This document shows positions 1 through 64,000 of a stretch of 64,000 bases of DNA, one piece after another. Positions within the stretch are counted from its first letter, which is position 1. Each line of letters begins with the position of its first letter. This DNA comes from a phage. The position numbers were made by a program, and so were the translations under genes. Below the pieces are notes generated by a model that saw only the letters and a program-made list of their open reading frames with translations, made no database searches and was not told the origin of the DNA. The stretch is taken from the sequence record PZ053912.1, one strand, 5' to 3'.

Positions 1-414
1 CATACAGTGAGTGGTAATACTAGTTCCGCAGGAGCTCACCAACACGCGCGTTCAGGTCCTCAGGTACAAGGCGGCATACCCACTAGCGTATTCTATGATG
101 GATACAATAGTGCGGGTCCAAACGGCAACGCTAAATTCACTGCAACCGTGAGCGGTGCTACTGCATCGTCGAATATGGCCAAAACTTCTTCAGACGGTGC
201 CCACACCCATAGTTGGTCAGGAACTACTAGCGCTACGGGTAACCATGCTCATACTGTAGGTATCGGTGCCCATACACATACTGTAGGTATTGGTGCCCAC
301 TCTCATTCGGTAGCGATTGGTTCCCATGGACATACAATAACTGTAAATGCCACAGGAAATACAGAAAACACAGTTAAAAACGTTGCTTTTAACTATATCG
401 TTCGTTTAGCATAA
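1..414 (+). CDS. 37: long tail fiber distal subunit gp37, C-terminal fragment (5' part outside window)
   Basis: Frame open from position 1 (track ORF 7..414); His-rich GxHxH repeats (GAHTHS, GNHAHTVGIGAHTHTVGIGAHSHSVAIGSHGHT) and C-terminus ..NYIVRLA typical of T-even gp37 tip; followed by 38 and t as in T4. Confidence 0.8.
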   Translation, partial: HTVSGNTSSAGAHQHARSGPQVQGGIPTSVFYDGYNSAGPNGNAKFTATVSGATASSNMAKTSSDGAHTHSWSGTTSATGNHAHTVGIGAHTHTVGIGAHSHSVAIGSHGHTITVNATGNTENTVKNVAFNYIVRLA

Positions 415-418
415 GGAG

Positions 419-439
419 AAGGGACTTCGGTCCCTTTTT
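419..439 (+). terminator. rho-independent terminator after gene 37 (stem aagggac/gtccctt, loop ttcg, T5 run)
   Basis: Hairpin plus T-run read directly from sequence. Confidence 0.6.
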
Positions 440-444
440 ATAAT

Positions 445-996
445 ATGAAACTCTATCACTATTATTTTGACACTAAAGAATTTTACAAAGAAGAAAATTA
501 TAAACCATTAAAAGGCGTAGGATTTCCGGCTCATTCGACACCAAAAAAACCTTTAGACCCTAAAGAAGGCTATGCTGTTGTATTTGATGAACGCGAACAA
601 GAATGGGTATATGTTGAAGACCATCGTGGAAAAACAGTATGGACTTATGATAAGCAAAAAATTGTTATTGACACTCCAGGTGCTCTTCAAAATGTTACTA
701 CAGAAGAACCTGGTGAATTTGACATTTGGACCGACGACGGGTGGAAGGAAGATGAAGCATATAAACGCGTAGTTCAACGTGATAAGAAAATTCATGAACT
801 CTATAAATTATTCAGTGTTTTAAGTTCTCTTATTGACGCAGAGGTTGCTAATAGAGAAGAAAAACGAAAATTTAAAGAGCTCAAAAAATTCTTTGCCCTT
901 TTAGAAAAACATGAACATCTTGGCGGCGAATTCCCTAAATTCCCTGACCTTGAAAACAAATCTATTATCAAAGCGATTATAAATATCTTTAAGTAA
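445..996 (+). CDS. 38: gp38, T4-type tail fiber assembly chaperone (183 aa)
   Basis: ATG at 445; N-terminus MKLYHYYFDTKEFYKEENYKP and C-terminal LLEKHEHLGGEFP resemble T4 gp38; same length as T4 gp38; position between 37 and t. Confidence 0.75.
   Translation: MKLYHYYFDTKEFYKEENYKPLKGVGFPAHSTPKKPLDPKEGYAVVFDEREQEWVYVEDHRGKTVWTYDKQKIVIDTPGALQNVTTEEPGEFDIWTDDGWKEDEAYKRVVQRDKKIHELYKLFSVLSSLIDAEVANREEKRKFKELKKFFALLEKHEHLGGEFPKFPDLENKSIIKAIINIFK
978..985 (+). promoter_or_regulatory. late promoter box TATAAATA upstream of holin t (inside 3' end of gene 38)
   Basis: Exact TATAAATA about 20 nt upstream of t start codon. Confidence 0.5.
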
Positions 997-1005
997 GGAG
1001 GTATT

Positions 1006-1665
1006 ATGGCAACACCAAAAGTATCATTTTCGCCTAGTGATATTCTATTTGGGTTGCTAGATCGTATTTTCAAAGATAACGCTACTGGAAAGGTTTTAAT
1101 GTCCCGAGTAGCGGTAATTATTCTTTTGTTCCTAATGGCACTAATATGGTACAAAGGAAGTATTTTGCTGGATTATTATGTAAGAGCTAAGTATGATACT
1201 TATACTGAAATAATCCAAAAAGAACGAGCTTTACGTTTTGAATCTGCGGCTCTAGAACAACTGCAAATAGTTCATATCTCATCTGGTGCAGATTTTAGTG
1301 CTGTGTATTCTTTCAGACCTAAAAACTTAAATTATTTTGTCGACCTTATAGCTTATGAAGGCAAACTACCTAGCACAATTTCTGAAAAGTCCCTTGGCGG
1401 ATTCCCAGTGGATAAAACGGCCGATGAATATATAATTCATTTAAGCGGCCGTCATTTCTCATCTAAATCAGAATTTGCATTTTTGCCTACAAAATCTAAG
1501 ACTGCCGAACTTTCTTATATGTATAGCTGTCCATACTTTAATTTGGATAACATCTATGCTGGAACTGTGACGATGTATTGGTATAAGGGGAATAATATAC
1601 TTGAGGAGGACCGCTTAGCGGCTATATGCAACCAAGCGGTCCGAATACTAGGAAGGGCTAAATAA
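1006..1665 (+). CDS. t: holin T (lysis timing, LIN)
   Basis: AAGGAGG SD then ATG at 1006; 219 aa; MATPKVSFSPSDILFGLLDRIFKDNATGKV..ILGRAK closely resembles T4 holin t; N-terminal TM segment. Confidence 0.9.
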   Translation: MATPKVSFSPSDILFGLLDRIFKDNATGKVLMSRVAVIILLFLMALIWYKGSILLDYYVRAKYDTYTEIIQKERALRFESAALEQLQIVHISSGADFSAVYSFRPKNLNYFVDLIAYEGKLPSTISEKSLGGFPVDKTADEYIIHLSGRHFSSKSEFAFLPTKSKTAELSYMYSCPYFNLDNIYAGTVTMYWYKGNNILEEDRLAAICNQAVRILGRAK

Positions 1666-1938
1666 TTAGTTGTTAGAATACATCGCTAAATGACGATAAA
1701 TATTTTCAAAACCTTCATTGAATTCACTAATCAGTGTTTTCTTTTCTTCGGCAGTTAAATTTGTAATTAGTTTTCTAAAAGAATTCTGATTTAGCTGCCG
1801 ACCATCTTTTTTAATTCCAATCTCATTCAAGAATCCGATGAAACTTGCTCGGTCTTCAACAATATCTTCCCTAGAGAATTTAATCAAAATAGAAGCAATA
1901 GTAATAATTTCACGTACGATTTCAATGTCTTTATTCAT
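1666..1938 (-). CDS. asiA: anti-sigma70 factor AsiA
   Basis: 90 aa; MNKDIEIVREIITIASILIKFSREDIVE.. matches T4 AsiA in length and sequence; convergent with t. Confidence 0.9.
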   Translation of the reverse strand: MNKDIEIVREIITIASILIKFSREDIVEDRASFIGFLNEIGIKKDGRQLNQNSFRKLITNLTAEEKKTLISEFNEGFENIYRHLAMYSNN

Positions 1939-1984
1939 AACGTTTTATTCATTCCACTTAGTTGATATGGATATAGTACCATTA

Positions 1985-2200
1985 TCAGTGTTGATTGTAA
2001 ATGGCTTTTTCTACGCTTTTAACGTAATTGATGTAGTCTTCCTGTTCGTACGAGTTTAAGGCTAAGAACAAAGCTAATAGTTCATTATAGACTAAAGCCT
2101 CACGCTCCCGTTCGGCCTCTACTACGTTCTGAAGATTATGACTCATATTGTTCCTTATAACTATCAATGTAGTCCTGTATGTCAAAGAATGACATTTCAT
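1985..2200 (-). CDS. hypothetical small protein (asiA-motA interval; start may be internal ATG at 2146)
   Basis: ORF track; AAGGAAC SD precedes ATG at 2146; position equivalent to T4 asiA.1/arn region. Confidence 0.4.
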   Translation of the reverse strand: MKCHSLTYRTTLIVIRNNMSHNLQNVVEAEREREALVYNELLALFLALNSYEQEDYINYVKSVEKAIYNQH

Positions 2201-2522
2201 ATTCTAGGACATTAAGAGCCCGTTCTTCAGTATAGTCGGAACCAAAGACGATAGTGATTTCACCAGGCTTCATGTGATTGAAATCAACACTAAAAGGAAT
2301 ACGAGAACAGACTTCATCTTCCATATCTACGATAACACTACGACACACTTCTCGGTTAACCTGATAAAGCTCTGCAAGTTCTTCGCATCGAATAACAAGT
2401 TCAGTGGCAGGATTTTCTTTGATTTTAGTAAGCATAGTCTTTACCCTTATGTTTTTGTTTGCGTTTAGATTGAAGTTCTGATTTCTTCTTGTCCTTATGG
2501 ACGGAAGCCTTATTGAAATCAT
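2136..2522 (-). CDS. hypothetical protein (asiA-motA interval)
   Basis: ORF track; ATGA start/stop overlap with upstream gene at 2519-2522. Confidence 0.5.
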   Translation of the reverse strand: MISIRLPSIRTRRNQNFNLNANKNIRVKTMLTKIKENPATELVIRCEELAELYQVNREVCRSVIVDMEDEVCSRIPFSVDFNHMKPGEITIVFGSDYTEERALNVLEYEMSFFDIQDYIDSYKEQYES

Positions 2523-2737
2523 GTTTTGCTACAAGATTGTTCATAATGCTTTATAACCTCGTTTAAACATTTACTAGTGAAAGAAAACTTTTTAGCCACA
2601 GAACATTCGATAATGTGCTCTTTCAAATCTTTAGAGTCAGTATAACCCATCTCAGTAATAAAGCGGCGAATTAAAGCTTTATTCTTATCATTAACAGAAT
2701 TAAAATAATCTGCTTTAGAATCAATTATTCTCATCAT
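2519..2737 (-). CDS. hypothetical protein
   Basis: ORF track, ATG start, co-oriented packed early gene. Confidence 0.45.
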   Translation of the reverse strand: MMRIIDSKADYFNSVNDKNKALIRRFITEMGYTDSKDLKEHIIECSVAKKFSFTSKCLNEVIKHYEQSCSKT

Positions 2738-3002
2738 CTAATTTCCTTAATTGATATTGCAACGAGCTAATAATTTCTTCGTTCATTTTAATATACATGT
2801 CACGCAAGAAAGGTTTTAACCCATCACGAATAATTGCTAACGTATCACCTTTACATAAATTAACCAAATAAGGATGGTCTAAAGCATCCCAACCAGGCTG
2901 ATTAGCATACATACCATAATTTTCTTCCATCATAGCATTCAGGCGTTTGATATGATTAATGTGGGCTTCAATAGCATCAATCTGGAGTTGTTTAAGATTC
3001 AT
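2721..3002 (-). CDS. hypothetical protein (size and position compatible with arn-region ORF)
   Basis: ORF track 93 aa; TAATG overlap with upstream gene at 3002. Confidence 0.45.
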   Translation of the reverse strand: MNLKQLQIDAIEAHINHIKRLNAMMEENYGMYANQPGWDALDHPYLVNLCKGDTLAIIRDGLKPFLRDMYIKMNEEIISSLQYQLRKLDDENN

Positions 3003-3463
3003 TAGTAAAGGTCCTCAGAGTAAAGTTCTTTTTCATTACCACCACGTTCAATACGTACTTGTCCAGCGTAAGTTGCAATAATCATTGCTTCTTCACGTGT
3101 CCAGTAATTAGAGTATTGATCAATAAAGCCTTGGTCGTCGCCACAAACTTGCTGCGAGACTAATTGAGGACCAACTATATCAAGTACTTCAGCCATATCT
3201 TTAGAGTAATGACGAGCACCTGGAATAATAAGAGTTCGTCCATCTTTTAATTTAAAACGATTAGCTGCACAGACAATTCGTCGTTGGTACTTTTGGTTTT
3301 CATCCCAATACAGAGTCTGCCAACAGATTTCAGGAACTTCATCTAAAACATTTTGTTCTGTATATTCACCGCCGTAAGAAGCTAATTTAGCAGCCAGACT
3401 TTCCGGAGTCTCACGCGACAAAGCTTTATCTAACAGAGCTAAACGTTCTTTAAAAGTTTTCAT
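3002..3463 (-). CDS. hypothetical protein
   Basis: ORF track 153 aa; tightly packed with neighbours. Confidence 0.5.
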
Positions 3464-3789
3464 TTAAACCATCCTTTAATACGTTGCCAAATAGATTTTT
3501 GTGCTTGTTTATTTACACCAATCGAACGAATAACCGGTTGTGACTGCTGATATTCTTTATAATCTTCTTTATAGATTTCGTAAGCTGCATCAACAAATGA
3601 ACTGATCGCTGCCATGTAGTTTTTACGAAGGCCAAATGGCGCGTCATTATTTTCACGAATAACCGTATATTGGCCTGCTTTAATCTTTACAATTGTCCCT
3701 AAATAAGCCCCGTGGTACCAAATATCCCATCCTTCCTGAGTAGGTTCTGCACATTTACGAAGTTCGTTAATAATATTCAGCTTATTCAT
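3460..3789 (-). CDS. hypothetical protein (motA.1-like position)
   Basis: ORF track 109 aa; ATGA overlap with upstream gene. Confidence 0.5.
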
Positions 3790-3799
3790 TATGTATTCC

Positions 3800-4432
3800 T
3801 CACAGTACGTTAGTTACAAGGGTAATGATTTCTTTGGACACATTAGGGAAGTCAATGTAAGTATATTTACCACCGATCTTAATCTTAACATCATTTTCAA
3901 GAGAAGTAAACAGCTTTGATTCAGTTTCTGACATGTTGTATGCAAAGATTCTAAGAGAACCATCTCGACGAATTTCTATCTGACGAATACCTAGAACTCG
4001 TTTTGCAAATCGAACTTCCAAGTTACTACGGTTTTCACCGATTTCTTTAACTTCAACTTTATCTTTAATATTTTCAAAAACAAAGTTTGCTAATTCATGC
4101 ATTTCAGGAGTAACTCCACGTGCTTTTCTAGTGTTACGTTTCTGAAGAAGTTCTGGAGCATTTTCTTGGGCAAAGAGGTCTGCAGCTTTTTGGATAATAT
4201 CCATTGCTTCGCCTGTTGCTATAAGTCCATCACCAGATTTTTCGACTAAACCTTTCTTAATCAATACACCAATGTTAGAGTTAACAACCGATGCATTGTA
4301 TTCCGCTTCCAGAGCTTCACGGACATTGGCAGCAGTGGTGAAGTTGTTCTTAATGATATAAACCATTATTGCAGCAGTTTTTTCATTCAGAGCGTTTTCG
4401 GAAGCTTTGATGATGTAAGCAACTTTAGACAT
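3800..4432 (-). CDS. motA: MotA, activator of middle transcription
   Basis: 210 aa; MSKVAYIIKAS..NSNIGVLIKKGLVEKSGDGLI..ENAPELL matches T4 MotA (211 aa); synteny asiA-motA-52. Confidence 0.9.
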   Translation of the reverse strand: MSKVAYIIKASENALNEKTAAIMVYIIKNNFTTAANVREALEAEYNASVVNSNIGVLIKKGLVEKSGDGLIATGEAMDIIQKAADLFAQENAPELLQKRNTRKARGVTPEMHELANFVFENIKDKVEVKEIGENRSNLEVRFAKRVLGIRQIEIRRDGSLRIFAYNMSETESKLFTSLENDVKIKIGGKYTYIDFPNVSKEIITLVTNVL

Positions 4433-4470
4433 TTTATTTCTCCAATTTGGTTGTTTTGTTTTGATAGGTC

Positions 4471-4500
4471 TATAATATCATGTTTGAAGCACATGTAAAC
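4471..4500 (-). promoter_or_regulatory. early sigma70-type promoter upstream of motA (minus strand GTTTACA-N17-TATTAT)
   Basis: Read from sequence; member of repeated ttgataggtctataat cassette family. Confidence 0.5.
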
Positions 4501-4509
4501 TGTTTTGTG

Positions 4510-4543
4510 AGAAAAAAATGCACAAAAGGGAGCCGAAGCTCCC
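4510..4543 (-). terminator. CUUCGG hairpin plus U-run downstream of gene 52
   Basis: gggagccgaagctccc followed (minus sense) by U-rich tract. Confidence 0.55.
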
Positions 4544-4619
4544 TAATCATGTTTGTCCAACCAATACAGCCAAATCACTAGTGCAGCTATTGCACCTAGA
4601 AATCCTAAGGCTAGGGCAC

Positions 4620-5945
4620 TCAAAGAGCCTCCAAGTCTTTAGTGTACTCTGTCACAACATCAGTAGACTTCCAATACTCATTTTCTTCTTTCTTAGCTTT
4701 AGCTTCTTCTGCTAGTTTACGTGCTTCATCGGAAGTGATATGGAAGATGTTAAGACCTACCAGTTTATCGACATGTTCTTTATACATTTCGATTTGTGCT
4801 AGCTCTTCAGTCAAAGCTTTACGAGTCTTGCCCTGAATCACAATTTCGCCACTGATAACTTTTTTGATGAAGTGTGCCTTAGCAAAAGCAAGTTTAAATG
4901 CTTTTTCAGATTCAAGGATTTTGTTGTCAATACGTTTCTGAACGTAAGTCTTACGGACTTCAACAAAATCTTTGATTAAGTCCACTACGTTATCGTAGAC
5001 AGCTAATTTACCCTTTTCATTAATCACTGTGATGTTTTGTGAACGACGTTCGATGAGACTAAAATCTTTCATGATTTTTTCATGACGTAGCTCTTCATCA
5101 TCAGGAAGCGAGTACTCTTTACGGAACTTCACCTTAAACCCAAAGCCGTGTTCACCGCAATCATCTTCCCATGAGATTAGACCTTTGTCTTCCAACGGGT
5201 CAAGAACCTTACTCACATACGTTTCACGGTCGAATTTATATGGGATTTCAGTTATCTGCATTTGAGTGCGAGATGTGAACTTATATGTTCCGTGAATCTC
5301 ATAACGCCCATCAACTTCATGCACTTCACCACGGAATTCCGGGAATTCAACTTTTGGTTTAGTGACATTTTTACCTTGAAGAGCTTGTAATACAGCCTTT
5401 TTGACTGATTTAAAACTATGAGGCAGAATATTTGTTGCGTAACCGGTTGCAATACCAGAGACGCCATTCAAAAGAACTGTCGGAATAATAGGAAGATAGA
5501 ATTTTGGTGGAACGTGTTCTTTATCTTCATGAGCTGGAGCATATTCAGTATCTTTATATACGTTATAGAAATTTTTACTTACACGAGCAAAAATATAACG
5601 AGATGCTGCAGCTTTTTGAACTGTTCGAGAACCAAAGTTGCCTTGGCCATCTAACAGTGGATAGTTGTTGTTCCATGTGTTAGCCATCAATGCACCTGCA
5701 TCTTGTGCAGAAGATTCACCATGGTGATAACCTAAATCTGCAACACCGCCTGCAATTGACGCAAGTTTATGAAATTTTTCTTTATTACCACGAGCCAAAT
5801 CTAACACACGATGAACCACAAAACGTTGAACCGGCTTAAATCCATCAATCATGTTTGGGATTGCACGGTTTTCAACGGTGTACATCGCATATGCTAAGGC
5901 TTCGTTATCAATAATACTTTTTAGATTACGAGAATTTAATTGCAT
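4620..5945 (-). CDS. 52: DNA topoisomerase II medium subunit gp52 (GyrA-like)
   Basis: 441 aa (T4 gp52 442 aa); MQLNSRNLKSIIDNEALAYAMYTVENRAIP..; position after motA as in T4. Confidence 0.9.
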   Translation of the reverse strand: MQLNSRNLKSIIDNEALAYAMYTVENRAIPNMIDGFKPVQRFVVHRVLDLARGNKEKFHKLASIAGGVADLGYHHGESSAQDAGALMANTWNNNYPLLDGQGNFGSRTVQKAAASRYIFARVSKNFYNVYKDTEYAPAHEDKEHVPPKFYLPIIPTVLLNGVSGIATGYATNILPHSFKSVKKAVLQALQGKNVTKPKVEFPEFRGEVHEVDGRYEIHGTYKFTSRTQMQITEIPYKFDRETYVSKVLDPLEDKGLISWEDDCGEHGFGFKVKFRKEYSLPDDEELRHEKIMKDFSLIERRSQNITVINEKGKLAVYDNVVDLIKDFVEVRKTYVQKRIDNKILESEKAFKLAFAKAHFIKKVISGEIVIQGKTRKALTEELAQIEMYKEHVDKLVGLNIFHITSDEARKLAEEAKAKKEENEYWKSTDVVTEYTKDLEAL

Positions 5946-5949
5946 ATTT

Positions 5950-6090
5950 TCACCATATTAATGAACGAATAGCCATTATAATATCTGAAATGAAAAGCAC
6001 TACTTGGATTAGTCCAAACATCACACCATAGTACAGAACCGTAAGCAACAACAAGAGCCCGAAGGCTCCTGCTAAGATTTTCTTAATCAT
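5950..6090 (-). CDS. small hydrophobic membrane protein (46 aa; T4 ac/stp-region analogue)
   Basis: Manual translation MIKKILAGAFGLLLLLTVLYYGVMFGLIQVVLFISDIIMAIRSLIW; below ORF-track size cutoff; ATGA overlap with next small ORF. Confidence 0.4.
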   Translation of the reverse strand: MIKKILAGAFGLLLLLTVLYYGVMFGLIQVVLFISDIIMAIRSLIW

Positions 6091-6236
6091 TGCTCGCCTT
6101 TTAATACGTTAAGAAGAGCTAAGACCGCTAAGGTACCTTGTGACACAGCCTGTTGAAATACTGTTGTTTCGCCTGTAACTAAAGTGTTAACGAATAAAAA
6201 CGACCAACACAGCAATGCAATAATCCATGCTACCAT
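6087..6236 (-). CDS. small hydrophobic protein (49 aa)
   Basis: Manual translation MVAWIIALLCWSFLFVNTLVTGETTVFQQAVSQGTLAVLALLNVLKGEQ; GAGGT SD upstream. Confidence 0.4.
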   Translation of the reverse strand: MVAWIIALLCWSFLFVNTLVTGETTVFQQAVSQGTLAVLALLNVLKGEQ

Positions 6237-6288
6237 TTTAATTACCTCAAAAATAAATTAAAGGCCTAACTTAATAGGCCTATATAAA

Positions 6289-6735
6289 TTAGTAACTCTG
6301 CAGAATGAATTTGAAATTATCGGCCAGAAGACGGTTCATTTCAGTGAGTGTTTGATATTCTGATGTATGATTGCGAGTGAATGCCAGAGCCAATTGACCT
6401 TTACCATAACCAGTAGTCAGTGGTTTCATGTTCTTAGCTGCAACAAAGATTACATCATATTCAATATTGTTAGTGCCCATGGTACGGGCTAGTTGCGAAC
6501 GGCCTTGACGAATGTGAGAAAGAATTGCATCCAACCCTTGTTTAGAACGTTGACGTCCTACAAAGAATCGTGCTGCTACTTGTCGCCAGTCAGATGAACC
6601 TTTAACAAAGAAGTAAAAACCTTCACGAGAACGAAACTCTTTAGAAACTTCAGAACCGTATTCGCCATTACGAACTACTGCAACAACTTCACCGCCAACT
6701 GCCAGAAGGTCTTTACGAGTTAAATATTTGGACAT
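6289..6735 (-). CDS. ndd: nucleoid disruption protein Ndd
   Basis: 148 aa; motifs [69 protein letters not shown] resemble T4 Ndd; position between 52 and rIIB. Confidence 0.7.
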
Positions 6736-6779
6736 GCTAATTTCCTCAATTGATTAATGTTTTTGTAATCCATGAGAGC

Positions 6780-6808
6780 ATTATACTCTGCTCTCAAGAG
6801 TTTGTACA
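6780..6808 (-). promoter_or_regulatory. early promoter upstream of ndd (TTGTACA-N17-TATAAT) within gagagca..tgctctc inverted repeat
   Basis: Read from sequence; 37-bp identical copy at 52037-52073. Confidence 0.5.
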
Positions 6809-6811
6809 ATT

Positions 6812-7012
6812 TTATTCGGCTATATCAGAACGTTCAAAAAGCTCTTCAACAGTTAAACATTCAGTGTCATCTTCAATAAAGAATCGAGTCCAACATGTTG
6901 GGGCGATACAGTTATGAGTTTGTCCGGCGATAGAAGCTACACGAATAAGCTGCTGACCATTATTCAGAACAAATTTTTCACCAATTTCAACATCTTTAAA
7001 AAGCTTAGCCAT
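6812..7012 (-). CDS. hypothetical protein (66 aa)
   Basis: ORF track, ATG start. Confidence 0.45.
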   Translation of the reverse strand: MAKLFKDVEIGEKFVLNNGQQLIRVASIAGQTHNCIAPTCWTRFFIEDDTECLTVEELFERSDIAE

Positions 7013-7040
7013 TTTGTGTTCCTCATGTTTCAGTAGGACT

Positions 7041-7070
7041 ACTATACCATAATCCTACCTTGTTGTAAAC
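7041..7070 (-). promoter_or_regulatory. early promoter (GTTTACA-N18-TATAGT) in gtagga/tcctac palindrome
   Basis: Read from sequence; family taggactactata also at 7545-7583 and 28721-28758. Confidence 0.45.
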
Positions 7071-7262
7071 AATTAAATTACATTAAAATATGTTAAAGCC
7101 AACCATGATCCGGTGAACGAACATGCGATGTAAAAACCCGTATCACAAATTGTTCTTAGTACAATAATAAGTGCATTTTTCATAAGTACCTCAATACAAT
7201 TGAAAATACTATACAAATCATAGGGATACTAAGCAACCATATTCCGATCCACATTTTAGAGC

Positions 7263-7526
7263 TCATATCTCAACTTCCGCGAGTTCCATATATCCTTTGT
7301 TGATAACCTCTTTAAGGTCTTTAGAAAGAATAACACTAAAATGGTCGTTCATATGTCCATTAACCAGACGAGTTATTTCGGCTTCAGATGACATATAAGG
7401 CACGTCTGAGTCCCAATGAGATAGACCCAAATGGGTATAAATCATCCCTTCGTCATCTGCAGTGTTGTACATTGAAACAAATTCGCCTGTTACTTTATGT
7501 TTTGCGTAGAAAAATTTAAATTTCAT
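7263..7526 (-). CDS. hypothetical protein (87 aa)
   Basis: ORF track, ATG start. Confidence 0.5.
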   Translation of the reverse strand: MKFKFFYAKHKVTGEFVSMYNTADDEGMIYTHLGLSHWDSDVPYMSSEAEITRLVNGHMNDHFSVILSKDLKEVINKGYMELAEVEI

Positions 7527-7552
7527 GATGTTATCCTCTTTTAGATAGGACT

Positions 7553-7582
7553 ACTATATCATAGTCCTACTTAGTTGTAAAC
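7553..7582 (-). promoter_or_regulatory. early promoter (GTTTACA-N17-TATAGT)
   Basis: Read from sequence. Confidence 0.45.
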
Positions 7583-7594
7583 ACTTTTATGAAA

Positions 7595-8152
7595 TTAAAG
7601 TTGAAGATACCAGCCGTTGTAGTTGCTCTTGCGGACGATTTTCTTTAGGTCTTCATGGTCTCCCACGAACTTTATAGAATAAGAGAAGACGTCAGGTGAG
7701 GTTTCTTTGACATTCAATATAATAATACAGTCAGCGACTCGATGATTAAGGAAGGGCCCTATGTTGATTCCGTTGCCACCCGGATAATCACCACTGTATC
7801 CTGTGGTAACCGAAATCCATTTCGAATCCATCTGATGGGTCTTTACTTCTACGCGTAGACCACAGTACTTAGGATGAGCTAACACGTCCCACGCATATGT
7901 ATACGGGTCTTCTACATCTTCAATACCTTTATTAACATATCCGTCTAGCCAATTTGCTACTACATACTCTGCAAAGACTGCAACCTTACAACGTCGAACT
8001 ACATCTTCTTTGTTTTGGTCTGGATTTTGGCTCAACGAATATCGAGCAGTGTCAGCAATCTTCACCTTCATTTCACTAGTCAAAAACTCATTCGACAGGA
8101 TAAATGTCGGAAGATTCTTCAGTCTCAACAGTCCCAAGTTCGTCTTTACCAT
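7595..8152 (-). CDS. hypothetical protein, possibly endonuclease IV DenB (185 aa if start at 8152)
   Basis: ORF track 7595..8215 trimmed to ATG at 8152 preceded by GAGGT SD; length equals T4 DenB; position between ndd and rIIB; no motif-level confirmation. Confidence 0.35.
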   Translation of the reverse strand: MVKTNLGLLRLKNLPTFILSNEFLTSEMKVKIADTARYSLSQNPDQNKEDVVRRCKVAVFAEYVVANWLDGYVNKGIEDVEDPYTYAWDVLAHPKYCGLRVEVKTHQMDSKWISVTTGYSGDYPGGNGINIGPFLNHRVADCIIILNVKETSPDVFSYSIKFVGDHEDLKKIVRKSNYNGWYLQL

Positions 8153-8375
8153 AGATACCTCTGATGTGTAGTTCGCCAAAATAAATGCGGTCTCCTTCTT
8201 CAAGATATTCAGCATCTAAAGGTGGAATTTCATTAACAACTTCGTCGCATTCTAACCAGCCGTAGTGTGCATCACCAGGATGTTTTACCAATTTAGCACA
8301 ATAAACTGATTTACACTTATGATGACCACGAAGATTAGCAATTTTGGATTCTGATACGTCAAATGGATGAATCAT
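8088..8375 (-). CDS. hypothetical protein (95 aa)
   Basis: ORF track; follows rIIB. Confidence 0.4.
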   Translation of the reverse strand: MIHPFDVSESKIANLRGHHKCKSVYCAKLVKHPGDAHYGWLECDEVVNEIPPLDAEYLEEGDRIYFGELHIRGIYGKDELGTVETEESSDIYPVE

Positions 8376-8379
8376 AATT

Positions 8380-8412
8380 ACCCCTAAAGAAAAAAGGGGA
8401 CCGAAGTCCCCA
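8380..8412 (-). terminator. CUUCGG hairpin (ggggaccgaagtcccc) plus U-run downstream of rIIB
   Basis: Read from sequence. Confidence 0.55.
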
Positions 8413-8416
8413 ATTA

Positions 8417-9364
8417 TTATTCTGCAAATAATTCAGTAACGTCTGAAATTACTTCATAACGACAAGTACGCATCTTAGCATCACCATAGTCAACCGGGAT
8501 GGATACAACATCACGTGGATGAACTTTAACCTTAACAACTTTATCTGAGCTTGAACCAAAGTGGCGAATATAAGATTTAGCACAAACGTGGAGACCGCGA
8601 GAACAGGTTTGAGTATCATCGTCGTTAACTCGAGTACGAGGCATTGAAACAACTTTACCTGGGGAGTTGTCAAATGTACCACTATAGCAGTCTAAATAGT
8701 CCTTACGAACTACTTTCCACGCGTAGAAATGCCCATCTTCGGTGATTTCAATATCATTTGCAACCAAGAAGTCGAATAAACGTTGTACAGCTTTTTCACT
8801 CGGGTTTTCTAACAGGTTTTCAAGGAACGGCAGATAGAATTTAAAGTCTTCGCCTTTTTCCATGGAATCAATAATACGGTTAACCAGTCCTGAACGAATC
8901 TCTATACCTTGATAAAATAAACTACCACCTTCAATAACAACATTACCGTCAACAAACTTACTAATAGCTTTCTTGATGTTAATAAGTTCGACAGCTTTAC
9001 TAAGGTTTCCTGCGACCAGATTAGCTTTGATTTCTTCAAAATTTGCATGACTTGATGGAGTCGCATTGTATGCTACGCGTCCTTCAATAATTGAAATAAA
9101 TTTAGACGACGCGTTCCATACGATTTCAGGACGATGTCCGCCGATAATAGGTTCATCATTTTCTGGAACTTCTTCGATTACATAAGAGGCATCGTTTGCT
9201 TCAGGGACAATGCCTTCTGCTTTAAAATTCTTAACAATCTTACGAAGAGTATCTGTTGAAATGTCGAAGTAATCGGCAATTTCTTTACGAGTCCATTTGC
9301 CTGATTCAACCAGGCCATAAGCTTCTAACTGTTCTTCTTGGGACAAGCATTTAATATTGTACAT
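8417..9364 (-). CDS. rIIB: rIIB (lysis inhibition / Rex exclusion related membrane-associated protein)
   Basis: 315 aa; MYNIKCL.., GGSLFYQ, KFYLPFLENLLENPSEKAVQRLFDFLVANDIEITEDG, PRTRVNDDDTQTCSRGLHVC match T4 rIIB. Confidence 0.9.
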   Translation of the reverse strand: MYNIKCLSQEEQLEAYGLVESGKWTRKEIADYFDISTDTLRKIVKNFKAEGIVPEANDASYVIEEVPENDEPIIGGHRPEIVWNASSKFISIIEGRVAYNATPSSHANFEEIKANLVAGNLSKAVELINIKKAISKFVDGNVVIEGGSLFYQGIEIRSGLVNRIIDSMEKGEDFKFYLPFLENLLENPSEKAVQRLFDFLVANDIEITEDGHFYAWKVVRKDYLDCYSGTFDNSPGKVVSMPRTRVNDDDTQTCSRGLHVCAKSYIRHFGSSSDKVVKVKVHPRDVVSIPVDYGDAKMRTCRYEVISDVTELFAE

Positions 9365-9373
9365 AATGTTTCC

Positions 9374-11587
9374 TTATTTGGCCGCTTCCACGGCCTTCAT
9401 GAATTTAACGATTTGAGCGACCTGTTCTTTGGAAAGAGTACCACGTCGTCCCATGTATTCTGACACAATATGATAATTGGTTTCGAATTCAATAACCATT
9501 TTATCATCATTATCGTAAGCATTATCTTTAAGCTTATCGAAAATTTTAGCACACAATTCTAACTTCTTATTCAGGTCTGTATTAGTAGCACCTGCGAATC
9601 GATTCCATCCCCAACGATTATTTACTGTTGAGAGTTTTGCAAAGTCTTTACTGATTTCTTTGTTCTTAGAGCTAAAATACTTACTAAGGAAGTTAAGCTC
9701 TTCGTTACGAGTAATATGATTCAAATAAGGCTGTGCTCTACGACTTGGTGATACATACTCATCATAATCCACTTTATCAATTAGCGTAATATAGTCATTA
9801 ATTGATTTTTCGAACAAGCATTCTACTTCACCAAGTTTACGAACTTTCTTAGCAATCTGTGGACGAACTACAGTGAACTCTTTAATACCTGACAAATCAG
9901 CAATACGGGTCAAGAAATTGGAGTCATAGTTCAACCAACCTTTATCTGCGTCAAGACATTCAGCATTAGAACGATTACGAACTATAGCATAACCTTGGAT
10001 TTCATCTGCTTCACTCGCTGGAATAAAGAGATCTTCTGATACCCAAACGTCGTTTTCATTCTTAAAGAATCGATGAGCACTTGGCGATTTAGGACGAGGC
10101 TCATTAGTCCGTTTCCTGACTTCAATCCATGGCTTAACGATTTGTAAAAGCTCTGAAGTCTTGTACATGTTAATGTTGTCGCCATCAAAGATAACTTTAA
10201 GGCGTTCCAGAAGTTTCATTGCATCTTCGTCTGTAGGGTCAACGAATAGTACACTTTTACCAAAACCGCGTGGAACTTTACCAGTTAATTTAACCTCGTC
10301 TTTAGACATTTCAATTGAATTAAGAGCTCGCATTAATGGAACGCGTCCCTTAACGTCGTCAATAACGATTTCAACATTTTTAATGTTAATGCCAATCAGG
10401 CTGTTAATTGAAATGGTCGATGATGAGCTACCACTTTCACGAATACGACGAAGACGAGGGGATTCAACGATATCATATACGACGCCAAGATTACACCACT
10501 CAGGCCCCATTTTAAAACGTTTGTACAACTCAGAATAAGTTAGTTGTTCTTTAGAGTATTTCAGTGATTCAATATTAGACCCAGCCTTTTCCATGTATTT
10601 ACGAGCGGTATAACCAAGAGAATCAATTTCACGGAACACATGACGTGGGTATTTACAATCAATCCATTTCTTAGAATCTTCAGCGAACAATTTAGCATCG
10701 ATTTCTGCAACGCGTTTATGGATATTTGCTACTGTACGTTTATCAAATGACAATGCTTCACGAGACGGAGCTACGTCTAGTTCACCCATAGGGAATTTAA
10801 TATAAGCTGTGGTGCATCGAGTCATCATCCATGTTTGTTCTTTAATAACACTTCCGATTGGATATACAATACCACCGTAAACAGCCATGATATTACCGCG
10901 TTCACCCCATGGAGCTTCCTTGGCCAAATATACATCGTCAAATTCAGGGAAGTATTTAATATCTTTAACACCACGAACTTCTGCAATATCACCTAGAGGA
11001 CGCATAACATATGCAATTTCGGATGCAAACTTTTCAAAATCTTCCGGGTTAACCGGTACAACTACTTCTACACCCGTACGGTCATCAGGACCCATCTTAT
11101 CTACAAAGGTCGGCTTAATCTGTGGACCTGTGTCATCTTGGTAGATTACGTAACCATGAACTTCACCATTATGATAAGACGTAAGGTTAAACGTATCAGT
11201 ATATGCTAATGGAGCTTTAGAGCCGAGTCCGAATCCACCAATGAAATCGTTACTCGATGTTTTAGTTGAAGCAAAATATGAGTTATAAATTCCTGGCTCT
11301 TCGTCATTACCACGAATAGTGAAATCACTCATACCAGGTCCAAAATCACGAACTACAAAACGTGGGTCTAAACGACCTGGAGCCTGAACAATAAACTTAT
11401 CAGTGCAACCATTAAGAATTTGCCCATCAATACAGTTTGTGATTAATTCACGTACACAAGCCAATTCTTTGTTTGTATAAAGGTCATTAGACAAAATCTT
11501 ATAAACTTTGCTATTGCCTTGAATAGTAAATGCTGTGCTCTTACCGCCTGAACCAATAATCGTTTCTTTAGCCGTTTCAATAATCAT
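9374..11587 (-). CDS. rIIA: rIIA
   Basis: 737 aa (T4 725 aa); MIIETAKETIIGSGGKSTAF..KVYKILSNDLYTNK resembles T4 rIIA; directly upstream of rIIB. Confidence 0.9.
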   Translation of the reverse strand: MIIETAKETIIGSGGKSTAFTIQGNSKVYKILSNDLYTNKELACVRELITNCIDGQILNGCTDKFIVQAPGRLDPRFVVRDFGPGMSDFTIRGNDEEPGIYNSYFASTKTSSNDFIGGFGLGSKAPLAYTDTFNLTSYHNGEVHGYVIYQDDTGPQIKPTFVDKMGPDDRTGVEVVVPVNPEDFEKFASEIAYVMRPLGDIAEVRGVKDIKYFPEFDDVYLAKEAPWGERGNIMAVYGGIVYPIGSVIKEQTWMMTRCTTAYIKFPMGELDVAPSREALSFDKRTVANIHKRVAEIDAKLFAEDSKKWIDCKYPRHVFREIDSLGYTARKYMEKAGSNIESLKYSKEQLTYSELYKRFKMGPEWCNLGVVYDIVESPRLRRIRESGSSSSTISINSLIGINIKNVEIVIDDVKGRVPLMRALNSIEMSKDEVKLTGKVPRGFGKSVLFVDPTDEDAMKLLERLKVIFDGDNINMYKTSELLQIVKPWIEVRKRTNEPRPKSPSAHRFFKNENDVWVSEDLFIPASEADEIQGYAIVRNRSNAECLDADKGWLNYDSNFLTRIADLSGIKEFTVVRPQIAKKVRKLGEVECLFEKSINDYITLIDKVDYDEYVSPSRRAQPYLNHITRNEELNFLSKYFSSKNKEISKDFAKLSTVNNRWGWNRFAGATNTDLNKKLELCAKIFDKLKDNAYDNDDKMVIEFETNYHIVSEYMGRRGTLSKEQVAQIVKFMKAVEAAK

Positions 11588-11599
11588 ATTTTTCTCTCA

Positions 11600-11800
11600 T
11601 CACAAGTTACGTTTAAAAATTTCTGCTACTTCAAGAAGTTCTTCTTTAGTAGCTGTATCGGTTTGTATTTTATATCGAATTTCTTTAAAGCGTTCTTTAA
11701 AGGACTCTGCTGACTCGATATCAAAAAATCTTTGGATAAGCCGGAATTCCCGGAGTACAGCTTTATCAAAAAGTTCCAAGTCCACGTTATATGTTCTCAT
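11600..11800 (-). CDS. rIIA.1: hypothetical protein (rIIA.1 position)
   Basis: ORF track 66 aa, ATG start; synteny. Confidence 0.5.
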   Translation of the reverse strand: MRTYNVDLELFDKAVLREFRLIQRFFDIESAESFKERFKEIRYKIQTDTATKEELLEVAEIFKRNL

Positions 11801-11825
11801 AATATTCTCTTCAGTAGATTCCTAG

Positions 11826-11876
11826 GGCACTATTACTAAAGACCATATAATCTATCATCTTATGTGTAATAGTGCC
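11826..11876. repeat. 11-bp perfect inverted repeat (ggcactattac / gtaatagtgcc) with 29-nt loop
   Basis: Read from sequence; between glycosyltransferase candidate and rIIA.1. Confidence 0.6.
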
Positions 11877-11892
11877 TCAGGCTATTCAGGAT

Positions 11893-12993
11893 TTACGCTG
11901 TGAAGATTTTATCCCACATCGCAACAACTGCATCTCGGTTATACTTCTTCCATACTGCTTCAGCACGTTTAACTCGAGCTTCGTATGTGTCAGTGAATTC
12001 TAATACAGCTTTTGTGTAAAGCGCAACTACTTCTTTCTTAGGAGTAGAGGAATCAATTTCTACACGCACAGTATCTGGGTCGTATTCGAATGTCGCATGA
12101 GGATAATCCTTAAAAACTAACTGGATTACAGGGACACCTTTAGAGATAGCTTCAATAGAACTATTCTCTACTGTACCTGTGTCAGGACACGTATTAATAA
12201 GTGCTTTAGCTGTTTTAAGACGTTCCATGATTTCACTGTGTGGAGCATCAATAATAACAGGATATTTAGCTGGTGGTGCCCATTTGCTTGGACAGTATCC
12301 TACACCATTTTCGCCTAGTGCTTTAATCGCTTCAAGAGCAACATCAGTACGACGCATTTTAGTGTCATAACGTTGTGCACTAATAATCAGATCAGTCGCC
12401 GGAAGAACTTCAGGTTTCTCATTCAAACAAATAACCGGATAATCTTCGGCTTCAAACAATGGATTTGCTCGCCAATAATCATAATCAATTTTGTCAGTCA
12501 GAGCTGAAGTCATATGGCAATATTTACGTTCAAATTCACGGAAGGCTTTAGTAGGAGCATAACTCTTACCACCATTCTTATGAATTTGAATAGTCTGGTC
12601 CCAAATTTGAACAATGCCACGAGATACCGGTTCAAATGGTGTTGCCATAAAATTCTTATGAACTTTAGAGAGACCTGCGTCTTTAATTGCCTGAACGGTT
12701 AGTTTAGTCGGTTCCATAGTAACAACAAAATCGTATTCATGGATGCCGGCTAGTTCAACAATCTTACGAGCCATAGTATAACTCATACCTAGACTGAATT
12801 TAGTCAGATGACCAACAGGATGGTGTGTAACTTTCCAGTCACCAAACGTGTCATTATCAAAGCCGATATAATCAATATCAGCACCGATGGACACAAGATA
12901 TTTCAACACATTTAAATGTACTGCTTCAAGGCCACCTTGTACACGGTCGGGATTAAATGGGACTGCGCGAGATGGGATAAACATAACTTTCAT
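11893..12993 (-). CDS. putative GT-B fold glycosyltransferase (candidate hmC-DNA pentosyl/arabinosyltransferase)
   Basis: 366 aa; C-terminal VENSSIEAISKGVPVI resembles GT4/GT-B nucleotide-sugar binding motif (E..EA...G.PV); occupies the locus where T4 has gene 60; T4 a-gt and b-gt loci lack a glucosyltransferase here. Confidence 0.55.
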   Translation of the reverse strand: MKVMFIPSRAVPFNPDRVQGGLEAVHLNVLKYLVSIGADIDYIGFDNDTFGDWKVTHHPVGHLTKFSLGMSYTMARKIVELAGIHEYDFVVTMEPTKLTVQAIKDAGLSKVHKNFMATPFEPVSRGIVQIWDQTIQIHKNGGKSYAPTKAFREFERKYCHMTSALTDKIDYDYWRANPLFEAEDYPVICLNEKPEVLPATDLIISAQRYDTKMRRTDVALEAIKALGENGVGYCPSKWAPPAKYPVIIDAPHSEIMERLKTAKALINTCPDTGTVENSSIEAISKGVPVIQLVFKDYPHATFEYDPDTVRVEIDSSTPKKEVVALYTKAVLEFTDTYEARVKRAEAVWKKYNRDAVVAMWDKIFTA

Positions 12994-13009
12994 AATTAAG
13001 CCTTATTAA

Positions 13010-13036
13010 AATTAAAATGAAGCTCCCGAAGGAGCT
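13010..13036 (-). terminator. CUUCGG hairpin (agctcccgaaggagct) downstream of HNH gene
   Basis: Read from sequence. Confidence 0.45.
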
Positions 13037-13833
13037 TAGGACATCCAACACATTTTATAACCTTTGCAGGTTCTGTTAGGATTATTTAATGCTTTCAATA
13101 TATTAGAAGACCCTATATCTAAATACTCCCTTAATTCATAAAGATAGTTAAAATCAATAGTTTCACCTGTTTTTACACTTGTGATTCTTATAGGCCTTCT
13201 TTCATATTTAGATTTATACAACTCTCTAGTCTTAGCTTTAGTTTCTTCTGACCTAGGAGTGTATGGTTTAAATCCTTTTGTTTTAAATGTTTCCATTCTT
13301 GATTTAGTTATTTTATCCTGGTGTTCTTTTGTTTTTACAGGTGCTTTTCGCCCATTCTCCCAAGATAACTTGTTGGCCTGTATTATTTTATCTATTGCTT
13401 CTTGCGTATGAGTTTTACCATAAAATGGATTTAATTCGCCTATACGTTGTGAAGCAATATGTGACATTAATTCTCTTGTTGCTTTAGTATGTTTTTTACC
13501 TTTAAATGGGTTGCCATTTTTAGCAATCCATTCTTTCATAAATCTAGAGTGCTCTTTAGAGAATTCTTGTTTAAGCCAATCATAATCTCTAGAATTTCTA
13601 GCTCCCATGTAAAAAGCTCTAATAGCCATAAGCATAGAACGGTTCTTATGAATTTTATAAAGCAATAAATGGGCGATAAAATGCTCTCTAGGGGTCATTT
13701 TAACTAGATTTGATTTATCATTACTCCCACCCATAGATTTAGGCAAAATATGGTGAGTTTCAGTATAATTAGGAATAGTGCTGCGGTTTTTAGCCGCAGC
13801 GATAAGTTTATCATAAATTTTACGGTAATTCAT
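13036..13833 (-). CDS. free-standing HNH homing endonuclease with NUMOD3-like repeats (Mob-type)
   Basis: HHILPKSMGGSNDKSNLVKMTPREHFIAH HNH motif; repeated NPFKGKKHT / NPFYGKTHT motifs; ATG at 13833 overlapping gp39 stop (TAATG); track start 13848 is TTG. Confidence 0.8.
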   Translation of the reverse strand: MNYRKIYDKLIAAAKNRSTIPNYTETHHILPKSMGGSNDKSNLVKMTPREHFIAHLLLYKIHKNRSMLMAIRAFYMGARNSRDYDWLKQEFSKEHSRFMKEWIAKNGNPFKGKKHTKATRELMSHIASQRIGELNPFYGKTHTQEAIDKIIQANKLSWENGRKAPVKTKEHQDKITKSRMETFKTKGFKPYTPRSEETKAKTRELYKSKYERRPIRITSVKTGETIDFNYLYELREYLDIGSSNILKALNNPNRTCKGYKMCWMS

Positions 13834-15653
13834 TATCCTAGCATCCAATCTTTACGGAGTTCAGGGTCGTTACCCATGAGCATTTCAAATAGTTCTTTCC
13901 AATTTTCAGGAAGTTTAACTACGTCGTACACAGGGTTTTGAATCATTTCTTTATATTCATCCCGCTGAAGTGAGCCCAATCCCTTGATGTATCGAATACT
14001 ATGCTTAGGCAGTGTATCTTTAGCTTCTTCATACTCAGCTACAGTATAAAACCATTTTTGAGTTTTGCCAATTTGTGCAATAATTACAGGCGTTTTAACA
14101 AAGCGAATACGTCCTTGTTCAAACAATTCAGGCCAATTACTAAAGAAAGCAAGCAAAGCCGGATAGATACTTCCAAGACCGTCATGATCGGCATCGGTCA
14201 TAATTGCAATATTACGATAGTTCGTATTCTCTGCCTTTTCACCAAGAATAAGACCTGTGATAGCACAGATATCGAAGAGCTCTTTGTTCTTCATCATATC
14301 GGCATATGACATACCCCAGCTATTCATCACCTTACCACGTAATGGGAATCCGCCGTGTAGTTCACGGTCACGAACATCAATGAGATAACCAATTGCCGAA
14401 TCACCTTCTGTTAAAAACAATGTCGTATCTGCATCTTTACCACATTGGTTAGCTTTAATATGCTTATGAACCTTAGCTTTAGTTGCCTTTTTAGCTGCTT
14501 TAGTTTCTGCAGCCTTTTCTGCTGCCAATTTACGAGCTAATGCTGCTTCAACAATAGGCATAATCAAGGCTTCGTTTTTAAGAAGTGCCTGAGCAATTTT
14601 CTTAGCATCTAATTGGATATGATTACGAATATCACCATACGTTGACGTTAAACGTTCTTTAGTCTGAGAATCAAAACGCATGTTGCTCATGTCTCTAATA
14701 AACATCAACATTGTGAGACATTCTTTAACACGAGCTTTAGTGACTTCAATACCCTTATATTTCTTTTTAATACCGGGCAAAAGATGTTCGCAGATATCAT
14801 CCATTACACATTCAACATGATGACCACCATTTTTAGTATGGATGTTATTCACATAAGTTAAATGACGGAAGCCGTCTGGTGATGTTGTGAATGCTATAGA
14901 GACTTTATCATTTTCTTGAATGATGTTATCTTCGCCAAATTGTTTAGCAAATCGTTTAAAATTACCATCAACTTTTTTACCATTAAATGTGAACTTGATA
15001 TCAGGATAAACGACTGCCAATGTTTGAAGTCGGTCTAAAGTAATATCTAAATAAATTTGAGATAAATTATGCTCTTCAAATGAAGAGAAATCAGGAGTGA
15101 AGATTACTTTGGTGCCTTTACCTTTAGATTTCTTAGAAGACCATGATTTGTTTTCCATTCCGTTTGAACAGTTAACAGTGATTTCATTTTCGCCATCTGA
15201 CGTGATGCCTGTAAACAACGTAGAGAAGATATTAGTTAAACTACTCCCGACGCCGTTCATACCACCAGTCTTGCGTTCAGAGTCATCACCAAAATTACCA
15301 CCAGCCTTTGGAATAGTCCAGGCTGCTACAGGCCCAGGAATTTGTTCACCTGTTTGGTCGGTGACCATTGCTTGAGGAATACCACGTCCGTTATCTTCCA
15401 CCGAAACTTGATTATTTTTAATTTGCACATCAATTTTATTTGCAAACTTAAATGATGTACGAATAGCTTCATCAACCGAGTTGTCAATAATCTCATCGAT
15501 TAATTTAATCAGACCAGGAACATATTCAACTTGTTGATATTTACCAAACAAAAAACGCTCGTGGGCTTCTTTGGCCGAAGAACCAATATACATGCCACTG
15601 CGTTTCTTAATATGTTCTACATCTGACAATACCTTAATTTCATTTTTAATCAT
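13833..15653 (-). CDS. 39: DNA topoisomerase II large (ATPase, GyrB-like) subunit gp39, uninterrupted 606 aa form
   Basis: MIKNEIKVLSDVEHIKKRSGMYIGS..LIDEIIDNSVDEAIR GHKL ATPase; 606 aa equals T4 gp39+gp60 fused, so no separate gene 60. Confidence 0.9.
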   Translation of the reverse strand: MIKNEIKVLSDVEHIKKRSGMYIGSSAKEAHERFLFGKYQQVEYVPGLIKLIDEIIDNSVDEAIRTSFKFANKIDVQIKNNQVSVEDNGRGIPQAMVTDQTGEQIPGPVAAWTIPKAGGNFGDDSERKTGGMNGVGSSLTNIFSTLFTGITSDGENEITVNCSNGMENKSWSSKKSKGKGTKVIFTPDFSSFEEHNLSQIYLDITLDRLQTLAVVYPDIKFTFNGKKVDGNFKRFAKQFGEDNIIQENDKVSIAFTTSPDGFRHLTYVNNIHTKNGGHHVECVMDDICEHLLPGIKKKYKGIEVTKARVKECLTMLMFIRDMSNMRFDSQTKERLTSTYGDIRNHIQLDAKKIAQALLKNEALIMPIVEAALARKLAAEKAAETKAAKKATKAKVHKHIKANQCGKDADTTLFLTEGDSAIGYLIDVRDRELHGGFPLRGKVMNSWGMSYADMMKNKELFDICAITGLILGEKAENTNYRNIAIMTDADHDGLGSIYPALLAFFSNWPELFEQGRIRFVKTPVIIAQIGKTQKWFYTVAEYEEAKDTLPKHSIRYIKGLGSLQRDEYKEMIQNPVYDVVKLPENWKELFEMLMGNDPELRKDWMLG

Positions 15654-15693
15654 GTTGTCTCCTCGTTATGAAGGTATTCTATCATCCGAAATC

Positions 15694-15716
15694 TAAAGCA
15701 AAAAGGGCCGAAGCCC
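15694..15716 (-). terminator. CUUCGG hairpin (gggccgaagccc) plus U-run
   Basis: Read from sequence. Confidence 0.45.
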
Positions 15717-16142
15717 TTATTTAAATTTAATTTTCTGAAGTGCATCAATTGCAGCCAAACGCCCTTGTTCACTTTTAACTGTAATGACCACATCGCCTGA
15801 TACGATCACCGAACCATCAACAAATTCTATAGAGCCTTTTTTGAAATCGACAGCTGTATCTGGTTCCGGAACTTCTTCAAAAAATTTAAATTCTGCACCA
15901 TAAAGCAGAATATCACCTTGCATACTATGAATAGTTCGGCCATAATCGCCTACGGCTTCTACAGCAATCACCGAAACGCCGTAACCAATCATCTCTTCCG
16001 CAATAAAATCTTTGGACAATAAAGTAGTATGCAGATTAGTATTAAGACGTTTACCAGTCGTATTAAGAATTCTCAAGAAATTATCTTCCTGTCCTTTGAT
16101 AATACGATATTTCTTACCAACTTCAAAACCTTTAAAAGCCAT
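15717..16142 (-). CDS. hypothetical protein (141 aa; size and position compatible with T4 goF)
   Basis: ORF track, ATG start at 16142; immediately downstream of 39. Confidence 0.4.
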   Translation of the reverse strand: MAFKGFEVGKKYRIIKGQEDNFLRILNTTGKRLNTNLHTTLLSKDFIAEEMIGYGVSVIAVEAVGDYGRTIHSMQGDILLYGAEFKFFEEVPEPDTAVDFKKGSIEFVDGSVIVSGDVVITVKSEQGRLAAIDALQKIKFK

Positions 16143-16144
16143 AA

Positions 16145-16324
16145 TTAACCCTTCTTAAGTAAGTCGTAAAAACCGCCGTTCACATGTTTAGGAGCAGAAA
16201 CCCGACGAGTAGACAGACGATGACATTCAGGGCAAACATCGTTTTCTCGTTCAGAAATCCTTTTAATTTTTTCATATTCATGACCACAATCTTCAGATTG
16301 ACATTTATAGTCGTATAACGGCAT
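16145..16324 (-). CDS. small zinc-ribbon protein, FmdB-like (59 aa)
   Basis: Manual translation MPLYDYKCQSEDCGHEYEKIKRISERENDVCPECHRLSTRRVSAPKHVNGGFYDLLKKG; two CxxC-type pairs; AAGGA SD; absent from ORF track (<60 aa). Confidence 0.5.
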   Translation of the reverse strand: MPLYDYKCQSEDCGHEYEKIKRISERENDVCPECHRLSTRRVSAPKHVNGGFYDLLKKG

Positions 16325-16326
16325 TA

Positions 16327-16737
16327 TTATTCCTTAAAATGTGCTTTCAACATTTGATACAAAGACCATGCCTGGTCGTTATTTTCGATAGTAATCGTCA
16401 TCACCGGAAATTCAGACAATTCGTCAAGATCACCAGAATCTTGCTCTTCGGACGCTAGATATGGATTTTCAACTTCGTCAAAGAACTCTGCTTCATTCGT
16501 GGAGAGCCAGATAAAGTTTTCATCAAGGATATCACCGCCTGTTGCGTATCCAACCGTGCCAGTAGATGTCACAATTTTAGTAGGACGACCAAGATGGTCA
16601 ACATCTAATACTTTAAATGGTTCCATGCCAAGCCGTCGTGCATAAATCCCATTATCAGTGTGGTCTTTAATAAACTCTTCTTGGGCACGTTTATCTATAA
16701 ATTGGTACCATGAGTTAACGCGGAATTTATTAGCCAT
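16327..16737 (-). CDS. hypothetical acidic protein
   Basis: ORF track trimmed to ATG at 16737 (TAATG overlap with upstream gene). Confidence 0.45.
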
Positions 16738-16964
16738 TAGTAAGTTTCCTTCCAATAAGTTGTACCGTTTTCAGTGATTTCACGGAAGATACCATAGATA
16801 GGCATTTCATCGCCGAGTTTTTCGTAAACGTAAACCACTTCGGTGTAGCATAAAAATTCGGTCCAGTTTTTCTGTACAACAACTAAATCAGGATTAAACA
16901 GAACATCTTCAAACTCATCGATGTTTGAATCAGTAGTTACGTTTTTAATGATTTGACGTTTCAT
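16737..16964 (-). CDS. hypothetical protein (75 aa from ATG 16964)
   Basis: AGGAG SD before ATG at 16964; track N-terminal extension would run through the promoter. Confidence 0.45.
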
Positions 16965-16993
16965 AATATTCTCCTCTTGTTTTGATAAGTCTA

Positions 16994-17018
16994 TAGTATC
17001 ATAGACCATAGTTGTTGT
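16994..17018 (-). promoter_or_regulatory. early promoter (TGTACA-N17-TACTAT)
   Basis: Read from sequence. Confidence 0.4.
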
Positions 17019-17021
17019 ACA

Positions 17022-17546
17022 TCATTTTAGCAAAATAAAATCAACTTGTTCTGCCAATGAACGTCTAAACATTAATTGACAACTTCCGAGGATGAAATCA
17101 GGTGCTTCATAGACCGCGATGTAGTATCCTTTAGCTTTCAAGAGTTCAACATCCACCTGGTCATCAAACCATGCATAAACCGCGCCAACGCTTTCAAATC
17201 CAAAATAGAACCCTTGAGCCCAATCTTCACTCAATTCAAATGTGTACTCAATTCTATGGTATCTTAAGATATTTTGTTCAAGAAGTTTGTCTTCATTTAC
17301 TGTAGGACGATTAGGGACATTATAGTTGTCGCCGTGATGGTAGAAGTTACCTGAGAGTATTCCATGCTTATCAAGGAACTCCCATGTTTCTTCAGAGTTG
17401 TCAGTGCCAGACCAACCGTAAGGTGAGCGAGGTTCTTTATTCCAAGAGGTTTCCCAAATTCTGACGGCTTTACCGTCTTTGATAGCAATTCCTGGTAATG
17501 ATTCACGTTGAGTACAAAAACTACGTTCTACGCGGTAAACTAACAT
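17022..17546 (-). CDS. hypothetical protein (174 aa)
   Basis: ORF track; ATG with AGGAG SD. Confidence 0.5.
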   Translation of the reverse strand: MLVYRVERSFCTQRESLPGIAIKDGKAVRIWETSWNKEPRSPYGWSGTDNSEETWEFLDKHGILSGNFYHHGDNYNVPNRPTVNEDKLLEQNILRYHRIEYTFELSEDWAQGFYFGFESVGAVYAWFDDQVDVELLKAKGYYIAVYEAPDFILGSCQLMFRRSLAEQVDFILLK

Positions 17547-17552
17547 ATTATT

Positions 17553-17601
17553 CTCCTCTGGTTGATATGGTTATAATATCAAAACCAGAGGAGAAGTAAA
17601 C
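17553..17601 (-). promoter_or_regulatory. early promoter (GTTTAC-N17-TATTAT) with -10 enclosed by perfect 11-bp inverted repeat ctcctctggtt / aaccagaggag
   Basis: Read from sequence. Confidence 0.5.
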
Positions 17602-17605
17602 AACT

Positions 17606-18025
17606 TTATGCGAAAGCAGCTGGGCTATATTTTTTAATTTGGAATTCAGGAACTACCATGAACTGACCAGCGAAAACGATGTTATAAAGCTTAACACCAT
17701 CTTCTACCCAACGGTCGCTAATAAATCCGGCGATTTGCTTAGTTTTCCATGGCGTTCCATCAGTTGCCGCAGCAATAGTGAATTCATGGTCTTTTTCAAC
17801 AGAAACTGATCTGCATAGTCCCCATTTGAACGCTTTTTCTTCTGGCTCAATGAACTGGCTTGAGACGTAGCCAATATTACCATTAGCATCACGAACTTTA
17901 ACTTGGTTACGACCAAAAACCGGATCACTCACAGAAAGAACTTCAACCAGCTTCCCGGCAACTTTAGAGCGAGAAGCAACAGATACATATACGTAATCAC
18001 CTGTAGAGAGATTTACAATATTCAT
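17606..18025 (-). CDS. hypothetical protein, member of tandem paralog trio (139 aa)
   Basis: Shares C-terminal motif GFISD(R/Q)WVEDG.KLYNIVF.G.F.VV with the next two genes. Confidence 0.55.
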   Translation of the reverse strand: MNIVNLSTGDYVYVSVASRSKVAGKLVEVLSVSDPVFGRNQVKVRDANGNIGYVSSQFIEPEEKAFKWGLCRSVSVEKDHEFTIAAATDGTPWKTKQIAGFISDRWVEDGVKLYNIVFAGQFMVVPEFQIKKYSPAAFA

Positions 18026-18034
18026 AATAATTCC

Positions 18035-18490
18035 TTAAGCTTTACGAGGAGACACATAGCGAGTGATTTCAGATTCTTTAACAACTCGGAAGTCACCTAA
18101 GAATACGATATTGTATAACTTTTCACCATCTTCAACCCATTGGTCACTGATGAAGCCGCACATAATATCAGTTTTGTTTGGATAACCATATTCGTCGATG
18201 AAATCAAATTCTTTATCAGTCCGGAATTCAACGCCTTTGCAAAGGGCCCATTTGAACTGTACATTAGGTTCAGTAGAAGCAAAATGAGCGCTCACATGAG
18301 TTTCCAAGAATTTAGGACTTACGTAAGCGTACTGAGTTTCAGTTTTTCCAGAACTAGGAATGATTCGAACTTTAACTTCTTTAACACGTCCAGTACCATT
18401 AGTACGAAGTCCTACCACTTCAACTAGACGACCTGCAGCTTTAGAACGAGATGCAGACGATACACGCTTAATTTCACCAATAGTAATCAT
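18035..18490 (-). CDS. hypothetical protein, tandem paralog (151 aa from ATG 18490)
   Basis: As above; track start 18553 trimmed to internal ATG. Confidence 0.5.
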   Translation of the reverse strand: MITIGEIKRVSSASRSKAAGRLVEVVGLRTNGTGRVKEVKVRIIPSSGKTETQYAYVSPKFLETHVSAHFASTEPNVQFKWALCKGVEFRTDKEFDFIDEYGYPNKTDIMCGFISDQWVEDGEKLYNIVFLGDFRVVKESEITRYVSPRKA

Positions 18491-18520
18491 AATTTCTCTC
18501 TCTTTGTTTAAATTGAATTC

Positions 18521-18550
18521 ATTATACTCCATCCATCCTTGGATGTACAA
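18521..18550 (-). promoter_or_regulatory. early promoter (TTGTACA-N17-TATAAT), attatactccatccatccttgg cassette
   Basis: Read from sequence. Confidence 0.45.
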
Positions 18551-18552
18551 CA

Positions 18553-19047
18553 TTAATTAAGGATATTAACCACAGCACTACGTGGAACTACACTAAAATC
18601 ACCTGCATGAACAACGTTCAGAAGTTCAACACCGTCTTCAATCCACTGATCAGTTACCCATCCATTTACTGGACCTGCGAACGGACGTCGAATTGAAACA
18701 TATTTACACAACAAATCAGTAGGCTCAATAGGCTTAATCAGAGTACCGTACATACAAGCGATATCCATATCAATACAGATATCTTTAACGGGTTCTACTT
18801 CTTCAATCAACAGTTCAAAGTCGGTGCTTGGAAGGGCGGTAGTAGAAATTGTACCATATGAATTTTTAATTTCTAAGAATAACCAAGGGCCTTCAACTTG
18901 TTTGATGAAGTTAACAATAGTGAAACTATTACCTTGAGTGGCACCTAAAATTTCACAAAACTTTTCATAAGCTCGCACTGAAGCACCGTACCAGTTGATT
19001 TGTTTTTCATCTTTCAGGATGTAAGTAGCCGTTGTATTGATATTCAT
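18553..19047 (-). CDS. hypothetical protein, tandem paralog (164 aa from ATG 19047)
   Basis: C-terminal GWVTDQWIEDGVELLNVVHAGDFSVV; AGGAAA SD; track start 19089 is TTG. Confidence 0.5.
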   Translation of the reverse strand: MNINTTATYILKDEKQINWYGASVRAYEKFCEILGATQGNSFTIVNFIKQVEGPWLFLEIKNSYGTISTTALPSTDFELLIEEVEPVKDICIDMDIACMYGTLIKPIEPTDLLCKYVSIRRPFAGPVNGWVTDQWIEDGVELLNVVHAGDFSVVPRSAVVNILN

Positions 19048-19077
19048 AATGTTTTCCTGTTTGGTTAAGATAGAAAG

Positions 19078-19107
19078 ATTATACTCCAACCATCCTTGGT
19101 TGTAAAC
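19078..19107 (-). promoter_or_regulatory. early promoter (GTTTACA-N17-TATAAT) within 46-bp cassette repeated at 60172-60217
   Basis: Read from sequence. Confidence 0.5.
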
Positions 19108-19112
19108 TGGTT

Positions 19113-19790
19113 TTATCGCTGTTTTACACTTAACAGGTCAGGATTCTCAGGGACATCTTCAAGGCCAAGCGCATAACGCTGAGCATATTTTAACATCAAA
19201 ATATCTTTAGCACAATCGTGAATACTATCATGGGCAACGAATCCTTTTAGCGTACCCATCGGTAATGGACACATACTTAATCCTCGTGTCAACGAGTAAG
19301 CTTCGATTGCTGTACGAATATCACGTTGAGCCCAGAATTTAACTGGTTCTAATTTATCAGTATCAATATCTGGTTCAAGAACACCTTCATCACGATAGAG
19401 GTCACGAATCAAATCGACCAAGATCGGGAAGTCAAAGCTCATACCACGGCACCACATCTGTGATTTCCATTGGTCAACTTTATTAGCTCGACAATAATCT
19501 AAAAAGATTTTAATGCCTTCAAGCGTAGTGACATCGTCTTCAGACGGAGTCAAGTTTTTACGCGCTTCTGCTGATTGTTCTTTCCACCATTTCATAGTGG
19601 ATTTAGCGAAAACTCGCTTCCCTTTCTGAGAAGCTAAATTAAATTTAATTCGCTTACCTCGTTGAACAAGTTCTTCAAATGATTCAACAACTTCTGGGTC
19701 GGAATTATATGCAATAACCGCAAGGTCAATAACAGCCGCTTTTGATGTATTGCCGAATGTTTCAAAATCTATAATAACATCAGTGCTCAT
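19113..19790 (-). CDS. dexA: exonuclease A (DEDDh 3'-5' exonuclease)
   Basis: 225 aa (T4 227); N-terminal IDFETFG exonuclease motif; upstream of dda as in T4. Confidence 0.85.
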   Translation of the reverse strand: MSTDVIIDFETFGNTSKAAVIDLAVIAYNSDPEVVESFEELVQRGKRIKFNLASQKGKRVFAKSTMKWWKEQSAEARKNLTPSEDDVTTLEGIKIFLDYCRANKVDQWKSQMWCRGMSFDFPILVDLIRDLYRDEGVLEPDIDTDKLEPVKFWAQRDIRTAIEAYSLTRGLSMCPLPMGTLKGFVAHDSIHDCAKDILMLKYAQRYALGLEDVPENPDLLSVKQR

Positions 19791-19799
19791 AATTTTCTC

Positions 19800-21113
19800 T
19801 CAAATAAAATGGACGTCAAACCGGCCACGAGTTGTGCCGACATACAATAACTGTTTAGCTAATTCTGAATCGGCATAATGGATACATGGTGTATAAACAA
19901 AGGCCGTGTCAACAGACATACCCTGGGCCTTATGGAAGGTTGATACTGGTAGTGCCTTCACCTTAGTGAACATACGTTTAGCATCCCAGAATTCGCTCCA
20001 TGGAGCTTTACCACCTTTATTCCAGAATTTGTATGTTTCTGCTGTCTTAGCCAAAAACAAATTGAATTTATAAAGCTCTTCTTCAGAAGAAATAACCTTT
20101 ATATCTTCACGGATGTATTCTTCATCATCCCCATATGTTTCTACTGTAAGATTCCAATATCGTATCATATATTCGCCCGAAACACCACGTGCTTTAACGA
20201 ATGTAGACGTTTCTACAGCATCTCGAATACGAACGAATTGCCCGTTATTGAAAAGCATTTCGGTCATATTTTTACCATCTAGCTTATATGTCTTAGTAAA
20301 TGGCTCTTGTAGAACAATGACTTCGTCTTTAATAAATGGTTTTTCTGTTTCAAGAAGTTTTCGGCGAATAATTGAATTTAACTTGTCCACCGACTTATTT
20401 GTGAATGCCATCATTCGATTTTCGAAAAGGTCTTCAGGAGTTTTAACGACGTTAAAATAGTTCATCATATACGATTTAAGGTCTGTATATCCATGAACAC
20501 CATGCCCATCAACTACTTTATCGTAAATCCATTTGCCATTACGAATATCAGTAGCAACATCAATAATTGGTGCATTGCTACGTTTAACTTCTGTAAGGTT
20601 GCATTGCACGAAGTCTTTGTGAGTGAAGAAAGGACTTAGATATGCAGTTGATTCGCCTGGGTCTACCGGACGAATCTGGCACCGGTCGCCGATTCCAATT
20701 ACTGTACACCATTTAGGGATACTAGCTAACATTATTTTAAACAGAGAACGGTCGCACATTGACGCTTCATCAAATAACAGTACACGGCACAAGGCTAAGT
20801 CGGGAACCTTTTTCTGTTCAAACAATACGTTTTCTTCGTATGTAGTTGGGTTGATTTTAAGAATGCTATGAATAGTCGATGCTTCTTGACCCGCAAGTTT
20901 GCTTAGAACCTTTTTAGCGGCATGTGTAGGGGCTGCTAAAATAATACCTGATTCTCCAGAAGAAATAAGGGCTTCAACGATGAATCTAGTAAGGGTTGTT
21001 TTACCTGTACCAGCAGGCCCATTAATAGTTACGTGATGTTTCTTTTCTTTAATAGCGTTCATAACAACGTTGAAGGCGTTTTTCTGGCCTTCAGTCAAAT
21101 CATCAAATGTCAT
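19800..21113 (-). CDS. dda: Dda DNA helicase (SF1B)
   Basis: 437 aa; MTFDDLTEGQKNAFN.., GPAGTGKTT Walker A, matches T4 Dda. Confidence 0.9.
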   Translation of the reverse strand: MTFDDLTEGQKNAFNVVMNAIKEKKHHVTINGPAGTGKTTLTRFIVEALISSGESGIILAAPTHAAKKVLSKLAGQEASTIHSILKINPTTYEENVLFEQKKVPDLALCRVLLFDEASMCDRSLFKIMLASIPKWCTVIGIGDRCQIRPVDPGESTAYLSPFFTHKDFVQCNLTEVKRSNAPIIDVATDIRNGKWIYDKVVDGHGVHGYTDLKSYMMNYFNVVKTPEDLFENRMMAFTNKSVDKLNSIIRRKLLETEKPFIKDEVIVLQEPFTKTYKLDGKNMTEMLFNNGQFVRIRDAVETSTFVKARGVSGEYMIRYWNLTVETYGDDEEYIREDIKVISSEEELYKFNLFLAKTAETYKFWNKGGKAPWSEFWDAKRMFTKVKALPVSTFHKAQGMSVDTAFVYTPCIHYADSELAKQLLYVGTTRGRFDVHFI

Positions 21114-21421
21114 CGTAAAGTCCCTGCAATTGGAATACTAACAATACGGCCTGTATCCAGGATTCGTTGATACAATTTTTGCGTCTCCGCATCTAGTTTA
21201 ATGTGTTTCATTTCAAGCTTATTAAACCAGAACTTACGCGGAGTTTCGACCATTCTTAGAACTCCCATTTTTAAATCTGTTTTATACTGTGTTTTCAAAG
21301 TATCGAAAACTTTATCTGCAATATCCTTTCTAAAAAATACTGCAGGACGATGCTCATCAAGTGGAACTGGGACAGTAAATCCTTCCATATCTCGATAAAC
21401 TATTGCATATACATAAACCAT
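21110..21421 (-). CDS. dda.1: hypothetical protein (dda.1 position)
   Basis: ORF track 103 aa; ATGA overlap with dda. Confidence 0.5.
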   Translation of the reverse strand: MVYVYAIVYRDMEGFTVPVPLDEHRPAVFFRKDIADKVFDTLKTQYKTDLKMGVLRMVETPRKFWFNKLEMKHIKLDAETQKLYQRILDTGRIVSIPIAGTLR

Positions 21422-21423
21422 AA

Positions 21424-22170
21424 TTAACCTTTAATCAGTTGGAATAATGATGCGCTAAGTGGTAAGCCACGTTTCAATTTTAATTTACCAATGAAACCAA
21501 TCTTTTCAAAACGTTGCAGACCTTGGATAACTTTATCATATGTATCGAAAAGCGATTCAGCGTCAGTTAATTTAGTTTTAGTTTTCCAGTCAGAGCCTTT
21601 AAGAAGAACGTTGAGTTTAGTAAGTTCATGACCTTCTGCTTGATGTGAGCCATTAATGCGTGCTTTCAAAGCAACAATTCTAAGTTTAGATTCGTTAGAT
21701 AAAGGTTGATTTTTCATCATGTTCGCCATATGCTTAACACGATTTTCACGTTTTGCTCGGATTTTTAAAATAGTACCATAAACCTTTTTAATTTGGGCCC
21801 ATTTCTTCTCGTCGAGATTAAGTTTCTCTACTTTACGGGCAGAAGGATTAGCGATACGTCTTGCAATGGCATCACGTTTTTCAATAAGTTCTTCTAATGT
21901 TAAATCAGAACGAGCCGTGTTATATTTTTTCTTAACTGGGATAACATTACCTTTAATGTAGCCGATATCGTTATTAAAACGTTCTAAGGATAATTTCTCA
22001 CCTTCAACAGAGTTATTGAAAGATTCACCTGAGTAAGCGCAGACCTTTTGATCAAGAATGTTTTTAAGGTAATTAAAATCTAAGTTAAAATCCTTAGAGC
22101 GTCTCTTCGCAGAAGCTCTGGTGTGGTCAAGACGACGATTGATTTTGTTAATTTTATTATTTGATAACAT
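21424..22170 (-). CDS. hypothetical basic protein (size and position compatible with T4 srd)
   Basis: ORF track 248 aa; synteny only. Confidence 0.4.
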   Translation of the reverse strand: MLSNNKINKINRRLDHTRASAKRRSKDFNLDFNYLKNILDQKVCAYSGESFNNSVEGEKLSLERFNNDIGYIKGNVIPVKKKYNTARSDLTLEELIEKRDAIARRIANPSARKVEKLNLDEKKWAQIKKVYGTILKIRAKRENRVKHMANMMKNQPLSNESKLRIVALKARINGSHQAEGHELTKLNVLLKGSDWKTKTKLTDAESLFDTYDKVIQGLQRFEKIGFIGKLKLKRGLPLSASLFQLIKG

Positions 22171-22219
22171 AATATTTTCCTCTGTCTTACGGACGTTAGG
22201 TCATTTATCTGATAGGTCT

Positions 22220-22248
22220 ATAATATCATGCCCTCAGGTAGTGTACAC
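22220..22248 (-). promoter_or_regulatory. early promoter (TGTACA-N17-TATTAT), ataggtctataat cassette
   Basis: Read from sequence. Confidence 0.45.
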
Positions 22249-22321
22249 TCTTTTTCATAAAATGCTTTAATTTTTTATGTGTTATAATGGTTCTGAGTTC
22301 CATTCGGTTATTCCAATTCAG

Positions 22322-22930
22322 TCAGTAACTGACAATAGACAGATTCCAGATTGTATAACGTCCATCCTGAATAATAGAATCTACACGCAGTGTAGTCCCT
22401 ATAGGGAGCATAAATTCACATTCGTCGGATATAAGTCTAGCATTAGACCGTCTTGTCGCTTCAGGGAAAGCTCCATTGAACTCACAAGATGGCGCAGCCA
22501 GAATCATGTTAAGCATATGTTCACGGAAGTTGAAAGCAAATGGTGCATCTTTGATGCAGAACATAGTAAATGTTCCGTAAAAATTATACGAAGCAAAGTT
22601 ACGTGCTACACCGAACACTGGGCTGAAGCTCATTACTCTGTCAAATTTAATAATACTACCAATGCCTTTATCATCGAGTGTGGCCATAGTTTTCTTAGAG
22701 ATTCCACGATACATTGTCTCAGGAACAGAAGACGTCCAATTTCTACGAACAATTGCACTTAAATCTTGTTGGATGCTATCAGGCTTGTTTTCCATACACT
22801 GCCACAGTACACTTTGTTCAATGTCGCTGAATTGACTATCAATTTCGTACTGCAATACATCTTGATATTCGGGGTTTTGAGCACGACGAACCATTTCTTC
22901 AATTTCACATTCATTATACGGCATAAACAT
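22322..22930 (-). CDS. modA: ADP-ribosyltransferase, ModA/ModB family
   Basis: 202 aa; R-S-ExE signature (MYRGIS, SFSP, ECEFMLP); position as T4 modA/modB. Confidence 0.7.
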   Translation of the reverse strand: MFMPYNECEIEEMVRRAQNPEYQDVLQYEIDSQFSDIEQSVLWQCMENKPDSIQQDLSAIVRRNWTSSVPETMYRGISKKTMATLDDKGIGSIIKFDRVMSFSPVFGVARNFASYNFYGTFTMFCIKDAPFAFNFREHMLNMILAAPSCEFNGAFPEATRRSNARLISDECEFMLPIGTTLRVDSIIQDGRYTIWNLSIVSY

Positions 22931-22958
22931 TTAGGTTTCTCCTGTGGTTGATAAAAGT

Positions 22959-22987
22959 ATAGTATCATCGTCAGTAGAGTTTGTACA
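22959..22987 (-). promoter_or_regulatory. early promoter (TGTACA-N17-TACTAT)
   Basis: Read from sequence. Confidence 0.4.
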
Positions 22988-23277
22988 CTAAAAATTCAAC
23001 ATTTTCAAATGAATGATTTTGTTAGGTATTCGCGTTCTTGAAGTTCAGATTGACATGTCATGATAGACCTCCATTTAAAGATAAGCCTATCATAACACGA
23101 GAGGAGGGAATGTAAACTACTTTTTAAGCTTTCCTACTAAAGGTCCATCAGGACCTGGTTGTTCTAACATGAATAATGATGCTTTAAAAAGCAATGCCAA
23201 CCCTTTCACCATTCGATACCATGTCTCAAAGTCTTTTTCCTTGATTTCTAGTAAGAATTTCTCTTTAAATTTCTCTT

Positions 23278-23466
23278 TCATTTCCAAGGACTCCATGGTG
23301 GAGGGTCGTCATAATAAGAGGCAAGGTCTTTCAGGGCTTCAACAGGTAAACTAAAGCCGTGTCGTTGTATAATACTATCTAGTTCATCAATAAGTTCACT
23401 ACGATGCACTTTAGGAGCCTCAACTTCAGGCTCATCAAACATACTCATCAAGTCCATATTATTCAC
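23278..23466 (-). CDS. hypothetical acidic small protein
   Basis: ORF track 62 aa. Confidence 0.35.
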   Translation of the reverse strand: MNNMDLMSMFDEPEVEAPKVHRSELIDELDSIIQRHGFSLPVEALKDLASYYDDPPPWSPWK

Positions 23467-23923
23467 CGAGATAAAAACTAGCAGGTTCAGAGAATGTTTC
23501 TAGTGCTACACCTTTTGTCTTAAAAAATTTCCAAATAGCTCGTTGCAAATGGGTTAAATCTGCTAATGATGTAATAAAGTATTTTTTAGCAAAATACTTA
23601 TGGTCTCGCTTTTCAAACAGGTCTAAACGCTTTTCTGGATTCACATAAACTGCATTTTCCGTAGATTCATAACCTAAGTCCTTTATGCCTTCTTCAAGAC
23701 TAAACGGAGAATTTTTAGAATGAGTAATAGCTCCAACTCGCTCTACACGAATTTTGTAACCTTTAGGAATCTGCAATTTGCAGAATTCTTCTACGATATA
23801 TTGCGGATTATTTAGACTTTTGTTAATGAGAATAGCTATTTCTAGTGGAGTCTTATCTTCTACTGGTATATGTTTAAACGACTTGGCTTCAAGCAAATAC
23901 ATTTTAAATAACATAGCATCCAT
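23459..23923 (-). CDS. hypothetical protein (154 aa; mrh-region position)
   Basis: ORF track. Confidence 0.45.
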   Translation of the reverse strand: MDAMLFKMYLLEAKSFKHIPVEDKTPLEIAILINKSLNNPQYIVEEFCKLQIPKGYKIRVERVGAITHSKNSPFSLEEGIKDLGYESTENAVYVNPEKRLDLFEKRDHKYFAKKYFITSLADLTHLQRAIWKFFKTKGVALETFSEPASFYLGE

Positions 23924-24098
23924 TACAATTTCCTCGATGGTTCACCCATATAAAGTTTTACAATACGTTCGCCTTCATCTTCGATGAGCTTCTCTTCGTG
24001 TTTCTGGAATTCTTTAGCCATATTCTCTTCAAGAACATCCAGCCAATCTTCTGGACCGACACCATCGTCCCAGCTTTTAAACCATTTAACTATCTTGT

Positions 24099-24300
24099 TC
24101 ATTCGCAGCTCCCTGAGCTTGAATCACAATCAGAATAACTTGACCCAGAATCACCAGACCAAGACGATACGTATGAATGATTATAATCGGAAGAGCTTGA
24201 AGCATTAACCTGTTTTGTTTTTGGACGAACAACTTCTTCCATCATTCCGTCGCCGATATATTCCCAACTTTTTTCGTGTGTATCAGGAATCGGCATCATA
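24099..24300 (-). CDS. small protein with Ser/Asp-rich C-terminal tail (66 aa from ATG 24300)
   Basis: AAGGT SD; tail SSSSDYNHSYVSSWSGDSGSSYSDCDSSSGSCE. Confidence 0.35.
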
Positions 24301-24312
24301 CCTTCGCCTGGT

Positions 24313-24540
24313 TTAACAGCAAACAACTTCTTCAGCATCGTAAGCATTAATTGTTCCTCGAACAAAACGAACACCACCGTCATCCCAACGGATTTCGGCA
24401 TTAAATTTGACGTCTTCACCATCCATCATGAACGAGTGTACGACTACGTCATCATAATATCCAAGGCCGTATTTCAACGAAACTTCTTGAGCAATCAAAG
24501 CACCTAATGTGTTATTAGGTTTAATCCAACGATTTAACAT
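24313..24540 (-). CDS. hypothetical protein (75 aa from ATG 24540)
   Basis: AGGAG SD; promoter-like cassette just upstream. Confidence 0.4.
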   Translation of the reverse strand: MLNRWIKPNNTLGALIAQEVSLKYGLGYYDDVVVHSFMMDGEDVKFNAEIRWDDGGVRFVRGTINAYDAEEVVCC

Positions 24541-24568
24541 ATTGTTCTCCTCTTGAGTAAGTAAGAAT

Positions 24569-24598
24569 ATCTTAACACAGTTTTTAGTGGTTGTAAAC
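24569..24598 (-). promoter_or_regulatory. promoter-like element (GTTTACA-N17-TAAGAT)
   Basis: Read from sequence. Confidence 0.35.
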
Positions 24599-24599
24599 T

Positions 24600-24630
24600 G
24601 TAGAAACAAAAAAGGAATCCCGAAGGATTC
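24600..24630 (-). terminator. CUUCGG hairpin (ggaatcccgaaggattcc) plus U6 run downstream of soc
   Basis: Read from sequence. Confidence 0.6.
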
Positions 24631-24640
24631 CTTAAATTAT

Positions 24641-24877
24641 TTAACCACTTACTGGTGTAGGGGTAAACATTGCAGCGTTCTTAGTTTTCCAATCAGCGGC
24701 ATCAGAAACTACAGTAGAATATGCTGCCTTTTCTGACGGAAAGATTTGATAATGAGAATCTGCAATACGATGTTCGTTTGAATAAATCTCAAACGGTACA
24801 GAAACTTCCATACCTTTAACTTCTTTACCTTCACCAGCAGGATGCGTAAAGGTTTTGATGTTTACATAACCACCCAT
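24641..24877 (-). CDS. soc: small outer capsid protein Soc
   Basis: 78 aa; GYVNIKTF.., HYQIFPSEKAAYSTV match T4 Soc. Confidence 0.85.
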   Translation of the reverse strand: MGGYVNIKTFTHPAGEGKEVKGMEVSVPFEIYSNEHRIADSHYQIFPSEKAAYSTVVSDAADWKTKNAAMFTPTPVSG

Positions 24878-24908
24878 AATAAACTCCTTTGTTGTTTAAT
24901 TACAGGTG

Positions 24909-24916
24909 TATTTATA
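24909..24916 (-). promoter_or_regulatory. late promoter TATAAATA (minus strand) upstream of soc
   Basis: Exact box about 32 nt upstream of soc ATG. Confidence 0.6.
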
Positions 24917-24918
24917 AC

Positions 24919-25200
24919 TTACAATTTGGCGGCTTGGACTGCTTTATTGGCTTCAGTCATTTTAGCTAGATTTTCAGCAGTAGGATTGGCAATGTATTCG
25001 GCTGTAGCTTGAGCAAAAACATTATGAGTTTCGATTACATTTTTAGCATTTTCAGTATTCATATCAATTTCTTGTTTAGATAAATTTTTTAGTTGATTGG
25101 CTAAGAGTTCTACAAAGATTTCAACATTAGCGTTTTCAATTATAGCATTAATATGCTTCTTACGAGCTTTCTTAAGTTGACGTTTATTTAAACGAGCCAT
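24919..25200 (-). CDS. hypothetical protein (93 aa)
   Basis: ORF track. Confidence 0.45.
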   Translation of the reverse strand: MARLNKRQLKKARKKHINAIIENANVEIFVELLANQLKNLSKQEIDMNTENAKNVIETHNVFAQATAEYIANPTAENLAKMTEANKAVQAAKL

Positions 25201-25721
25201 TAATAACCTCGGTCTTGGCGAGCAAAGTTCTCGGCATTTTTCAGGTAATACAGTTTAAAGATTTCTTCTGCTGTCAGACCAAGACCATGGAACATATTCA
25301 GAACAAAGTGCAGAATATCAATCATTTCGAATTTAATTTCGAGCTGGTCTTCAGGAGACAAATCGTTAATCAGGGTTTCACGACGTTCAGCATGTTGAGC
25401 TTTCCAAGGCTTCCATACAGCGCTCGCATCTTTTTCGCCATTGCTCATGCCACCAAGAGAAGTCAGAAGTTCGCGGAATTCATCATCAATATAATCTTTC
25501 TGATTACGCAGCCAATCAACAACATCGCCAGCAGTGGCTAATTCATCAGGATGTTTGTTATGTTCAGGCTTGTCATTTGCCAGACGAACCTGTAAAGATT
25601 TCTGCATATCAAGCATTACCTGCAGAGGGTCTTTATCTTCATGAATCAGAGCATTAAAATAAGCTTCTTCTGCTTTATCAACACCAGAAATAAGTTGTGA
25701 ACATTCGTTAAAGTGTGCCAT
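25200..25721 (-). CDS. 56: dCTPase/dUTPase gp56 (MazG-like)
   Basis: Start trimmed to ATG 25721 (MAHFNEC..) with AAGGA SD; size and sequence resemble T4 gp56. Confidence 0.8.
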   Translation of the reverse strand: MAHFNECSQLISGVDKAEEAYFNALIHEDKDPLQVMLDMQKSLQVRLANDKPEHNKHPDELATAGDVVDWLRNQKDYIDDEFRELLTSLGGMSNGEKDASAVWKPWKAQHAERRETLINDLSPEDQLEIKFEMIDILHFVLNMFHGLGLTAEEIFKLYYLKNAENFARQDRGY

Positions 25722-25811
25722 TATTTTTCCTTTCAATTCAGTATAAGAGAAGTTAATTCTAACATTAATTTTATAAAGCGTAATAAATAATAAGGTAACT
25801 AAGGAGATATT

Positions 25812-26009
25812 ATGTTTAAACTTCCATCGTTAATCAACGCTATTAAAGGCAATAAAAAGAAAACTGCTATCGCTGCAATAGTTGTAGGTGGCATTATTTC
25901 ATGGAACTTCGTGGTTGCGCCATTGTTAGTTGCCCATGGTATTATAGTTCCTTCTGTTCCATTGGATACTGTAGTTGATTTAGCCTTTGCTATTATAGGG
26001 CTTGTCTAA
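25812..26009 (+). CDS. small hydrophobic protein on the opposite strand (65 aa)
   Basis: Strong AAGGAG SD 5 nt upstream of ATG 25812; lies in a gap between 56 and 61. Confidence 0.4.
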   Translation: MFKLPSLINAIKGNKKKTAIAAIVVGGIISWNFVVAPLLVAHGIIVPSVPLDTVVDLAFAIIGLV

Positions 26010-27028
26010 ATCTTAGAATAACGAGATAATCTCATTTTAGCATGCAACCCACTTGAAATATTCTGTTTCATATATTCTAAAATTTCTTGTGGTGTTGCAT
26101 TTTCTTTCATTACCATATCATTCACATCCTTTGATCTCCATGGAGCTCGGTCCCAGAACATAACACGTTCGCCTGCATCAACTAATCGCTTCATGCGAGC
26201 TATAGTATCCGGATGCCTAGGTTCATTATCCATTACCCATACCCGACGTTCTTTAAATGGTACCACATCTAAATCTATTGAGCCGCCTGTAATAGCGATT
26301 GCATTGGGTATGAATAAACTATCAATAGGGCCTTCCATTACCCAGACGTCTCCTTCCTTAACACGTTCAACACCATAAATTTTTGTTGCAGACTCAAACG
26401 CTTTAATAGTGATATATTTCTGAGGAGCATCTTTACGAAGTGCACGTCCTTGGAATGACTCGGCCTTCCCATCTTTATTAAAAATAGGAATCACTAAACG
26501 TGGTTCGGGAATCTCTTTCTTATACGTACCAGGTTGAATCTTGTTGACCAATTTAGGCCATTCTAATGTGAACCATAATCTGTTCCACGATTCTTTAGGA
26601 ATACACCGAGACTTAACATATTTCACAATAGGATGCTCTTCGGGCAGCTTGTCCAGACGAGAACAAGACGGCAAAGAATTTATAGTCTTTTTCTCCGGTT
26701 CCGGTTTATGTTCAGGAACCTTTTCAATCTTTGGTTCCATTCTAGCTTTTTCTTTACGAACTTCCATTAGATATTCGCGATAAAGCTCTTCATCATACTC
26801 TTTTAAGTATCCGGAAATTGTATTGTGGTATTGACAATTATAGCAATGTACATTACCAGGAGTACCGCCATAATACCATCCACGAGCTTTCATTGCATCT
26901 GTCTGGGAGTCGCCACAAACTGGACAACGAAATGTTAATTTAAATGTACTTGAATTATTGATTTGTCTAAAACGAGGTAGGTGAGAAAACGCACGATAAG
27001 CAAATTCATTATCTATCCATTCAGCCAT
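26006..27028 (-). CDS. 61: DNA primase gp61
   Basis: 340 aa (T4 342); zinc finger CPVCGDS..CYNC; TOPRIM region. Confidence 0.9.
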   Translation of the reverse strand: MAEWIDNEFAYRAFSHLPRFRQINNSSTFKLTFRCPVCGDSQTDAMKARGWYYGGTPGNVHCYNCQYHNTISGYLKEYDEELYREYLMEVRKEKARMEPKIEKVPEHKPEPEKKTINSLPSCSRLDKLPEEHPIVKYVKSRCIPKESWNRLWFTLEWPKLVNKIQPGTYKKEIPEPRLVIPIFNKDGKAESFQGRALRKDAPQKYITIKAFESATKIYGVERVKEGDVWVMEGPIDSLFIPNAIAITGGSIDLDVVPFKERRVWVMDNEPRHPDTIARMKRLVDAGERVMFWDRAPWRSKDVNDMVMKENATPQEILEYMKQNISSGLHAKMRLSRYSKI

Positions 27029-27067
27029 AGTATTCTCCAGAGGCCTTAAATTAATAAGGCCATCATA

Positions 27068-27535
27068 TCACAACTTATTAATATTTACTTTAATTCGCTT
27101 TCTTTTCTTGGAAGGAATTTGTTCTGGACCTTTATTTACGACTGCACCTGAAGTAGTTCCTGATGCAATAGCTTGAGGACTACCGCCTGAATCGCCGGCA
27201 ACCATATCCTCAAATAAAGGGAGTTCTTTAAATATTTCTTTCTGCTGTTCTTCCGTAATGTTATAGCGTGAAGCTACAGCACTCCAGGCAGACATCATTG
27301 AGGCCATTCCATTAAGACCTGGAACAGTGCTCATCATTCGCTTCATTGAACGAACTGAAGCATGAAAAGGTGTATAAGCCGCTTTCTCTTCAGGAGTGGA
27401 AGGGCGTTTAAGAACACTTCCACGTTCATCGATGATTTTGGCTTCGTATGCTTTCCATTCGGTAAAAGGTTTTTGCATTAGTCGAATAAACTTATATGCG
27501 TAAACAGAATCTATTGCAGTGTTAATAATACCCAT
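27068..27535 (-). CDS. hypothetical protein (61.1 position)
   Basis: Trimmed to ATG 27535 with AGGAGG SD. Confidence 0.5.
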   Translation of the reverse strand: MGIINTAIDSVYAYKFIRLMQKPFTEWKAYEAKIIDERGSVLKRPSTPEEKAAYTPFHASVRSMKRMMSTVPGLNGMASMMSAWSAVASRYNITEEQQKEIFKELPLFEDMVAGDSGGSPQAIASGTTSGAVVNKGPEQIPSKKRKRIKVNINKL

Positions 27536-27554
27536 AGGTACCTCCTGAGTATAT

Positions 27555-27752
27555 TTAATCAATTACAAAGATTGCTTTGTCACCATTTATATCCGTGACT
27601 TCATATGTAGTGCCTTCATACTGTGGAATATTCCAAATTACACCATCATTAGCTTTTACGCTAATATGGCATTGGTGTTTTGAAACAACTTCATAATCTT
27701 CAAAACTTGTAAAAACACTAATTTTAGAACCCGTGCAAATTGCAATAGTCAT
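27555..27752 (-). CDS. hypothetical protein (65 aa)
   Basis: ORF track. Confidence 0.45.
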   Translation of the reverse strand: MTIAICTGSKISVFTSFEDYEVVSKHQCHISVKANDGVIWNIPQYEGTTYEVTDINGDKAIFVID

Positions 27753-27753
27753 T

Positions 27754-28413
27754 TTAACCTCGATTCATAAATGCATTAAATATTTGGTCATCAACAGAAA
27801 TTTCTAATTCGACTTCAATTGCTTCAGCCTTTTCTTCAGGTGGTAATTCGTATCCACACACTACAATTTTTTCATCGATATCAAAATATACAGAAGCAAT
27901 ATGATTAATGTTATTTTCGGTTAAGTCTAAATCAACATCAACATCTTTTTGACCTACACTTAAAGGATAACTAATACGGGTTATTTTATTATCTTTAACA
28001 AAGAGTCCGCCAACATACTCTGTACTACGTTTGAAGTTTACACGTTTCCGAAATGAAAGATATGATGCATCTTTACCGTGAGCTCGGCTCATAGGACATA
28101 ATGAATAGCTAGAATAAGAGATGTCAAATCCTACGCCTTCAATATGAGCCAACGTGTCATGAGTAAACCAATTATAATCATATGCCAAATCCATTATATT
28201 GTAATATGTGAAAGGCACAGGATTAACATCATATGTTGTACCTTTAAAATCTGCCCAGGCAACGATTTCATTATCTTTAACAATTACAAAAATTACACCA
28301 ATATGGTATCCGTTATTATTTTCATTCGGCGTTATATTATAACATTGTGCATTAGGAAATTTACCATATTTAAATGGCGCGTTTTTGTGCATATAATAAA
28401 TCATATTATTCAC
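27754..28413 (-). CDS. hypothetical protein (219 aa)
   Basis: ORF track. Confidence 0.5.
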   Translation of the reverse strand: MNNMIYYMHKNAPFKYGKFPNAQCYNITPNENNNGYHIGVIFVIVKDNEIVAWADFKGTTYDVNPVPFTYYNIMDLAYDYNWFTHDTLAHIEGVGFDISYSSYSLCPMSRAHGKDASYLSFRKRVNFKRSTEYVGGLFVKDNKITRISYPLSVGQKDVDVDLDLTENNINHIASVYFDIDEKIVVCGYELPPEEKAEAIEVELEISVDDQIFNAFMNRG

Positions 28414-28699
28414 CTGTGATTTCGGTTACGATATCTTTGTTATCGAAATTAGGGTCACAATACAAAACATAATTGTACTGCATGATACCGCCAGACTTAA
28501 GTTGTTCAACAACTTTATTAACCATATTAGGACGGTCTCGTTTAGTGATGTTCATGATATCAGAGAAGATTTGTTGTTCAACATCTTCTTGATTTGCAGT
28601 CATTGACCACTCACAGAGGTCTTTATCATAACCTGCTGTAACTGGAGCTGGTGCACATGATACTGCAAGTAAGATTGCTGCCAATGATAACTTTTTCAT
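28406..28699 (-). CDS. sp: Spackle (Sp) periplasmic superinfection-exclusion protein
   Basis: 97 aa with signal peptide; GYDKDLCEWSMTA..KRDRP..LKSGGIMQYNYVLYCD matches T4 Sp. Confidence 0.8.
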   Translation of the reverse strand: MKKLSLAAILLAVSCAPAPVTAGYDKDLCEWSMTANQEDVEQQIFSDIMNITKRDRPNMVNKVVEQLKSGGIMQYNYVLYCDPNFDNKDIVTEITGE

Positions 28700-28728
28700 T
28701 TTAACTCCTTAGTTGATTTGATAGGACT

Positions 28729-28758
28729 ACTATACTATAGTCCATCTATAATGTAAAC
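28729..28758 (-). promoter_or_regulatory. early promoter upstream of sp (GTTTACA-N17-TATAGT)
   Basis: Read from sequence. Confidence 0.45.
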
Positions 28759-28762
28759 AAGT

Positions 28763-29011
28763 TTATTCTTTTTCGCGAATAATAATTACTTGTTGAGGCT
28801 GCTGAGCAGATTTCTTTTCGGCAACGATAGACCAAATTAAAGTTCCAATCCAACCAACCATCGTCCAGTTAAAGAGTAAAGATACGAAGAAGATTGCTGT
28901 TGTGCTTTTTGTGCCACGAATAAGTGCGATTACCCAAGGCAACATGTAAATGATGATTGAACCAATACCTGCGATTAAAACTGCTACTGAACTAGCTACG
29001 AATAATTCCAT
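28763..29011 (-). CDS. imm: superinfection immunity (Imm-like) inner-membrane protein
   Basis: 82 aa, two TM segments; LPWVIALIRG..AIFFVSLLFNWTMVGWIGTLIWSIV resembles the Imm family core; adjacent to sp rather than between 42 and 43. Confidence 0.5.
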   Translation of the reverse strand: MELFVASSVAVLIAGIGSIIIYMLPWVIALIRGTKSTTAIFFVSLLFNWTMVGWIGTLIWSIVAEKKSAQQPQQVIIIREKE

Positions 29012-29072
29012 GTTAATTTCCTCTTGATTTGTTATGTTTATAGTATCTTGGTTTAACTTTAGTGTAAACCAA

Positions 29073-29441
29073 TTAATTAAATTTGTTTAAACGTTCAATA
29101 CACTGGATGTAGTTATTCGCGATTTGTTTCTGGGTAGGCTCTTTACCAGTTGTTTCAACATAGCGAATGAATGCGATTTCAGTAGCCTGTAAGCAATGTT
29201 CTTTAACGCGCTGTTCTTTTGACATAGCTACAGTATCAGAATCACGATAACGTTGAGCATGAGCATCAGCTTGAATCATTCGATTACCTACAGTAACCGG
29301 GTCTTCCACTTCAACTTTAGGTTGGTTGTACTGTTTAACATTAGGATTGTAAATCAGTTGGCCAACGTTATTAGGGATAAAGCCATGGGCACCACATCCG
29401 GTTAATCCAAATACCATTGCTAAAGCGATTAATTTTTTCAT
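29073..29441 (-). CDS. putative lipoprotein
   Basis: Signal peptide with lipobox LTGC. Confidence 0.55.
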   Translation of the reverse strand: MKKLIALAMVFGLTGCGAHGFIPNNVGQLIYNPNVKQYNQPKVEVEDPVTVGNRMIQADAHAQRYRDSDTVAMSKEQRVKEHCLQATEIAFIRYVETTGKEPTQKQIANNYIQCIERLNKFN

Positions 29442-29501
29442 TTCAATTTCCTCTGTAGTTGATAAAAAGATAGTAACACAGTATGTGGTGCTTGTAAACA
29501 G

Positions 29502-29759
29502 TTATTTTAAACTTTTGCGAAATTTGCGTTTTTCTTGACGAATCTGTCGTTTAGTCGGACGTACAGCAAATTTAACGAAGTCCACTTTGCCGTGTGGAAA
29601 CTTTTCAGATGCTTCACAGTCCATCATTAGTTCCCATCCTTCCAGAATAAGAGCTTTCCATTGTGTAGTTGATGCAAATTCGTATGTTGATGGTTTAAAC
29701 ACAGTTGAATACATATTATCCTCTGAAATCAGCTTCGAAAACTTTCTCGTCATTAACAA
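29502..29759 (-). CDS. hypothetical protein with basic C-terminal VRPTKRQIR motif
   Basis: ORF track 85 aa; paralogous tail at 57587..57784. Confidence 0.45.
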   Translation of the reverse strand: MLMTRKFSKLISEDNMYSTVFKPSTYEFASTTQWKALILEGWELMMDCEASEKFPHGKVDFVKFAVRPTKRQIRQEKRKFRKSLK

Positions 29760-29910
29760 ATGCTTTAACTAATGCTTTATTAATTTCAGCAAACTGCATG
29801 GTAGCCCACATGATATGCTCTTTGTCTGTTATATCCATGCGGATTTCTTTGGTAAACATACTACCGTTTTCAAACCAACCAATAAAAACTACTTTAGCAA
29901 ACTCTTCCAT
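29716..29910 (-). CDS. dmd: Dmd-like antitoxin (inhibitor of host RnlA/LsoA RNase toxins)
   Basis: 64 aa; VVFIGWFENGSMFTKEIRMDITDKEHIMWATMQFAEINKALVKAF; position between sp and 41 as T4 dmd; identification by recollection. Confidence 0.55.
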   Translation of the reverse strand: MEEFAKVVFIGWFENGSMFTKEIRMDITDKEHIMWATMQFAEINKALVKAFVNDEKVFEADFRG

Positions 29911-30228
29911 TTAGATTTCCTCACAGAACGCCCATTCAGCATGATAAACTGTAGCGCCTTTAGTATCATTCATTTGAACTACATCTACCGGAGAAATTAC
30001 TCGATAGAGACGTGGTTCACCTCCATAAGAGCGTGCTGCTCGTCCTGCATAAATCTTTGCTAAACCGATATCTTCAGTAAAGAATACACGATCCAAGTTT
30101 TTCTTACGTCCTGTTTCAGACAGAACTCCTGTTTCCTCAGGAGGACAAAGCATGTTTTCGATGTTAGCTGAACTACTTGAACCGTGATAAAAAATCTTAA
30201 ATTCTGCTTTACAATCGATGGTTTTCAT
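29911..30228 (-). CDS. hypothetical protein (105 aa)
   Basis: ORF track. Confidence 0.5.
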   Translation of the reverse strand: MKTIDCKAEFKIFYHGSSSSANIENMLCPPEETGVLSETGRKKNLDRVFFTEDIGLAKIYAGRAARSYGGEPRLYRVISPVDVVQMNDTKGATVYHAEWAFCEEI

Positions 30229-30254
30229 TTTGTTCTCCAGTAGTTGATAGGTCT

Positions 30255-30283
30255 ATAATAACACAACTACTGGAGAAGTAAAC
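30255..30283 (-). promoter_or_regulatory. early promoter (GTTTAC-N17-TATTAT) flanked by perfect 10-bp inverted repeat ccagtagttg / caactactgg
   Basis: Read from sequence; 27/28-nt match to 62808-62835. Confidence 0.5.
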
Positions 30284-30658
30284 TTAAAAACGTAATTTAG
30301 ATATATCTGCGTTGATTTCGTTTTGGTTTGCGTCGTATGCAATTAAACGAACCGCTTTAGATGGGTCATTCAATGCATAGAAATGATGGAACATTGCTCG
30401 AACGATATCACCATTTACGAGTTCTACCTGGATAGGAGAACCTTTTTCGAGTTGGAAATGTTCATAAGCTTTGATGGTTCGTAGATAATCAAGTTTTTGA
30501 TTTCCAGCTCCAACTATTTGTACGATACGTTTGCCCATGTTTTCCATACGAGATACAATAGTTTTAGGAGCAAGAATAACGTAGGTTGCCAGCGGAGAAA
30601 CTACTTCAACAGTTGTGTTTTCGGTGATTGCAGTAAAAATTGCTTGAGACATATTCAT
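30284..30658 (-). CDS. hypothetical protein (124 aa)
   Basis: ORF track. Confidence 0.5.
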   Translation of the reverse strand: MNMSQAIFTAITENTTVEVVSPLATYVILAPKTIVSRMENMGKRIVQIVGAGNQKLDYLRTIKAYEHFQLEKGSPIQVELVNGDIVRAMFHHFYALNDPSKAVRLIAYDANQNEINADISKLRF

Positions 30659-30687
30659 AATGTTTTCCTCTTGGTTGGTGTAAGTTC

Positions 30688-30717
30688 ATCATATCATGCC
30701 TAGAGGAAGATGTAAAC
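30688..30717 (-). promoter_or_regulatory. early promoter (GTTTACA-N17-TATGAT)
   Basis: Read from sequence. Confidence 0.4.
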
Positions 30718-30724
30718 CCCGAAA

Positions 30725-30745
30725 GGAGACCGAAGTCTCCTTTTT
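30725..30745 (-). terminator. CUUCGG hairpin (ggagaccgaagtctcc) downstream of gene 41
   Basis: Read from sequence. Confidence 0.5.
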
Positions 30746-30746
30746 A

Positions 30747-32189
30747 TTAAAATTTTAACTCATTAGCTAAGCTATCTAGGTCAGCACGTGTTGCTTTGGC
30801 TTTACCTACGCGTTCCGTACGATTCACCTCTGCCTTACGCATCTGAGCACCTGCGTTTTCATTTACTGTGTTAGGTGTGTTCATGCCTTCTTGCTCAATC
30901 TCAATCCATTTCTGGTTGCCTTTACGTACACCCATTAGGAATTTATTCCATTTATTCTTATCACCATATCGTGATTTGATTTGTTTGATAAGTTGTTGTT
31001 CAGCTTGTGCAAGTTCTTCGGTTTCAATTACGGCCAACATGAAATCTGCCGTTGCTGGTAAACCTGCTGATTCTGCAATATCGCTCATGTTCATATCCGA
31101 AGCATCCCATGCTGCACGTCCTACTTGAGCTGCAGTCCATAGAACTGTTTCAGATTCTACTGCTAATGCACGAAGTTCTTCTGCGATAGCTTTAACTAAT
31201 GTGTAGCTATTTTCAGTGTAAACTCTGATACGACAAGACCCACAAATGCCTAAGTAATCAACCATGATTACAGATGGCACAAAGTTCTTCTTAAGTTTTA
31301 ACTCATTAAGCAATGCACGAAATGTATTAGCATTAGCTCCACCAGTAGGATACTGTTTAACTACTAAACGTCCTAATGTTGTTTTTGAACGCCATTTTTC
31401 CATCTTGGCTTTATATTCAGCATAAGATACGTTACCATCATCGATATCATCAAGTGATACGTCAAGCATGTTTGCATCTATACGCTTAGCACAAACTTCT
31501 TCGGCCATTTCCATGGAAATATAAAGAACATTATGACCTGTTTGAAGATAATCTGCAGCAAGTGAACAAAGGCCTAAAGATTTACCGACGTTAACACCAG
31601 CCATTAAAACGTTTAGTGTACCTGTTTCTGCACCGCCTTTAGTTATTTTATTCAGAATGTTTAATTTGAACGGGACCTTACGTGCTTTGTTCAGATAAGA
31701 AAGCCAGCGTGCTTCATAGTCTTCCATCCAGTCATGTCCAACATAACTATCAAACGAAATTGAAAGTGCTTGACGCATAATATCAGGAATAGCTCCTACG
31801 TCAGGCATTTTCTTGTTACGTTGTTCTGGAGGTAGTTCAGCATTAGACTGAATCTCAATGATTTTGGATGTAGCATTATACATCGCTTTTTGCTGGACAT
31901 ATTTCTCAGTTTCTTTAACCAACCATTCGTGGTCTTCAGGAGTATCAGCCAATTTTTCAATTAGGTCTGAAGTTCCTTTATACTCTGCTTCAGTTAAAGA
32001 ACTGTTATCTAAAGCCACCTTTAATGCATTGATAGACGGCATTGCATTATATTCGTTAACGTGGCTCTTTATAATTTTAAAGACATTTTTTGCCGGTCCA
32101 CGCTCAAAATACTCAGAATCCATATAAGGCCAAACCTTAGAAAAATAAGCCTGGTCATATACTAGATGAGACAAAATAATTTCTACCAC
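30747..32189 (-). CDS. 41: replicative DNA helicase gp41 (DnaB-like)
   Basis: 480 aa (T4 475); Walker A GVNVGKS, RecA-like C-terminal domain. Confidence 0.9.
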   Translation of the reverse strand: MVEIILSHLVYDQAYFSKVWPYMDSEYFERGPAKNVFKIIKSHVNEYNAMPSINALKVALDNSSLTEAEYKGTSDLIEKLADTPEDHEWLVKETEKYVQQKAMYNATSKIIEIQSNAELPPEQRNKKMPDVGAIPDIMRQALSISFDSYVGHDWMEDYEARWLSYLNKARKVPFKLNILNKITKGGAETGTLNVLMAGVNVGKSLGLCSLAADYLQTGHNVLYISMEMAEEVCAKRIDANMLDVSLDDIDDGNVSYAEYKAKMEKWRSKTTLGRLVVKQYPTGGANANTFRALLNELKLKKNFVPSVIMVDYLGICGSCRIRVYTENSYTLVKAIAEELRALAVESETVLWTAAQVGRAAWDASDMNMSDIAESAGLPATADFMLAVIETEELAQAEQQLIKQIKSRYGDKNKWNKFLMGVRKGNQKWIEIEQEGMNTPNTVNENAGAQMRKAEVNRTERVGKAKATRADLDSLANELKF

Positions 32190-32198
32190 GATAACTCC

Positions 32199-32561
32199 TT
32201 AAAAGAATTTAAATTTTTTCTTGGTCCGTTCATTAAAAGCTTGTTGTACTTGCATTGTAACACATTTTTCAACATGTGGTGCAAGTTCTGCTTTTCTATC
32301 CTGGTCAAGAACTGCAAAGTCCATTACGATTTTACCATCAACCCAGTCTAGTTTTGTAATATAGACTATATGATGAGAACCGTCTTCAAGTGTAATCAGA
32401 ATCTCTTGAATGACATTTTCCATTGCTGAACGGATAATTTTAAGAGATTCATTAAACACTCGTTCTTTGCGAATGTCTTCCCCTTCCGAAGAAGGGGATT
32501 CATCAACGATTTCTAGATTTAAATCATCGAGATTATTCATCGAAATCTTCCATTTCGTCAA
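32199..32561 (-). CDS. 40: hypothetical protein at gene 40 position
   Basis: 120 aa; synteny between 41 and uvsX. Confidence 0.45.
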   Translation of the reverse strand: MTKWKISMNNLDDLNLEIVDESPSSEGEDIRKERVFNESLKIIRSAMENVIQEILITLEDGSHHIVYITKLDWVDGKIVMDFAVLDQDRKAELAPHVEKCVTMQVQQAFNERTKKKFKFF

Positions 32562-33705
32562 GGTCGTTTTCTATATCTGCTGCAGACGGAGCATCAGAAG
32601 TTTTAACCGGAACTTTAGTTGTTGCTTTGCAATTAATAAGGTCATTAACAGCGTCATCAACTTCTTTAATAGAAGAGATAGCACCTAGTTTATATTTAGT
32701 TTCAATTGCATCTCGGAAAGGTTTGTGTTTAAACAACGGTCCCCAGAATTCTACACAATCAGTAGCTTTAGCACGCCATGATTTCTCTTCACGAATCATT
32801 TCGCCTGTTTCTTCGTCAAGGAATTCTCGAGCATACCAACCAGCTTTAGGCTTAACCACAAAACCGATTTCAGTTGCCATTTCTAACAAGCCACTGAATG
32901 GGTCGATACCACCATCGAAATTAACCGTGATTGGGAAAGTAGATTTCTCTTTAACTGTACGAGATTTTTCTGCTTTCAACGTGAAGTCATAACCGGTCAA
33001 TTCTGTACCTTCTTTAACCTGACGTTTAGAGATAAAGAATACGGTGTTAGCAGAGTAAAGAATACCTGTGCCACCGCCCATAATCTCTTTAGGATACAAT
33101 CCGCCAATTTCCATTGCTGTATGGTTGATTGCAACACATGGAATATCTTTAATAGTCAGATAAGGAGTCACAATGCGGAACAGAGATTTAAGTGCCTTAG
33201 CACGAGACATATCACCTACGACTTTCTCGTTCAATGCATCTTCGGTTTCTTTCTTAGATGCAGTATTACCGATTGAATCGATAAAGATAATAACTTTATC
33301 ACCGCGTTCAATCGCGTCAAGCTGATTAGTCATATCAACTTTAAGTTGTTCGACAGATTGAATCGGAGTATGAACTACACGGTCTAAATCAACACCCATT
33401 GAACGAAAATAAGATTCTGAAGCACCAAATTCTGAATCATAGAACAAACAAATTGCATCTTTATATTTCTTCATATATGCTGCAACCATGGTCAGTCCAA
33501 ACAACGTTTTAAAGTGTTTAGAAGGAGCAGCAAAAATAGTTAAGCCTGATTGCAACCCGGCATTCAGTGCACCACCTAATGCAATATTCAACATCGGAAT
33601 ACGAGTAGGGACTTCATCGCGATTATTAAACAGCTTAGACTTAGTCAAGTCTGCAGTCATTTTAGAAGTAGAAGCTTTAATCAGACGAGATTTTAAATCA
33701 GACAT
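32533..33705 (-). CDS. uvsX: UvsX recombinase (RecA/Rad51 family)
   Basis: 390 aa; MSDLKSRLIKASTSK.., acidic C-terminus, matches T4 UvsX. Confidence 0.9.
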   Translation of the reverse strand: MSDLKSRLIKASTSKMTADLTKSKLFNNRDEVPTRIPMLNIALGGALNAGLQSGLTIFAAPSKHFKTLFGLTMVAAYMKKYKDAICLFYDSEFGASESYFRSMGVDLDRVVHTPIQSVEQLKVDMTNQLDAIERGDKVIIFIDSIGNTASKKETEDALNEKVVGDMSRAKALKSLFRIVTPYLTIKDIPCVAINHTAMEIGGLYPKEIMGGGTGILYSANTVFFISKRQVKEGTELTGYDFTLKAEKSRTVKEKSTFPITVNFDGGIDPFSGLLEMATEIGFVVKPKAGWYAREFLDEETGEMIREEKSWRAKATDCVEFWGPLFKHKPFRDAIETKYKLGAISSIKEVDDAVNDLINCKATTKVPVKTSDAPSAADIENDLDEMEDFDE

Positions 33706-33759
33706 TGTATTTTTCCATAGGCATCATTATATTTTACTCATGTTTAAAAGATAAGATGA

Positions 33760-33786
33760 TTATATACTAAGGGTTATACAGCATTT
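33760..33786 (-). promoter_or_regulatory. candidate MotA-dependent middle promoter upstream of uvsX (AAATGCTGTA box plus TATATAAT)
   Basis: MotA-box-like sequence 10-12 nt upstream of a -10 element; T4 uvsX has a known middle promoter. Confidence 0.35.
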
Positions 33787-33804
33787 AAAACTTTAAACAG
33801 GCTC

Positions 33805-34353
33805 TTAACGAGCCCATTTGATAATTTCTGTAATCAAATAATTACGTTCGCTTGCATTAAATCCTATAACTTTGTTAGCACCGTCATGATTAAGTAATTG
33901 ATACGTTTGGATTTTGTTATGAATTGCAAACTCTTCAAAATATGAAATGACTGTATTAAAACCGAATGAAGACAAAGTAATAAGATCGTCTTCAAAACTT
34001 TCAGTCATTTCGTTACGTGTTAAAATAATTGTGAACACATCATGGTTTTGGCAAAGACGAACATAATCCTGTTCATAAACGTCAAGAACCGAGTCCGCAT
34101 CTTGTCGAATACGTCCATAAACCCAGTTACTAATATATCCACGGTCTAACAGATAAATCTTAGTAGGGTCTAAATAATTCAACATCGTTTCGAAACAGCC
34201 AACTTCATTTCGAGACTTAACATCGAAACGTCCATCAACTGTTCGTTTAGGGAAATCAATCTTTACATATCTTTCACTAATTTCCATTATGTCATTAATG
34301 AAAGTTGTTTTACCAGCATTATCCGGGCCATCTACTAAAATAATTTTAGCCAT
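33805..34353 (-). CDS. P-loop nucleotide kinase, thymidylate-kinase-like
   Basis: 182 aa; Walker A GPDNAGKTT and LLDRGYISNWVYG (DRY-type NMP-binding motif); sits where T4 has b-gt. Confidence 0.5.
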   Translation of the reverse strand: MAKIILVDGPDNAGKTTFINDIMEISERYVKIDFPKRTVDGRFDVKSRNEVGCFETMLNYLDPTKIYLLDRGYISNWVYGRIRQDADSVLDVYEQDYVRLCQNHDVFTIILTRNEMTESFEDDLITLSSFGFNTVISYFEEFAIHNKIQTYQLLNHDGANKVIGFNASERNYLITEIIKWAR

Positions 34354-34354
34354 T

Positions 34355-35254
34355 TTATTCCTCGATTACGACATCTTCATATTTAGGTATATTATACGGC
34401 GAAGAAATTAAAGCGTTAAAGTAGATGAACTCGCCAAGACCTGGATGGAATACTTCTTCAGGATTTTCGAAATATTGAATCTTCGGCCGTCCTTTAAGAA
34501 TTTGATAGTACTCAGTTTTAGTTGGTTTAAAAATTCGAATCAGCGCTTCTTCAGGATACTTATTTCTGTCGAAGCTATTATTTGGATCGGTTATATAAAG
34601 CGGTTGGCCTAATTGAATTGCACATTCAACCACTTGTTCAAAACGATAGCACGGGTCACTAATTCGAAATGGATGAAAAATACCATCTAGATGAATAGGA
34701 GCCAAATCACCTACAAGACGCTGCATGATGGAAGGACGTATAACTTTCTGGGTTACGATAATCTTATTACCATCTGCACCTGCGTTAACCAGCACTTCTT
34801 TTTGACGTTCATTCAACACAGTAGTTTGAAGTGAACGATTAACCGACAACATATCAGTTTTTAAGAATTCGTCAATATAAAAACGTGGTTTATTAGGGTC
34901 TGCAGTGATATTGAAATTGAATTCCACATCAAAAGCGCCGTCATATCCGGTGATATCTGTGATTAGAAAATCACAATCATAATAAGCAATTAATGAATCA
35001 ACCACAAATTCATTTTCAGACCAGAAATATTTACGAGTGTTATACGCGTTATCTTTATACCATAATGGAACAAACTTAAATTCTGGAAAAAGACGTTCGC
35101 ATTCTTTAATATCAGATGCATTACGTGGATATGTAATCACATCACCCGGATTAGCACGGTGCAAATGAAGTTGGAAGTTGCCATCCTTAAGGATAGCATA
35201 CTGTCCAGTTTCATAAGACCGCATACTCAAGATAGGTACGCGGAAATTAGCCAT
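34355..35254 (-). CDS. hypothetical protein (299 aa) at T4 b-gt locus
   Basis: ORF track; no recognisable motif by eye. Confidence 0.5.
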   Translation of the reverse strand: MANFRVPILSMRSYETGQYAILKDGNFQLHLHRANPGDVITYPRNASDIKECERLFPEFKFVPLWYKDNAYNTRKYFWSENEFVVDSLIAYYDCDFLITDITGYDGAFDVEFNFNITADPNKPRFYIDEFLKTDMLSVNRSLQTTVLNERQKEVLVNAGADGNKIIVTQKVIRPSIMQRLVGDLAPIHLDGIFHPFRISDPCYRFEQVVECAIQLGQPLYITDPNNSFDRNKYPEEALIRIFKPTKTEYYQILKGRPKIQYFENPEEVFHPGLGEFIYFNALISSPYNIPKYEDVVIEE

Positions 35255-35970
35255 TAGTCAAGGAATCCTTTAACATAATCAAAATCACGTTCAAACACAT
35301 GGGCACTTACCATGGTATGAGTATAATCACCAACTTCTACACCACATTCGTTAGCGATATAATGAAGTAATTTTCCTTGGAGATAAAAATCCAACTGCAT
35401 AACAACAGCACAGTTCTGAGAACGCATATGACAGTGGGTATAAAGCTTACCATCACGAATATAATAAGTCACTGAGTCAGTACATGGATATTCAAGTGTT
35501 TCGTCCGAATCAAGCAAAGCCTGATCTGAACTTTCAAGAATTTGAAACACAACTCTTCGAGAGTTAGGTTTCTCTTTAAGTTCTTTGAGAAGAGCTGGTA
35601 ATTGGGCCGCAATGCGAGGACCATAGAAAGTGTTGAAGTTCGCCGGCAAAACATCTGATTTTGGTTTAGAAATAAATTTAGCGACATTAGGATATGCCTT
35701 AAACGCTTCTTCTGCGTTGGTACCACCAGAAATCATAAACTTCCAGAAGTCTTCGGCATATTCATAAGAGATGCGGTTAATACGTGGGTCGGTCATTTTG
35801 AATGATGATGGAGTGTCAACAACTACTGTCATAGACCCAATTTCATTACAACGTCCAATACGAGAATCAGTTACGAATTCCGGGTTTTCTAAAATTTCAC
35901 GATTGACTGCTTTAAATGCGGTTTGAAAATCTGCGGCTTTGATATATTTCATTGTGTTATGTTTTCCCAT
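35254..35970 (-). CDS. 42: dCMP hydroxymethylase gp42 (thymidylate synthase fold)
   Basis: 238 aa; GAGGT SD; CTDSVTYYIRDGKLYTHCHMRSQNCAVV resembles T4 gp42 catalytic region. Confidence 0.75.
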   Translation of the reverse strand: MGKHNTMKYIKAADFQTAFKAVNREILENPEFVTDSRIGRCNEIGSMTVVVDTPSSFKMTDPRINRISYEYAEDFWKFMISGGTNAEEAFKAYPNVAKFISKPKSDVLPANFNTFYGPRIAAQLPALLKELKEKPNSRRVVFQILESSDQALLDSDETLEYPCTDSVTYYIRDGKLYTHCHMRSQNCAVVMQLDFYLQGKLLHYIANECGVEVGDYTHTMVSAHVFERDFDYVKGFLD

Positions 35971-36153
35971 GTTTACCTCAATACAATTTATTATATACTC
36001 AATTCGTAAAGCTTATTTGAATTTCTTGACAATGTTGATATAACGTAAAGCTTCAGCATCGATACTTCCAAGAACACTATGAAGAAATGCATCAGCGTAG
36101 TATTCCAATTGAACAGGTTTCTTTAATCACTTTAGCCGCTTTAGTTTCAAACA

Positions 36154-36177
36154 GGCCCTTATGGGCCTGTTTAAGAA
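36154..36177 (-). terminator. perfect 10-bp stem hairpin (aaacaggccc / gggcctgttt) downstream of the sugar cassette
   Basis: Read from sequence; weak U-tract. Confidence 0.4.
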
Positions 36178-36249
36178 TTTGTTCGTTGCTGTTAATTTTC
36201 ATAGTCAAAATCTCTTCATTAAGTTGGTGGTTAAAAGTTTTTCTAGAAA

Positions 36250-37410
36250 TCATTCCGGGTACCTCAAAGCGTCATCAGAGTTAGTTATATCAATAATAGA
36301 TATAGAGTTTTCTGCTAACCCATTTTTAGATAACTGACGTTTATAATATCTTTCACAATATGTACACGTCGTCCCGCAGATTTCATTAGCACAATCGAAA
36401 TCTGGATGTCTGAACCACCTTTTTTCTAAAAAGCCGTCTAACAAAGAGGTTTCAATATTTACTGTATGTGAAAACTCAATTTCGTTTTCAAGAGTGAAAA
36501 TAGTCTCTAAAGGCTTCCACAGTTCTAACAAATTACCTTCAAACTTTTCAGAAGCGTATGCTTCAAGAACTTTCAAAATGTAGTCTGTGCTACCTGTACG
36601 TCCTGAAACTTTGAATTGAGTGATACCAATATCATTATAAAGTTTCAAATCTTGAGGACGAACAAAACGAGTTCTCAACCAGTTAAATGGGTCTGTATCA
36701 CGAGCTTTAATACAGTGCTGCATAGGATATCCGTTTAAGGATTTAGCATCATCAGCTGTAACATCAGTACTATGGAAAATATAGCAAGAGTCACGATAGC
36801 TACAATGTGTTGTATACCCTTTACCAGCATTAGAACAGAACTCATTTACAAGAACTTCAAATATTATATTGTTCTTATTGCAAAACTCTGCTGCACGCTT
36901 CAGGAAAGAAACTGAACGGTTCTTATGAATTCCACAGCAGACCTTTTTGATATTATATTGGTCATGCAAATATTTGATTTGAGTTACAGCATCGACATGT
37001 AGAATTGTTGAAACTTCAATCTCAATGTCTTTATTGACTTCACGAACAATTTCCATAACAACAGGGTTAGCGATAGTAATACGCCATACGCCTATTGACC
37101 AAAGATACTGAACATAATCCTGAATAGCTTTCTTCTTCCACTCAACTAGTTCTCTTTTTGAACCAGGATTTATCGTGTTGAGTGTATAGTTAAAGCAAAT
37201 ACCTAATTCGTTACAACGTTTAACGTAATCTTCTAACATCTTTTTGTCAACGTCAGGAAGCCTAAAATCAGGTCTGGCTGCTACAAAAGCCATTTCTCTT
37301 GTAGAGCCGTATACTTCATTTATCAAGCTATTAGGATAAGTTTTATTGAGCTCTACGATTTTATCAAGAAGAGCTAAATCAAAATTCGTTCCGATTTTAA
37401 AAGTATTCAT
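36250..37410 (-). CDS. Cys-rich putative metalloenzyme, possibly peptidase-U32-family-like (Fe-S?)
   Basis: 386 aa; IFEVLVNEFCSNAGKGYTTHCSYRDSC and C-terminal CANEICGTTCTYC (Cx4Cx3Cx2C) cluster; co-operonic with the sugar genes. Confidence 0.4.
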   Translation of the reverse strand: MNTFKIGTNFDLALLDKIVELNKTYPNSLINEVYGSTREMAFVAARPDFRLPDVDKKMLEDYVKRCNELGICFNYTLNTINPGSKRELVEWKKKAIQDYVQYLWSIGVWRITIANPVVMEIVREVNKDIEIEVSTILHVDAVTQIKYLHDQYNIKKVCCGIHKNRSVSFLKRAAEFCNKNNIIFEVLVNEFCSNAGKGYTTHCSYRDSCYIFHSTDVTADDAKSLNGYPMQHCIKARDTDPFNWLRTRFVRPQDLKLYNDIGITQFKVSGRTGSTDYILKVLEAYASEKFEGNLLELWKPLETIFTLENEIEFSHTVNIETSLLDGFLEKRWFRHPDFDCANEICGTTCTYCERYYKRQLSKNGLAENSISIIDITNSDDALRYPE

Positions 37411-37467
37411 TTTTTTACATCTCGCGTTAATTGATGCGATGGTTTTTTGCAGGTCTTACTTAAATTA

Positions 37468-37869
37468 TTATAGATTCGGTTTATATGATTTAAATGTTTC
37501 GAATTCGCCTTTATTCATAAGAGCTTTGAATTCGTCAGGACGCATAGCTTTGTCGTCGATAATCCAATCATATACTGGTTTATGTGTTAGCAAATTATGG
37601 TACTTCAAGCCAATGTTTGCCAAGTTCTGAATCAGACTTGGGAGAATGTCAATTGCTATACGACCAGGACCTACTGACTTCATACCACGAGCAGTGTAAA
37701 GCGTTATGGTATGCCCTGCATCATACAGGGCATTAATGGCAGACACCATTTCGACGTCTGGTTTGAAGTTCACGTAATCACGATTGTTATTCCACTCTGT
37801 TATACAATCATCGACATCAAAACAAAGATTAAGCATGTTTTCTACACGGTGCATTAGATTCGTTCCCAT
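37468..37869 (-). CDS. putative HAD-like phosphatase
   Basis: 133 aa; N-terminal FDVDDCIT resembles HAD motif I (DxDx[TV]); short for the family. Confidence 0.4.
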   Translation of the reverse strand: MGTNLMHRVENMLNLCFDVDDCITEWNNNRDYVNFKPDVEMVSAINALYDAGHTITLYTARGMKSVGPGRIAIDILPSLIQNLANIGLKYHNLLTHKPVYDWIIDDKAMRPDEFKALMNKGEFETFKSYKPNL

Positions 37870-39542
37870 TGATGAGTGATATCGCCACCGATTGGACGAT
37901 AGGAAACACCAGTTTCTTTATCAGTTAGTACCCATTTACCAGGATTTTTTGTAATCAGAGTAGCCGTTACAGGTTCTGCTACGTCATAACTAATAGAGCC
38001 GTCTTGAAGTACACGGCCCATGTTACGTAATTGCTTAGTCAGAAGTTCCATACCTTTATAATATGCGGCTACCGCTTTAAGTGGATTATTCTTGAAATAA
38101 CCACCTAATGCAATCCAGATAATTGCCACTGCCAAATGATGATACTCGTTAAACGAACTCATCTTTCCATATTTGTAAACTAATGGATTGATGTTAATAG
38201 TCACATTACAAGTTGTTTCATCAATAGTAAACTGTCCCCAGGTCGGATTAGCATTGAATTCATCATAACCTGAAACAGCATAAAGCACTTTAGCTTCATC
38301 GTACAATTTTGGCCCGTAAATCTTGGTTTCGCCAAAATATCCACGAGGGTCGATAAACTTGACTTCACCATTATCAGTAATCATAGTATTACTGAAGTTC
38401 GGGTCACCATGAATAACAGAGTACTGTCCCTGAGAACGGTTATGATAACGAATAAGGTGTTCTAAAGCTTGTTTCAACATTGGCTTCAGACGTCCAATCT
38501 TAGTGTAGTTCACATGTGTGATTTTACCGAATGAATCAATCAATGGTTGAATACTTTCACAACGATCAATAACTTTCGTATAGAACTCTTTAGTGAAATC
38601 ACGGCGAACAGTTTCAGGACTTACAAAATAAGTGTCTGTGCTGAATTTCAGTGCATCTAAAATTGCATCAACAATTTGTGGACGAGCAAGACTCGATTTG
38701 GATTTAATATATTCAAATGCCGGCTTACCTTTAATGCGTTCCATAATAAAGTGGCCGCCAGGATGATAACTTACAATCCGTGGAACTGAATCTGATTTAA
38801 CTTTCTTATACCAATTGACTTCATCTTTTTGAAGTGCAACGCCCTGTTCTGTTAAAGCAATCTTTGTTACCGTTTCTTCGCCAATTTCAACTGCATTAAA
38901 ACTACGATTAAGTTCACGAACTTCATGAGCTTTTTCAAGTTTAGGCATATCACCAAGGTCGATGATATTCATAAGCTCTGATTTATTGAATGCGCTGCCG
39001 TAAAGGAATTCTACGAAATCACGTCCTTTGCAGTATTCATGAATTTCCTCATCAGTAGAACCCATATAGAATTCCCAGTCTTTGAACTGATAAATTCCTA
39101 CAACATTACCACCTGTTGAACCTACATTAGTGATATTTTCACCGTCGAAATTATATCGACATTCGTCACCCTTAACATAGATTGCGTTAACATTCCAAGA
39201 CCACGAACCAAAATCAGGAATAATATCACACCAGTTAACAATTACATTATGGCCGTCTAAATCTTTGTGCAATTTAGCAAGAGCATAAGCAGAACCATAC
39301 GCTTCATCAACTGTACGAATAGTCACATTGAACCCTTCTTGCTCACAATAAGCTCGAACAGTTTCAGCAAATTTTGAATGAACTACTACAATAATTTCAT
39401 CTGCGCCAAGGTCAGAATAAATTGTATACAAATTGCTCAGAATAGTGTCTTGTTTATAGTTAACAAGCACCTTAGGAATATGATGCGTTATTGGATACAA
39501 ACGAGTTGCCAGTCCAGCACCAAGAATAACAGCTTTTTTCAT
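37854..39542 (-). CDS. bifunctional sugar-1-phosphate nucleotidyltransferase / sugar kinase
   Basis: 562 aa; N-terminal ILGAGLATRLYPIT (G-x-G-T-R-L NTP-transferase motif); C-terminal HGDPNFSN...FIDPRGYFG (APH/choline-kinase-like catalytic loop and DFG-like). Confidence 0.7.
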   Translation of the reverse strand: MKKAVILGAGLATRLYPITHHIPKVLVNYKQDTILSNLYTIYSDLGADEIIVVVHSKFAETVRAYCEQEGFNVTIRTVDEAYGSAYALAKLHKDLDGHNVIVNWCDIIPDFGSWSWNVNAIYVKGDECRYNFDGENITNVGSTGGNVVGIYQFKDWEFYMGSTDEEIHEYCKGRDFVEFLYGSAFNKSELMNIIDLGDMPKLEKAHEVRELNRSFNAVEIGEETVTKIALTEQGVALQKDEVNWYKKVKSDSVPRIVSYHPGGHFIMERIKGKPAFEYIKSKSSLARPQIVDAILDALKFSTDTYFVSPETVRRDFTKEFYTKVIDRCESIQPLIDSFGKITHVNYTKIGRLKPMLKQALEHLIRYHNRSQGQYSVIHGDPNFSNTMITDNGEVKFIDPRGYFGETKIYGPKLYDEAKVLYAVSGYDEFNANPTWGQFTIDETTCNVTININPLVYKYGKMSSFNEYHHLAVAIIWIALGGYFKNNPLKAVAAYYKGMELLTKQLRNMGRVLQDGSISYDVAEPVTATLITKNPGKWVLTDKETGVSYRPIGGDITHQWERI

Positions 39543-39583
39543 GTTGTGGTCCTCATTGGTAAGTAGGAGTATTGTACACTATT

Positions 39584-39727
39584 CTAGTTAAAGCATTCAT
39601 ACTTTGCTTGTAGTCCAATCATAATCCATCCAATTACAAGTGTTGGAATCATTACTGGAGCCGTTAAGCTCCAGTAGATAGTCATGACAAGCATCAATAG
39701 TAAAAGTCCTATTGTTATTGCTTTCAT
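39584..39727 (-). CDS. small hydrophobic membrane protein (47 aa)
   Basis: Manual translation MKAITIGLLLLMLVMTIYWSLTAPVMIPTLVIGWIMIGLQAKYECFN; ATGA overlap with SIS gene stop. Confidence 0.35.
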   Translation of the reverse strand: MKAITIGLLLLMLVMTIYWSLTAPVMIPTLVIGWIMIGLQAKYECFN

Positions 39728-40359
39728 TGTTCGCCTCGTAACATGGCACCTAGTGCACCGCCAGGGTGGAACTTAAGGAAGTCATTAGAGGTAAATCCAC
39801 GCTCAGACGAAAGGTTGATAGCAAACGTATCGATAAGCGCTAACAACAATGTAGTGGACATGGTCGGAGCCAGAGAATTCTCATCAACCTCTACTGCGAT
39901 GCCTGTACAGAAAGAGTAATCAAAAAGGGCTTCATTTTCTTGTGGAATGTCCGGGTTACAATGCAACAGAATCTGTTTGACGTTCGGACGAATCATTTTA
40001 AGATGCTTAGCCACGCCTATCATTTCTTCAGTTTTACCAGAACGACTAATATGAATCAACACATCATTAGGCGCAATGAATCCTGCATCACCGTGAGAAT
40101 AATGCCCAGTGTTCAAGTACATACTCGGGATACCGAGTGAAGCAAATGTCTCAGAAGCTTTAGTTGCAATATTAGCATTCTTACCAACACCTGTAATAAT
40201 TACTCGGCTTTCATAATTACTAAGTCCTGGGCGTCGAAGAGTTTCTAGAATAGCATTATAACGAGCAGGGTTTTGACTAATTACTTTGGCCATAGCGGCC
40301 AAAGAAGAAGCTTGTTTTATGATTGCGTCAATAGCGATAGTAATAGGAGTAGTTTTCAT
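39724..40359 (-). CDS. SIS-domain phosphosugar isomerase, KdsD/GutQ-like (putative arabinose-5-phosphate isomerase)
   Basis: 211 aa; VIITGVGKNANIA, HGDAG, SRSGKTEE, APTMSTT, FHPGGALG align with KdsD/GutQ SIS motifs; lacks CBS domains. Confidence 0.75.
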   Translation of the reverse strand: MKTTPITIAIDAIIKQASSLAAMAKVISQNPARYNAILETLRRPGLSNYESRVIITGVGKNANIATKASETFASLGIPSMYLNTGHYSHGDAGFIAPNDVLIHISRSGKTEEMIGVAKHLKMIRPNVKQILLHCNPDIPQENEALFDYSFCTGIAVEVDENSLAPTMSTTLLLALIDTFAINLSSERGFTSNDFLKFHPGGALGAMLRGEQ

Positions 40360-40399
40360 ATTTCTCTCATTTAATTAGTTTACCGTCCATGACATTATA

Positions 40400-43111
40400 T
40401 CAAAAATCGAACATATCGAACAGAGATGCTTTCTTCTCGTAATCGAGTTTCGCTGCTGATGTGAATCCTTCAAGTGGTTTAATAAATGTCTTCTCAAGGA
40501 GAACAGTGTAGTCCATCCAATGAAGTACGTCGTCTTTAATTAAATCGGTGATTTCAGTACCAGAAGGCCATGCGATACATTTATCACCGAATGGGTTTCC
40601 TTCACGTAAAGGCAGAACATATACTTTTTCACCTTCTACAACTTGCGGTGCATCGATATTACCTTTGATAGCCCGGTTATACGTCAGAATTCCACGAATA
40701 TGGAACGGGCATTTGGGACCAGGGAATCCACCTACATCATATTTAGCAATGTTATTCGCAGAAGATACCGACGCGATGCTAATATAATTCAATTGACGGA
40801 ATTCTTTTTCAAACTCTTTAAAATATTCTTGTAATGATTCTTCACCTTCTTGAAGCATACGACGAATACATTCTTTAAGAGCTTTCTGTACTGCTTTAGG
40901 AGTCGAAGATTTCTGAGTCTCTAGACCCATGATTTTGAGTTTAGGCTCAGCGTAACGAGTACCTTCCATATCCCACACGTTTAATGCATAACGTTTCTTA
41001 CCAGTCCAGAATCCACCAATACCTTTAGAACCGAGTGGAGGCCCAGCGATAGCTTCTCGGTCCATGAACATTAAGTGTTGTTTATTGTTCATGTATTCAC
41101 ACATTTCACGGAAACCTCTATCAATAGCTGGTTCCATACGTTCACGAGCGAACTTATCTAAGAAGTCTACCCAATGGTTGGTATCACGGAATTTAGATTC
41201 ACCAACCTTATCGATAATTTTATCAGCAGATACGTAAATAGAGTCTGTATCACCATAAAGAACGAAAGCTTCACCTTCTGTACCACAAACTTCATTCAGA
41301 TATTCATTAACTTTACGTTCAATCCACTGTAAAGCCATTTGACCAAATGTTGTGATTGCAGTAGCATTACGCAAATCATAATAACGGAACCAAACGTTGC
41401 CAAGTGCACCATAAAGTGAGTTGATAAGCAATTTACGGTTAATTTGGGCAGTCATACCTGCAACTTCAGTACGTTGAGCTCTAAACAACATTTCATTAAG
41501 AGATTTAGCAGACAACTTTTTAATCTTTTCTTTAATCTCATCGCTGAAGTCGAAACGATAATCAACATCTAATGGTTCGTCAACAGAAAGATTAGGATTA
41601 TGCAATGCCTCTTTAATTATTTCGCCATTACGTTGAGCCGCAAGCATATAACCTTTATGTTCTTTACGTTGATTAAAGACCTTAGTGATTTCAGTTGGAA
41701 CTACACCATCACGGTCTTTATAATACATCATGCCGTTAGGAGAGCAACTGTACACATCGGAAGGACGTTCAGCGATTGCGTTAATATAATCATGTAGTGG
41801 AGCTACTTTAAACGTTCCTGCTATTGTTTCTGGGCTAATATTCACTTGGCGAATAATACTTGGATACAGAGATGTAAGGTCGAAACTCATTACATATTTG
41901 TATCGATTTGGAATAGGTTCCTTAACAAAAGCGCCGGGATAAGGTTGAACCGGGTGAGAACGACCTTGTGGAATCACCTTGTTCTGCTCTTTAAGGCTAT
42001 TAAAAATAATAGCATCCCATGTTTTAATTGGGCTAAACACAGATTGAATCTGTATCTTAGCATAATAACCCATGTCCAAACTCAAGTTGATGAACTGACG
42101 CTTAGCATCAATTTGCAATACACGATACACGTCGATAATGTTATAAGAAATATATCGTTGGTGATTGCTTTCACGAAGCTTAGAAATAGGGCCGTCATAT
42201 TTCAGTTTACCAACGTTCAATTCAAATTCTGAAATGTAATCCAGAGAATATGACGGTTGATTGGTAAAAGAGAATTTTTTGTAAAGGTCAATGTAATCAA
42301 GAACAGAGATACCGAACAATGTAATGATTTCACGAGAACCATACATGTTTTCGATAACTTTAACACGAGTTTTACGATGTGGTGATAAACGTTTCGCAGT
42401 AGATTCGCCAAAAATATTCTTGATTCGGTTATACACATATGGAATATCAAATGACTCAACGTTCCATCCAGTCAAAATGACAGGAGTTTTCTGTTGCCAG
42501 AAGTTGAGATATTCCATCAACAATTCTTTTTCGTTATCGAACGGCATATAAATGATTTTATCGATAATTTCTGATGGAACTTCATCACCACCTTGTTCTT
42601 GAAGCTTAGCCGCAATTTCGATAGACCATTCTTCTACATTACCATATGGAGAATTCAATAGATCAAATACGTAGAACCTGTCATCAATTGAGTCATAATG
42701 GGTGATAGCATCAATCGGATGTTTTGCTTGCGACGGCTCAGGGAACCCATCCGGAGATGTTACTTCGATGTCGAAGTTAGCCACACGAATTTTTGTATGG
42801 TCGTATTTGATTTCATAGTTATAAGTGTCAGACAAATACGCCAATTTGAAATCGTCCATGCCAAGTGCTTCAAGTCCGATATCTTCCATGCGTTTAATCC
42901 ATTGGGAGGCATCACGCATATTAGCGAACAACTTACGAGTGCACGGCTTACCGTAGATATCGAAATATTTCGTAGCCTGACTTTCTGGACAATGAGCAAA
43001 CAGTGATGGTTTATATTCTACTTCACGAGTACGTTCACGACCATTAGAATCGATGTAACGTTCAAAAATTGAATCACCAATCTGTTCAACCGTTAAGTAA
43101 AATTCTTTCAT
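40400..43111 (-). CDS. 43: DNA polymerase gp43 (family B)
   Basis: 903 aa; MKEFYLTVEQIGDSIFERYIDSNG.. with exonuclease (FDIE) and polymerase (YGDTDS) motifs; matches recollection of RB69 gp43. Confidence 0.95.
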   Translation of the reverse strand: MKEFYLTVEQIGDSIFERYIDSNGRERTREVEYKPSLFAHCPESQATKYFDIYGKPCTRKLFANMRDASQWIKRMEDIGLEALGMDDFKLAYLSDTYNYEIKYDHTKIRVANFDIEVTSPDGFPEPSQAKHPIDAITHYDSIDDRFYVFDLLNSPYGNVEEWSIEIAAKLQEQGGDEVPSEIIDKIIYMPFDNEKELLMEYLNFWQQKTPVILTGWNVESFDIPYVYNRIKNIFGESTAKRLSPHRKTRVKVIENMYGSREIITLFGISVLDYIDLYKKFSFTNQPSYSLDYISEFELNVGKLKYDGPISKLRESNHQRYISYNIIDVYRVLQIDAKRQFINLSLDMGYYAKIQIQSVFSPIKTWDAIIFNSLKEQNKVIPQGRSHPVQPYPGAFVKEPIPNRYKYVMSFDLTSLYPSIIRQVNISPETIAGTFKVAPLHDYINAIAERPSDVYSCSPNGMMYYKDRDGVVPTEITKVFNQRKEHKGYMLAAQRNGEIIKEALHNPNLSVDEPLDVDYRFDFSDEIKEKIKKLSAKSLNEMLFRAQRTEVAGMTAQINRKLLINSLYGALGNVWFRYYDLRNATAITTFGQMALQWIERKVNEYLNEVCGTEGEAFVLYGDTDSIYVSADKIIDKVGESKFRDTNHWVDFLDKFARERMEPAIDRGFREMCEYMNNKQHLMFMDREAIAGPPLGSKGIGGFWTGKKRYALNVWDMEGTRYAEPKLKIMGLETQKSSTPKAVQKALKECIRRMLQEGEESLQEYFKEFEKEFRQLNYISIASVSSANNIAKYDVGGFPGPKCPFHIRGILTYNRAIKGNIDAPQVVEGEKVYVLPLREGNPFGDKCIAWPSGTEITDLIKDDVLHWMDYTVLLEKTFIKPLEGFTSAAKLDYEKKASLFDMFDF

Positions 43112-43172
43112 TTAATTTCCTTTAGACGAGTTATTGTCTTTTGTTTGTTGATGAACTTATTATACTCCAAAT

Positions 43173-43186
43173 GGGACCGAAGTCCC
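43173..43186 (-). other. CUUCGG hairpin (gggaccgaagtccc) downstream of regA
   Basis: Read from sequence; no U-run, so RNA structure rather than clear terminator. Confidence 0.4.
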
Positions 43187-43192
43187 ATTGCT

Positions 43193-43570
43193 TTAATTAC
43201 CAATTGTATATTTTGCTTTCAAAGTCCAGTCATCTTTCTGTTTAAAGGAGATAACACGGAAGTTATTAGTCAGGCCAAACAGATCTTCACGAGCAGAATC
43301 TTCAATAACAATCAATCCCCAGTCTTCAAGCAACTGAGCAATCGAATCACGTCGCTGATAGTCTTCACCGTCAATATCAACCTGACGTCCATCCATACGC
43401 AACATTTCTTTAAAGTGGACGATATAGTACTTACCTTGCTTTTGGAGGATATGACAAGACTGGTAAAGGACTTTATCCTTGTTATTAGCGATGCCCATGC
43501 GGGTCAAAGTCTCTTTGACTTTCAGAAAATCTTCAGGGTTCTTCAATTTAATTTCAATCATTTTTACCAT
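43193..43570 (-). CDS. regA: RegA translational repressor
   Basis: 125 aa; [43 protein letters not shown] matches T4 RegA. Confidence 0.9.
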
Positions 43571-44127
43571 TCCAATGCTAATTTTTTAAATTGTTTTTGT
43601 TCTTTCACATTTTTTGTAACTTCTTTGAGAAACTCATCAGTGACCATGGCCTTCAGTTCTTTAAGGACTATTGGCAACTTGTTATTTTTTTCAAGGAGCC
43701 ACTTATACTCAGTAGCATCATTCATGTTGATTGTGTAATGTTTCATCAACAGTTTGATAACTAGTAACTCTGAAGTGTCTTCGACTAGTTTAGCCCATTT
43801 AGAGAATCGACGACCACGCGGAATTGCCGCCATCATATAGTTGAAGTGCGCTTCATCACTTAATTCAGAACCGACTAAGTTCATCATGTAAACAGCTGGC
43901 ATACATTCTGGGAACTGGGATAATGAGTTCTCAACCATAAATTTTGAGTAGTCAACCTGAGCAATTGACATAGATTTCTTTTCATTAATAGCATTAATGA
44001 TTTTAAAGAATTCATTCTCAGGTTTTTCTTTAAACATATCAGCACATTTTTGAATCGCATCAGCGTCATTAGACTTCCATGCAATTTGGTGCTCGTTAAG
44101 CTGGACGTCATCATCGAATAAGTTCAT
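43564..44127 (-). CDS. 62: clamp loader small subunit gp62
   Basis: 187 aa (T4 187); synteny regA-62-44. Confidence 0.8.
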
Positions 44128-44128
44128 A

Positions 44129-45091
44129 TTATTTCCAAGTCAGTTCACAGGTCAGTTGAAGAAGCATATACATAACATGTAATTCAATATTACTTGCTAG
44201 TCCATGAAACTTATTATTTTCGCCTGCAATTTCGTAAAGCGAAATAATACTTTTACCAGGTGCAACTTGGTCATAACATTCTGAAACTAATTTATCGATG
44301 AACCATGAATAATCTGCAGCATATTTTGGAGCTAATGCACGAAGTTGTTTGATATCTTTGTTCTTCATTGCTTCAATAACATCAGAGACTGTGCCACGGT
44401 CATTAGTTACAATAGACAGAATACCTGCATCAAGAACACCTTTAGATGAGTACTGGTCTAATTGGCCAATTGTACGACGAAAGTCTGGGAAGTTCTTTTT
44501 AACAAGAGCTGCAACAACTTTCATATCAGCGATTTCGATATTTTCGTTCTTACAGATTTCAACCATACGATGAATCATTTTCTTCATCATCGAGATTTTA
44601 TCTTCTTCGGTTGGACGCCCGAATTCGATAACTCGACAACGACTACGTAATGGTTCAATAATTCCATCGATGTTGTTAGCAGTAATAATAATAGAACAGT
44701 TACTAGAGAATTCTTCCATAAACGTACGAAGGTGACGTTGTGATTCGGCGAGGCCACTACGGTCAAATTCATCGATAACAATAACTTTTGGCTTGCCTTC
44801 CATTGAGACTGAACGAGCAAATGCAGTTAATGGACCGCGTACAAAATCAATTTTACAATCGGAACCGTTGACGAACATCATTTCAGCGTTGATATCATTA
44901 CATAATGCTTTTGCTACGGTTGTTTTACCTGTACCAGGAGAAGGAGAGTGCAAAATAATATGAGGAAGTTTTCCTTTAGATACTAAAGACTTGAATGTTT
45001 CATGGTCATACGCAGGCAGAATACATTCGTCAATGGAAGAAGGACGATATTTCTGTTCTAGAATGTGTTCTTTGGAATTGATAGTAATCAT
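44129..45091 (-). CDS. 44: clamp loader AAA+ subunit gp44
   Basis: 320 aa; Walker [14 protein letters not shown] motif LRSRC. Confidence 0.9.
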
Positions 45092-45166
45092 GTAATTTTC
45101 CTCATTATCATTAAACTGGAGGATTTCTCCTCCATAATCGTATCACAATAAACGTAAAGCTTTGAC

Positions 45167-45853
45167 TTAGAAGTCGTGAGTAGAATCGGCTTCCATCGCA
45201 ATAACATAACTTACTTGAGAGCTTTCAAACTTGGCTGCAACTTTATCACCAGCTCCCCACAACATTACTTTATAATTACCCGGCTGAATTTTCATATTAG
45301 CCATATTGATTACGAAGTTAAAGTTATTAGAACCATCATAATCGGTAAGAGTCAAAGAATACTTAGGACGAGTTAGTCCAGAATCTTCAACTTTATTATA
45401 GCCATTGATAACAATTTTACCATCTTTATTTGTAATAGCAATTGTATCAATCTGAAGACCACGTGAAACTCGAAGCAATTGTTGAAGGTCTTCAGCTTTA
45501 ATTTCAGTAATCACAGAAGCCACTGGGAATTGAATTGGCTTATTAGGAAAAACAATGGTGCTCTTGTCAGCGGCAGGCCAATAAACTGTGGAACGTGTAT
45601 CTGCAATTTTAATATTGCCATCAGTGTGCATTGAAATTTCAGCATCATCAGACACTAGACTCAAAATGCTTAAGAAGCTATTCAAATCATAAAGTGCTAC
45701 GTCAAAATCAATTTCATCAGAGATATTTGCTTCCGCATAAGTGGTGCCATTAACTGCACGAGTCATAATAAATTTACCTTGACTCAGCAGAATGCCAGAG
45801 TTAATAGAGGCAAAGTTTTTCAGAATAGCGATAGTATCTTTAGACAGTTTCAT
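45167..45853 (-). CDS. 45: sliding clamp gp45
   Basis: Trimmed to ATG 45853 (MKLSKDT.., 228 aa as T4 gp45). Confidence 0.9.
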   Translation of the reverse strand: MKLSKDTIAILKNFASINSGILLSQGKFIMTRAVNGTTYAEANISDEIDFDVALYDLNSFLSILSLVSDDAEISMHTDGNIKIADTRSTVYWPAADKSTIVFPNKPIQFPVASVITEIKAEDLQQLLRVSRGLQIDTIAITNKDGKIVINGYNKVEDSGLTRPKYSLTLTDYDGSNNFNFVINMANMKIQPGNYKVMLWGAGDKVAAKFESSQVSYVIAMEADSTHDF

Positions 45854-45893
45854 TTTATTTCCTTTCAAGACAATTCAAAGTTTAACAAATTTA

Positions 45894-46310
45894 TTATGCA
45901 GCAACCATTTGCTTTTTGATAGCTTCAGGCAGTGATTCAATATATTCTGGAATTTTAGAAGCAACAATTTCGCCAGCTGCAATTAGTTGTTCGTCGGCAT
46001 CAACACAGTAGAGATCTTCCAGACGCTCAGAACCATCTTTATCAAGAACGATTTTTCCGCCGGCTTCAATAGAATCTTTATAGTGCTTACGCATCAGATG
46101 AATCCACATATCAGATACATCGTTATCAATAAAACCATAAATCATAAAACGAGTTTCTTGTGGCAAAGATTGGAGTTTTTTAGCACTTGCGTCATCACAA
46201 TGCAGGACCCATGCTTTACGAACACGATTATGGTTATGTGGGTTAGCGTCAGTACGGATAGAAGTAACTTTCAGATCAGCAGCAGTGAAACCTTTAGCAG
46301 TAGTAAACAT
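45894..46310 (-). CDS. rpbA: RNA polymerase binding protein RpbA
   Basis: 138 aa; position between 45 and 46. Confidence 0.55.
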   Translation of the reverse strand: MFTTAKGFTAADLKVTSIRTDANPHNHNRVRKAWVLHCDDASAKKLQSLPQETRFMIYGFIDNDVSDMWIHLMRKHYKDSIEAGGKIVLDKDGSERLEDLYCVDADEQLIAAGEIVASKIPEYIESLPEAIKKQMVAA

Positions 46311-46322
46311 ATTATTTCTCTC

Positions 46323-46523
46323 TTATTCGTAGAAGTCGGTAACTGTCCATGCGGAATTGCGATTAGACATTATTTTATTATACTCATCTTTAAAAGCAGA
46401 TTTGAGCATTTGTTCAGTAACAATATGTTCTTCACCTGAAAACGTATTGGTCAAAACATATTTTTTAATTTCAGGGACAACGAGAAGATGTTGGCCGGTT
46501 GAATACTCCATGTTGTTCTCCAT
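46323..46523 (-). CDS. hypothetical protein (45.2 position)
   Basis: ORF track 66 aa. Confidence 0.4.
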   Translation of the reverse strand: MENNMEYSTGQHLLVVPEIKKYVLTNTFSGEEHIVTEQMLKSAFKDEYNKIMSNRNSAWTVTDFYE

Positions 46524-46565
46524 TTAATTTGATGTGGTCATTATAACCACATCATGTTAAAGCGT

Positions 46566-48254
46566 TTATGAAACAGTCATTACCGTAAATCGTCCAACTT
46601 TGCTCATTTGAAGATGTTGTCCATAACGTTGAGGGTCATGGTCTCGATGAGAGATAATGAACACATTAGTATTTTGTAAACTTCCAAGAATGGTATCTAT
46701 AGCCTTAACAGCCTCAGAATCGACAGCACCATCAAAAACCTCATCAAGAATCAGAGTGTTGATTTTAACACCAGAGACCTTTTCAGCAATATCTCGCCAT
46801 GTAAACAACAATGCGATATCGATACGTGCCTTTTCACCTTGACTAAATGAAGCATAACTAAAATCTTCACGACCACGTGATTTTATAGATTCATTGAATT
46901 CTTCATCAATAGAAAACACGTAATCAGCTTCCATGATTTTAAGATAATAGTTAATCTGCTTGTTGAACAGAGGCACATATTTTTTAATGATAGCACCTTT
47001 AATACCAGAATCTTTTAACATATCTGTGATAATACCACGATGGTATTTTTCAAGAACGATATCTGATTTTGTTTTAATGATTTTATCAAGTTCTTTTTGA
47101 AGCAAAGCTATCTCATCAGCATGGTCGATAAATTCCGCCGAGGCTTGTTCTATTGCAGCTTTAACTTTCTTAGCTTTATCAATAGTGGCAATCATTGCTT
47201 GTTTCTTGGTACGAATATCAGATGCAAGGTCCTGTTTAGTCTTAACATTAGCTCTATATTCGTCCACTAGGACACTCAGATTATCTCTGTGACATGTAAG
47301 TTGCTCGAATGAGTGATTACATTCATGAAGCTTATCGGTAATCTTAGAGACAATAGGATCACCCTGGTGCAACTGCGATGCACAAGTAGGACATGTACCA
47401 CCATCATGATACATCTTAATAACTTTGTTATACGAGTCAATTTTAGATTTAATCAAGAATGCTTCTTGTCCTATCTTGTTGAATGCCTCAGTAGGGTCTT
47501 CATCAAGAACGATATTAAGTAGTCGCTCATTAGCTTCTTCGATTTCTGCTTTTAATGAACGAGCTTCTTTGGCTAGGTCGTCATACATATTCTGTAGACG
47601 CGCTACATTATCACCAGATAATTTCTTTTGACGTTCGATATTCTCGTTATAAATCTTAATTTGTTGGATAACACCATCTTTCTTGGCATCGAGAACTTGT
47701 CCCTGGGAATTAAGTTCTCGAACTTGAGACTTATTGATTTTATCCATTTCAGCGAGTGTGCCGACTTCTAAAAGGTCTTCGACAAGTTTTCTACGAGCAG
47801 GGGTGCTAAGAGCCATGAAAGGGGTATACCCTGCCGTCCCAAGCACAACGATTTGTTTAAAAGACGCGTATGACATTCCGATGCTACGTTCAAATTCTTC
47901 TTGGAAGTCACGACTGCTGGCAGATTCATCAAGACGAACACCGTCAACGGAGATTTCGAAAATATTGGGTTTTTGGCCACGTTTAATGAAGTATTTTTTA
48001 CCATCGAATTCCATCCAAAGCTCAACTAAGAGCTCTTTCTTGTTCGTGCTATTAATGATTTGCCCTTTCTTAACATCACGAAATGGTTTACCAAAAAGTC
48101 CGAAAGTAATGGCTTCTAACATCGTAGATTTACCACCACCATTTTTACCAGTGATTAATGTCTTTTGGACTTTATCTAATTGGATGTCAATAGGATTCCC
48201 ACCTACCGACATGATGTTTTGATAACGAACACGATTTAATTTAAATGATTTCAT
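46566..48254 (-). CDS. 46: recombination endonuclease subunit gp46 (Rad50/SbcC-like)
   Basis: 562 aa; Walker A GKNGGGKST, central coiled coil with CPTC zinc hook, C-terminal LILDEVFDG signature. Confidence 0.9.
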   Translation of the reverse strand: MKSFKLNRVRYQNIMSVGGNPIDIQLDKVQKTLITGKNGGGKSTMLEAITFGLFGKPFRDVKKGQIINSTNKKELLVELWMEFDGKKYFIKRGQKPNIFEISVDGVRLDESASSRDFQEEFERSIGMSYASFKQIVVLGTAGYTPFMALSTPARRKLVEDLLEVGTLAEMDKINKSQVRELNSQGQVLDAKKDGVIQQIKIYNENIERQKKLSGDNVARLQNMYDDLAKEARSLKAEIEEANERLLNIVLDEDPTEAFNKIGQEAFLIKSKIDSYNKVIKMYHDGGTCPTCASQLHQGDPIVSKITDKLHECNHSFEQLTCHRDNLSVLVDEYRANVKTKQDLASDIRTKKQAMIATIDKAKKVKAAIEQASAEFIDHADEIALLQKELDKIIKTKSDIVLEKYHRGIITDMLKDSGIKGAIIKKYVPLFNKQINYYLKIMEADYVFSIDEEFNESIKSRGREDFSYASFSQGEKARIDIALLFTWRDIAEKVSGVKINTLILDEVFDGAVDSEAVKAIDTILGSLQNTNVFIISHRDHDPQRYGQHLQMSKVGRFTVMTVS

Positions 48255-48505
48255 ATGTATTCTCTTCGAATGAAGTCCTCTACATATTTTAACATGTCAT
48301 CTCTATCAGCAAAATATTCATCTAGTTCTGCATATATAACAACACCTGGCGCGTACTCACAGGTAACATACATTGTTCCAAAGAAACGAGGAGTTGATTC
48401 CTCGTAATTCTCAGTCCATTCAACGACGCCAATATAACCGTCACCAATACTAAATTCATGACGATGGATTTCATAATCAGTCTTCGTCATTATATGCATC
48501 CTCAA
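48251..48505 (-). CDS. hypothetical protein (46.1 position)
   Basis: ORF track 84 aa. Confidence 0.45.
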   Translation of the reverse strand: MRMHIMTKTDYEIHRHEFSIGDGYIGVVEWTENYEESTPRFFGTMYVTCEYAPGVVIYAELDEYFADRDDMLKYVEDFIRREYI

Positions 48506-48734
48506 TACACGCTTCAGCCATTTTAAGAATAGAGCCAGGAGTATCGTTGTCCATTATATTAAAGCTAAATTCAATAGCCCAGTCGGTGCAGACATGAACT
48601 GCTTTAACTTCATTGCCTTCAACGCGTAATGGCTCAATCCAATACTTGATAGTGTTCTCGAATCCATCATCGTCTTTAACGTCCATTTCGACTTCAAGCC
48701 TGAGTCCAGCATTGTTAAATTCATCTAAAGTCAT
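48477..48734 (-). CDS. hypothetical protein (46.2 position)
   Basis: ORF track 85 aa. Confidence 0.45.
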   Translation of the reverse strand: MTLDEFNNAGLRLEVEMDVKDDDGFENTIKYWIEPLRVEGNEVKAVHVCTDWAIEFSFNIMDNDTPGSILKMAEACIEDAYNDED

Positions 48735-49750
48735 TGTGTTGCCTCAATATAAAGTTCGTTGGAATATTTGACCAGCGCTTCTCTGTCTTCGTCTGAGATA
48801 TCTGGAATCGCGTCAATATATTCTTTAATGATATCTTGAAGTGATTTAATCTCGATTTCCTGGTCGTCATCAGATTCAACACTGTTATCAACTTTAGAAA
48901 CCATACGAAGAGAGTGGACTACTTTTTCAAGTTCAGATTCAAACTTAGTCAACTCTGAATCAATTTCTGATACTATAACACGTAAGGCTAGATTAGTATA
49001 ATCAGAATAATTGATTTTGCCTTTAAACGGATAAGTGATTCGTCGATGCCATGTTGTTTCATTAGGAATAAATTCCATACGTTCAACATCAGTGTCAAAT
49101 ACCCAGAATCCGCGCGGGTCGTTCTCATCGCCTGCAGTAAGGGTCCATGGTGTCCCAATATATTTGACGTTAGCAGCTTCAGAGATTGTGTGGAAGTGGC
49201 CGGACCAGACTTGTTTATAGGTCTTTAAGAAATCAGGTTCAAGCCCATGAGACTTCATTCCTTTATAGAAATAAAAGCCATTCAGTTCCCAGTGCCCAAC
49301 ACAATACGCGGCAGAAGAAGTCTTGATGTGCTCTAAGATTTCACCTGTATTTTCTTCACACATCCATGGAACGATATCAATCAGACATCCGTCAAAATCT
49401 ACAGTAGTTGGATGCTCGTAAATAGTAAAGTTTTCAAATTGAGTTAACAATTCAGAAACAGTGTTAGGTGTTATTGTATTCTTGAACGCCATGTCATGGT
49501 TTCCTATCGTGACATGAACGTGAATGCCTGCTTTAGAAATCATATCAACGATTTCACGATTGAATTCCATTGTACGATGTGTTATTGCTTTACGGACGTC
49601 AAACCAATCACCATACTGAATCCAAGTTTTAATCCCGTGTTTCTTAGAGTATTCAATTGCTTGACGAATACCATCACGTTGAATATCTTGAACCCATGGG
49701 TCATCTTGTTTGACTCCGATATGGAAGTCGCCTAAGTGCAAAATTTTCAT
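48731..49750 (-). CDS. 47: recombination endonuclease subunit gp47 (Mre11/SbcD-like)
   Basis: 339 aa; phosphoesterase motifs LHLGDFH, GNHD. Confidence 0.9.
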   Translation of the reverse strand: MKILHLGDFHIGVKQDDPWVQDIQRDGIRQAIEYSKKHGIKTWIQYGDWFDVRKAITHRTMEFNREIVDMISKAGIHVHVTIGNHDMAFKNTITPNTVSELLTQFENFTIYEHPTTVDFDGCLIDIVPWMCEENTGEILEHIKTSSAAYCVGHWELNGFYFYKGMKSHGLEPDFLKTYKQVWSGHFHTISEAANVKYIGTPWTLTAGDENDPRGFWVFDTDVERMEFIPNETTWHRRITYPFKGKINYSDYTNLALRVIVSEIDSELTKFESELEKVVHSLRMVSKVDNSVESDDDQEIEIKSLQDIIKEYIDAIPDISDEDREALVKYSNELYIEATQ

Positions 49751-49819
49751 ATTATTTCCTCATTAGTTAATTCATTCTATCATCCGTTTATAAAGCAAAA
49801 AAGGAACTCCGAAGAGTTC

Positions 49820-49993
49820 CTATCCACATAGTACACCGTACAGAGGCTCATTTGAACTTTTAAATCGAATGGGCTTGTATGTAATAGTTCCTTCGGCTTT
49901 AGCTTTATCATAAGACTCTTTAAAACGTCTCATTCTTTCTGCTTTGCCTTTACGGATTTTATCGAAATTTTCAGAGGTCAGGTCGTTCGTCAT
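49820..49993 (-). CDS. small basic protein (57 aa)
   Basis: Manual translation MTNDLTSENFDKIRKGKAERMRRFKESYDKAKAEGT..; GAGGTGA SD; below track cutoff. Confidence 0.3.
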   Translation of the reverse strand: MTNDLTSENFDKIRKGKAERMRRFKESYDKAKAEGTITYKPIRFKSSNEPLYGVLCG

Positions 49994-50032
49994 GCATAAT
50001 CACCTCTCAGAAAATACCTAAATCGATTTCTC

Positions 50033-50254
50033 TCATCGTTTCCACCATTTCTTAACTTGAAATGAATCAACCCACACGAGTTGTTTTGGGTCTGCCTTTA
50101 CAATAGGCGGACAAATTTCTGTAATAGAACCGTCGTGATATTCCTTTTCGGAAATTTTAACACAAAGAGGACCTCCCAATTTAAGGGTGAATCCTGCGTT
50201 CAGATTAAGACGTTTAAACTTTGTTTGAACTAGCGCCATTAATGATGTCCTCAA
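50033..50254 (-). CDS. hypothetical protein (73 aa)
   Basis: ORF track. Confidence 0.4.
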   Translation of the reverse strand: MRTSLMALVQTKFKRLNLNAGFTLKLGGPLCVKISEKEYHDGSITEICPPIVKADPKQLVWVDSFQVKKWWKR

Positions 50255-50537
50255 TAGCCTGACGAGTAGTAATCCACTGGATTTTAATTAACTTGTCATT
50301 ATATGGTTGTCGTAGAATATCCCGAGATTTCTTAATAGCATATTCGTAAGCTTCGAAGTTGTTTTGAATTGCTGCTTCTTGAGCATGAGCATAAAGACGG
50401 TTTAGTTCAAAACGATTCTTTTTAAGAATCTTTTCGGATTTTTTACGTGCTTCAGCTTCATTTTTCTTTTGGATTTCTTGTAGCATTTTAGCTACTGCAT
50501 CTTCTGCTTCTTTATTTTCAATAATCTCGGTAGTCAT
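50214..50537 (-). CDS. hypothetical protein (107 aa)
   Basis: ORF track. Confidence 0.45.
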   Translation of the reverse strand: MTTEIIENKEAEDAVAKMLQEIQKKNEAEARKKSEKILKKNRFELNRLYAHAQEAAIQNNFEAYEYAIKKSRDILRQPYNDKLIKIQWITTRQAIEDIINGASSNKV

Positions 50538-50538
50538 A

Positions 50539-50748
50539 TTATCTCATTAAATTAAAATAAAAACGTCCATCCTCTTCAATACAGAACTCATACTCAACCG
50601 GAGTCCCATTTATCGAAAATGACACGTCATGTGGGTTCAAAGGGTCGATGTCAAAATTAATTTTAAATTCACGACCCAACAGTTTTACCAAATAAGGGAT
50701 TGCTTCGTCAAAAGGTTCTTCTAAGTAGTTAGAGATGTCAATTGTCAT
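50539..50748 (-). CDS. hypothetical protein (about 69 aa from internal ATG)
   Basis: Track ORF 50539..50832 overlaps gp55; trimmed. Confidence 0.35.
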
Positions 50749-51295
50749 CCTCATATAAAAAATCCAAACTAGGCGAATCGCTAACAACTTCCTTCTTTTC
50801 AGCCCCAGGAGCTTTATAAGCGGATTCTTCATAATGCGTCATTTTATCGTAGATGTCTTGAATAAACGTTTCATCTACCAACGCTACCATATCATCGTCA
50901 TGACTGTCGTAGACATTATGAACGAAGTAACTATATTTCTTTGCAACTTCCTTACGTTCTTTTTTGATACGTTGGACAAAAGCATTAAAACAAGCTCGAG
51001 TTATGTATGCATGTGGGTTATTGTACTTAGTTTCGTCGAAATTATGAAGTCCCTTAATAGAGGCTTCAATCCCATCTGCAATCATCTCCTGCTTCCAAGA
51101 CTGGGTATATCCTGAAAAGTTGAAACGTTTGGACAGGCCTTCGGCGATAAGCATAATTGCTAAACCGATGGTATCATTCTGACGAATAATTTTGTTTGGG
51201 TCTTTATTATTTAAGAGCTCCTTTTTCCACTCGATTATAGCGGCGAGAAGCTCTTTATTATTCACATAGTTATTTTTAGGTTTTTGTTCAGTCAT
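50738..51295 (-). CDS. 55: late sigma factor gp55
   Basis: 185 aa; [52 protein letters not shown] matches T4 gp55. Confidence 0.9.
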
Positions 51296-51450
51296 AAGTA
51301 CCTCTTAGCTCAATTCATAGGTCTATTATATCATAATATTTAGAGACCTATCTTAAAGCACGAGATACTATCAAAGATACATAACTTTCATAAAGTTGTT
51401 GACTTAAAATTCACCAAACTTTTCTTCGGTTATAGCGATTCAAGATAGTT

Positions 51451-51678
51451 TCATTCTATTTCCTTTGCTGCAAATAAGGCAGCATCCAACGAATCAAATT
51501 GGTCAACGAAATCAATATTCAACGCATCGTCAACTGTAGCATATAACCACCATTGTTTGAATTCGTATTCAAGAATAAATCCAGGACCTTCAATCTGAGG
51601 AAGACCTAGGCTATTTGTACCAACTTCGTAACCAGCTAGACGCAGGTCATTAATCAAAGTTTCTGTTAATACGCTCAT
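51451..51678 (-). CDS. hypothetical protein (75 aa)
   Basis: ORF track. Confidence 0.45.
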   Translation of the reverse strand: MSVLTETLINDLRLAGYEVGTNSLGLPQIEGPGFILEYEFKQWWLYATVDDALNIDFVDQFDSLDAALFAAKEIE

Positions 51679-52007
51679 TTTACCGCCTTAACAATTTTCA
51701 AGTCAGCGAATTTTTTCTTACGTTGATTTTTCATACGACGGATAGTTTTTTCAGAGATTTCATGTTTCTGATAAGCTTTAGATTCAACACCAAATGCAGC
51801 AACGTCAAATTCAGAAAGAATATATTGTACTAGAATTTCGCGAATAGAATTACGTCCAATTTTCTGGTCGTGTTTTTGCATGATTTCATAAAGACGGAAT
51901 TCCCACGCGTCAAGAACTTGAGGAGTAACAATATTGCCGGATTCCAGAAGAGCAACAACTTTATCGAAAGCGAAAGAATTAACTACGTTTTTGATTTTAG
52001 TAGACAT
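51675..52007 (-). CDS. hypothetical protein (110 aa from ATG 52007)
   Basis: GAGGAAAA SD; track start lies within the promoter cassette. Confidence 0.45.
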   Translation of the reverse strand: MSTKIKNVVNSFAFDKVVALLESGNIVTPQVLDAWEFRLYEIMQKHDQKIGRNSIREILVQYILSEFDVAAFGVESKAYQKHEISEKTIRRMKNQRKKKFADLKIVKAVK

Positions 52008-52044
52008 ATTATTTTCCTCGGTTGTTTTATTATCCAATGAGAGC

Positions 52045-52073
52045 ATTATACTCTGCTCTCAAGAGTTTGTACA
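52045..52073 (-). promoter_or_regulatory. early promoter, second copy of the ndd-type cassette (37-bp identity with 6772-6808)
   Basis: Read from sequence. Confidence 0.5.
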
Positions 52074-52313
52074 TTATTTCGTGATAAGATAATGTAAATA
52101 GTTTGCTTGACGAACACTGATATCAACACCCATATCAAAGATACCTTTATAGAACGGGTATTTGTTTTCAGTAGAATCTAGACTAAAAGCCTTTCCACCA
52201 CAACTAACGGTAATAGCATCAGTTAAAGTGTCATATACAAACTTAATAGTTGAGCCATTCACTACGACTTCAAGACGTTTTTTCGATGTAGTAATGTCTA
52301 ATTCTTGTTCCAT
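52074..52313 (-). CDS. hypothetical protein (79 aa)
   Basis: ORF track. Confidence 0.45.
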   Translation of the reverse strand: MEQELDITTSKKRLEVVVNGSTIKFVYDTLTDAITVSCGGKAFSLDSTENKYPFYKGIFDMGVDISVRQANYLHYLITK

Positions 52314-52376
52314 GATATTTTCCTCATTTTAAGACGATAGGAATATAATAACATGTCTTCCTATCGTTGTACATTA

Positions 52377-52589
52377 TTAACCGAACTTTTTAGCGCCTTT
52401 CCAGCCTTCGTACATAACTGCGCAAGTCAGTAGTACAGCGTGCTGGCATTCTTTGTATTTGTAAATCCAGAACCAACGTAAAAAGTCTTCATCATCAACA
52501 CCGTTGAGTTTCATATTGGCAAAGAATTCGGCACGTTCTTCACGAAGTTGCCATGACACAATATTTTCAGGATTCATTTTGTGTTCCAC
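52377..52589 (-). CDS. hypothetical protein (70 aa)
   Basis: ORF track. Confidence 0.4.
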   Translation of the reverse strand: MEHKMNPENIVSWQLREERAEFFANMKLNGVDDEDFLRWFWIYKYKECQHAVLLTCAVMYEGWKGAKKFG

Positions 52590-52801
52590 GCCCCATTTTC
52601 ATCGATGAACTTAATCCAGTCATTTACAGACCATTTAGTTGTATCACCCTTTGGATTAGCATTTAAAGTATATAATCCCTGCTTAAAAAGCATTCGTTTG
52701 ATATTCATAATTTCCTCAACTGTACCGATAACATTCGTTAGCTTTACGTTTGGCTTCAGTATGAGAAGTATTATAATCATAATCTTCTTTACTGTAAACA
52801 T
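52574..52801 (-). CDS. hypothetical protein (75 aa)
   Basis: ORF track. Confidence 0.4.
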   Translation of the reverse strand: MFTVKKIMIIILLILKPNVKLTNVIGTVEEIMNIKRMLFKQGLYTLNANPKGDTTKWSVNDWIKFIDENGAWNTK

Positions 52802-53036
52802 CTTTTTTCAACTTACGAACTTCTTTGCGAAGTTGTCGATTCATTTCATTCTTGACTTCAGAATCAACGCCTTTCATACGTTTCCATTTATCTGAGCGGA
52901 AAATGTTTTCAACCATGTCTTTGTGGCTAACACCGTCAGGAGCTTTACGCTTACCAAAATAGTCGTAATCACGAACTTTCAAATCTTTACGACGATACGT
53001 TTTACCCATAGGTACCTCAGAGGTTGATTGATACAA
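52716..53036 (-). CDS. hypothetical basic protein (106 aa; start uncertain)
   Basis: ORF track; overlaps neighbour. Confidence 0.4.
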   Translation of the reverse strand: MYQSTSEVPMGKTYRRKDLKVRDYDYFGKRKAPDGVSHKDMVENIFRSDKWKRMKGVDSEVKNEMNRQLRKEVRKLKKDVYSKEDYDYNTSHTEAKRKANECYRYS

Positions 53037-53385
53037 TGCGTTTGATAAAATTCACTTCACTTACTGAAAGGTCTTTAAGACCGATTGATTCTAAACGCTG
53101 AGTAAGCGTCAACATTGGGATATAGTCCCATTGTGTTTTAGACGTTTGATAAGTACGGACGCCATTAGCAATTTCAACATGCAAATCGGAAATGGTAATG
53201 AATATCAGACGTTCGTTGTTTACATTAAGAGTTAGAACAACTTTCTTTGAATCTAAACTAATCATTTTATTTTCCTCTATAGTAGATGGTTTAATCTTAA
53301 CACATCTATTGAGGATGTAAACTGTTTTATGAAAATATTTTCGATTTGAGAGGGGCACAAGGAGATAGTGAAGTGAAGATTCCAA
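53017..53385 (-). CDS. hypothetical protein (122 aa)
   Basis: ORF track. Confidence 0.45.
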   Translation of the reverse strand: MESSLHYLLVPLSNRKYFHKTVYILNRCVKIKPSTIEENKMISLDSKKVVLTLNVNNERLIFITISDLHVEIANGVRTYQTSKTQWDYIPMLTLTQRLESIGLKDLSVSEVNFIKRIVSINL

Positions 53386-53430
53386 TGGATTATATTAGAA
53401 ATGAGATAAAGAAGACCAGGCGGCACCTGG

Positions 53431-53754
53431 TCAATCTTCTATGATATCAGAGTCATATCCTAATGAAATCAAGGACTTTTTAAACTCTGCAATATTCTTT
53501 TGTTTCTTATCATTTAAAAATATGACAGGATAACGAATATTAAGTGAAGTGAATCCTGCACGTTTAGCAAGAGATACGATTAAAGGACGGTCGTATTCAA
53601 TCTTACCATTATTAGTGAGGACTTTATAAAACGTATAAGGAGCATTGAGCTCCTTTAAAAGTTTTGTAACAGTATAACATCCCGGACAACGTCCTACTTC
53701 TTCAGGGATGCCATAAATTTCAATCTTGTTCTTTAAGTTCGAGTTTTGTTCCAC
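53431..53754 (-). CDS. nrdH: glutaredoxin-like protein (NrdH-type, CPGC active site), probable GTG start
   Basis: IEIYGIPEEVGRCPGCY thioredoxin-fold motif; no in-frame ATG downstream of the overlapping upstream gene; GTG at 53754 with AAGGAA SD. Confidence 0.5.
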   Translation of the reverse strand: MEQNSNLKNKIEIYGIPEEVGRCPGCYTVTKLLKELNAPYTFYKVLTNNGKIEYDRPLIVSLAKRAGFTSLNIRYPVIFLNDKKQKNIAEFKKSLISLGYDSDIIED

Positions 53755-54037
53755 GAGAAATAATTCCTTGGTAAGCCCAATAAGGAGGATTAACAGAATC
53801 CTCACCAGAGTTTTCTTCAGGAAAATAAACCTGGATAACAAATCCAGATTCATCAAAGGTAAAATAAACCGTAGGCAGTTCACCTAACAATTCGGCGCGA
53901 GCATTAATTTCTTCGAGATCTCGTTCACGTCCAGCCCAAAAACTAGGATTTAGATTACATTCGTAAAAATAATAGTCATTACCGAACATATCAAACCCAT
54001 TCCAACTCTCTACCACGTACCGCTCAAAACTAATCAT
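53720..54037 (-). CDS. hypothetical acidic protein (105 aa)
   Basis: ORF track. Confidence 0.45.
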   Translation of the reverse strand: MISFERYVVESWNGFDMFGNDYYFYECNLNPSFWAGRERDLEEINARAELLGELPTVYFTFDESGFVIQVYFPEENSGEDSVNPPYWAYQGIISRGTKLELKEQD

Positions 54038-54039
54038 AA

Positions 54040-54255
54040 TTAAGCCTTTTTATCAAGAACAGAATTCAGTTTGTTAGTAATTTTGTCCAAACGTTCATTG
54101 AATTCGCTGGAGGATAAACCCTTTTCCGGAGAAATTAAACTAATCAAGAAAAATACAACAGTAAAAGGAATAAGAAAAATAGCTCCAACTGCCATAAACA
54201 GAAAGAATGTTACAGTTGTAAGAAAATCAGCTAAACCTTTACGAAATTTATACAT
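54040..54255 (-). CDS. small membrane protein (71 aa)
   Basis: ORF track; hydrophobic core. Confidence 0.45.
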   Translation of the reverse strand: MYKFRKGLADFLTTVTFFLFMAVGAIFLIPFTVVFFLISLISPEKGLSSSEFNERLDKITNKLNSVLDKKA

Positions 54256-54365
54256 ATTTACCCTTAATTAACTAAGCATTGATAAGCACTAAACTATATT
54301 GCGAATAAAATTCTGGACCAAAACGAAAAATCATATCATTTATAGTATCCATAATGTAATTCAAT

Positions 54366-54836
54366 TTAATCATGTTTCCACACCCCATCGGTATTTGACC
54401 AAAGTCGCTGATTATCTGATCCTCGCCACAGCTTTTTAGTCGGAAGATTTTTCTCATACTTCCCATCAATAATAACATCAACATATTTAAGCATTTCTAG
54501 TTGTTTAATATCTTCAAACTTATATCCTGTCCACAACCAAATGCTTTTATTAGGATAAAGATTTTTTACTGTTTGAACGATGCAATGAACAACATCTCGG
54601 TTGTCAGGATAGAGAGGGTCACCTCCGGTTATAGTCAATCCTTCTATATAATCATTATTCAAGCATTCAATTAATTGTTCTAGTGTCTCTCCAGTGAATG
54701 GAATGCCATTTCTAGCATTCCATGTTGATTTATTATAACACCCTTCGCATTTATGCAAACAACCTGTAACGAAAAGAACGACCCTGCATCCAGGGCCATT
54801 CACAAAATCGCAAGGATAAAATCTATCATAATTCAT
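54366..54836 (-). CDS. nrdG: anaerobic ribonucleotide reductase activating protein NrdG (radical SAM)
   Basis: 156 aa; CDFVNGPGCRVVLFVTGCLHKCEGC. Confidence 0.85.
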   Translation of the reverse strand: MNYDRFYPCDFVNGPGCRVVLFVTGCLHKCEGCYNKSTWNARNGIPFTGETLEQLIECLNNDYIEGLTITGGDPLYPDNRDVVHCIVQTVKNLYPNKSIWLWTGYKFEDIKQLEMLKYVDVIIDGKYEKNLPTKKLWRGSDNQRLWSNTDGVWKHD

Positions 54837-56650
54837 TGGTGTTTAACCCTATGCATGATTTCTTTATTTTTACCGAGATTAAATCCGCGTTCGTTCGGAT
54901 TTCCCAAATAACCGCATGTTCTTCTTATGGTGTTCATCTTTTTAGGATCACTTTCTCCACAAATAGAACAAACAAATCCGTTTTCAGTAGGAGTCATTTC
55001 ATGGGTACTTCCACATGTAAAACATTTATCTACTGGCATATTAACACCAAAATAATCTAAATGCTGTGCAGCATAATCCCATACAGCCTCAAGACCTTTT
55101 AGGTTATTTTTCATATCAGGAAGTTCAACATAAGAAATGTGACCACCTGTTGCAATGAAATGATACGGGGCTTCGCGAGAAATCTTTTCAAACGGAGTAA
55201 TATTTTCTTCTACCGAAACGTGGAAACTATTAGTGTACCAGCCTTTATCAGTAACATCTTTTACACTTCCATATTTCTCAGTATCAAGTTTACAGAAGCG
55301 ATAGCACAGGTTTTCAGCAGGTGTAGAATACAAGCTAAAAGCAAAACCGGTTCTTTCAGTCCACTGCTTAAGACGAGCATTCATTTTAGTTAAAATTTCC
55401 TGTCCAATATCACGTCCGACAAGAATATTCAATTCGTGAATACCAATGTATCCTAGGGACACTGAACTTCTACCATTTTTAAATAACTCAATTATATCGT
55501 CATCAGGTTTAAGACGAACCCCGAATGCACCTTCTTGGTAAAGAATAGGAGCTACAGTTGCTTTAACACCCTTTAAAGAACTAATTCTACACATCAAAGC
55601 TTCAAAACACAGATCCATTCGTTCATTAAATAGCTCAACAAATTTCTGTTCATTGAATTGTGTTCCAATATAAGAATCTAATGCAATACGAGGAAGATTC
55701 AGTGTTACAACACCAAGATTATTACGTCCATCAAGAATTTCATTACCAGTCGAATCTTTCCATACGCTCAAGAAACTACGACAGCCCATCGGAGAAACAG
55801 GAACTGAAGAACCAGTAATAGCTTTATTATTCTTAACCGAAATAATGTCAGGATACATTCTTTTGCTTGCACATTCTAACGCAAGTTGTTTAATATCATA
55901 GTTCGGATCATCTTTATAAAGATTAACACCTTCTTCAACAAACATAACAAGTTTAGGAAAAATAGGAGTTATCCCATCACGACCAAGGCCTTTAATGCGG
56001 TTTTTAAGAATTGTCTTCTGAATAATTCGTTCAGTCCAGTCAGTTCCAGTACCAAATGTAATTGTCACAAAAGGCGTTTGTCCGTTTGAACTAAAGAGAG
56101 TATTTACTTCATATTCATAAGCTTGGAATGCATCGTATACGTCTTTTTCTGTTTTAGATTGGGCGTAATTCAACGCATCAGCGATTTGCCATTTTTCTGC
56201 ATCCTCAATATGTTTTGCATAGGTGCGTTTAACATAAGGAGAAAGTACTTTATCTACATTCGCAAATGTAGTTCCACCATACTGATGCGAAGCAACTTGT
56301 GCAGTAATTTGTGCCATAATTGCAGTAGCAACGCCAATAGATTTAGGCGTTTCAATTTGAGCATTGCCTAATTTAAATCCATTCTCAAGCATTCCTTTTA
56401 AATCTACTAAACAGCAATTAGTAAATGGAAGAGCAGGAGAATAATCAATATCATGGAAATGGATAATTCCGCTTTCATGTGCTTTCATAATAAAAGACGG
56501 GACCATATTTTTGGCAATGTGCTTAGACACAATACCAGCCATAAGGTCCCGTTGAGTTGGAAAAACACGAGAATCTTTATTAGCATTCTCGTTCAAAAGA
56601 TCTTTATTAGTTTTATGAATTAATCCTTCAATTTCTTTTTCAATTTTCAT
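54833..56650 (-). CDS. nrdD: anaerobic ribonucleoside-triphosphate reductase NrdD (glycyl radical enzyme), uninterrupted
   Basis: 605 aa; C-terminal glycyl radical motif RTCGYLG and zinc ribbon CFTCG..CSICG; no intron. Confidence 0.9.
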   Translation of the reverse strand: MKIEKEIEGLIHKTNKDLLNENANKDSRVFPTQRDLMAGIVSKHIAKNMVPSFIMKAHESGIIHFHDIDYSPALPFTNCCLVDLKGMLENGFKLGNAQIETPKSIGVATAIMAQITAQVASHQYGGTTFANVDKVLSPYVKRTYAKHIEDAEKWQIADALNYAQSKTEKDVYDAFQAYEYEVNTLFSSNGQTPFVTITFGTGTDWTERIIQKTILKNRIKGLGRDGITPIFPKLVMFVEEGVNLYKDDPNYDIKQLALECASKRMYPDIISVKNNKAITGSSVPVSPMGCRSFLSVWKDSTGNEILDGRNNLGVVTLNLPRIALDSYIGTQFNEQKFVELFNERMDLCFEALMCRISSLKGVKATVAPILYQEGAFGVRLKPDDDIIELFKNGRSSVSLGYIGIHELNILVGRDIGQEILTKMNARLKQWTERTGFAFSLYSTPAENLCYRFCKLDTEKYGSVKDVTDKGWYTNSFHVSVEENITPFEKISREAPYHFIATGGHISYVELPDMKNNLKGLEAVWDYAAQHLDYFGVNMPVDKCFTCGSTHEMTPTENGFVCSICGESDPKKMNTIRRTCGYLGNPNERGFNLGKNKEIMHRVKHQ

Positions 56651-57120
56651 TTTAAACTCTTTCTAAGCTGCTTTTTGAATGAAGCTATTAATTGTGTTTT
56701 GGTATCAGATTCATTATATTCAAATCCTCTTTGAAGCATCTCGGACATCATTTCCTCTTTACCTAGTCTTGAGAACTCTTTAGTTTTGTCTGGAACAAAA
56801 TTAGGATGGATATTATTATCAGAATAATCTTGTTTCAAATAAGCAAGAAGAGCTTCAAGCCATTCGAGGTAGTCGACATCACGTCCTTTAAGACCGGAAC
56901 GGTTGAACTTATGCTTCATTTGACCTTCTGCTGCATTGCACAGATTACAGAGTAACCCACGAACTCTACCTGCTTTTGGCCCGTTTAATTCATGGTCGTG
57001 GTCAAGATGGTTACCTTGAACATCAGGGTCTAATTCACGGTGGCAAATAGGACACTTACCATTCTGTGCATCGTAAAATTTTTGTTTTTCTTCTTTATAT
57101 TTTGCGCCTGATAATAACAT
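56647..57120 (-). CDS. 49: endonuclease VII gp49 (Holliday junction resolvase)
   Basis: 157 aa; CPICHRELD..LDHDHELNG..GLLCNLCNAAEG. Confidence 0.9.
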   Translation of the reverse strand: MLLSGAKYKEEKQKFYDAQNGKCPICHRELDPDVQGNHLDHDHELNGPKAGRVRGLLCNLCNAAEGQMKHKFNRSGLKGRDVDYLEWLEALLAYLKQDYSDNNIHPNFVPDKTKEFSRLGKEEMMSEMLQRGFEYNESDTKTQLIASFKKQLRKSLK

Positions 57121-57123
57121 GAT

Positions 57124-57157
57124 AAACCCTTACCTTAAATAGATAAGGGTATTTATA
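57124..57157 (-). promoter_or_regulatory. late promoter TATAAATA (57150-57157, minus) fused to an RBS-sequestering hairpin (accctta / taagggt) upstream of gene 49
   Basis: Read from sequence; same architecture as described for T4 gene 49. Confidence 0.55.
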
Positions 57158-57159
57158 AT

Positions 57160-57585
57160 TTAGTAAACGTTATAAAAGTCTCGATGAAAACGTCTTTCTA
57201 AATATTCAATGTATTCCGCTGCGGCTTGCATCAGATTACCTTCATAACCGTCATTATTTTCTTGGGCGGCTAATTTAGCTAGAGCATAAGAAATACGTTC
57301 ACCTTCGAATTCGCCAACACAAACTACTTGGTCAATTTCTTCGAGTTCATCTATTGAATGGGATTCCCAGAAGCACCAAAGAGAAGTATCACGGTCATAG
57401 ATGCAAAGTTTCTCACCTGTGTTCAACATCACTTCGTTAATGCCATGGCCGCCATAACCATCTTCGGTAGTAGTACCAATTACCTTGATGAGTGTTCCTT
57501 TCTTTAATTCAGGAAACTTGACTTGTAGTTCTTCATCTTCTTTAACAATCTTGAACCATTTACCGCGAGTTTCAGAAATATTCAT
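57160..57585 (-). CDS. hypothetical acidic protein (141 aa from ATG 57585)
   Basis: Track ORF 57160..57723 trimmed; the N-terminal extension overlaps another ORF. Confidence 0.4.
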   Translation of the reverse strand: MNISETRGKWFKIVKEDEELQVKFPELKKGTLIKVIGTTTEDGYGGHGINEVMLNTGEKLCIYDRDTSLWCFWESHSIDELEEIDQVVCVGEFEGERISYALAKLAAQENNDGYEGNLMQAAAEYIEYLERRFHRDFYNVY

Positions 57586-57586
57586 A

Positions 57587-57784
57587 TCAATATTCTCTAT
57601 AAAAGTTACGATGAGAACGTTTAGCTTTGCGAAGCTGACGTTTAGTAGGACGAACTGTAAATGGTTGTCCAGAGAAAAAATTCGGATCGGTTTTAATAAG
57701 CAAATACCAATCATGCTTGCCATTTTTTAATAAACGGTACAATAATTTAACTTGCATAATAATCTCTTCCCATTTCCATATCAA
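57587..57784 (-). CDS. small basic protein with C-terminal VRPTKRQLR motif
   Basis: ORF track 65 aa; paralogous tail to 29502..29759 at protein and DNA level. Confidence 0.4.
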   Translation of the reverse strand: MIWKWEEIIMQVKLLYRLLKNGKHDWYLLIKTDPNFFSGQPFTVRPTKRQLRKAKRSHRNFYREY

Positions 57785-57885
57785 TTAATTCATTTATTGA
57801 AGGTTCATCATAACACGTTTCTTCGTCATTGTAAACTGTTTCGACGTCTGGCTCGACTGTCTCCCATCGAGCCGAATACCACGGT

Positions 57886-58242
57886 TTAACCCCGGAGTTT
57901 ATTGAGCTCTTCATAATCAATCCAGGATTCTAGTCCGGATGGCAGGTCACATTCAATGTTCCACAGAAGCTCTTCAATGGCTTGCAGGCGATTATATTCT
58001 TCAACGGTAATGGTAACCATTGGTGCAACCGGTTCTGCCTTTTTAACCATCATATCGTTCATCAGGACGTAAAGGTCATCACGAACGACAGTGTCGTTCC
58101 AACCCCATGATTTGGCTTCGTAAGCTAATGATGAAGGGAGCACATTTAAAACTTCAATAATAGTTGGAGCATCAGGACCAAGTTCATTGGCACAAACTTC
58201 GTATACATCTTGGAAATCTTTAAGATTTAATGAATATGTCAT
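57886..58242 (-). CDS. hypothetical acidic protein (118 aa)
   Basis: ORF track. Confidence 0.5.
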   Translation of the reverse strand: MTYSLNLKDFQDVYEVCANELGPDAPTIIEVLNVLPSSLAYEAKSWGWNDTVVRDDLYVLMNDMMVKKAEPVAPMVTITVEEYNRLQAIEELLWNIECDLPSGLESWIDYEELNKLRG

Positions 58243-58502
58243 TTAAAATATTCTCGTAGTTGGTCAAAGCCACCGATCGAAGTTCCATCAGGAGCAAACA
58301 CTTGAGGCATAGTCAATCCAACTTGTGATTCACGTCCAAGCTTAACCAGAAGCTCAGCAATTTTCTCATCATCGAACACACCTTTTTCTGGCATAACATT
58401 AATGAATTCGAATGGTTGTTTCTTAACAGTCAGCAATCGTTTCGCATTATCGCAATAAATGCATTTATGAATAGTAGAGTCATACCCGTACACTTTAAAC
58501 AT
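58239..58502 (-). CDS. nrdC: thioredoxin/glutaredoxin NrdC
   Basis: Trimmed to ATG 58502 (MFKVYGYDSTIHKCIYCDNAKRLL.., 87 aa) with AAAGGA SD; matches T4 NrdC. Confidence 0.85.
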   Translation of the reverse strand: MFKVYGYDSTIHKCIYCDNAKRLLTVKKQPFEFINVMPEKGVFDDEKIAELLVKLGRESQVGLTMPQVFAPDGTSIGGFDQLREYFK

Positions 58503-58908
58503 TATTTTTCCTTTCATCGATTAAATATGCAATGCCAAATACAATACATATAATAAAACCTGTGATACAGATAGAAACCAACAACACTGTACCAAAGAAC
58601 CAAATCAAGTTATCTTTAGTAGTTTGTTTGATATCCATCTCACGAATTTCTATAGCTATCGTATCACCTTTATTCAGAAGCGTATAAAACGATGGCGATA
58701 CACGCCTGTCAAAAACTCGTCCTTGCTCATCTTTATAGACTGCAATAAATTCTAATTTAGAATATTTTCCTGTAGATTGGCCTGAGATTAATTCCACTAC
58801 CTCCACAGGAATTACTTTAGTTTCCATGTAAGTATTCTGGCTGTTCCAAATGAATGGAATAATAGCAAAAACTAAAGCTGCGATAAAACAACGAAGGCTA
58901 TATCTCAT
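58495..58908 (-). CDS. membrane protein (137 aa, N- and C-terminal TM segments)
   Basis: ORF track. Confidence 0.5.
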   Translation of the reverse strand: MRYSLRCFIAALVFAIIPFIWNSQNTYMETKVIPVEVVELISGQSTGKYSKLEFIAVYKDEQGRVFDRRVSPSFYTLLNKGDTIAIEIREMDIKQTTKDNLIWFFGTVLLVSICITGFIICIVFGIAYLIDERKNNV

Positions 58909-59213
58909 TATAATGTTCTCTCAAATTTGTGGAAGCATTTACGGCATTTCAATTTCAAGTTATCAGTGGTCCAGTTAACCAGTTGGACTTGGATAGTTCC
59001 ACATTCCGGGCACGGATGTTTTGCTGCCGATTTGGCAGCATTTTCACGTCGTTCAACCATTTTCATTATTTCGTTCCATGCCGGAGGAACGAACTCTTCT
59101 TCACCGTGGATTTTATCTCGCTGAACAAATTCAATCTTTGAACTATCGTCAATAAACTTAACCAAGCCGTGATTAGTGCTCATATCAATATCCTCTAAAA
59201 GACGTAGTTTCAT
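58908..59213 (-). CDS. zinc-ribbon protein (101 aa)
   Basis: CPECG..x..CRKC four-Cys ribbon. Confidence 0.5.
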   Translation of the reverse strand: MKLRLLEDIDMSTNHGLVKFIDDSSKIEFVQRDKIHGEEEFVPPAWNEIMKMVERRENAAKSAAKHPCPECGTIQVQLVNWTTDNLKLKCRKCFHKFERTL

Positions 59214-60157
59214 TATAAAACCTCAATGGCATTTCGTAAACCATCAGCTTTTGCATTCAGAGCTTTTAATGATTTAGTTTGTTCTGCAATCTGGGCTTCG
59301 ACTTCTTTCAGGCGAGATTTGAGATATTCGCGTTCTTCTCTTAAGTTATCAACTTTTTCTGCTTTAGGCTCTTTAATAGGCTTATACTCGTTATGGTTCT
59401 TCAACTTAATTTGAATGCGAGAACTGTATAACATTGAACCATTATCTTCGGTTTCATCATACATTTCTACCACGTCCATGATTCTTAACATCATGCGAAG
59501 TTTATAAGACAGCGAACGAATGGTTTTGTTGTGCTTATTAATTTCTTCGGCTTTCATGGTACCGAGATTACGTGAGTAGTAATAAGGAACCTGGATATCA
59601 ATTGATAATGATGCGGTACCATTACCTGTTGGTTTGAACACTGCAGTAACCCAATCTTTAGCATGAACTGTATTTGTACGATCATCGCCACCTGTGAATA
59701 ATTTACGTGAATGTTTAAAAAGCATATTCACTTGGTTATTGAATTCACAAGCAAATTTATCAGCAAATTTAGTTTCAGGAATGGTAGATAACCAATCAGC
59801 CAAATGAGTCTTTTTAACATCGTTAATAATAGTAAATTCAACTAAATCAGTTTTAGATGTCACAGATTTAATAAAGCTCGGCTTCATAAAGTTTTTAATG
59901 TTATCACGAGCTACAGTAGAAGATAATAAACGAGAACGTTTGAACCATTGAAGCAGTGTCCCTAATGAATGAGAATATGCATTCTGAGTATCTTTACAGA
60001 TATGATTTTCTTGGCCTGTGTATGTACCAAAATCGCGAAGAATACCACTTACTACAACTCGGTGTGGAACATCAAATCCTAATGAACCAGAAGCACGTTG
60101 GGCATGAACGTTAGCGATAAGACCTGCAAAATAATCAATGTAATGTGAACGTGTCAT
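59213..60157 (-). CDS. hypothetical protein with C-terminal coiled coil (314 aa)
   Basis: ORF track; heptad-like C-terminus EREYLKSRLKEVEAQIAEQTKSLKALNAKADGLRNAIEVL. Confidence 0.55.
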   Translation of the reverse strand: MTRSHYIDYFAGLIANVHAQRASGSLGFDVPHRVVVSGILRDFGTYTGQENHICKDTQNAYSHSLGTLLQWFKRSRLLSSTVARDNIKNFMKPSFIKSVTSKTDLVEFTIINDVKKTHLADWLSTIPETKFADKFACEFNNQVNMLFKHSRKLFTGGDDRTNTVHAKDWVTAVFKPTGNGTASLSIDIQVPYYYSRNLGTMKAEEINKHNKTIRSLSYKLRMMLRIMDVVEMYDETEDNGSMLYSSRIQIKLKNHNEYKPIKEPKAEKVDNLREEREYLKSRLKEVEAQIAEQTKSLKALNAKADGLRNAIEVL

Positions 60158-60185
60158 AATATTTTCCTCTCGTTAAGATAGAAAG

Positions 60186-60215
60186 ATTATACTCCAACCA
60201 TCCTTGGTTGTAAAC
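60186..60215 (-). promoter_or_regulatory. early promoter, copy of the 19064-19109 cassette
   Basis: Read from sequence. Confidence 0.5.
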
Positions 60216-60219
60216 TGAT

Positions 60220-61155
60220 TTATGATTTTAATGCATTCATTGCGTTAAAAAGTTTAGAGTACTGCAACTGGAGCTTGGTAACTACTTGTTGAGCATCACG
60301 AAGCTTAGCTTGTGCTTTGTCAAGTTCAACAGACAGTTGGTCCACAGTGGCTTTGATTTGATTATAATAGTAATCTTCGGCAGGAAGAAGACCGTTAGAG
60401 ATTTCCAGTTTAGTCGACGGTGAAGTGTATATAGATGGAGCAGTAAAATATGCACCTTGAACTTCAGCATTGCCAATTGGGGTTGTAGTAATTGACGCTT
60501 CGAACGTTGCATTTTCCTTTTTAAGATTTTTATAATATTCAGAGTCTTTGTGCCACCATGGCGCAGGAACCTTTTTACCAATAGATACACGAGCCTGGAT
60601 AGCGATATGGCCCTTATTCTTGATAGGGTTGATAATATTAAGCTCACGAGAATAAATTGCTTTAATCTGGTGAATATTATCACCTAACACTTCCAACGCT
60701 TGGTGGAATACACGAGCAACGTTATCATTCTTAGGTTTATACGTAAGAGTGAACTCGTTCTCACTGATAACCATGATTTCTAACTTATCGTAAGTATATT
60801 TCAAATGTTTCATGTTAATTGCTTGAGGACGAATACGAGAAGCAATGGCCATCAGATTGTTAAGGTTATTTCTGAACTGTTTAGCAAAATATTGTCCTTC
60901 ACCGCCAATACAAAAATTACGAAGTTTCTGTTTGGCTAATAAACGGCTGAACTCACCATTTTTAATGAACTCTTTAACGGGTGTGTTAGTAACGCATTCA
61001 AATTGAGTAAACTTACGAGAATTAATCCCATAATATGAACAGATTTCCTCAATCTCTTCAGGAGTCTTTACAGGCATACGGATAGGATTAGGTCCTGGGG
61101 TATATGCGTTCGAGGTAAATTCTTTGATAAGTTCTCTACGTGTAATAGAAGCCAT
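60220..61155 (-). CDS. hypothetical protein with C-terminal coiled coil (311 aa)
   Basis: ORF track. Confidence 0.55.
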   Translation of the reverse strand: MASITRRELIKEFTSNAYTPGPNPIRMPVKTPEEIEEICSYYGINSRKFTQFECVTNTPVKEFIKNGEFSRLLAKQKLRNFCIGGEGQYFAKQFRNNLNNLMAIASRIRPQAINMKHLKYTYDKLEIMVISENEFTLTYKPKNDNVARVFHQALEVLGDNIHQIKAIYSRELNIINPIKNKGHIAIQARVSIGKKVPAPWWHKDSEYYKNLKKENATFEASITTTPIGNAEVQGAYFTAPSIYTSPSTKLEISNGLLPAEDYYYNQIKATVDQLSVELDKAQAKLRDAQQVVTKLQLQYSKLFNAMNALKS

Positions 61156-61181
61156 TTTATATTCCTCATGTTGAAAAATTT

Positions 61182-61210
61182 ATTATACTCCAACCATCCT
61201 TGGTTGTACA
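61182..61210 (-). promoter_or_regulatory. early promoter, same cassette family (tattatactccaaccatccttggttgtaca)
   Basis: Read from sequence. Confidence 0.5.
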
Positions 61211-62206
61211 TCATTCCTTAAGAAGTTTTACTACCTGAATAAGATTAGCTCGTTCTGTTTTATTTTTACTGTTTAAGCCTGCTAATCGTGAGATTTCATC
61301 GTCAGTCTGTTGAATAGTTACATTAAGTTCGTTAATCAAAGCTTCAAAGTATTTGATTTGCTCAGCATGTTTTGATTCGAATTTCTGAACCGGAATAACG
61401 TCTTGGTTTAGTTCATCAATAAGGTCTTTAAGAGCATCTTCTTGGTTGATATCATATTCAACTTCTTTTATTTCTTCAACGAGCTCGTCTTTATATCTAA
61501 CGTCTTTTAGTCCTGGTGCTGGTCCTGAAATCTCTTCTTTAAGAGTACAAACATATCCAATACGGTATCCAATGCTGTCTCGCTTGATATCAACTTCGTC
61601 GATAAATCCACAATGTTTAAGTCCAGAGCCGATTAGGTCAAAATATCCTTGACGTCGTCCTTCAAACGTTACACGAACTACTAAGACAGTTTTACCTGCG
61701 ACCTTTTGAAGCTCACATTTATAAAAGTCTGTTGAACCTGAATAACGTGGATGAGTTTTAAAGTTCATCTGACGATCTAGGCCCATTTGTAAGCGTGCTG
61801 ATACGGCCATAAAACGTGTTTGATTCTCGTTAAGATGAGCAACAATCCATTTCAAAGGCATTTTACACTGTTCACGACCGAACAAATCAGTACGTCCTAG
61901 ATTACGCAGGATGTTGTTAGAGTTAATCATCGACAGAACGTTAAGTTTATTCAGCGCGCTGAAGATTCCATCGGCCATTGATTTTCCGTAACCTTTACAC
62001 GCTTTAATAAGCGCTCGTGGTAGGTTAGTATAGATTTCAGACGGCATATGAAAATCAAATTTACTAGTCAGTAATTGATGAACTTGGATAGCAATTTGCT
62101 CATAATTAAGTGCTCTGCGATCATTATGGTCTTTAAACCACACTTTAATCTGTGAAGCACATAAACCGTTAATTTCATGTTTTACCGCATCAGATGTAAT
62201 GCTCAT
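61211..62206 (-). CDS. hypothetical protein with C-terminal coiled coil (331 aa)
   Basis: ORF track. Confidence 0.55.
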   Translation of the reverse strand: MSITSDAVKHEINGLCASQIKVWFKDHNDRRALNYEQIAIQVHQLLTSKFDFHMPSEIYTNLPRALIKACKGYGKSMADGIFSALNKLNVLSMINSNNILRNLGRTDLFGREQCKMPLKWIVAHLNENQTRFMAVSARLQMGLDRQMNFKTHPRYSGSTDFYKCELQKVAGKTVLVVRVTFEGRRQGYFDLIGSGLKHCGFIDEVDIKRDSIGYRIGYVCTLKEEISGPAPGLKDVRYKDELVEEIKEVEYDINQEDALKDLIDELNQDVIPVQKFESKHAEQIKYFEALINELNVTIQQTDDEISRLAGLNSKNKTERANLIQVVKLLKE

Positions 62207-62268
62207 AACTATTTCCTCAGATTGAATTGGAACTCAAAACCATTATAACCCGTCCTTGGGTAAAGCGT

Positions 62269-62796
62269 TTATGCGTGAACCGTCTTTAAACGTTCTTCAA
62301 ATTTCCGAAGAGTACTAATACGTTCTGCTTTCTGTTTTGTATAGTTTGCAATACGTTCTGAAGTGAGAGCGTATCGTTCGTTTACTGTTTCTTTCATGAA
62401 GTCAGGGATTTCACGAGAAGCTTTAATTTCATCAAACTTATCGAGTACTGCCTGGTCTTCAGCAATTAAATTTTCGTACATCTCGATATCTTTCTTGATG
62501 AAGTCGATATCTTCCTGGGTTACTTTGGATAAACGAGATGCTTTATCCTTTTTGTACTGCTCGTTAGTTTCACGAGACCAGAATAATGTACGTTTTTTGT
62601 TAGTGTTTTTGTAGACTTCCACAATTCCAACTGAATCGATGATAACAATCCAATTCCAGCGAGATTTGAAAATCTGACCTCCGTCCACGGTAATCTCGTT
62701 ACCATAAGCAACGTCATTAAAGAACTTGCTTTGTGCTTCAGATTTAAATTTACCGTCGTTATAATTTACCAGGTTGAAAATATCTTTAGCGTTCAT
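62269..62796 (-). CDS. hypothetical protein (175 aa)
   Basis: ORF track. Confidence 0.5.
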   Translation of the reverse strand: MNAKDIFNLVNYNDGKFKSEAQSKFFNDVAYGNEITVDGGQIFKSRWNWIVIIDSVGIVEVYKNTNKKRTLFWSRETNEQYKKDKASRLSKVTQEDIDFIKKDIEMYENLIAEDQAVLDKFDEIKASREIPDFMKETVNERYALTSERIANYTKQKAERISTLRKFEERLKTVHA

Positions 62797-62823
62797 GTTT
62801 TACCTCCAGTAGTTGATAGGTCT

Positions 62824-62852
62824 ATAATAACATAAACATAGACCTTGTAAAC
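62824..62852 (-). promoter_or_regulatory. early promoter (GTTTAC-N17-TATTAT), ccagtagttgataggtctataataaca cassette
   Basis: Read from sequence; near-identical to 30237-30263. Confidence 0.5.
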
Positions 62853-62854
62853 AA

Positions 62855-63142
62855 CTAAAAGAAACTTTTTTCGGTATTTTTTCCACTGAACCAAACCGAC
62901 TTCGGGACTTTCTGTAATTTTTCGGATTTAAGTTTCTCTTCCTGTTCTTTCTTATATGCATCCTTGTCGTACTGGAACAACTCTAGGGCATTCTTTTGCA
63001 AACGATCTAAGGTAATTAAGGCTTTAGTTTTTCCTTTCAAGGAAGAGTCCTGGCGAACCTCCTCGCTATATTGCATCGTAGAACTAACCATACGATGAGC
63101 ATAGAGTTCTACTGCGGCTTTAATTTTTTGCATAAAATCCAT
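62855..63142 (-). CDS. hypothetical protein (95 aa)
   Basis: ORF track. Confidence 0.45.
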   Translation of the reverse strand: MDFMQKIKAAVELYAHRMVSSTMQYSEEVRQDSSLKGKTKALITLDRLQKNALELFQYDKDAYKKEQEEKLKSEKLQKVPKSVWFSGKNTEKSFF

Positions 63143-63280
63143 AACATATCCTCTTTGATTTGTACATCATTATTTTTAAATATTTCTATGCCCTCAGTAG
63201 GTTCCTGGTGTCCTTATTTGAGGTAAGCCATATGATTATTCATCTTTATGGCTTTTGTTACCTCAGGACTTCCTGTAAGC

Positions 63281-63991
63281 TTATTTCAGTAAAGTTACTT
63301 CAGAGATTTCCTCCCAACCATCTTTATCAGTTGAAATAAAATCTGCTACGTAAAGAGCCGTACGTAATGATACATTGCGAAGACGAGATACGTTAGCCTT
63401 CATCCAGGACAATGCTTTATACGTTTCTGCATCCGTCAGACCACGTTTCTGCATCATGTCAGTAGATAATATTACATCTTCAACTCGAACCATAATCTCT
63501 TCATTAGAGTGTACTCCAAGGTCGAGATACACTGAACGAGATACTAAAGCTTGAAGGTGTGGGGCAAGTTTCGAACCGCGTTCTAACTCTTTATCGATAT
63601 CAACGTTAGTAATGAAAACGATAGTACCTTCAAACTCAAATTCTTTATCAATACCCTTATCATCGAGATAAGATGACGCAGTGCTCCAACAAACTTTGCG
63701 TTTATCTCCAGTATCTAATGCTGCTTTAAGAAGGTTCAAGATGTCCATATCTGAGAATACGTCAACGTCGTCGATTAAGAGAACGCTGTCTGCATCACGG
63801 TTGAGCCAAAGTTGTTCGTAAAGGCCGATACCAGAGATTTTACCATTAATGCTTTTGTATTTGATGAAACCATTATCATTAGCGTTATTAAGTGCTTTAT
63901 CCAGAGAATACGTCTTACCAATACCGGCTGCACCTGAAATAATGAGTGAACGAATTTTGCCATCAATAATGCCATTCGTCATCATGTTCAT
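63281..63991 (-). CDS. P-loop ATPase (AAA-like)
   Basis: 236 aa; Walker A SGAAGIGKTY and Walker B VLLIDDVD. Confidence 0.6.
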   Translation of the reverse strand: MNMMTNGIIDGKIRSLIISGAAGIGKTYSLDKALNNANDNGFIKYKSINGKISGIGLYEQLWLNRDADSVLLIDDVDVFSDMDILNLLKAALDTGDKRKVCWSTASSYLDDKGIDKEFEFEGTIVFITNVDIDKELERGSKLAPHLQALVSRSVYLDLGVHSNEEIMVRVEDVILSTDMMQKRGLTDAETYKALSWMKANVSRLRNVSLRTALYVADFISTDKDGWEEISEVTLLK

Positions 63992-64000
63992 TACTTTAAA

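Follow-up and report, generated by a model that had tools for sequence, protein, structure and literature searches.

A GT-B glycosyltransferase encoded beside rIIA.1 in a Mosigvirus phage as the probable second arabinosyltransferase of 5-hydroxycytosine DNA

The a-gt and b-gt glucosyltransferases of phage T4 have a GT-B fold, take a UDP-sugar as donor and glycosylate the modified cytosine of the phage DNA after replication. The window analysed in our study, a stretch of 64,000 nucleotides of phage DNA (sequence record PZ053912.1), carries a 366-aa open reading frame that an initial annotation had proposed as the glycosyltransferase of hmC-DNA, replacing both T4 enzymes. This locus raises the question of whether its product is a DNA glycosyltransferase and, if so, which sugar it transfers and onto which acceptor. 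Our analysis indicates that it is probably a UDP-sugar-dependent GT-B DNA glycosyltransferase that adds the second arabinose in a four-step pathway. It is important to note that the gene is already known: its candidacy dates from 2018, a crystal structure was released in 2025, and the pathway papers appeared in 2025-2026.

The reading frame itself is real; it lies on the minus strand, with its ATG at 12993 and its end at 11893 (Table 1), and carries the motif VENSSIEAISKGVPVI, quoted in the initial annotation, at residues 275-290 of its product. Its DNA is 95-99% identical to that of 145 phage records, nearly all of them Escherichia/Shigella Mosigvirus (the RB69 group). Over the first 25 kb of the window, the best identity to any record is 97.2%, and the phage is therefore a new isolate of this well-sampled genus. 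The protein has 98.6% amino acid identity to RB69 ORF003c/gp3 (NP_861693) by tblastn, and a single difference, S315F, separates it from the chain of the phage HY126 glycosyltransferase (PDB 9iqz). Full-length homology to these founding members places it in the RB69 ORF003c/HY126 family, which corresponds to phrog_8302 in PHROGs, an entry labelled 'unknown function' that was matched over residues 1-366 (E 2.5e-222). This family is small, with 5 clusters at 90% identity in a word-indexed protein search and about 8 relatives at E<=1e-30 in an exhaustive HMMER search of 1.8 billion representatives. The Pfam scan of the protein gave zero matches even at E<=10.

A profile search of the PDB sequences returned one strong match (E 2.5e-197), to the entries 9iqz (apo) and 9ir0 (with UDP), which were released on 2025-07-16 under the name 'phage HY126 glycosyltransferase'. 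Because the window protein is one residue away from this crystallised phage enzyme, its identity as a glycosyltransferase is firm, and its GT-B fold and UDP binding are established by the near-identical deposited crystal entries, as given by their titles. The source paper of these entries is presumably He et al. 2026 (Nat Chem Biol). Structure prediction followed by Foldseek, the check that had been suggested for the GT-B/GT4-like assignment, agrees with it. AF2 gave a poor model (pLDDT 58), as the alignment of so small a family was shallow; even from this model, a glycosyltransferase fold was retrieved, with 9ir0 first (E 6.6e-50) and then the bacterial GT4 enzymes BshA, PimA, MshA and tll1591 (E 1e-7 to 1e-8), which are the nearest solved folds after the HY126 protein. 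The search gave 247 matches at E<=0.001, and the top ones among the matches listed are GT-B enzymes.

The resemblance to bacterial GT4 enzymes has clear bounds, since the 366-aa protein is 10-15% identical to them, has no Glycos_transf_1 match (PF00534/PF13692), carries E276-x4-E281 in its conserved C-terminal block in place of the canonical E-x7-E, and has a DNA-linked arabinose as its predicted acceptor. The sole E-x7-E of the protein is at residue 86, in its N-terminal half, and G273 occupies the place of the first Glu. PF00534 was reached by one distant member of the alignment only (E 1.7e-8), and PF20706 'GT4-conflict' gave weak matches in three family members (best E 5.9e-4) and none for the window protein. 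Profile searches of the PDB sequences with the family alignments matched only 9iqz/9ir0, with GT4 entries absent. The motif falls within the best-conserved block of an 11-sequence alignment, where N267, T268, C269, G273, T274, E276, S279, E281, A282, S284, G286, V287, P288 and Q291 show little or no variation; taken alone, it would lie below the level at which a glycosyltransferase can be called. The residues conserved throughout the family are G20, G21, R208, E276, E281 and H299, and in the alignment of Thomas et al. 2018 (PMC6024577), Gly-20 and 'Arg-207' correspond to the T4 a-gt ligands of the beta-phosphate.

The gene order in the window, in T4 and in RB69 bears out the placement of the 366-aa gene at the T4 gene-60 position, beside the fused 60+39. 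Read in the minus-strand direction, with falling coordinates, 60+39 is followed by an HNH ORF, the 366-aa ORF, rIIA.1 and rIIA; the corresponding T4 location holds genes 60, 60.1 and mobA. RB69 ORF003c/gp3 and the HY126 glycosyltransferase gene are the same gene as the 366-aa ORF of the window, with the same place between rIIA.1 and 60+39. The RB69 order there is the same minus the HNH gene, and the position is conserved in Mosigvirus. Apart from this homing-endonuclease gene just upstream, nothing of substance differs between the window and RB69. The hairpin in front of the transferase gene is kept base for base in RB69, where it lies downstream of gene 60plus39, and the promoter scan around the 366-aa gene found sites no more numerous than in shuffled sequence.

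Table 1. Features of the window at the 366-aa glycosyltransferase locus and in the DNA modification cluster.
Feature	Position	Strand	Remarks
rIIA	9374..11587	-	
rIIA.1	11600..11800	-	
GT-B glycosyltransferase of 366 aa (RB69 ORF003c/gp3 and HY126 enzyme orthologue)	11893..12993	-	ORF, homology, Foldseek, phrog_8302
GC-rich hairpin followed by a T-run, terminator-like, just upstream of the transferase start codon	13020..13037	-	
HNH/NUMOD3 homing-endonuclease-like ORF, 270 aa	13036..13848	-	
Topoisomerase large subunit, 606 aa, fused gene 60+39 (RB69 '60plus39')	13833..15653	-	
182-aa protein, RB69 gp45 counterpart	33805..34353	-	98.4% identical to RB69 ORF045c
299-aa GT-B fold protein (RB69 gp46:47), proposed first arabinosyltransferase on 5-hydroxycytosine	34355..35254	-	T4 b-gt position
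Thymidylate-synthase-family enzyme at the gene 42 position, 5-hydroxy-dCMP synthase	35254..35970	-	Pfam Thymidylat_synt 2.3e-15
386-aa peptidase-U32-family protein (RB69 gp50)	36250..37410	-	Peptidase_U32 7.3e-11; 99.2% to ORF050c
133-aa protein (RB69 gp51, analogous to HY126 AfhF)	37468..37869	-	99.2% to RB69 ORF051c
562-aa NTP-transferase (N-terminal)/kinase (C-terminal) protein (RB69 gp52:53, analogous to HY126 AfhE)	37854..39542	-	NTP_transferase 9.6e-10
211-aa SIS-domain arabinose-5-phosphate isomerase (RB69 gp55)	39724..40359	-	SIS 1e-10; 100% to ORF055c

The chemistry of the acceptor has been worked out in RB69. Arabinose was found in the DNA of RB69 by Thomas et al. 2018 (PMC6024577), who, using custom HMMs and HHpred, proposed ORF003c as an arabinosyltransferase; ORF053_052c and ORF055c were proposed as UDP-arabinose synthesis genes (PMC6024577). 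The RB69 cytosine was determined by NMR as beta-D-Araf-(1-3)-alpha-D-Araf-5-hydroxy-2'-deoxycytidine (Lee et al. 2026, PMC13326640), and its precursor 5-hydroxy-dCMP is made by RB69 gp48, a thymidylate-synthase homologue (PMC13326640). The gene-42 homologue of the window is of this type, being 99.2% identical to RB69 gp48 and nearly identical to PDB 9iqc/9ir2 (E 7.9e-161), with just 25% identity to T4 gp42. Since RB69 gp48 makes 5-hydroxy-dC and not 5-hydroxymethyl-dC, the premise of an hmC acceptor is outdated, and it is replaced here by 5-hydroxycytosine (5hoC). In its arabinosylated form, this base is reported to protect these phages against restriction enzymes, DNA glycosylases and certain CRISPR-Cas systems, a protection relevant to phage therapy and to the engineering of these phages.

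With respect to the donor, our results support the view that the cassette at 36250-40359 is an NDP-sugar pathway, with an isomerase of the SIS type, a fused NTP-transferase/kinase and a small protein whose RB69 counterpart has been modelled in the literature as a HAD-like phosphatase. Each of its four genes is 95-100% identical to its RB69 counterpart. According to the literature, HY126 AfhE and AfhF convert arabinose-5-phosphate to UDP-arabinose, and the NTP-transferase/kinase fusion makes UDP-arabinofuranose. The 562-aa fusion of the window, which has weak kinase-family Pfam matches, corresponds to RB69 ORF053c plus ORF052c. It has been published that sequencing errors divided two RB69 genes, one into ORF046/047 and the other into ORF052/053 (PMC13326640), a view that the single 562-aa ORF supports. 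The 133-aa protein had zero Pfam matches; gp51, its counterpart, has been modelled in the literature as a HAD-like phosphatase proposed to convert Araf-1,5-P2 to Araf-1-P. The U32-family protein sits in the cassette, outside the steps of the published UDP-arabinose route, and an annotated counterpart is absent from the DLP1 cluster region shown.

The loci that hold the T4 glucosyltransferase genes had both been described as empty of such enzymes. For the 47-55 interval (49751..50737), the a-gt locus, this is correct, as it contains just one 107-aa ORF and no a-gt homologue. For the uvsX-42 interval, the b-gt locus, the description stands only in part: homologues of T4 a-gt and b-gt were not detected in the window (tblastn E>2), but between uvsX (32533..33705) and the gene-42 homologue there are a 182-aa ORF and a 299-aa ORF, the latter encoding a GT-B protein, and a GT-B protein is therefore found exactly at the T4 b-gt place. 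The model of the 299-aa protein is confident (pLDDT 95) and shows a compact GT-B fold most like retaining GT4 enzymes; its sequence gave zero Pfam matches and zero PDB sequence matches. RB69 ORF047c and ORF046c match it at 98-100% identity, and it is intact in the window. In the literature, gp46:47 has been proposed as arabinosyltransferase 1 and gp3 (ORF003c) as 'beta-arabinosyltransferase 2', both predicted (PMC13326640). The two-transferase hypothesis for Mosigvirus is repeated in the Durham-collection paper, which places one gene within the sugar cluster and the second in the stretch from rIIA to the topoisomerase gene (PMC13390438). The corrected picture of the window thus has two transferases instead of one, acting on 5hoC instead of hmC.

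Some further observations concern the proteins of this interval. By sequence search, a solved structure was found for the 366-aa protein and for the ThyA-like enzyme, not for the 299-aa family. The possibility that the 366-aa and 299-aa transferases are paralogues was rejected (hhalign probability 0.2%), and no homology of the 366-aa protein to the proposed first-step family (RB69 gp46:47/DLP3 gp79) was found. The 182-aa protein had zero Pfam matches; its counterpart gp45 has been modelled as a nucleotide (thymidylate-like) kinase (PMC13326640 Table 1).

Special attention has been given to which of the two proteins attaches the first sugar. The initial annotation and Thomas et al. 2018 took the 366-aa protein as the primary or only transferase, a role consistent with the fact that ORF003c was the sole transferase-like RB69 protein obtained from the 2018 HMM searches (PMC6024577), as well as with the GenBank labels 'putative hmC-arabinosyltransferase' or 'DNA alpha-glucosyltransferase' that the gene bears in several records. 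The 2018 search, however, missed the 299-aa protein because the RB69 deposit splits its gene into ORF046c and ORF047c, and the intact protein with its confident GT-B model offers an alternative candidate for the first-sugar transferase. The distribution of the two families, which we determined by tblastn over 50,697 phage records, also bears on this question. The 299-aa family was detected in 349 records spread over many genera, whose carriers include Serratia LC53 and X20, Shewanella Thanatos, Klebsiella, Yersinia, Proteus, Providencia, Edwardsiella, Dhakavirus and Acinetobacter, and it is present in every arabinosylating phage lineage found; in most of the matches listed, the match region overlaps an annotated ThyA-like gene. 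The 366-aa family occurs in 212 records, which by the first word of the organism name are Escherichia (137), Acinetobacter (55), Shigella (13), Enterobacteria (3), 'phage' (2), Mosigvirus (1) and Tegunavirus (1). It has one copy per Escherichia/Shigella phage of the Mosigvirus type and, among the matches listed, two places in Acinetobacter. In Mosigvirus, the 366-aa and 299-aa genes are found at >=95% identity in 156 and 154 records, respectively.

The same tblastn search found no 366-family homologue in LC53 or Thanatos. These phages, reported to have one arabinose per cytosine, possess the full sugar-nucleotide cassette and the 299-aa gene beside the ThyA-like gene. Two arabinoses per cytosine are reported for RB69, Bas46, Bas47 and NP, with one 366-family copy, and three for DLP3, with two copies. 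The number of arabinoses tracks the copy number of the 366 family, as would be expected of an elongating transferase and is hard to reconcile with a first-sugar role; the relation fits, as a correlation over few chemically characterised phages. Considering these data, we regard it as improbable that the 366-aa protein attaches the first sugar, and we favour its assignment to the second.

The paralogues of Acinetobacter phages provide biochemical evidence on the family. DLP3 gp76 and gp77, supplied with UDP-Araf, converted RB69 DNA to a tri-arabinosyl form in vitro (PMC13326640), whereas 5hoC-DNA was not modified by any DLP3 transferase acting singly (Lee et al. 2026, PMC13326640). Within the 366 family, among the experiments considered here, the transfer of arabinofuranose from UDP-Araf to DNA has been shown for this pair only, and for the window protein the activity is putative. 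The need for both paralogues in forming the third arabinose, together with the inactivity of single transferases on 5hoC-DNA, could also mean that the 366-aa protein never works alone but requires the 299-aa transferase as a complex or obligatory tandem partner, in which case neither step could be attributed to a single protein. Against this, LC53 and Thanatos, which have only the 299-aa family, do attain the mono-arabinosyl state, and the first step is therefore independent of the 366 family; moreover, the two families have no detectable sequence relationship (hhalign 0.2%), and their genes are ~21 kb apart in Mosigvirus. We consider such an obligatory tandem to have little probability, comparable to that of the first-sugar role, and a separate second-sugar transferase remains the preferred reading.

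In DLP1, the two 366-family genes (ADLP1_074 and ADLP1_075, counterparts of DLP3 gp76/gp77) are immediate neighbours of the kinase, 299-family, ThyA-like, HAD, pyrophosphorylase and isomerase genes. These copies share 57.5% identity, compared with 40-43% over the full length to the 366-aa protein of the window, which indicates a lineage-specific duplication in Acinetobacter phages. Given this closer mutual relationship of the Acinetobacter copies, sequence supports only weakly the published pairing of RB69 gp3 specifically with DLP3 gp77; judged by these comparisons, the Mosigvirus gene is co-orthologous to both copies. The two arrangements also differ in that the Acinetobacter pair resides in the modification cluster and is needed jointly for the third sugar, whereas Mosigvirus has one distant copy and two sugars.

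This distance from the modification cluster, together with the fact that the closest structural neighbours of the 366-aa protein act on lipids, small molecules and polysaccharides, would be compatible with a target other than DNA, such as a component of the host envelope or a phage protein. Nevertheless, the 366 family is nearly confined to phages that have the arabinosylation cluster, is located inside that cluster in Acinetobacter phages, and includes the DLP3 paralogues that act on DNA in vitro (PMC13326640). A non-DNA target is thus highly improbable, far more so than the other alternatives, and DNA is retained as the acceptor in what follows.

Taking these data together, a four-step pathway can be proposed. 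In the first step, the thymidylate-synthase-family enzyme would make 5-hydroxy-dCMP, which would be phosphorylated and incorporated instead of dCMP, as shown for RB69 gp48. In the second, the cassette is predicted to convert ribulose-5-P to UDP-arabinofuranose through isomerase, kinase, phosphatase and uridylyltransferase activities, a conversion that the literature shows for the HY126 homologues and that is assigned to the window from the 95-100% identity to the RB69 genes. In the third, the 299-aa GT-B enzyme is proposed to put the first alpha-D-Araf on O5 of the base. In the fourth, the 366-aa enzyme would attach a second D-Araf, in beta linkage, at O3 of the first DNA-borne arabinose, as suggested by comparative genomics and the activity of the Acinetobacter-phage paralogues. 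Its product would be the di-arabinosylated cytosine, the dominant form in Mosigvirus DNA; mono- and di-arabinosylated cytidines occur at 1:4 in a Mosigvirus (PMC13390438). The earlier claim that the 366-aa protein consumes the sugar made by the cassette is retained as regards a DNA-modifying GT-B enzyme, but the sugar that it transfers is most likely the second one, with the 299-aa enzyme proposed to act first.

The stereochemistry of this scheme deserves consideration. The first linkage is alpha and the second beta, and the nearest structural neighbours of both transferases are retaining GT4 enzymes. An alpha and then a beta linkage from a single donor mean that one enzyme retains and the other inverts. 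If the donor is the alpha-anomer of UDP-D-Araf, the 366-aa enzyme would invert the anomeric configuration within a fold family whose members are known to retain it. It is a doubtful proposition, which we advance only tentatively, that this enzyme is mechanistically unusual, as a GT4-like protein without E-x7-E that forms a beta-(1-3) Araf linkage onto a DNA-bound sugar, and that the incomplete modification, with its ~4:1 proportion of di- to mono-arabinosylated forms, may reflect sequence-context selectivity of this enzyme.

Compared with better-known systems, the 366-aa protein resembles T4 a-gt and b-gt in its GT-B fold, its UDP-sugar donor and its action on the modified cytosine of phage DNA, with no detectable sequence similarity (blastp E>=5.8 to a-gt of GT72 and b-gt of GT63). 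The T4 enzymes transfer glucose onto the hydroxymethyl group of 5hmC, whereas the 366-aa enzyme would transfer arabinofuranose in 5hoC-containing DNA, most likely onto a sugar already on the base. Its closest functional analogue is the ba-gt/'TAGT' enzyme of T2/T6 (gentiobiosyl-hmC), which adds a second sugar onto the first; this enzyme uses glucose and a different base, and the likeness noted here is one of function.

Among the matches of the 366 family, the Tegunavirus-named record has one homologue, at <60% identity; if this match is real, di-arabinosylated DNA is predicted for that phage. Yersinia-named records are absent among the 366-family matches, and Yersinia phage TG1 has the 299-aa family.

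Finally, the HNH gene upstream of the transferase shows possible traces of its origin. In RB69, the gap between 60plus39 and ORF003c is 42 nt, with no HNH gene. In the window, gene 39 ends in ...DWMLG and has a 16-nt overlap with the HNH endonuclease ORF, whose end codons (W-M-S-stop), together with the hairpin behind them, match exactly the 3' terminus of RB69 60plus39. From these sequences, the HNH gene seems to have been inserted at the very 3' terminus of gene 39. At the same spot, T4 has mobA, a defective HNH gene.

Follow-up and report, generated by a model that had tools for sequence, protein, structure and literature searches.

In bacteriophage T4 the topoisomerase large-subunit gene is split into genes 39 and 60 because of the MobA element (bioRxiv 10.1101/2022.08.31.505936; review PMC2988022), whose hallmarks are that it interrupts the Toprim domain (aa 466-491), splitting the gene and adding CTE/NTE extensions, and that it carries a 50-nt bypass cassette (Bonocora 2011; Manning & Atkins 2022). 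MobE, located between nrdA and nrdB in T4, and the Seg and Mob nucleases in general are encoded by free-standing genes between conserved genes, overlap the upstream stop codon, are polymorphic among relatives and spread with co-conversion of flanking markers. Translational coupling was proposed for MobE, and published work has already considered that Mob and Seg nucleases may be coupled to the genes before them (PMC2988022). The intron-encoded I-HmuI and I-TevIII have an N-terminal HNH motif, NUMOD3 repeats and a C-terminal helix-turn-helix.

We analysed a 64,000-nt stretch of phage DNA (record PZ053912.1, referred to here as the window), in which an HNH ORF lies at the 3'-end of gene 39. Most probably it is a free-standing gene, coding for a Mob-type homing endonuclease with an HNH motif, that was inserted in the last codons of Mosigvirus gene 39 and spreads by intronless homing, a reading for which the biology of MobA and MobE is the precedent (bioRxiv 10.1101/2022.08.31.505936; PMC2988022). 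What moves is the HNH ORF together with a diverged sequence that replaces the last ~150 nt of gene 39. As in the case of MobA, a Mob-type HNH nuclease is tied to the topoisomerase large-subunit gene, the nuclease ORF begins before the upstream ORF has ended, and the element brings a diverged copy of the host gene that alters the C-terminus of the upstream product. Unlike MobA, however, the cassette sits at codon 604/605 and not in the Toprim domain, gene 39 is unsplit and carries no CTE/NTE extensions beyond 2 residues, the 50-nt bypass cassette is missing, the C-terminal DNA-binding regions are only distantly related, and immunity would come from the substituted gene tail instead of the bypass insert. 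The traits of MobE and the Seg/Mob nucleases listed above are all found here, in a different host gene and with a different target, and the window nuclease differs from them in having captured the last codons, the stop codon and the terminator of its host gene. Its domain plan is that of I-HmuI and I-TevIII, from which it departs in being a separate ORF after the gp39 stop, outside any intron or intein.

Gene 39 of the window phage

The window phage is a Mosigvirus (RB69-like), with 98.9% identity to Shigella phage phi25-307. Its gene 39, coding for the large (GyrB-like) subunit of DNA topoisomerase II, is a single uninterrupted ORF of 606 aa (15653..13833, minus strand, as are all features described below) with matches to the HATPase_c, DNA_gyraseB, Toprim and TOPRIM_C domains. 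The product was colinear with gp39 of RB69 (94.5% aa identity) and of T6 (81.6%), and no intein or intron was found in it. Of the T4 pair, gp39 aligned to residues 1-474 and gp60 to residues 473-604; the T4 split point corresponds to codon ~474 (nt ~14238), which is intact. Neither a coding gap nor a frameshift or bypass was found in the alignments to T4 gp39/gp60, RB69 and T6, a single 1-residue gap appearing against RB69 and T6. The sequence-only reading of this locus, which had proposed a single 606-aa protein with neither a split gene 60 nor a bypass element, was thus right, and the arrangement is unremarkable: gene 39 is also unsplit in T6, phage 132, RB69, ST0 and ~500 Tequatrovirus records, so that the uninterrupted gene is the usual state in T4 relatives and T4 is the exception.

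Organisation of the insertion

The stop codon of gp39 (13835..13833) and the ATG of the HNH ORF (13833..13831) share one base in the sequence TAATG (13831..13835), the junction reading ...TGG ATG CTA GGA TAA TG AAT TAC... on the minus strand. The same overlap was found in all seven of the HNH-bearing loci examined. The cassette lies inside the tail of gene 39 and is bounded on both sides by a 7-bp direct repeat, TTGGATG, with its upstream copy at 13842..13848 and its downstream copy (13048..13042) at the remnant of the native gp39 tail. This remnant (TGGATGTCCTAA, 13036..13047, encoding WMS*) is identical to the end of gp39 in ST0, JK45 and RB69 and now provides the last codons and the stop of the HNH ORF, and the window gp39 has acquired a new tail, WMLG*, in place of the native WMS*. 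The terminator hairpin native to gene 39 (AAGCUCCUUCGGGAGCUU with a U-rich stretch after it; 13020..13037) comes directly 3' of gp39 in phages without the HNH ORF and here stands 3' of the nuclease gene. In phage NHEP36, which has no HNH ORF, the sequence is that expected after a deletion between the two TTGGATG copies. The TAATG overlap between gp39 and an HNH/NUMOD3 ORF had been seen correctly in the sequence-only reading, and the coupling to the stop codon that it suggested is plausible (see below); it overlooked that the nuclease gene is embedded in the tail of gene 39, whose last codons, stop and terminator now serve the nuclease gene.

The HNH nuclease

The HNH ORF (13833..13036, 265 aa) matched PHROG 655, 'homing endonuclease' (E = 1.2e-56), and the NUMOD3 family (36.5 bits, over the cutoff), the repeats being located at residues ~113-151 (13381..13497); the Pfam HNH score was slightly sub-threshold (19.0 bits vs a cutoff of 21.4). 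Residues 25-55 (13669..13761), E-T-HH-ILPKSMGGSNDKSN-LVKMTPREH-FIAH (ETHHILPKSMGGSNDKSNLVKMTPREHFIAH), aligned with the HNH motifs of a group II intron maturase and of McrA. Within this stretch E25, H27, H28 and N42 were invariant in all six aligned homologous sequences, and H51 and H55 in the four full-length relatives (4/4), giving the catalytic His, structural Asn and metal-binding His that define the HNH (beta-beta-alpha-Me) nuclease superfamily. A C-terminal I-HmuI/NUMOD-like helix-turn-helix region (..SSNILKALNNPNRTCKGYKM.., 13048..13161) was common only to gene-39-associated relatives. Kinship with MobA-E was indicated by tblastn, in which features annotated mobB, mobD and MobE matched the N-terminal part with 35-49% identity, and by 56% identity over 45 residues between the N-terminus and T4 MobA; together with the N-terminal HNH motif and the NUMOD3 repeats this places the protein among the Mob-type nucleases. 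In a search of PDB sequences the only matches were weak ones to the HNH motif (E = 0.08-0.5), and none qualified as a structural homologue along the full protein. An earlier TTG start at 13848, offered by the ORF tool, is unlikely, and the ATG is preferred because the homologues in T4 MobA, Thanatos-1, L021 and L022 all start with (M/V)N(Y/F)xK(I/V)Y.

With its motif intact, the protein is likely an active nuclease. The ORF and the catalytic motif were preserved in 26 of the 28 records that carry it, two copies (AV118 and ECO111 5-P) appearing frameshifted, and most differences were synonymous, since copies differing by 9-11 nt had only 1-3 amino acid changes.

The only full-length relatives with 41-45% identity were found on other T4-like contigs (P0002, P0003 and P0004), each directly 3' of an unsplit gene 39 of 606-607 aa, and one of them also has a remnant gp39 tail behind its HNH ORF. 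Less complete relatives do not adjoin gene 39. Scanning IMG/VR with a 4-sequence profile gave 80 loci, among which only phiE142 was full-length or adjoined gene 39, and no new members. The homologue in Shewanella phage Thanatos-1 is full-length (31% identity) and belongs to a split 39/60 arrangement.

Distribution of the cassette and variant gene 39 tails

The HNH ORF was present in 28 phage records, with 98.6-99.9% nt identity; over 100 Mosigvirus records that are otherwise nearly identical do not have it. The region is covered by 151 Mosigvirus-like records, most of which lacked exactly ~800 bp with precise junctions, and ~500 Tequatrovirus records also lacked the ORF at the identical site. 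The gene is therefore polymorphic at a fixed site among close relatives, as a homing endonuclease gene is expected to be.

Two clusters of substitutions in gene 39 are linked to the cassette. Cluster A (13950..13977), after the conserved KGLGS motif, puts GLGSL-QRDEYK in place of EKSEYR; ~12 of its 28 nt differ from the standard Mosigvirus and Tequatrovirus alleles, its flanks being ~99% identical, and it was present in every HNH-bearing locus examined; it is a candidate target or immunity region. Cluster B (13836..13880) is a variant of the last 15 codons of gene 39 (..LMGNDPELRKDWMLG), identical in the HNH-bearing loci of both genera; it matches neither the Mosigvirus tail (..GDDSELRKEWMS*) nor that of Tequatrovirus (..GDNADLRKEWMSQ*). 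Both clusters were also found without the HNH ORF in LF82-4, OLB35 and NHEP36, and cluster A alone in JM17. Since the variant tail occurs in HNH-less phages, it could be a plain Mosigvirus allele hitch-hiking with the nuclease gene and not an immunity determinant. A third-lineage donor of this tail was searched for and none was found, the tail also circulating in HNH-less Mosigviruses.

The existence of HNH-less phages with the same variant tail in several recombinant forms would also suit a different explanation, namely that the HNH ORF is a passive passenger or a decaying relic, its patchiness and mosaic tracts arising from the ordinary homologous or illegitimate recombination in which T-even phages are very active; the two apparently frameshifted copies point in the same direction. 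We consider this improbable. Against it stand the 26 intact and mostly synonymously diverged copies, as well as the relatives with 41-45% identity, which occupy an unchanged position across four divergent lineages of phages, and the movement between genera described in the following section.

Transfer into Tequatrovirus

A tract of the window (12945..14232) was ~100% identical to the Tequatrovirus phages fPS-90, F1 and BYEP01, with flanks of 55-85% identity, and constitutes a co-converted unit. In these three phages and in FL12, also a Tequatrovirus, the HNH ORF, together with the ~360-415 nt of gene 39 that come before it, was ~100% identical to the window, and the remaining part of gene 39 showed 55-85% identity. 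The upstream crossover was located at 14248-14233 in the three first carriers, at 14213-14191 in FL12 and at ~14544 in the divergent Mosigvirus AV109. On the 3' side of the HNH ORF the Tequatrovirus carriers have a terminator of Mosigvirus origin and 49 nt from the start of the Mosigvirus gene ORF003c, and the downstream junction shows a 9/10-nt microhomology (AATCCTGACC/AATGCTGACC) followed by the leftover native gp39 tail (TTCGTAAAGAATGGATGAGCCAGTAG). The flanks of the host gene were thus co-converted along with the nuclease gene, and this scar shows that the cassette moved between genera, from RB69-like to T4-like phages. According to published work, RB69 cannot recombine with T4 or the other RB isolates (PMC6024577).

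The two Tequatrovirus crossover intervals are the two longest runs of identity (16 and 23 nt) between Mosigvirus and Tequatrovirus in that part of the gene, as would be seen in any homologous exchange, and in this respect they fit a passenger ORF equally. However, the barrier of 55-85% identity was crossed only in a patch of ~1.3 kb centred on the nuclease gene. Together with the intact ORFs and the shared position of the relatives, this argues for site-specific homing that may have been maintained over a long time.

The interval 14248-14233 lies at the 5' boundary of MobA in T4; an explanation by a MobA-bearing recipient or a shared target is unnecessary, the longest identity runs being sufficient, and the 5' parts of the recipients were no closer to T4 than to the unsplit T6 or phage 132. 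Mosigvirus alleles with and without the HNH ORF are identical in this crossover region, which therefore cannot confer immunity.

According to the homing model, in a mixed infection the nuclease would make a nick or cut at some point in the 3' part of gene 39 alleles that lack the HNH ORF, and repair of the break would copy the HNH-bearing genome, converting the gene 39 tail and installing the HNH ORF ('intronless homing'). The carrier genome would be protected from its own nuclease because its tail sequence differs.

The neighbouring gene ORF003c

Downstream of the cassette and outside the mobile unit is the homologue of RB69 ORF003c (12993..11893, 366 aa), a putative DNA arabinosyltransferase that is a published candidate. 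It had been suggested that the nuclease may have helped to mobilise or fix this glycosyltransferase module, and the transfer of its first 49 nt into Tequatrovirus does indicate that neighbouring DNA can, in principle, move with the cassette. Nevertheless, the position of ORF003c is the same whether or not a Mosigvirus has the HNH ORF, the coordinates being unchanged in six HNH-less phages (RB69, ST0, LF82-4, OLB35, NHEP36 and JM17), and the gene itself is missing from all the Tequatrovirus HNH carriers examined, which received nothing of it beyond those 49 nt; furthermore, the other arabinosylation genes of RB69-like genomes are located elsewhere, in gp45-gp55 (PMC13326640). The suggestion is contradicted by these distributions, and we regard it as highly improbable.

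Expression of the nuclease gene

Three T4 late promoters (TATAAATA) were found in the 64 kb, none of them near the HNH locus, and the sigma-70 scan gave 10 matches vs 11.9 expected, which is not above chance. The sequence TATAAAGA at ~13955, inside cluster A, matches the late promoter in 7 of 8 positions, and we attach no claim to it. No terminator was called at the gp39/HNH junction, the nearest one upstream of the native hairpin being ~420 nt inside gene 39. The stop and start codons thus overlap with neither a promoter nor a terminator detected between gp39 and HNH, as expected for a coupled pair. Since the HNH ORF has no promoter of its own, lies upstream of the native terminator and starts on the gp39 stop, the nuclease would most likely be produced in small amounts, by termination-reinitiation on the gene 39 mRNA. 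Such coupling is plausible and not special, because about a quarter of the neighbouring junctions overlap (17 of ~72 same-strand junctions, 24%, in a sister genome).

That same frequency is compatible with translation of the HNH ORF independently of gp39, by de novo loading of ribosomes at the AGGA preceding the ATG, the overlap reflecting only the compaction of T-even genomes. The RNA structure at the junction (13790-13930; MFE -24 kcal/mol, z = -0.76) was like that of shuffled sequences (we propose no regulatory hairpin), and the homologue L021 has no overlap and a 34-nt spacer with its own GGAGG, both of which would agree with independent initiation. On the other hand, the AGGA is a weak Shine-Dalgarno sequence only 2 nt from the ATG, and it is changed to ACGA in FL12, whose ORF stays intact; the gp39 stop is overlapped in two of three distant homologues (GTGA and ATGA) in unrelated surrounding sequence, and an overlap of 1-20 nt with the topoisomerase ORF before them is also seen in MobA ORFs (bioRxiv 10.1101/2022.08.31.505936). 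Independent translation is accordingly a real possibility, to which we give somewhat less than an even chance.

Significance

The cassette is an ordinary kind of element, a natural example of intronless homing that involves no new principle, and the locus adds nothing new on translational bypass or DNA glycosylation. Its alleles (standard tail, cluster A only, A and B, A and B with the HNH ORF, and the Tequatrovirus scar) constitute a natural series for mapping the target and the immunity determinant. For phage engineering and taxonomy the warning is that gene 39 is a mosaic marker in its 3' third. The locus also documents a nuclease cassette moving between Mosigvirus and Tequatrovirus despite the recombination isolation of RB69 (PMC6024577).

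Gene 39 has been colonised by Mob nucleases at two separate sites. We think it rather probable that the window nuclease and its metagenomic relatives with 41-45% identity form a Mob-type lineage whose speciality is the far 3' end of the gene for the topoisomerase large subunit, a lineage for which we found no published description. This lineage would be a second coloniser of gene 39, independent of MobA, that travels with a replacement tail, captures the stop and terminator of its host gene, and has carried DNA across the isolation barrier between RB69 and T4, leaving in Tequatrovirus a datable scar in the form of a chimeric 24-codon ORF.

Gene 39 organisation in the window

All five genes from gene 39 to rIIA were found on the minus strand: gene 39 (15653..13833; 606 aa), the HNH/NUMOD3 ORF (ATG at 13833 to the stop at 13036; 265 aa), a 366-aa ORF (12993..11893), rIIA.1 (11800..11600) and rIIA (11587..9374). 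Between an upstream 141-aa ORF and gene 39, at 15703-15718, lies a GC-rich hairpin (AAGGGCCGAAGCCCTT) flanked by T-runs, which had a terminator-like score on both strands in a terminator scan. The gp39 protein matched the GyrB-type HATPase, DNA_gyraseB and Toprim/TOPRIM_C domains and was colinear with gp39 of RB69 (94.5%) and T6 (81.6%). Its residues 1-474 aligned with T4 gp39 and residues 473-604 with T4 gp60, so that no split, coding gap or frameshift was found in the alignments to T4 gp39/gp60, RB69 and T6, in agreement with the sequence-only reading of a single uninterrupted protein with no split gene 60. The T4 39/60 split is caused by the MobA element (bioRxiv 10.1101/2022.08.31.505936; PMC2988022). 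Gene 39 was also unsplit in RB69, ST0, T6, phage 132 and ~500 Tequatrovirus records, this being the rule among the T4 relatives compared.

The region was 98.9% identical to that of phi25-307, a Shigella phage of the genus Mosigvirus (RB69-like Tevenvirinae). Among 151 records with coverage of 80% or more of the query region, ~20 had the HNH, and most of the others lacked exactly ~800 bp; the HNH is a polymorphic insert within the gene 39 tail. In total, 28 phage records carried the ORF (98.6-99.9% nucleotide identity), already annotated as 'homing endonuclease' in the RefSeq copies.

Structure of the insertion

A terminator hairpin follows gene 39 in Mosigviruses lacking the HNH, where the gene ended in ...CGTAAAGAATGGATG TCC TAA. 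In the window gene 39 ended in ...CGTAAAGATTGGATG CTA GGA TAA TG..., and this hairpin comes after the HNH ORF, which ended in ...ATGTGT TGGATG TCC TAA. Comparison of these gene ends showed a 7-bp direct repeat, TTGGATG, at the two edges of the insert (13848..13842 and 13048..13042). The last codons of the original gene 39, its stop and its terminator (13037..13020) now serve the end of the HNH ORF, and gp39 has acquired a new end, WMLG* as against WMS* without the HNH. The nuclease of the window ends in ...KGYKMCWMS* and its relatives in ...AYGFKWKY(A/V)x*, so that this C-terminus is a fusion to the host gene tail.

Over most of its length, the HNH-bearing allele of gene 39 was 97-100% identical to that of Mosigviruses lacking the insert, with sharp differences in two places: cluster A (13977..13950, minus strand; GLGSL-QRDEYK vs EKSEYR, immediately after the conserved KGLGS motif) and cluster B (13880..13836, minus strand; the last 15 codons). 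Both clusters were present in 7/7 HNH-bearing loci examined, and recombinant alleles occurred in phages lacking the HNH. The Mosigviruses LF82-4 and OLB35 had both clusters, a gp39 ending in ..WMLG* and a 16-nt spacer, TTGATAGATGTCCTAA, which looks like a degraded native gene 39 tail; NHEP36 had both clusters followed by TGGATG|TCCTAA, the exact product expected from a deletion between the TTGGATG repeats; and JM17 had cluster A only. Such alleles may have arisen by loss, may be resistant, or may represent the ancestral background.

Expression of the HNH ORF

The gp39 stop (TAA, 13835..13833) and the HNH start (ATG, 13833..13831) have one base in common (TAATG), as had been noted from the sequence. 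No TATAAATA was found within ~10 kb upstream on the minus strand, and sigma-70-like matches were at chance level in our scan. At the gp39/HNH junction no terminator was called, the native gene 39 hairpin coming after the HNH ORF, and RNA structure was not unusual. The only SD-like element before the HNH was AGGA, 2 nt from the ATG (ACGA in FL12). Given the lack of a promoter or terminator at the junction and the poor SD, termination-reinitiation from gp39 is a reasonable model for HNH translation, in line with earlier proposals on mobE/nrdA and further T4 nucleases (PMC2988022). The earlier proposal that the HNH is coupled to the gp39 stop thus holds as a model, but the overlap itself is not distinctive, because 17 of ~72 same-strand junctions overlapped in the sister genome, three by a single base, with goF/cef, 3 kb off, among them.

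In phi25-307, at 10270-10953 and outside the window, an annotated homing endonuclease lies between gene 59 (helicase loader) and gene 33 (late transcription regulator), overlapping them by 8 nt and 4 nt, so that start/stop overlap of nucleases with essential neighbours recurs in this genome.

Transfer from Mosigvirus to Tequatrovirus

Four Tequatroviruses (fPS-90, F1, BYEP01 and FL12) carried the same HNH in the same place, with rIIA.1 directly after it and no ORF003c. The 5' three quarters of their gene 39 had 55-85% identity to the window and the sequence beyond was ~100% identical. The switch was at 14248-14233 in three of the phages (fPS-90, F1 and BYEP01) and at 14213-14191 in FL12; AV109, a divergent Mosigvirus, has a tract start at ~14544. 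The two runs of 16 and 23 nt in which the Tequatrovirus crossovers fell are the longest stretches of intergenus identity in this region of gene 39. The tract end at 14233-14248 (codons ~469-474) is the same GGTGAAAAGGC stretch as the 5' boundary of T4 MobA, a coincidence exact within 16 nt that is most simply explained by the longest local identity run.

Downstream of the HNH, Mosigvirus sequence continued in these Tequatroviruses through the terminator hairpin and the first 49 nt of ORF003c, and was joined at AATCCTGACC/AATGCTGACC to a remaining copy of the phage's own gp39 tail (TTCGTAAAGAATGGATGAGCCAGTAG). At the join, the first 16 codons of ORF003c are in frame with the last 8 codons of the own gp39, forming a chimeric 24-codon ORF, MKVMFIPSRAVPFNPDLRKEWMSQ*, preceded by the ORF003c ribosome-binding region (2480-2560 in the fPS-90 locus; also in L006, L007 and L008, from other Tequatrovirus carriers). 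This ORF is probably a meaningless scar and serves as a diagnostic marker of the transfer, whose direction was from Mosigvirus to Tequatrovirus. A single illegitimate downstream join was followed by spread among Tequatrovirus backgrounds with differing upstream crossovers. The leftover gp39 tail survives alongside the intact nuclease gene, which makes it unlikely that the 27 terminal nt of gene 39 contain the whole target; the best candidates would be cluster A and the initial half of cluster B.

The 366-aa ORF corresponds to RB69 ORF003c/gp3, a predicted GT-B DNA arabinosyltransferase (PMC6024577; PMC13326640); Pfam gave no match to it, and its PHROG family, 8302, is one of unknown function. 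It had been suggested that the nuclease mobilised or fixed this glycosyltransferase candidate. ORF003c was found in Mosigviruses irrespective of the HNH and was missing from the Tequatrovirus carriers, showing that it was neither brought nor fixed by the nuclease. In JK45, recorded as Tequatrovirus yet 97-98% Mosigvirus-like at this locus, the 3' part of ORF003c is in partial tandem duplication (1894-2304 and 2397-3497), window 11785-12285 being matched twice.

In AV109 the start of gene 39 is overlapped by 8 nt by an extra 227-aa NUMOD3-containing ORF lying directly upstream (5650-6333, minus strand), which likely encodes another homing endonuclease, and the 5' ~1.1 kb of its gene 39 had just 60-80% identity to other Mosigviruses; this gene 39 is therefore a mosaic with nuclease genes at both sides.

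Relationship to other Mob nucleases

The HNH protein matched PHROG 655 'homing endonuclease' (E = 1e-56) and NUMOD3, and its HNH motif is intact. T4 MobA was 56% identical to it in the N-terminal 45 residues; the T4 reference mobA is frameshifted. Beyond the 28 records, no hit in the phage collection had more than ~36% identity across 77% or more of the nuclease length, and a search of 5.8 billion proteins gave only three clusters of full-length relatives (41-45% identity). In other T4-like contigs, all three immediately followed the 3' end of an unsplit gene 39 of 606-607 aa (or one on a truncated contig). In L018 the start/stop overlap is GTGA and a remnant of the gp39 tail lies behind the nuclease, L022 has an ATGA overlap, and L021 has a 34-nt spacer. 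The L021 spacer hairpin (3967-4003; GGAGGATA-TTTC-TATCCTCC) holds the only GGAGG, in the sole homologue that does not overlap gp39, and is similar to hairpins described as sequestering the RBS of T4 intron endonucleases. L018 also had an Endonuclease VII-type ORF (1144-1851) upstream of gene 39, at an AV109-like position. None of the relatives without the C-terminal region (P0005, P0006 and 79 IMG/VR loci) adjoined gene 39. Together, these locations suggest that the window nuclease and its full-length relatives form a Mob lineage specific to the gene 39 tail.

In contrast to MobA, the window element has no Toprim-domain insertion, split gene, CTE/NTE extensions or bypass. A MobA-like split arrangement with a 31%-identical HNH was found in Shewanella phage Thanatos-1, a distant arabinosyl-DNA phage, where the topoisomerase large-subunit gene (1969-4826) is split into 511 aa and 83 aa by a 270-aa HNH gene having a 4-nt overlap with the upstream part.

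The window element thus adds a new member to a well-known class, the free-standing Mob/HNH homing endonucleases, with a neat anatomy, in which the stop and terminator were captured and the gene tail replaced, and a clear inter-genus co-conversion scar.

Follow-up and report, generated by a model that had tools for sequence, protein, structure and literature searches.

The window analysed here, i.e., the whole stretch of 64,000 nucleotides of phage DNA in record PZ053912.1, belongs to a Mosigvirus, an RB69-like T-even phage, and is 99% identical to phage FP43/SA79RD. A compact promoter cassette lies at 17544..17601 on the minus strand, like all cassettes described below, between a motB-like gene (17606-18025) and motB.2 (17022-17546). 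It opens with a -35 element (GTTTAC, 17601-17596) and continues into a spacer that holds the 5' arm of an inverted repeat with anti-Shine-Dalgarno (anti-SD) sequence (TTCTCCTCTGGTT, 17595-17583), followed by the -10 element (TATTAT, 17578-17573) and a predicted transcription start near 17566. The 3' arm (AACCAGAGGAGAA, 17563-17551) includes the SD sequence GAGGAG (17558-17553) and is followed by the ATG start codon of the downstream gene (17546-17544). Together, TTCTCCTCTGGTT/AACCAGAGGAGAA form a stem of 13 bp with an additional inner stem of 6 bp, and the RNA has a minimum free energy of -23.9 kcal/mol (z -7.3) that none of 200 shuffles equals. The cassette is the counterpart of RB69 Pe:7443.

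A relaxed scan with manual curation identified 24 such early-promoter cassettes on the minus strand of the window, built as -35, 16-17 nt, -10, SD, and ATG. Their predicted promoters fit (G)TTTAC/TGTAC-N16-17-TAnnnT and are sigma70-like early promoters as found in PeSLs, which are defined as a strong sigma70-like early promoter combined with a stem-loop (Arbiol 2010, PMC2839356). The exact motif GTTTAC-N15-19-TATAAT alone occurs four times against 0.13 expected occurrences, and at least 15 of the 24 cassettes map onto RB69 early promoters predicted with a hidden Markov model (Nolan et al. 2006). Transcription starts are predictions from promoter geometry throughout. Every cassette closes with an SD and an ATG 26-49 nt past the -10 and has the intergenic position typical of PeSLs. 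The stem-loop of the PeSL definition is clearly present as a promoter-overlapping stem in 16 cassettes, including four (19106, 60214, 61210, and 18549) with a stem wholly within the spacer that does not bracket the -10; the remaining eight (59240, 29498, 29068, 24597, 22987, 22247, 17021, and 4499) have no convincing stem. PeSLs are also repeated motifs, and the biggest direct-repeat families of the window (D1-D4 and D8) all consist of cassettes, with near-identical copies scattered across 41-45 kb. Searching the whole window with Rfam 15 gave no match at or above the gathering score. A preliminary description of this DNA had proposed that many minus-strand early promoters carry inverted repeats around the -10, and the census confirms the observation; the four repeats that it quoted all exist in place on the minus strand, most of them longer than quoted.

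The stems differ in how far they reach downstream. At 30226..30283, between homologues of RB69 ORF041c and ORF040c (RB69 Pe:20537), the -35 (30283-30278) precedes a 5' arm TTCTCCAGTAGTTG (30277-30264), the -10 TATTAT (30260-30255), a predicted start near 30248, a 3' arm CAACTACTGGAGAA that includes the SD GGAG (30246-30233), and the ATG (30228-30226), and TTCTCCAGTAGTTG/CAACTACTGGAGAA form a 14-bp stem (-21.7 kcal/mol, z -5.5). The base of the helix at both 17.6 kb and 30.2 kb is an anti-SD:SD pairing of TTCTCC with GGAGAA. The SD is also paired at 53263..53322 in a two-tier helix (TCCTC..TAGATG / CATCTA..GAGGA), where this phage lacks the gp55.6 gene and the cassette therefore runs straight into the ORF079c homologue. 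In the modB-promoter cassette (23059..23117; RB69 Pe:13466), pairing joins the -10 region TATGATAGGC to the SD/ATG region GGTCTATCATG and includes several G.U pairs, and merely an 18-codon modB remnant lies downstream. A weak 7-bp anti-SD/SD stem (TTCCTCT/AGAGGAA) with a 30-nt loop is found in the cassette at 30656..30717, which lies 3' of the gene 41 terminator and corresponds to RB69 Pe:20971, a promoter with a TransTerm terminator directly upstream.

At 52311..52374, a 10-bp stem (ACGATAGGAA/TTCCTATCGT) brackets the -10 with a 3' arm that ends around +4, leaving the SD outside. An 8-bp stem (TGAGAGCA/TGCTCTCA) brackets the -10 at 52005..52074 and recurs at 6733..6809, where its 3' arm ends at the predicted start; these two cassettes are near-duplicates (family D8, 88% identity over 56 nt). 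The latter was already part of the preliminary description, as was the cassette at 7010..7070, with a stem (GTAGGA/TCCTAC) of six Watson-Crick pairs or, if three G.U pairs are counted, 11 pairs. After denB (7524..7582), the stem TAGGACTA/TAGTCCTA again ends at the predicted start, and upstream of sp (28697..28758; RB69 Pe:19020) GGACTA(T)/(G)TAGTCC brackets the -10. The spacer of the cassette at 62794..62852 (AGGTCTAT) pairs with ATAGACCT directly past the -10; its downstream half matches the 30.2 kb cassette (families D3 and D4), but its spacer finds its partner elsewhere in that half. Spacer-internal stems are exemplified by a 6-bp stem (CAACCA-agga-TGGTTG) at 19045..19107 (family D2) and by CATCCA-agga-TGGATG at 18488..18550, which differ by a compensatory change of A-T to T-A (CAACCA/TGGTTG to CATCCA/TGGATG). 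The promoter at 60155..60215 is a copy of the 19.1 kb promoter with 30 identical nt and the spacer stem, and another copy of the spacer-stem promoter at 61153..61211 has TGTACA as its -35. Similar cassettes flank single genes in three cases, i.e., 7069/7581 (83% identity over 54 nt), 18549/19106, and 60214/61210.

The inverted repeats are real and go beyond chance. Folds of 62-nt cassettes have a mean z of -2.29, compared to -0.11 at 65 chance promoter-like sites of the same window (Mann-Whitney p=2.6e-6) and -0.16 in 193 tiled windows (p=1.9e-6). Spacers pair with their own downstream segments at a mean energy of -11.4 kcal/mol, compared to -7.9 kcal/mol with mismatched partners, and none of 20000 permutations showed complementarity as good (p<5e-5). 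The motif search and folding that the preliminary description had proposed as checks are in its favour, with cassettes above chance and stems better than those of control sequences. Its view that the palindrome could form only in DNA or in read-through RNA also fits, with the 5' arm always lying upstream of the predicted start.

Three observations go beyond that description, namely the anti-SD:SD base of some helices, the absence of T-runs, and the occurrence of strong stems only beside an upstream gene.

The last of these was studied with 57 non-redundant cassettes that had not been selected by the search pattern. Where the upstream stop codon and the -35 are no more than 12 nt apart, cassettes fold at -12.6 kcal/mol (z -2.5), compared to -8.0 kcal/mol (z -1.0) for the others (Mann-Whitney p=0.0007 for energy and 0.007 for z; Spearman 0.41, p=0.0013). 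A canonical terminator ahead of the cassette goes along with a weaker fold (-7.0 versus -10.9 kcal/mol, p=0.02), and in LF82-5, JS98, and MN01, where the ORF040c cassette directly follows the gene 41 terminator, its stem is lost or shortened. The stem at 23116 is strong despite a predicted RB69 terminator just upstream. Among cassettes of the TTCTCC..GGAGAA set, the stop codon is found -1 to 4 nt from GTTTAC in all nine families that extend the helix inwards by at least 3 bp, but in only two of seven families with an inner extension of 0-2 bp (Fisher ~0.005 by our own calculation). Strong hairpins are confined to promoters that adjoin the stop codon of the upstream gene, as expected of an element of read-through RNA.

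This dependence on context is relevant for the original proposal about PeSLs that their stem-loops are terminators or attenuators of upstream transcription, which would limit the pile-up from successive early promoters; the inclusion of the SD in some helices would then be an incidental recruitment of a G/C-rich stretch that strengthens the stem. Stems that are strong without a preceding canonical terminator and weak with one fit a substitute terminator just as well as the model that we favour, i.e., a hairpin of read-through RNA that marks the gene boundary, and the stems bracketing the -10 end at the start site and leave the SD free. Furthermore, the 17.6 kb hairpin is annotated as a rho-independent terminator in phage SA79RD (WebGeSTer, TransTermHP), and one RB49/phi1 stem-loop (PeSL211/210) equalled rrnB T1 in lowering lacZ expression (Arbiol 2010, PMC2839356). 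However, a T-run follows the stem in none of the cassettes, with tails such as TAATATG at 17.6 kb, CAAAATG at 30.2 kb, ATCTAAAA, and similar sequences, so that the hairpins are unlike intrinsic terminators; their loops of 8-30 nt are far above those typical of this class. A scan for terminator-like sequences between 16000 and 31500 found 14 sites with no cassette stem among them, and the published TransTerm list for RB69 includes none either, though it does catch true terminators beside other early promoters. The covarying inner arm described below directly abuts GGAGAA in 9/9 extended families and tolerates a loop of 17-30 nt to reach the SD, which hardly looks incidental. We have rejected intrinsic, Rho-independent termination because of the lacking T-runs and the TransTerm list, and the terminator label given to these hairpins by annotation pipelines is probably wrong. 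The lacZ result leaves room for termination without an obvious T-run, but the assay read expression and not RNA 3' ends, so that termination cannot be separated from effects on translation or stability. Overall, we regard termination or attenuation as the main role of these stems as unlikely.

The helices with an anti-SD:SD base define a subtype of the pattern GTTTAC-TTCTCC...GGAGAA-N4-6-ATG, to which the 17.6 kb locus belongs. Orthologues were gathered by blastn against a phage collection and by a DNA pattern scan, while a search of viral contigs with the MotB.2 protein gave only three near-identical loci. The window and IMG/VR phage contigs supplied 17 distinct TTCTCC..GGAGAA cassettes of diverse T4-like phages, in which all eight pairs outside the fixed search pattern vary on both sides. 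The covariation score of 0.264 was reached by none of 500 shuffles (0.086 +/- 0.020), and slid controls gave 0.03-0.08. The inner arms read ggtttgacat, tgtagatg, tcttttct, tctagttg, agtagttg, tctggtt, or tcatg depending on the locus. Pairing is further seen at motB.2 of JS98 (TTCTCCTCATG/CATGAGGAGAA) and in phiR1-RT (ATCTCC/GGAGAT), and a near-variant between ipII and denV of T4 (TCTCCTGTAG/CTACAGGAGA) folds at -18 kcal/mol (z -4.1). Altogether, members of the subfamily come from Mosigvirus, Dhakavirus, and IMG/VR contigs; Jiaodavirus and the T4 denV locus have near-variants.

Covariation of this kind also speaks to the idea that a dimeric DNA-binding protein, e.g., an early-promoter shut-off factor, uses the palindromes as operators and binds across the -10. 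A palindrome centred on the -10 has the classic layout of a repressor operator, and the mechanism of early-promoter shut-off in T4 has been described as incompletely understood (PMC3014915). Yet the arms differ between promoters and between orthologues while their complementarity is kept, which is the signature of base pairing and not of a sequence recognised by a common protein. The arms also vary in position and the loops in length (4 to 30 nt), and the palindrome is missing from a third of the promoters. Without a recognition sequence common to the sites and with arms that covary, we rejected a protein operator, and the odds that one is nevertheless at work here are slim in the extreme.

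In read-through RNA, pairing of the SD or start codon is predicted for the cassettes at 17600, 30282, 53321, and 23116. At 17.6 kb, the joint probability of an unpaired SD is ~0 in read-through RNA compared to 0.235 in RNA from the cassette's own promoter, and the values for own-promoter RNA are 0.03 at 30.2 kb and 0.28 at 53.3 kb, again with ~0 in read-through RNA. None of 30 controls with shuffled upstream sequence had an SD as poorly accessible as those at 17.6 kb and 30.2 kb. The promoter at these two loci lies inside the hairpin: the spacer carries the 5' arm, and the 3' arm ends 15 nt past the predicted start. No such SD pairing is predicted where the stem ends at the start site. Among 63 cassettes not selected by pattern, the SD was paired upstream of the start in 16 compared to 12.75 expected from spacer shuffles (p=0.13), a conservative test in that it left out all matches to the search pattern and hence the two best cases of the window. 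SD burial as a general property of the cassettes was rejected on this result, and we therefore keep the claim only for the TTCTCC..GGAGAA subfamily. Read-through SD accessibility compared to shuffled-upstream controls gave p=0.06. A literature search turned up no usable start-site or Term-seq data for T4 or RB69 and no earlier report of structure in the denV leader.

The same geometry could be read as translational coupling, i.e., a ribosome ending at the upstream stop codon would melt the helix base and briefly expose the SD, keeping downstream translation on read-through RNA in step with that of the upstream gene. In the 9/9 extended families, the stop codon at -1 to 4 nt from GTTTAC places the anti-SD arm 6-10 nt past the stop, and it is precisely in the helix base that the SD is paired. 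Judging by ribosome footprints, a terminating ribosome would only just reach that far. However, melting of zero to four basal pairs from a helix of 13-14 bp with an inner stem would probably leave the GG of the SD paired, and a need for coupling is not obvious for genes that already own strong promoters. We consider coupling very improbable.

Comparison with relatives, another of the checks proposed in the preliminary description, shows individual cases of cassettes at sites of gene gain or loss. Homology with phages of other genera stops at cassettes, with breaks at cassette edges in alignments to RB27, JS98, LF82-5, and T4, e.g., at the -35 of the denB cassette (7524..7582) for the homology between T4 and the window. 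In phi25-307, motB.2 is missing and the remaining cassette is a chimera whose 5' half corresponds to the 17.6 kb cassette and whose 3' half corresponds to the cef cassette, and LF82-5 has lost ORF041c with a junction inside the cassette. The suggestion that these are PeSL-type cassettes is upheld by the stem positions, the repeat families, the homology breaks, and this chimeric cassette. Being repeated and alike, the cassettes may serve as homology patches for the loss or swapping of genes. In pairwise BLAST comparisons of the window with RB69 and LNA2, ~3 of ~16 breakpoints lie near cassettes, which by our count does not exceed what intergenic positions or the share of gene boundaries bearing cassettes would give, and several indels, including those of modB and gp61.4, are microhomology deletions. 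These numbers lend no support to an enrichment of indel breakpoints at cassettes.

Such junctions would be central if the inverted repeats acted in DNA, where a single-stranded hairpin or cruciform could be recognised by recombination machinery, e.g., endonuclease VII or a dedicated recombinase, for attC-like excision or insertion of modules via mini-circles. Arbiol et al. indeed found mini-circles with junctions inside PeSLs and speculated about a stem-binding protein (PMC2839356), and the chimeric cassette at a site of gene loss, the homology breaks at cassette edges, and the near-identical dispersed cassettes would all agree with this. The stems are mostly perfect Watson-Crick helices, and folding them as single-stranded DNA gives equal significance for either strand. 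Wobble pairs in the covarying arms show no sense-strand preference (five G.U versus nine A.C) and sense and antisense energies do not differ within the window (p=0.56), so that a DNA-level hairpin is conceivable. However, sense folds beat antisense folds after correction for composition in the set of 63 cassettes (z -1.72 versus -1.23, Wilcoxon p=0.007), which is weak evidence for action at the level of RNA, and some stems (23116 and 7069) need several G.U pairs. Action in DNA would offer no obvious reason for the proximity of stop codons, the dependence on terminators, or the anchoring at the SD; the junctions fall at varied points of the cassettes and not at a fixed stem position, and most indels compared to RB69 and LNA2 lie away from the stems and are due to microhomology. 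A primary function in DNA appears quite unlikely to us.

We favour as the probable explanation that these are PeSL-type composite cassettes in which a hairpin of read-through RNA marks the gene boundary and, in the anti-SD subtype, also silences translation of the downstream gene. A sigma70-type early promoter would be packed into a gap of ~60 nt between two genes on the same strand, where only the spacer that separates -35 from -10 is free of promoter constraints and may have evolved complementarity to sequence 3' of the -10. RNA reading through from an upstream promoter would hold both arms and fold into a stable hairpin, whereas RNA from the cassette's own promoter should stay open because its start lies inside or just after the hairpin and the 5' arm is lacking. 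In the anti-SD subtype, the downstream gene would be translationally silent on read-through RNA, and synthesis of its product would require the early promoter of the gene itself and stop at early-promoter shut-off. In the other subtype, with a 3' arm ending at the start site and the SD free, the hairpin more probably serves the upstream message as a 3' barrier or attenuator, replacing the canonical terminator that is found upstream of the promoter where room allows. If the hairpins work as proposed, they would keep neighbouring early genes independent in the packed T-even genome despite strong read-through promoters, and one stretch of DNA would serve both as promoter spacer and as 5' arm of an RNA structure at the gene boundary.

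The RNase RegB may add a further layer. It cuts GGAGRAYARAA and is inhibited by structure (PMC1702504), and RB69 has a working regB. At 17.6 kb, the SD region GGAGAATAATA fits this motif at 10 of 11 positions by our count, and a GGAG inside the helix of the anti-SD subtype should be shielded from RegB since structure inhibits the enzyme. A bolder possibility, which we put forward tentatively and at somewhat less than even chances, is that the GTTTAC-TTCTCC-x...x'-GGAGAA-ATG subfamily is a widespread "own promoter only" switch in which read-through RNA, of the delayed-early or middle kind, is silent and RegB-resistant and only the short immediate-early transcript is translated, to be destroyed by RegB afterwards. 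If true, this would be a cis-encoded limit of protein synthesis to the first minutes of infection and the mirror image of the hairpins at the late genes e, soc, and 49. If the hairpins work as proposed, the anti-SD subtype would also join three well-studied but unconnected topics of T4 biology, i.e., early-promoter architecture, hairpins that sequester ribosome-binding sites, and the choice of RegB targets, and the T4 denV near-variant makes the idea directly testable in a model phage. The cassettes also mark likely junctions of gene shuffling in therapy phages.

Among known systems, hairpins that sequester ribosome-binding sites are close in mechanism to the anti-SD subtype as proposed here. 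The SD of T4 e, soc, 49, and I-TevI is buried in long transcripts with a promoter inside the hairpin (PMC3014915 section 29), and further cases with an internal promoter are segB and Aeh1 mobE (PMC3014915, PMC2988022). Like these, transcripts started upstream of the window's cassettes are predicted to fold the SD and/or AUG into a helix, and transcripts of the promoter inside the hairpin DNA would lack the 5' arm and be translatable. However, the T4 hairpins contain a late (gp55) promoter (TATAAATA) and the known SD-sequestering cases are all late genes (Edgell et al.), whereas the window promoters are of the early -35/-10 type with the 5' arm in the -35/-10 spacer. The late-gene device delays expression, while the version in the window would confine expression to the immediate-early phase. 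A different kind of neighbour are the composites of terminator and early promoter predicted in RB69 and RB49 (Nolan et al. 2006), which likewise place a hairpin beside an early promoter at the boundary of same-strand genes. Their hairpins are short and GC-rich with a tetraloop and a T-run outside the promoter, in contrast to the promoter-overlapping, long-looped hairpins without T-run described here, which occur just where such composites are missing.

The stems of PeSLs in RB49/phi1 lie mostly between -35 and -10 or overlap the -10 (PMC2839356), and PeSLs are also known in T4/PST and KVP40/nt-1 (Comeau et al. 2014, PMC4122927). [quoted passage not shown] They differ in that the Mosigvirus (RB69-like) lineage lies outside the described pairs, that their stems are A/T-rich, diverse in sequence, and without T-run instead of pairing G-runs with C-runs as in RB49, and that they overlap the promoter while those of T4/PST were described just upstream of it. 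Preferential placement at indels lacks statistical support in the window. An SD-containing helix is absent from the five published positional subclasses, and ribosome binding and translation go unmentioned in both papers (the 2010 text does not contain the words). The cassettes are of the known PeSL kind, and their anti-SD subtype is modestly new.

The 2-kb stretch around the flagged cassette (17544-17601, minus strand) shares 99% identity with Escherichia phages FP43 and vB_EcoM_SA79RD, both of the genus Mosigvirus (RB69-like T-even phages). From rIIA past nrdC, the window is collinear with RB69; its G+C content is 35-39%, and nearly all genes are on its minus strand. The flagged cassette is flanked by a motB-like gene (17606-18025; Pfam motB match) and motB.2 (17022-17546), and its minus strand reads GTTTAC-TTCTCCTCTGGTT-ttga-TATTAT-aaccatatc-AACCAGAGGAGAA-taat-ATG. 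A 13-bp stem followed by an inner 6-bp stem gives its RNA a minimum free energy of -23.9 kcal/mol (z -7.3), a value that none of 200 dinucleotide-shuffled sequences attains. The cassette at 30.2 kb (30226-30283, minus strand), between the ORF041c and ORF040c homologues, forms a 14-bp stem of -21.7 kcal/mol (z -5.5). The preliminary description had quoted four inverted repeats, all of which are found in the window sequence, and had likened these elements to promoter-early stem-loops (PeSLs). A pattern scan with subsequent curation yielded 24 minus-strand cassettes consisting of a -35 box, 16-17 nt, a -10 box, a Shine-Dalgarno (SD) sequence, and ATG. At least 15 of them coincide with early promoters that Nolan et al. 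(2006) predicted in RB69 and that we placed on the window via BLAST offsets. A clear stem is present in 16 of the 24 cassettes and none is clear in the other eight. The mean fold z-score of the cassettes (-2.29) stands against -0.11 at 65 chance promoter-like sites within this window (p=2.6e-6) and -0.16 in 193 tiled windows (p=1.9e-6). In a partner-swap control, which preserves composition and shared motifs, spacers pair with their own downstream segments at -11.4 kcal/mol and with those of other cassettes at -7.9 kcal/mol; none of 20000 permutations reaches the observed mean. Control sites, tiled windows, and permutations hence bear out that the promoter-overlapping inverted repeats are real and beyond chance, and the PeSL-type reading is supported.

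The stems show three layouts, for which we name cassettes by their -35-end position. In layout A, the stem lies wholly in the spacer, as CAACCA-agga-TGGTTG at 19106, 60214, and 61210 or, with a compensated change, CATCCA-agga-TGGATG at 18549. Layout B stems bracket the -10 box, and their 3' arm ends -2 to +4 nt from the predicted start (62851, 52373, 52073, 6808, 28757, 7581, 7069, and 17021). Layout C places the SD or start codon within the 3' arm (17600, 30282, 53321, 23116, and weakly 30716). Because all cassette stems have their 5' arm upstream of the predicted start, a cassette's own RNA cannot form the hairpin, and only DNA or read-through RNA started further upstream can, just as had been proposed. 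Two distant promoter pairs are direct repeats of a length relevant to T4-type recombination: 19078-19107 and 60186-60215 are identical over 30 nt at 41 kb distance, and 6758-6813 and 52023-52078 share 88% identity over 56 nt at 45 kb distance. On the plus strand, 62799-62828 matches TTTACC-N18-TATAAT; this match simply mirrors the palindrome of minus-strand cassette 62794-62852 and probably does not mark a real promoter.

A point missed by the preliminary description is that the helix base in the flagged and 30.2 kb cassettes is TTCTCC:GGAGAA, i.e., an anti-SD paired with the SD. The computed joint probability of an unpaired SD is approximately 0 in read-through RNA, while in RNA from the predicted start it amounts to 0.235 (17.6 kb), 0.03 (30.2 kb), or 0.28 (53.3 kb; 53263-53322). 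At 17.6 and 30.2 kb, none of 30 upstream-shuffled controls reaches equally low SD accessibility. Scanning IMG/VR for GTTTACTTCTCC-N26-42-GGAGAA gave 38 distinct matches, among which the real-looking cassettes extend the helix inward of the fixed anchors by 10, 8, 8, 8, 8, 7, 5, or 3 bp with a different sequence each time. Across 17 distinct arm pairs (real arms with a fixed linker), both-side changes occur in all eight base pairs left free by the search pattern, and the covariation score of 0.264 compares with 0.086 ± 0.020 after shuffling (0 of 500 reach it) and 0.03-0.08 with slid partners. The arms are TTCTCCTCATG/CATGAGGAGAA at the motB.2 orthologue of JS98, ATCTCC/GGAGAT in phiR1-RT, and TCTCCTGTAG/CTACAGGAGA in the T4 ipII-denV gap (-18.0 kcal/mol, z -4.1), and a related two-tier helix occurs in an unrelated gene context in a Klebsiella Jiaodavirus. 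Since arms covary and orthologues agree, these comparisons indicate that base-pairing as such is selected in the TTCTCC..GGAGAA helix, which rules out the idea of a shared protein operator. The 62.8 and 30.2 kb cassettes have their downstream half in common, but the two spacers pair with different parts of it. SD burial is no general feature (16 instances over 63 cassettes versus 12.75 expected, p=0.13), and we propose it for the anti-SD/SD subfamily only. In the T4-type phage RB27 (1480-1553), a 13-bp stem ATCAGTAGTTGAT/ATCAACTACTGAT surrounds a TACTAT -10 box, with an arm of approximately the same sequence as in the 30.2 kb cassette and the SD outside the helix; RB27 thus carries this stem module too, but shifted in register with respect to the SD.

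The most informative finding on which molecule folds is that stem strength depends on the adjoining gene. The upstream stop codon lies -1 to 4 nt from GTTTAC in nine of nine extended-helix TTCTCC..GGAGAA families, compared with two of seven families with little or no extension (Fisher p ~0.005, our calculation), and a canonical terminator occupies the gap in three no-extension cassettes from two of these seven. Among 57 non-redundant cassettes, none chosen by this pattern, the fold energy is -12.6 kcal/mol (z -2.5) with an upstream stop codon within 12 nt and -8.0 kcal/mol (z -1.0) otherwise (Mann-Whitney p=0.0007 and 0.007; Spearman 0.41, p=0.0013); a canonical terminator ahead of the cassette goes along with a weaker fold (p=0.02). 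Similarly, the ORF040c cassette has a 14-bp stem directly after another ORF (window, RB69) and a 6-bp stem or none after the gene 41 terminator (LF82-5, JS98, phiR1-RT, MN01). Direct strand evidence for folding as RNA is weak: sense folds exceed antisense folds over 63 cassettes after composition correction (p=0.007), and some stems (23116, 7069) need several G.U pairs. A function at the DNA level, either intrinsic to the promoter or as a recombination site, would agree with single-stranded DNA folds that are equally good on both strands and with covarying arms that hold 5 G.U versus 9 A.C, but it offers no obvious reason for dependence on upstream context. Because the hairpin matters only where transcription and translation arrive from the neighbor, the simplest reading makes it part of the read-through RNA, and it likely acts at the RNA level.

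The annotators of SA79RD labeled the 17.6 kb hairpin as a rho-independent terminator, which is doubtful on sequence grounds. No T-run follows any cassette stem, and none of these stems is among the 14 terminator-like sites that our scan gave for 16000-31500 or in the published RB69 TransTerm list, so that the sequence signature of intrinsic terminators is absent from them; the same list places true terminators directly ahead of several other early promoters. We therefore offer a correction to the routine "terminator" annotation of such hairpins. A perfect 9-bp UUCG-type hairpin at 24612-24633 (AAGGAATCC-TTCG-GGATTCCTT) appears in the terminator scan for both strands, with a T-run only on the minus strand, and lies immediately upstream of early promoter 24597, which has no in-promoter stem.

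We propose that the spacer, as the sole promoter part free to vary and the sole room in compact gaps, came to serve as 5' arm for a hairpin at the gene boundary. With layout C, the ribosome-binding site (RBS) of the downstream gene would be closed on read-through RNA and open on the promoter's own short RNA, and an early promoter inside the hairpin would confine synthesis to the immediate-early window. At early SD regions, RegB has GGAGRAYARAA as its cleavage site, and structure inhibits the enzyme (PMC1702504). Of these 11 positions, 10 agree with GGAGAATAATA at 17.6 kb by our count, and RB69 has an active regB. The short RNA may be translatable and RegB-sensitive, and the long RNA neither. 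Stems of layouts A and B leave the SD outside the helix, and for several of these cassettes it is equally accessible in long and short RNA. There, the hairpin would more likely serve the upstream message as a 3' barrier or attenuator, a counterpart of the canonical terminator sited upstream of promoters where space allows.

Genome comparisons also indicate that cassettes serve as junctions. Mosigvirus phi25-307 has no motB.2, and its motB-cef gap holds a chimeric cassette that shares its 5' half (GTTTACTTCTCCTCT) with the 17.6 kb cassette and its 3' half (TACTATagacctatcaaaacaAGAGGAGAAtattATG) with the cef cassette of the window, and that keeps a 9-bp anti-SD/SD stem. ORF041c is missing from LF82-5, where homology restarts inside the cassette, and the match of Tequatroviruses to the window stops at the start of the 17.6 kb cassette. 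T4 homology stops at the -35 box of cassette 7581 in the denB-ndd region, for which Comeau et al. described PeSL-linked exchange (PMC4122927), and in T4 and a Klebsiella phage the match is limited to the cassette itself. The PeSL papers emphasize modular shuffling; compared with RB69 or LNA2, the window shows ca. 16 breakpoints, of which ca. 3 lie near cassettes, and this is no enrichment over intergenic expectation that would suggest a preference for them. Microhomology deletions account for the modB and gp61.4 events. In modB, 504 nt are missing in frame relative to RB69 and LNA2 (junction ca. 23018-23022 at ACAAA), and the strong cassette 23116 therefore drives only an 18-codon remnant from 23061; the phage probably lacks the ModB ADP-ribosyltransferase. 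LNA2 (ca. 20110) misses the gp61.4 homologue (window 29522-29726). Here, the deletion occurred between short repeats of ATTTC and stops 24 nt upstream of the imm.1 promoter; this indel adjoins a cassette without being cassette-mediated. The gp55.6 gene of RB69 (43691-43945) is missing from the window and its cassette (53263-53322) is joined at the ATG to the ORF079c homologue, i.e., the gene was removed precisely and the cassette kept. Between the ORF003c homologue and gene 39, an insertion of ca. 800 bp (13036-13848, minus strand), absent from RB69 and LNA2, encodes a protein of 270 aa that matches NUMOD3 and, weakly, HNH, and that is probably a homing endonuclease of the free-standing type. 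The stretch 24916-25198 between soc and gene 56 is replaced relative to RB69 and inserted relative to LNA2; its 93-aa ORF (24919-25200) has no Pfam match.

The window cassettes fit the sequence-level definition of PeSLs, i.e., a promoter, an overlapping stem, a 3' SD with ATG, and repeated copies. Terminator activity and mini-circles were shown experimentally for the PeSLs of RB49 and phi1 (PMC2839356). PeSLs have been described in three other T4-like lineages by authors who expected generality (PMC4122927), so that their presence in a Mosigvirus was to be expected; the RB69 early-promoter predictions of Nolan et al. (2006) make no mention of hairpins or inverted repeats. Within the papers compared here, the anti-SD/SD subfamily, its strong covariation, and the dependence on the adjoining gene are apparently new, although earlier remarks may exist in the subscription literature on T4 early promoters or the T4 genome review. 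The 2010 PeSL paper mentions neither ribosomes nor translation, and the anti-SD/SD type is not among its five subclasses (PMC2839356). The anti-SD/SD hypothesis is concrete and can be tested cheaply in T4 (denV). Known RBS-sequestering hairpins go with late promoters and are described as all belonging to late genes (PMC2988022), and T4 e, soc, 49, and I-TevI follow the same logic (PMC3014915); the layout C cassettes would use this device with an early promoter and to opposite effect. The window cassettes are of a known kind, the PeSL, of which the anti-SD/SD subfamily is a modestly new form.
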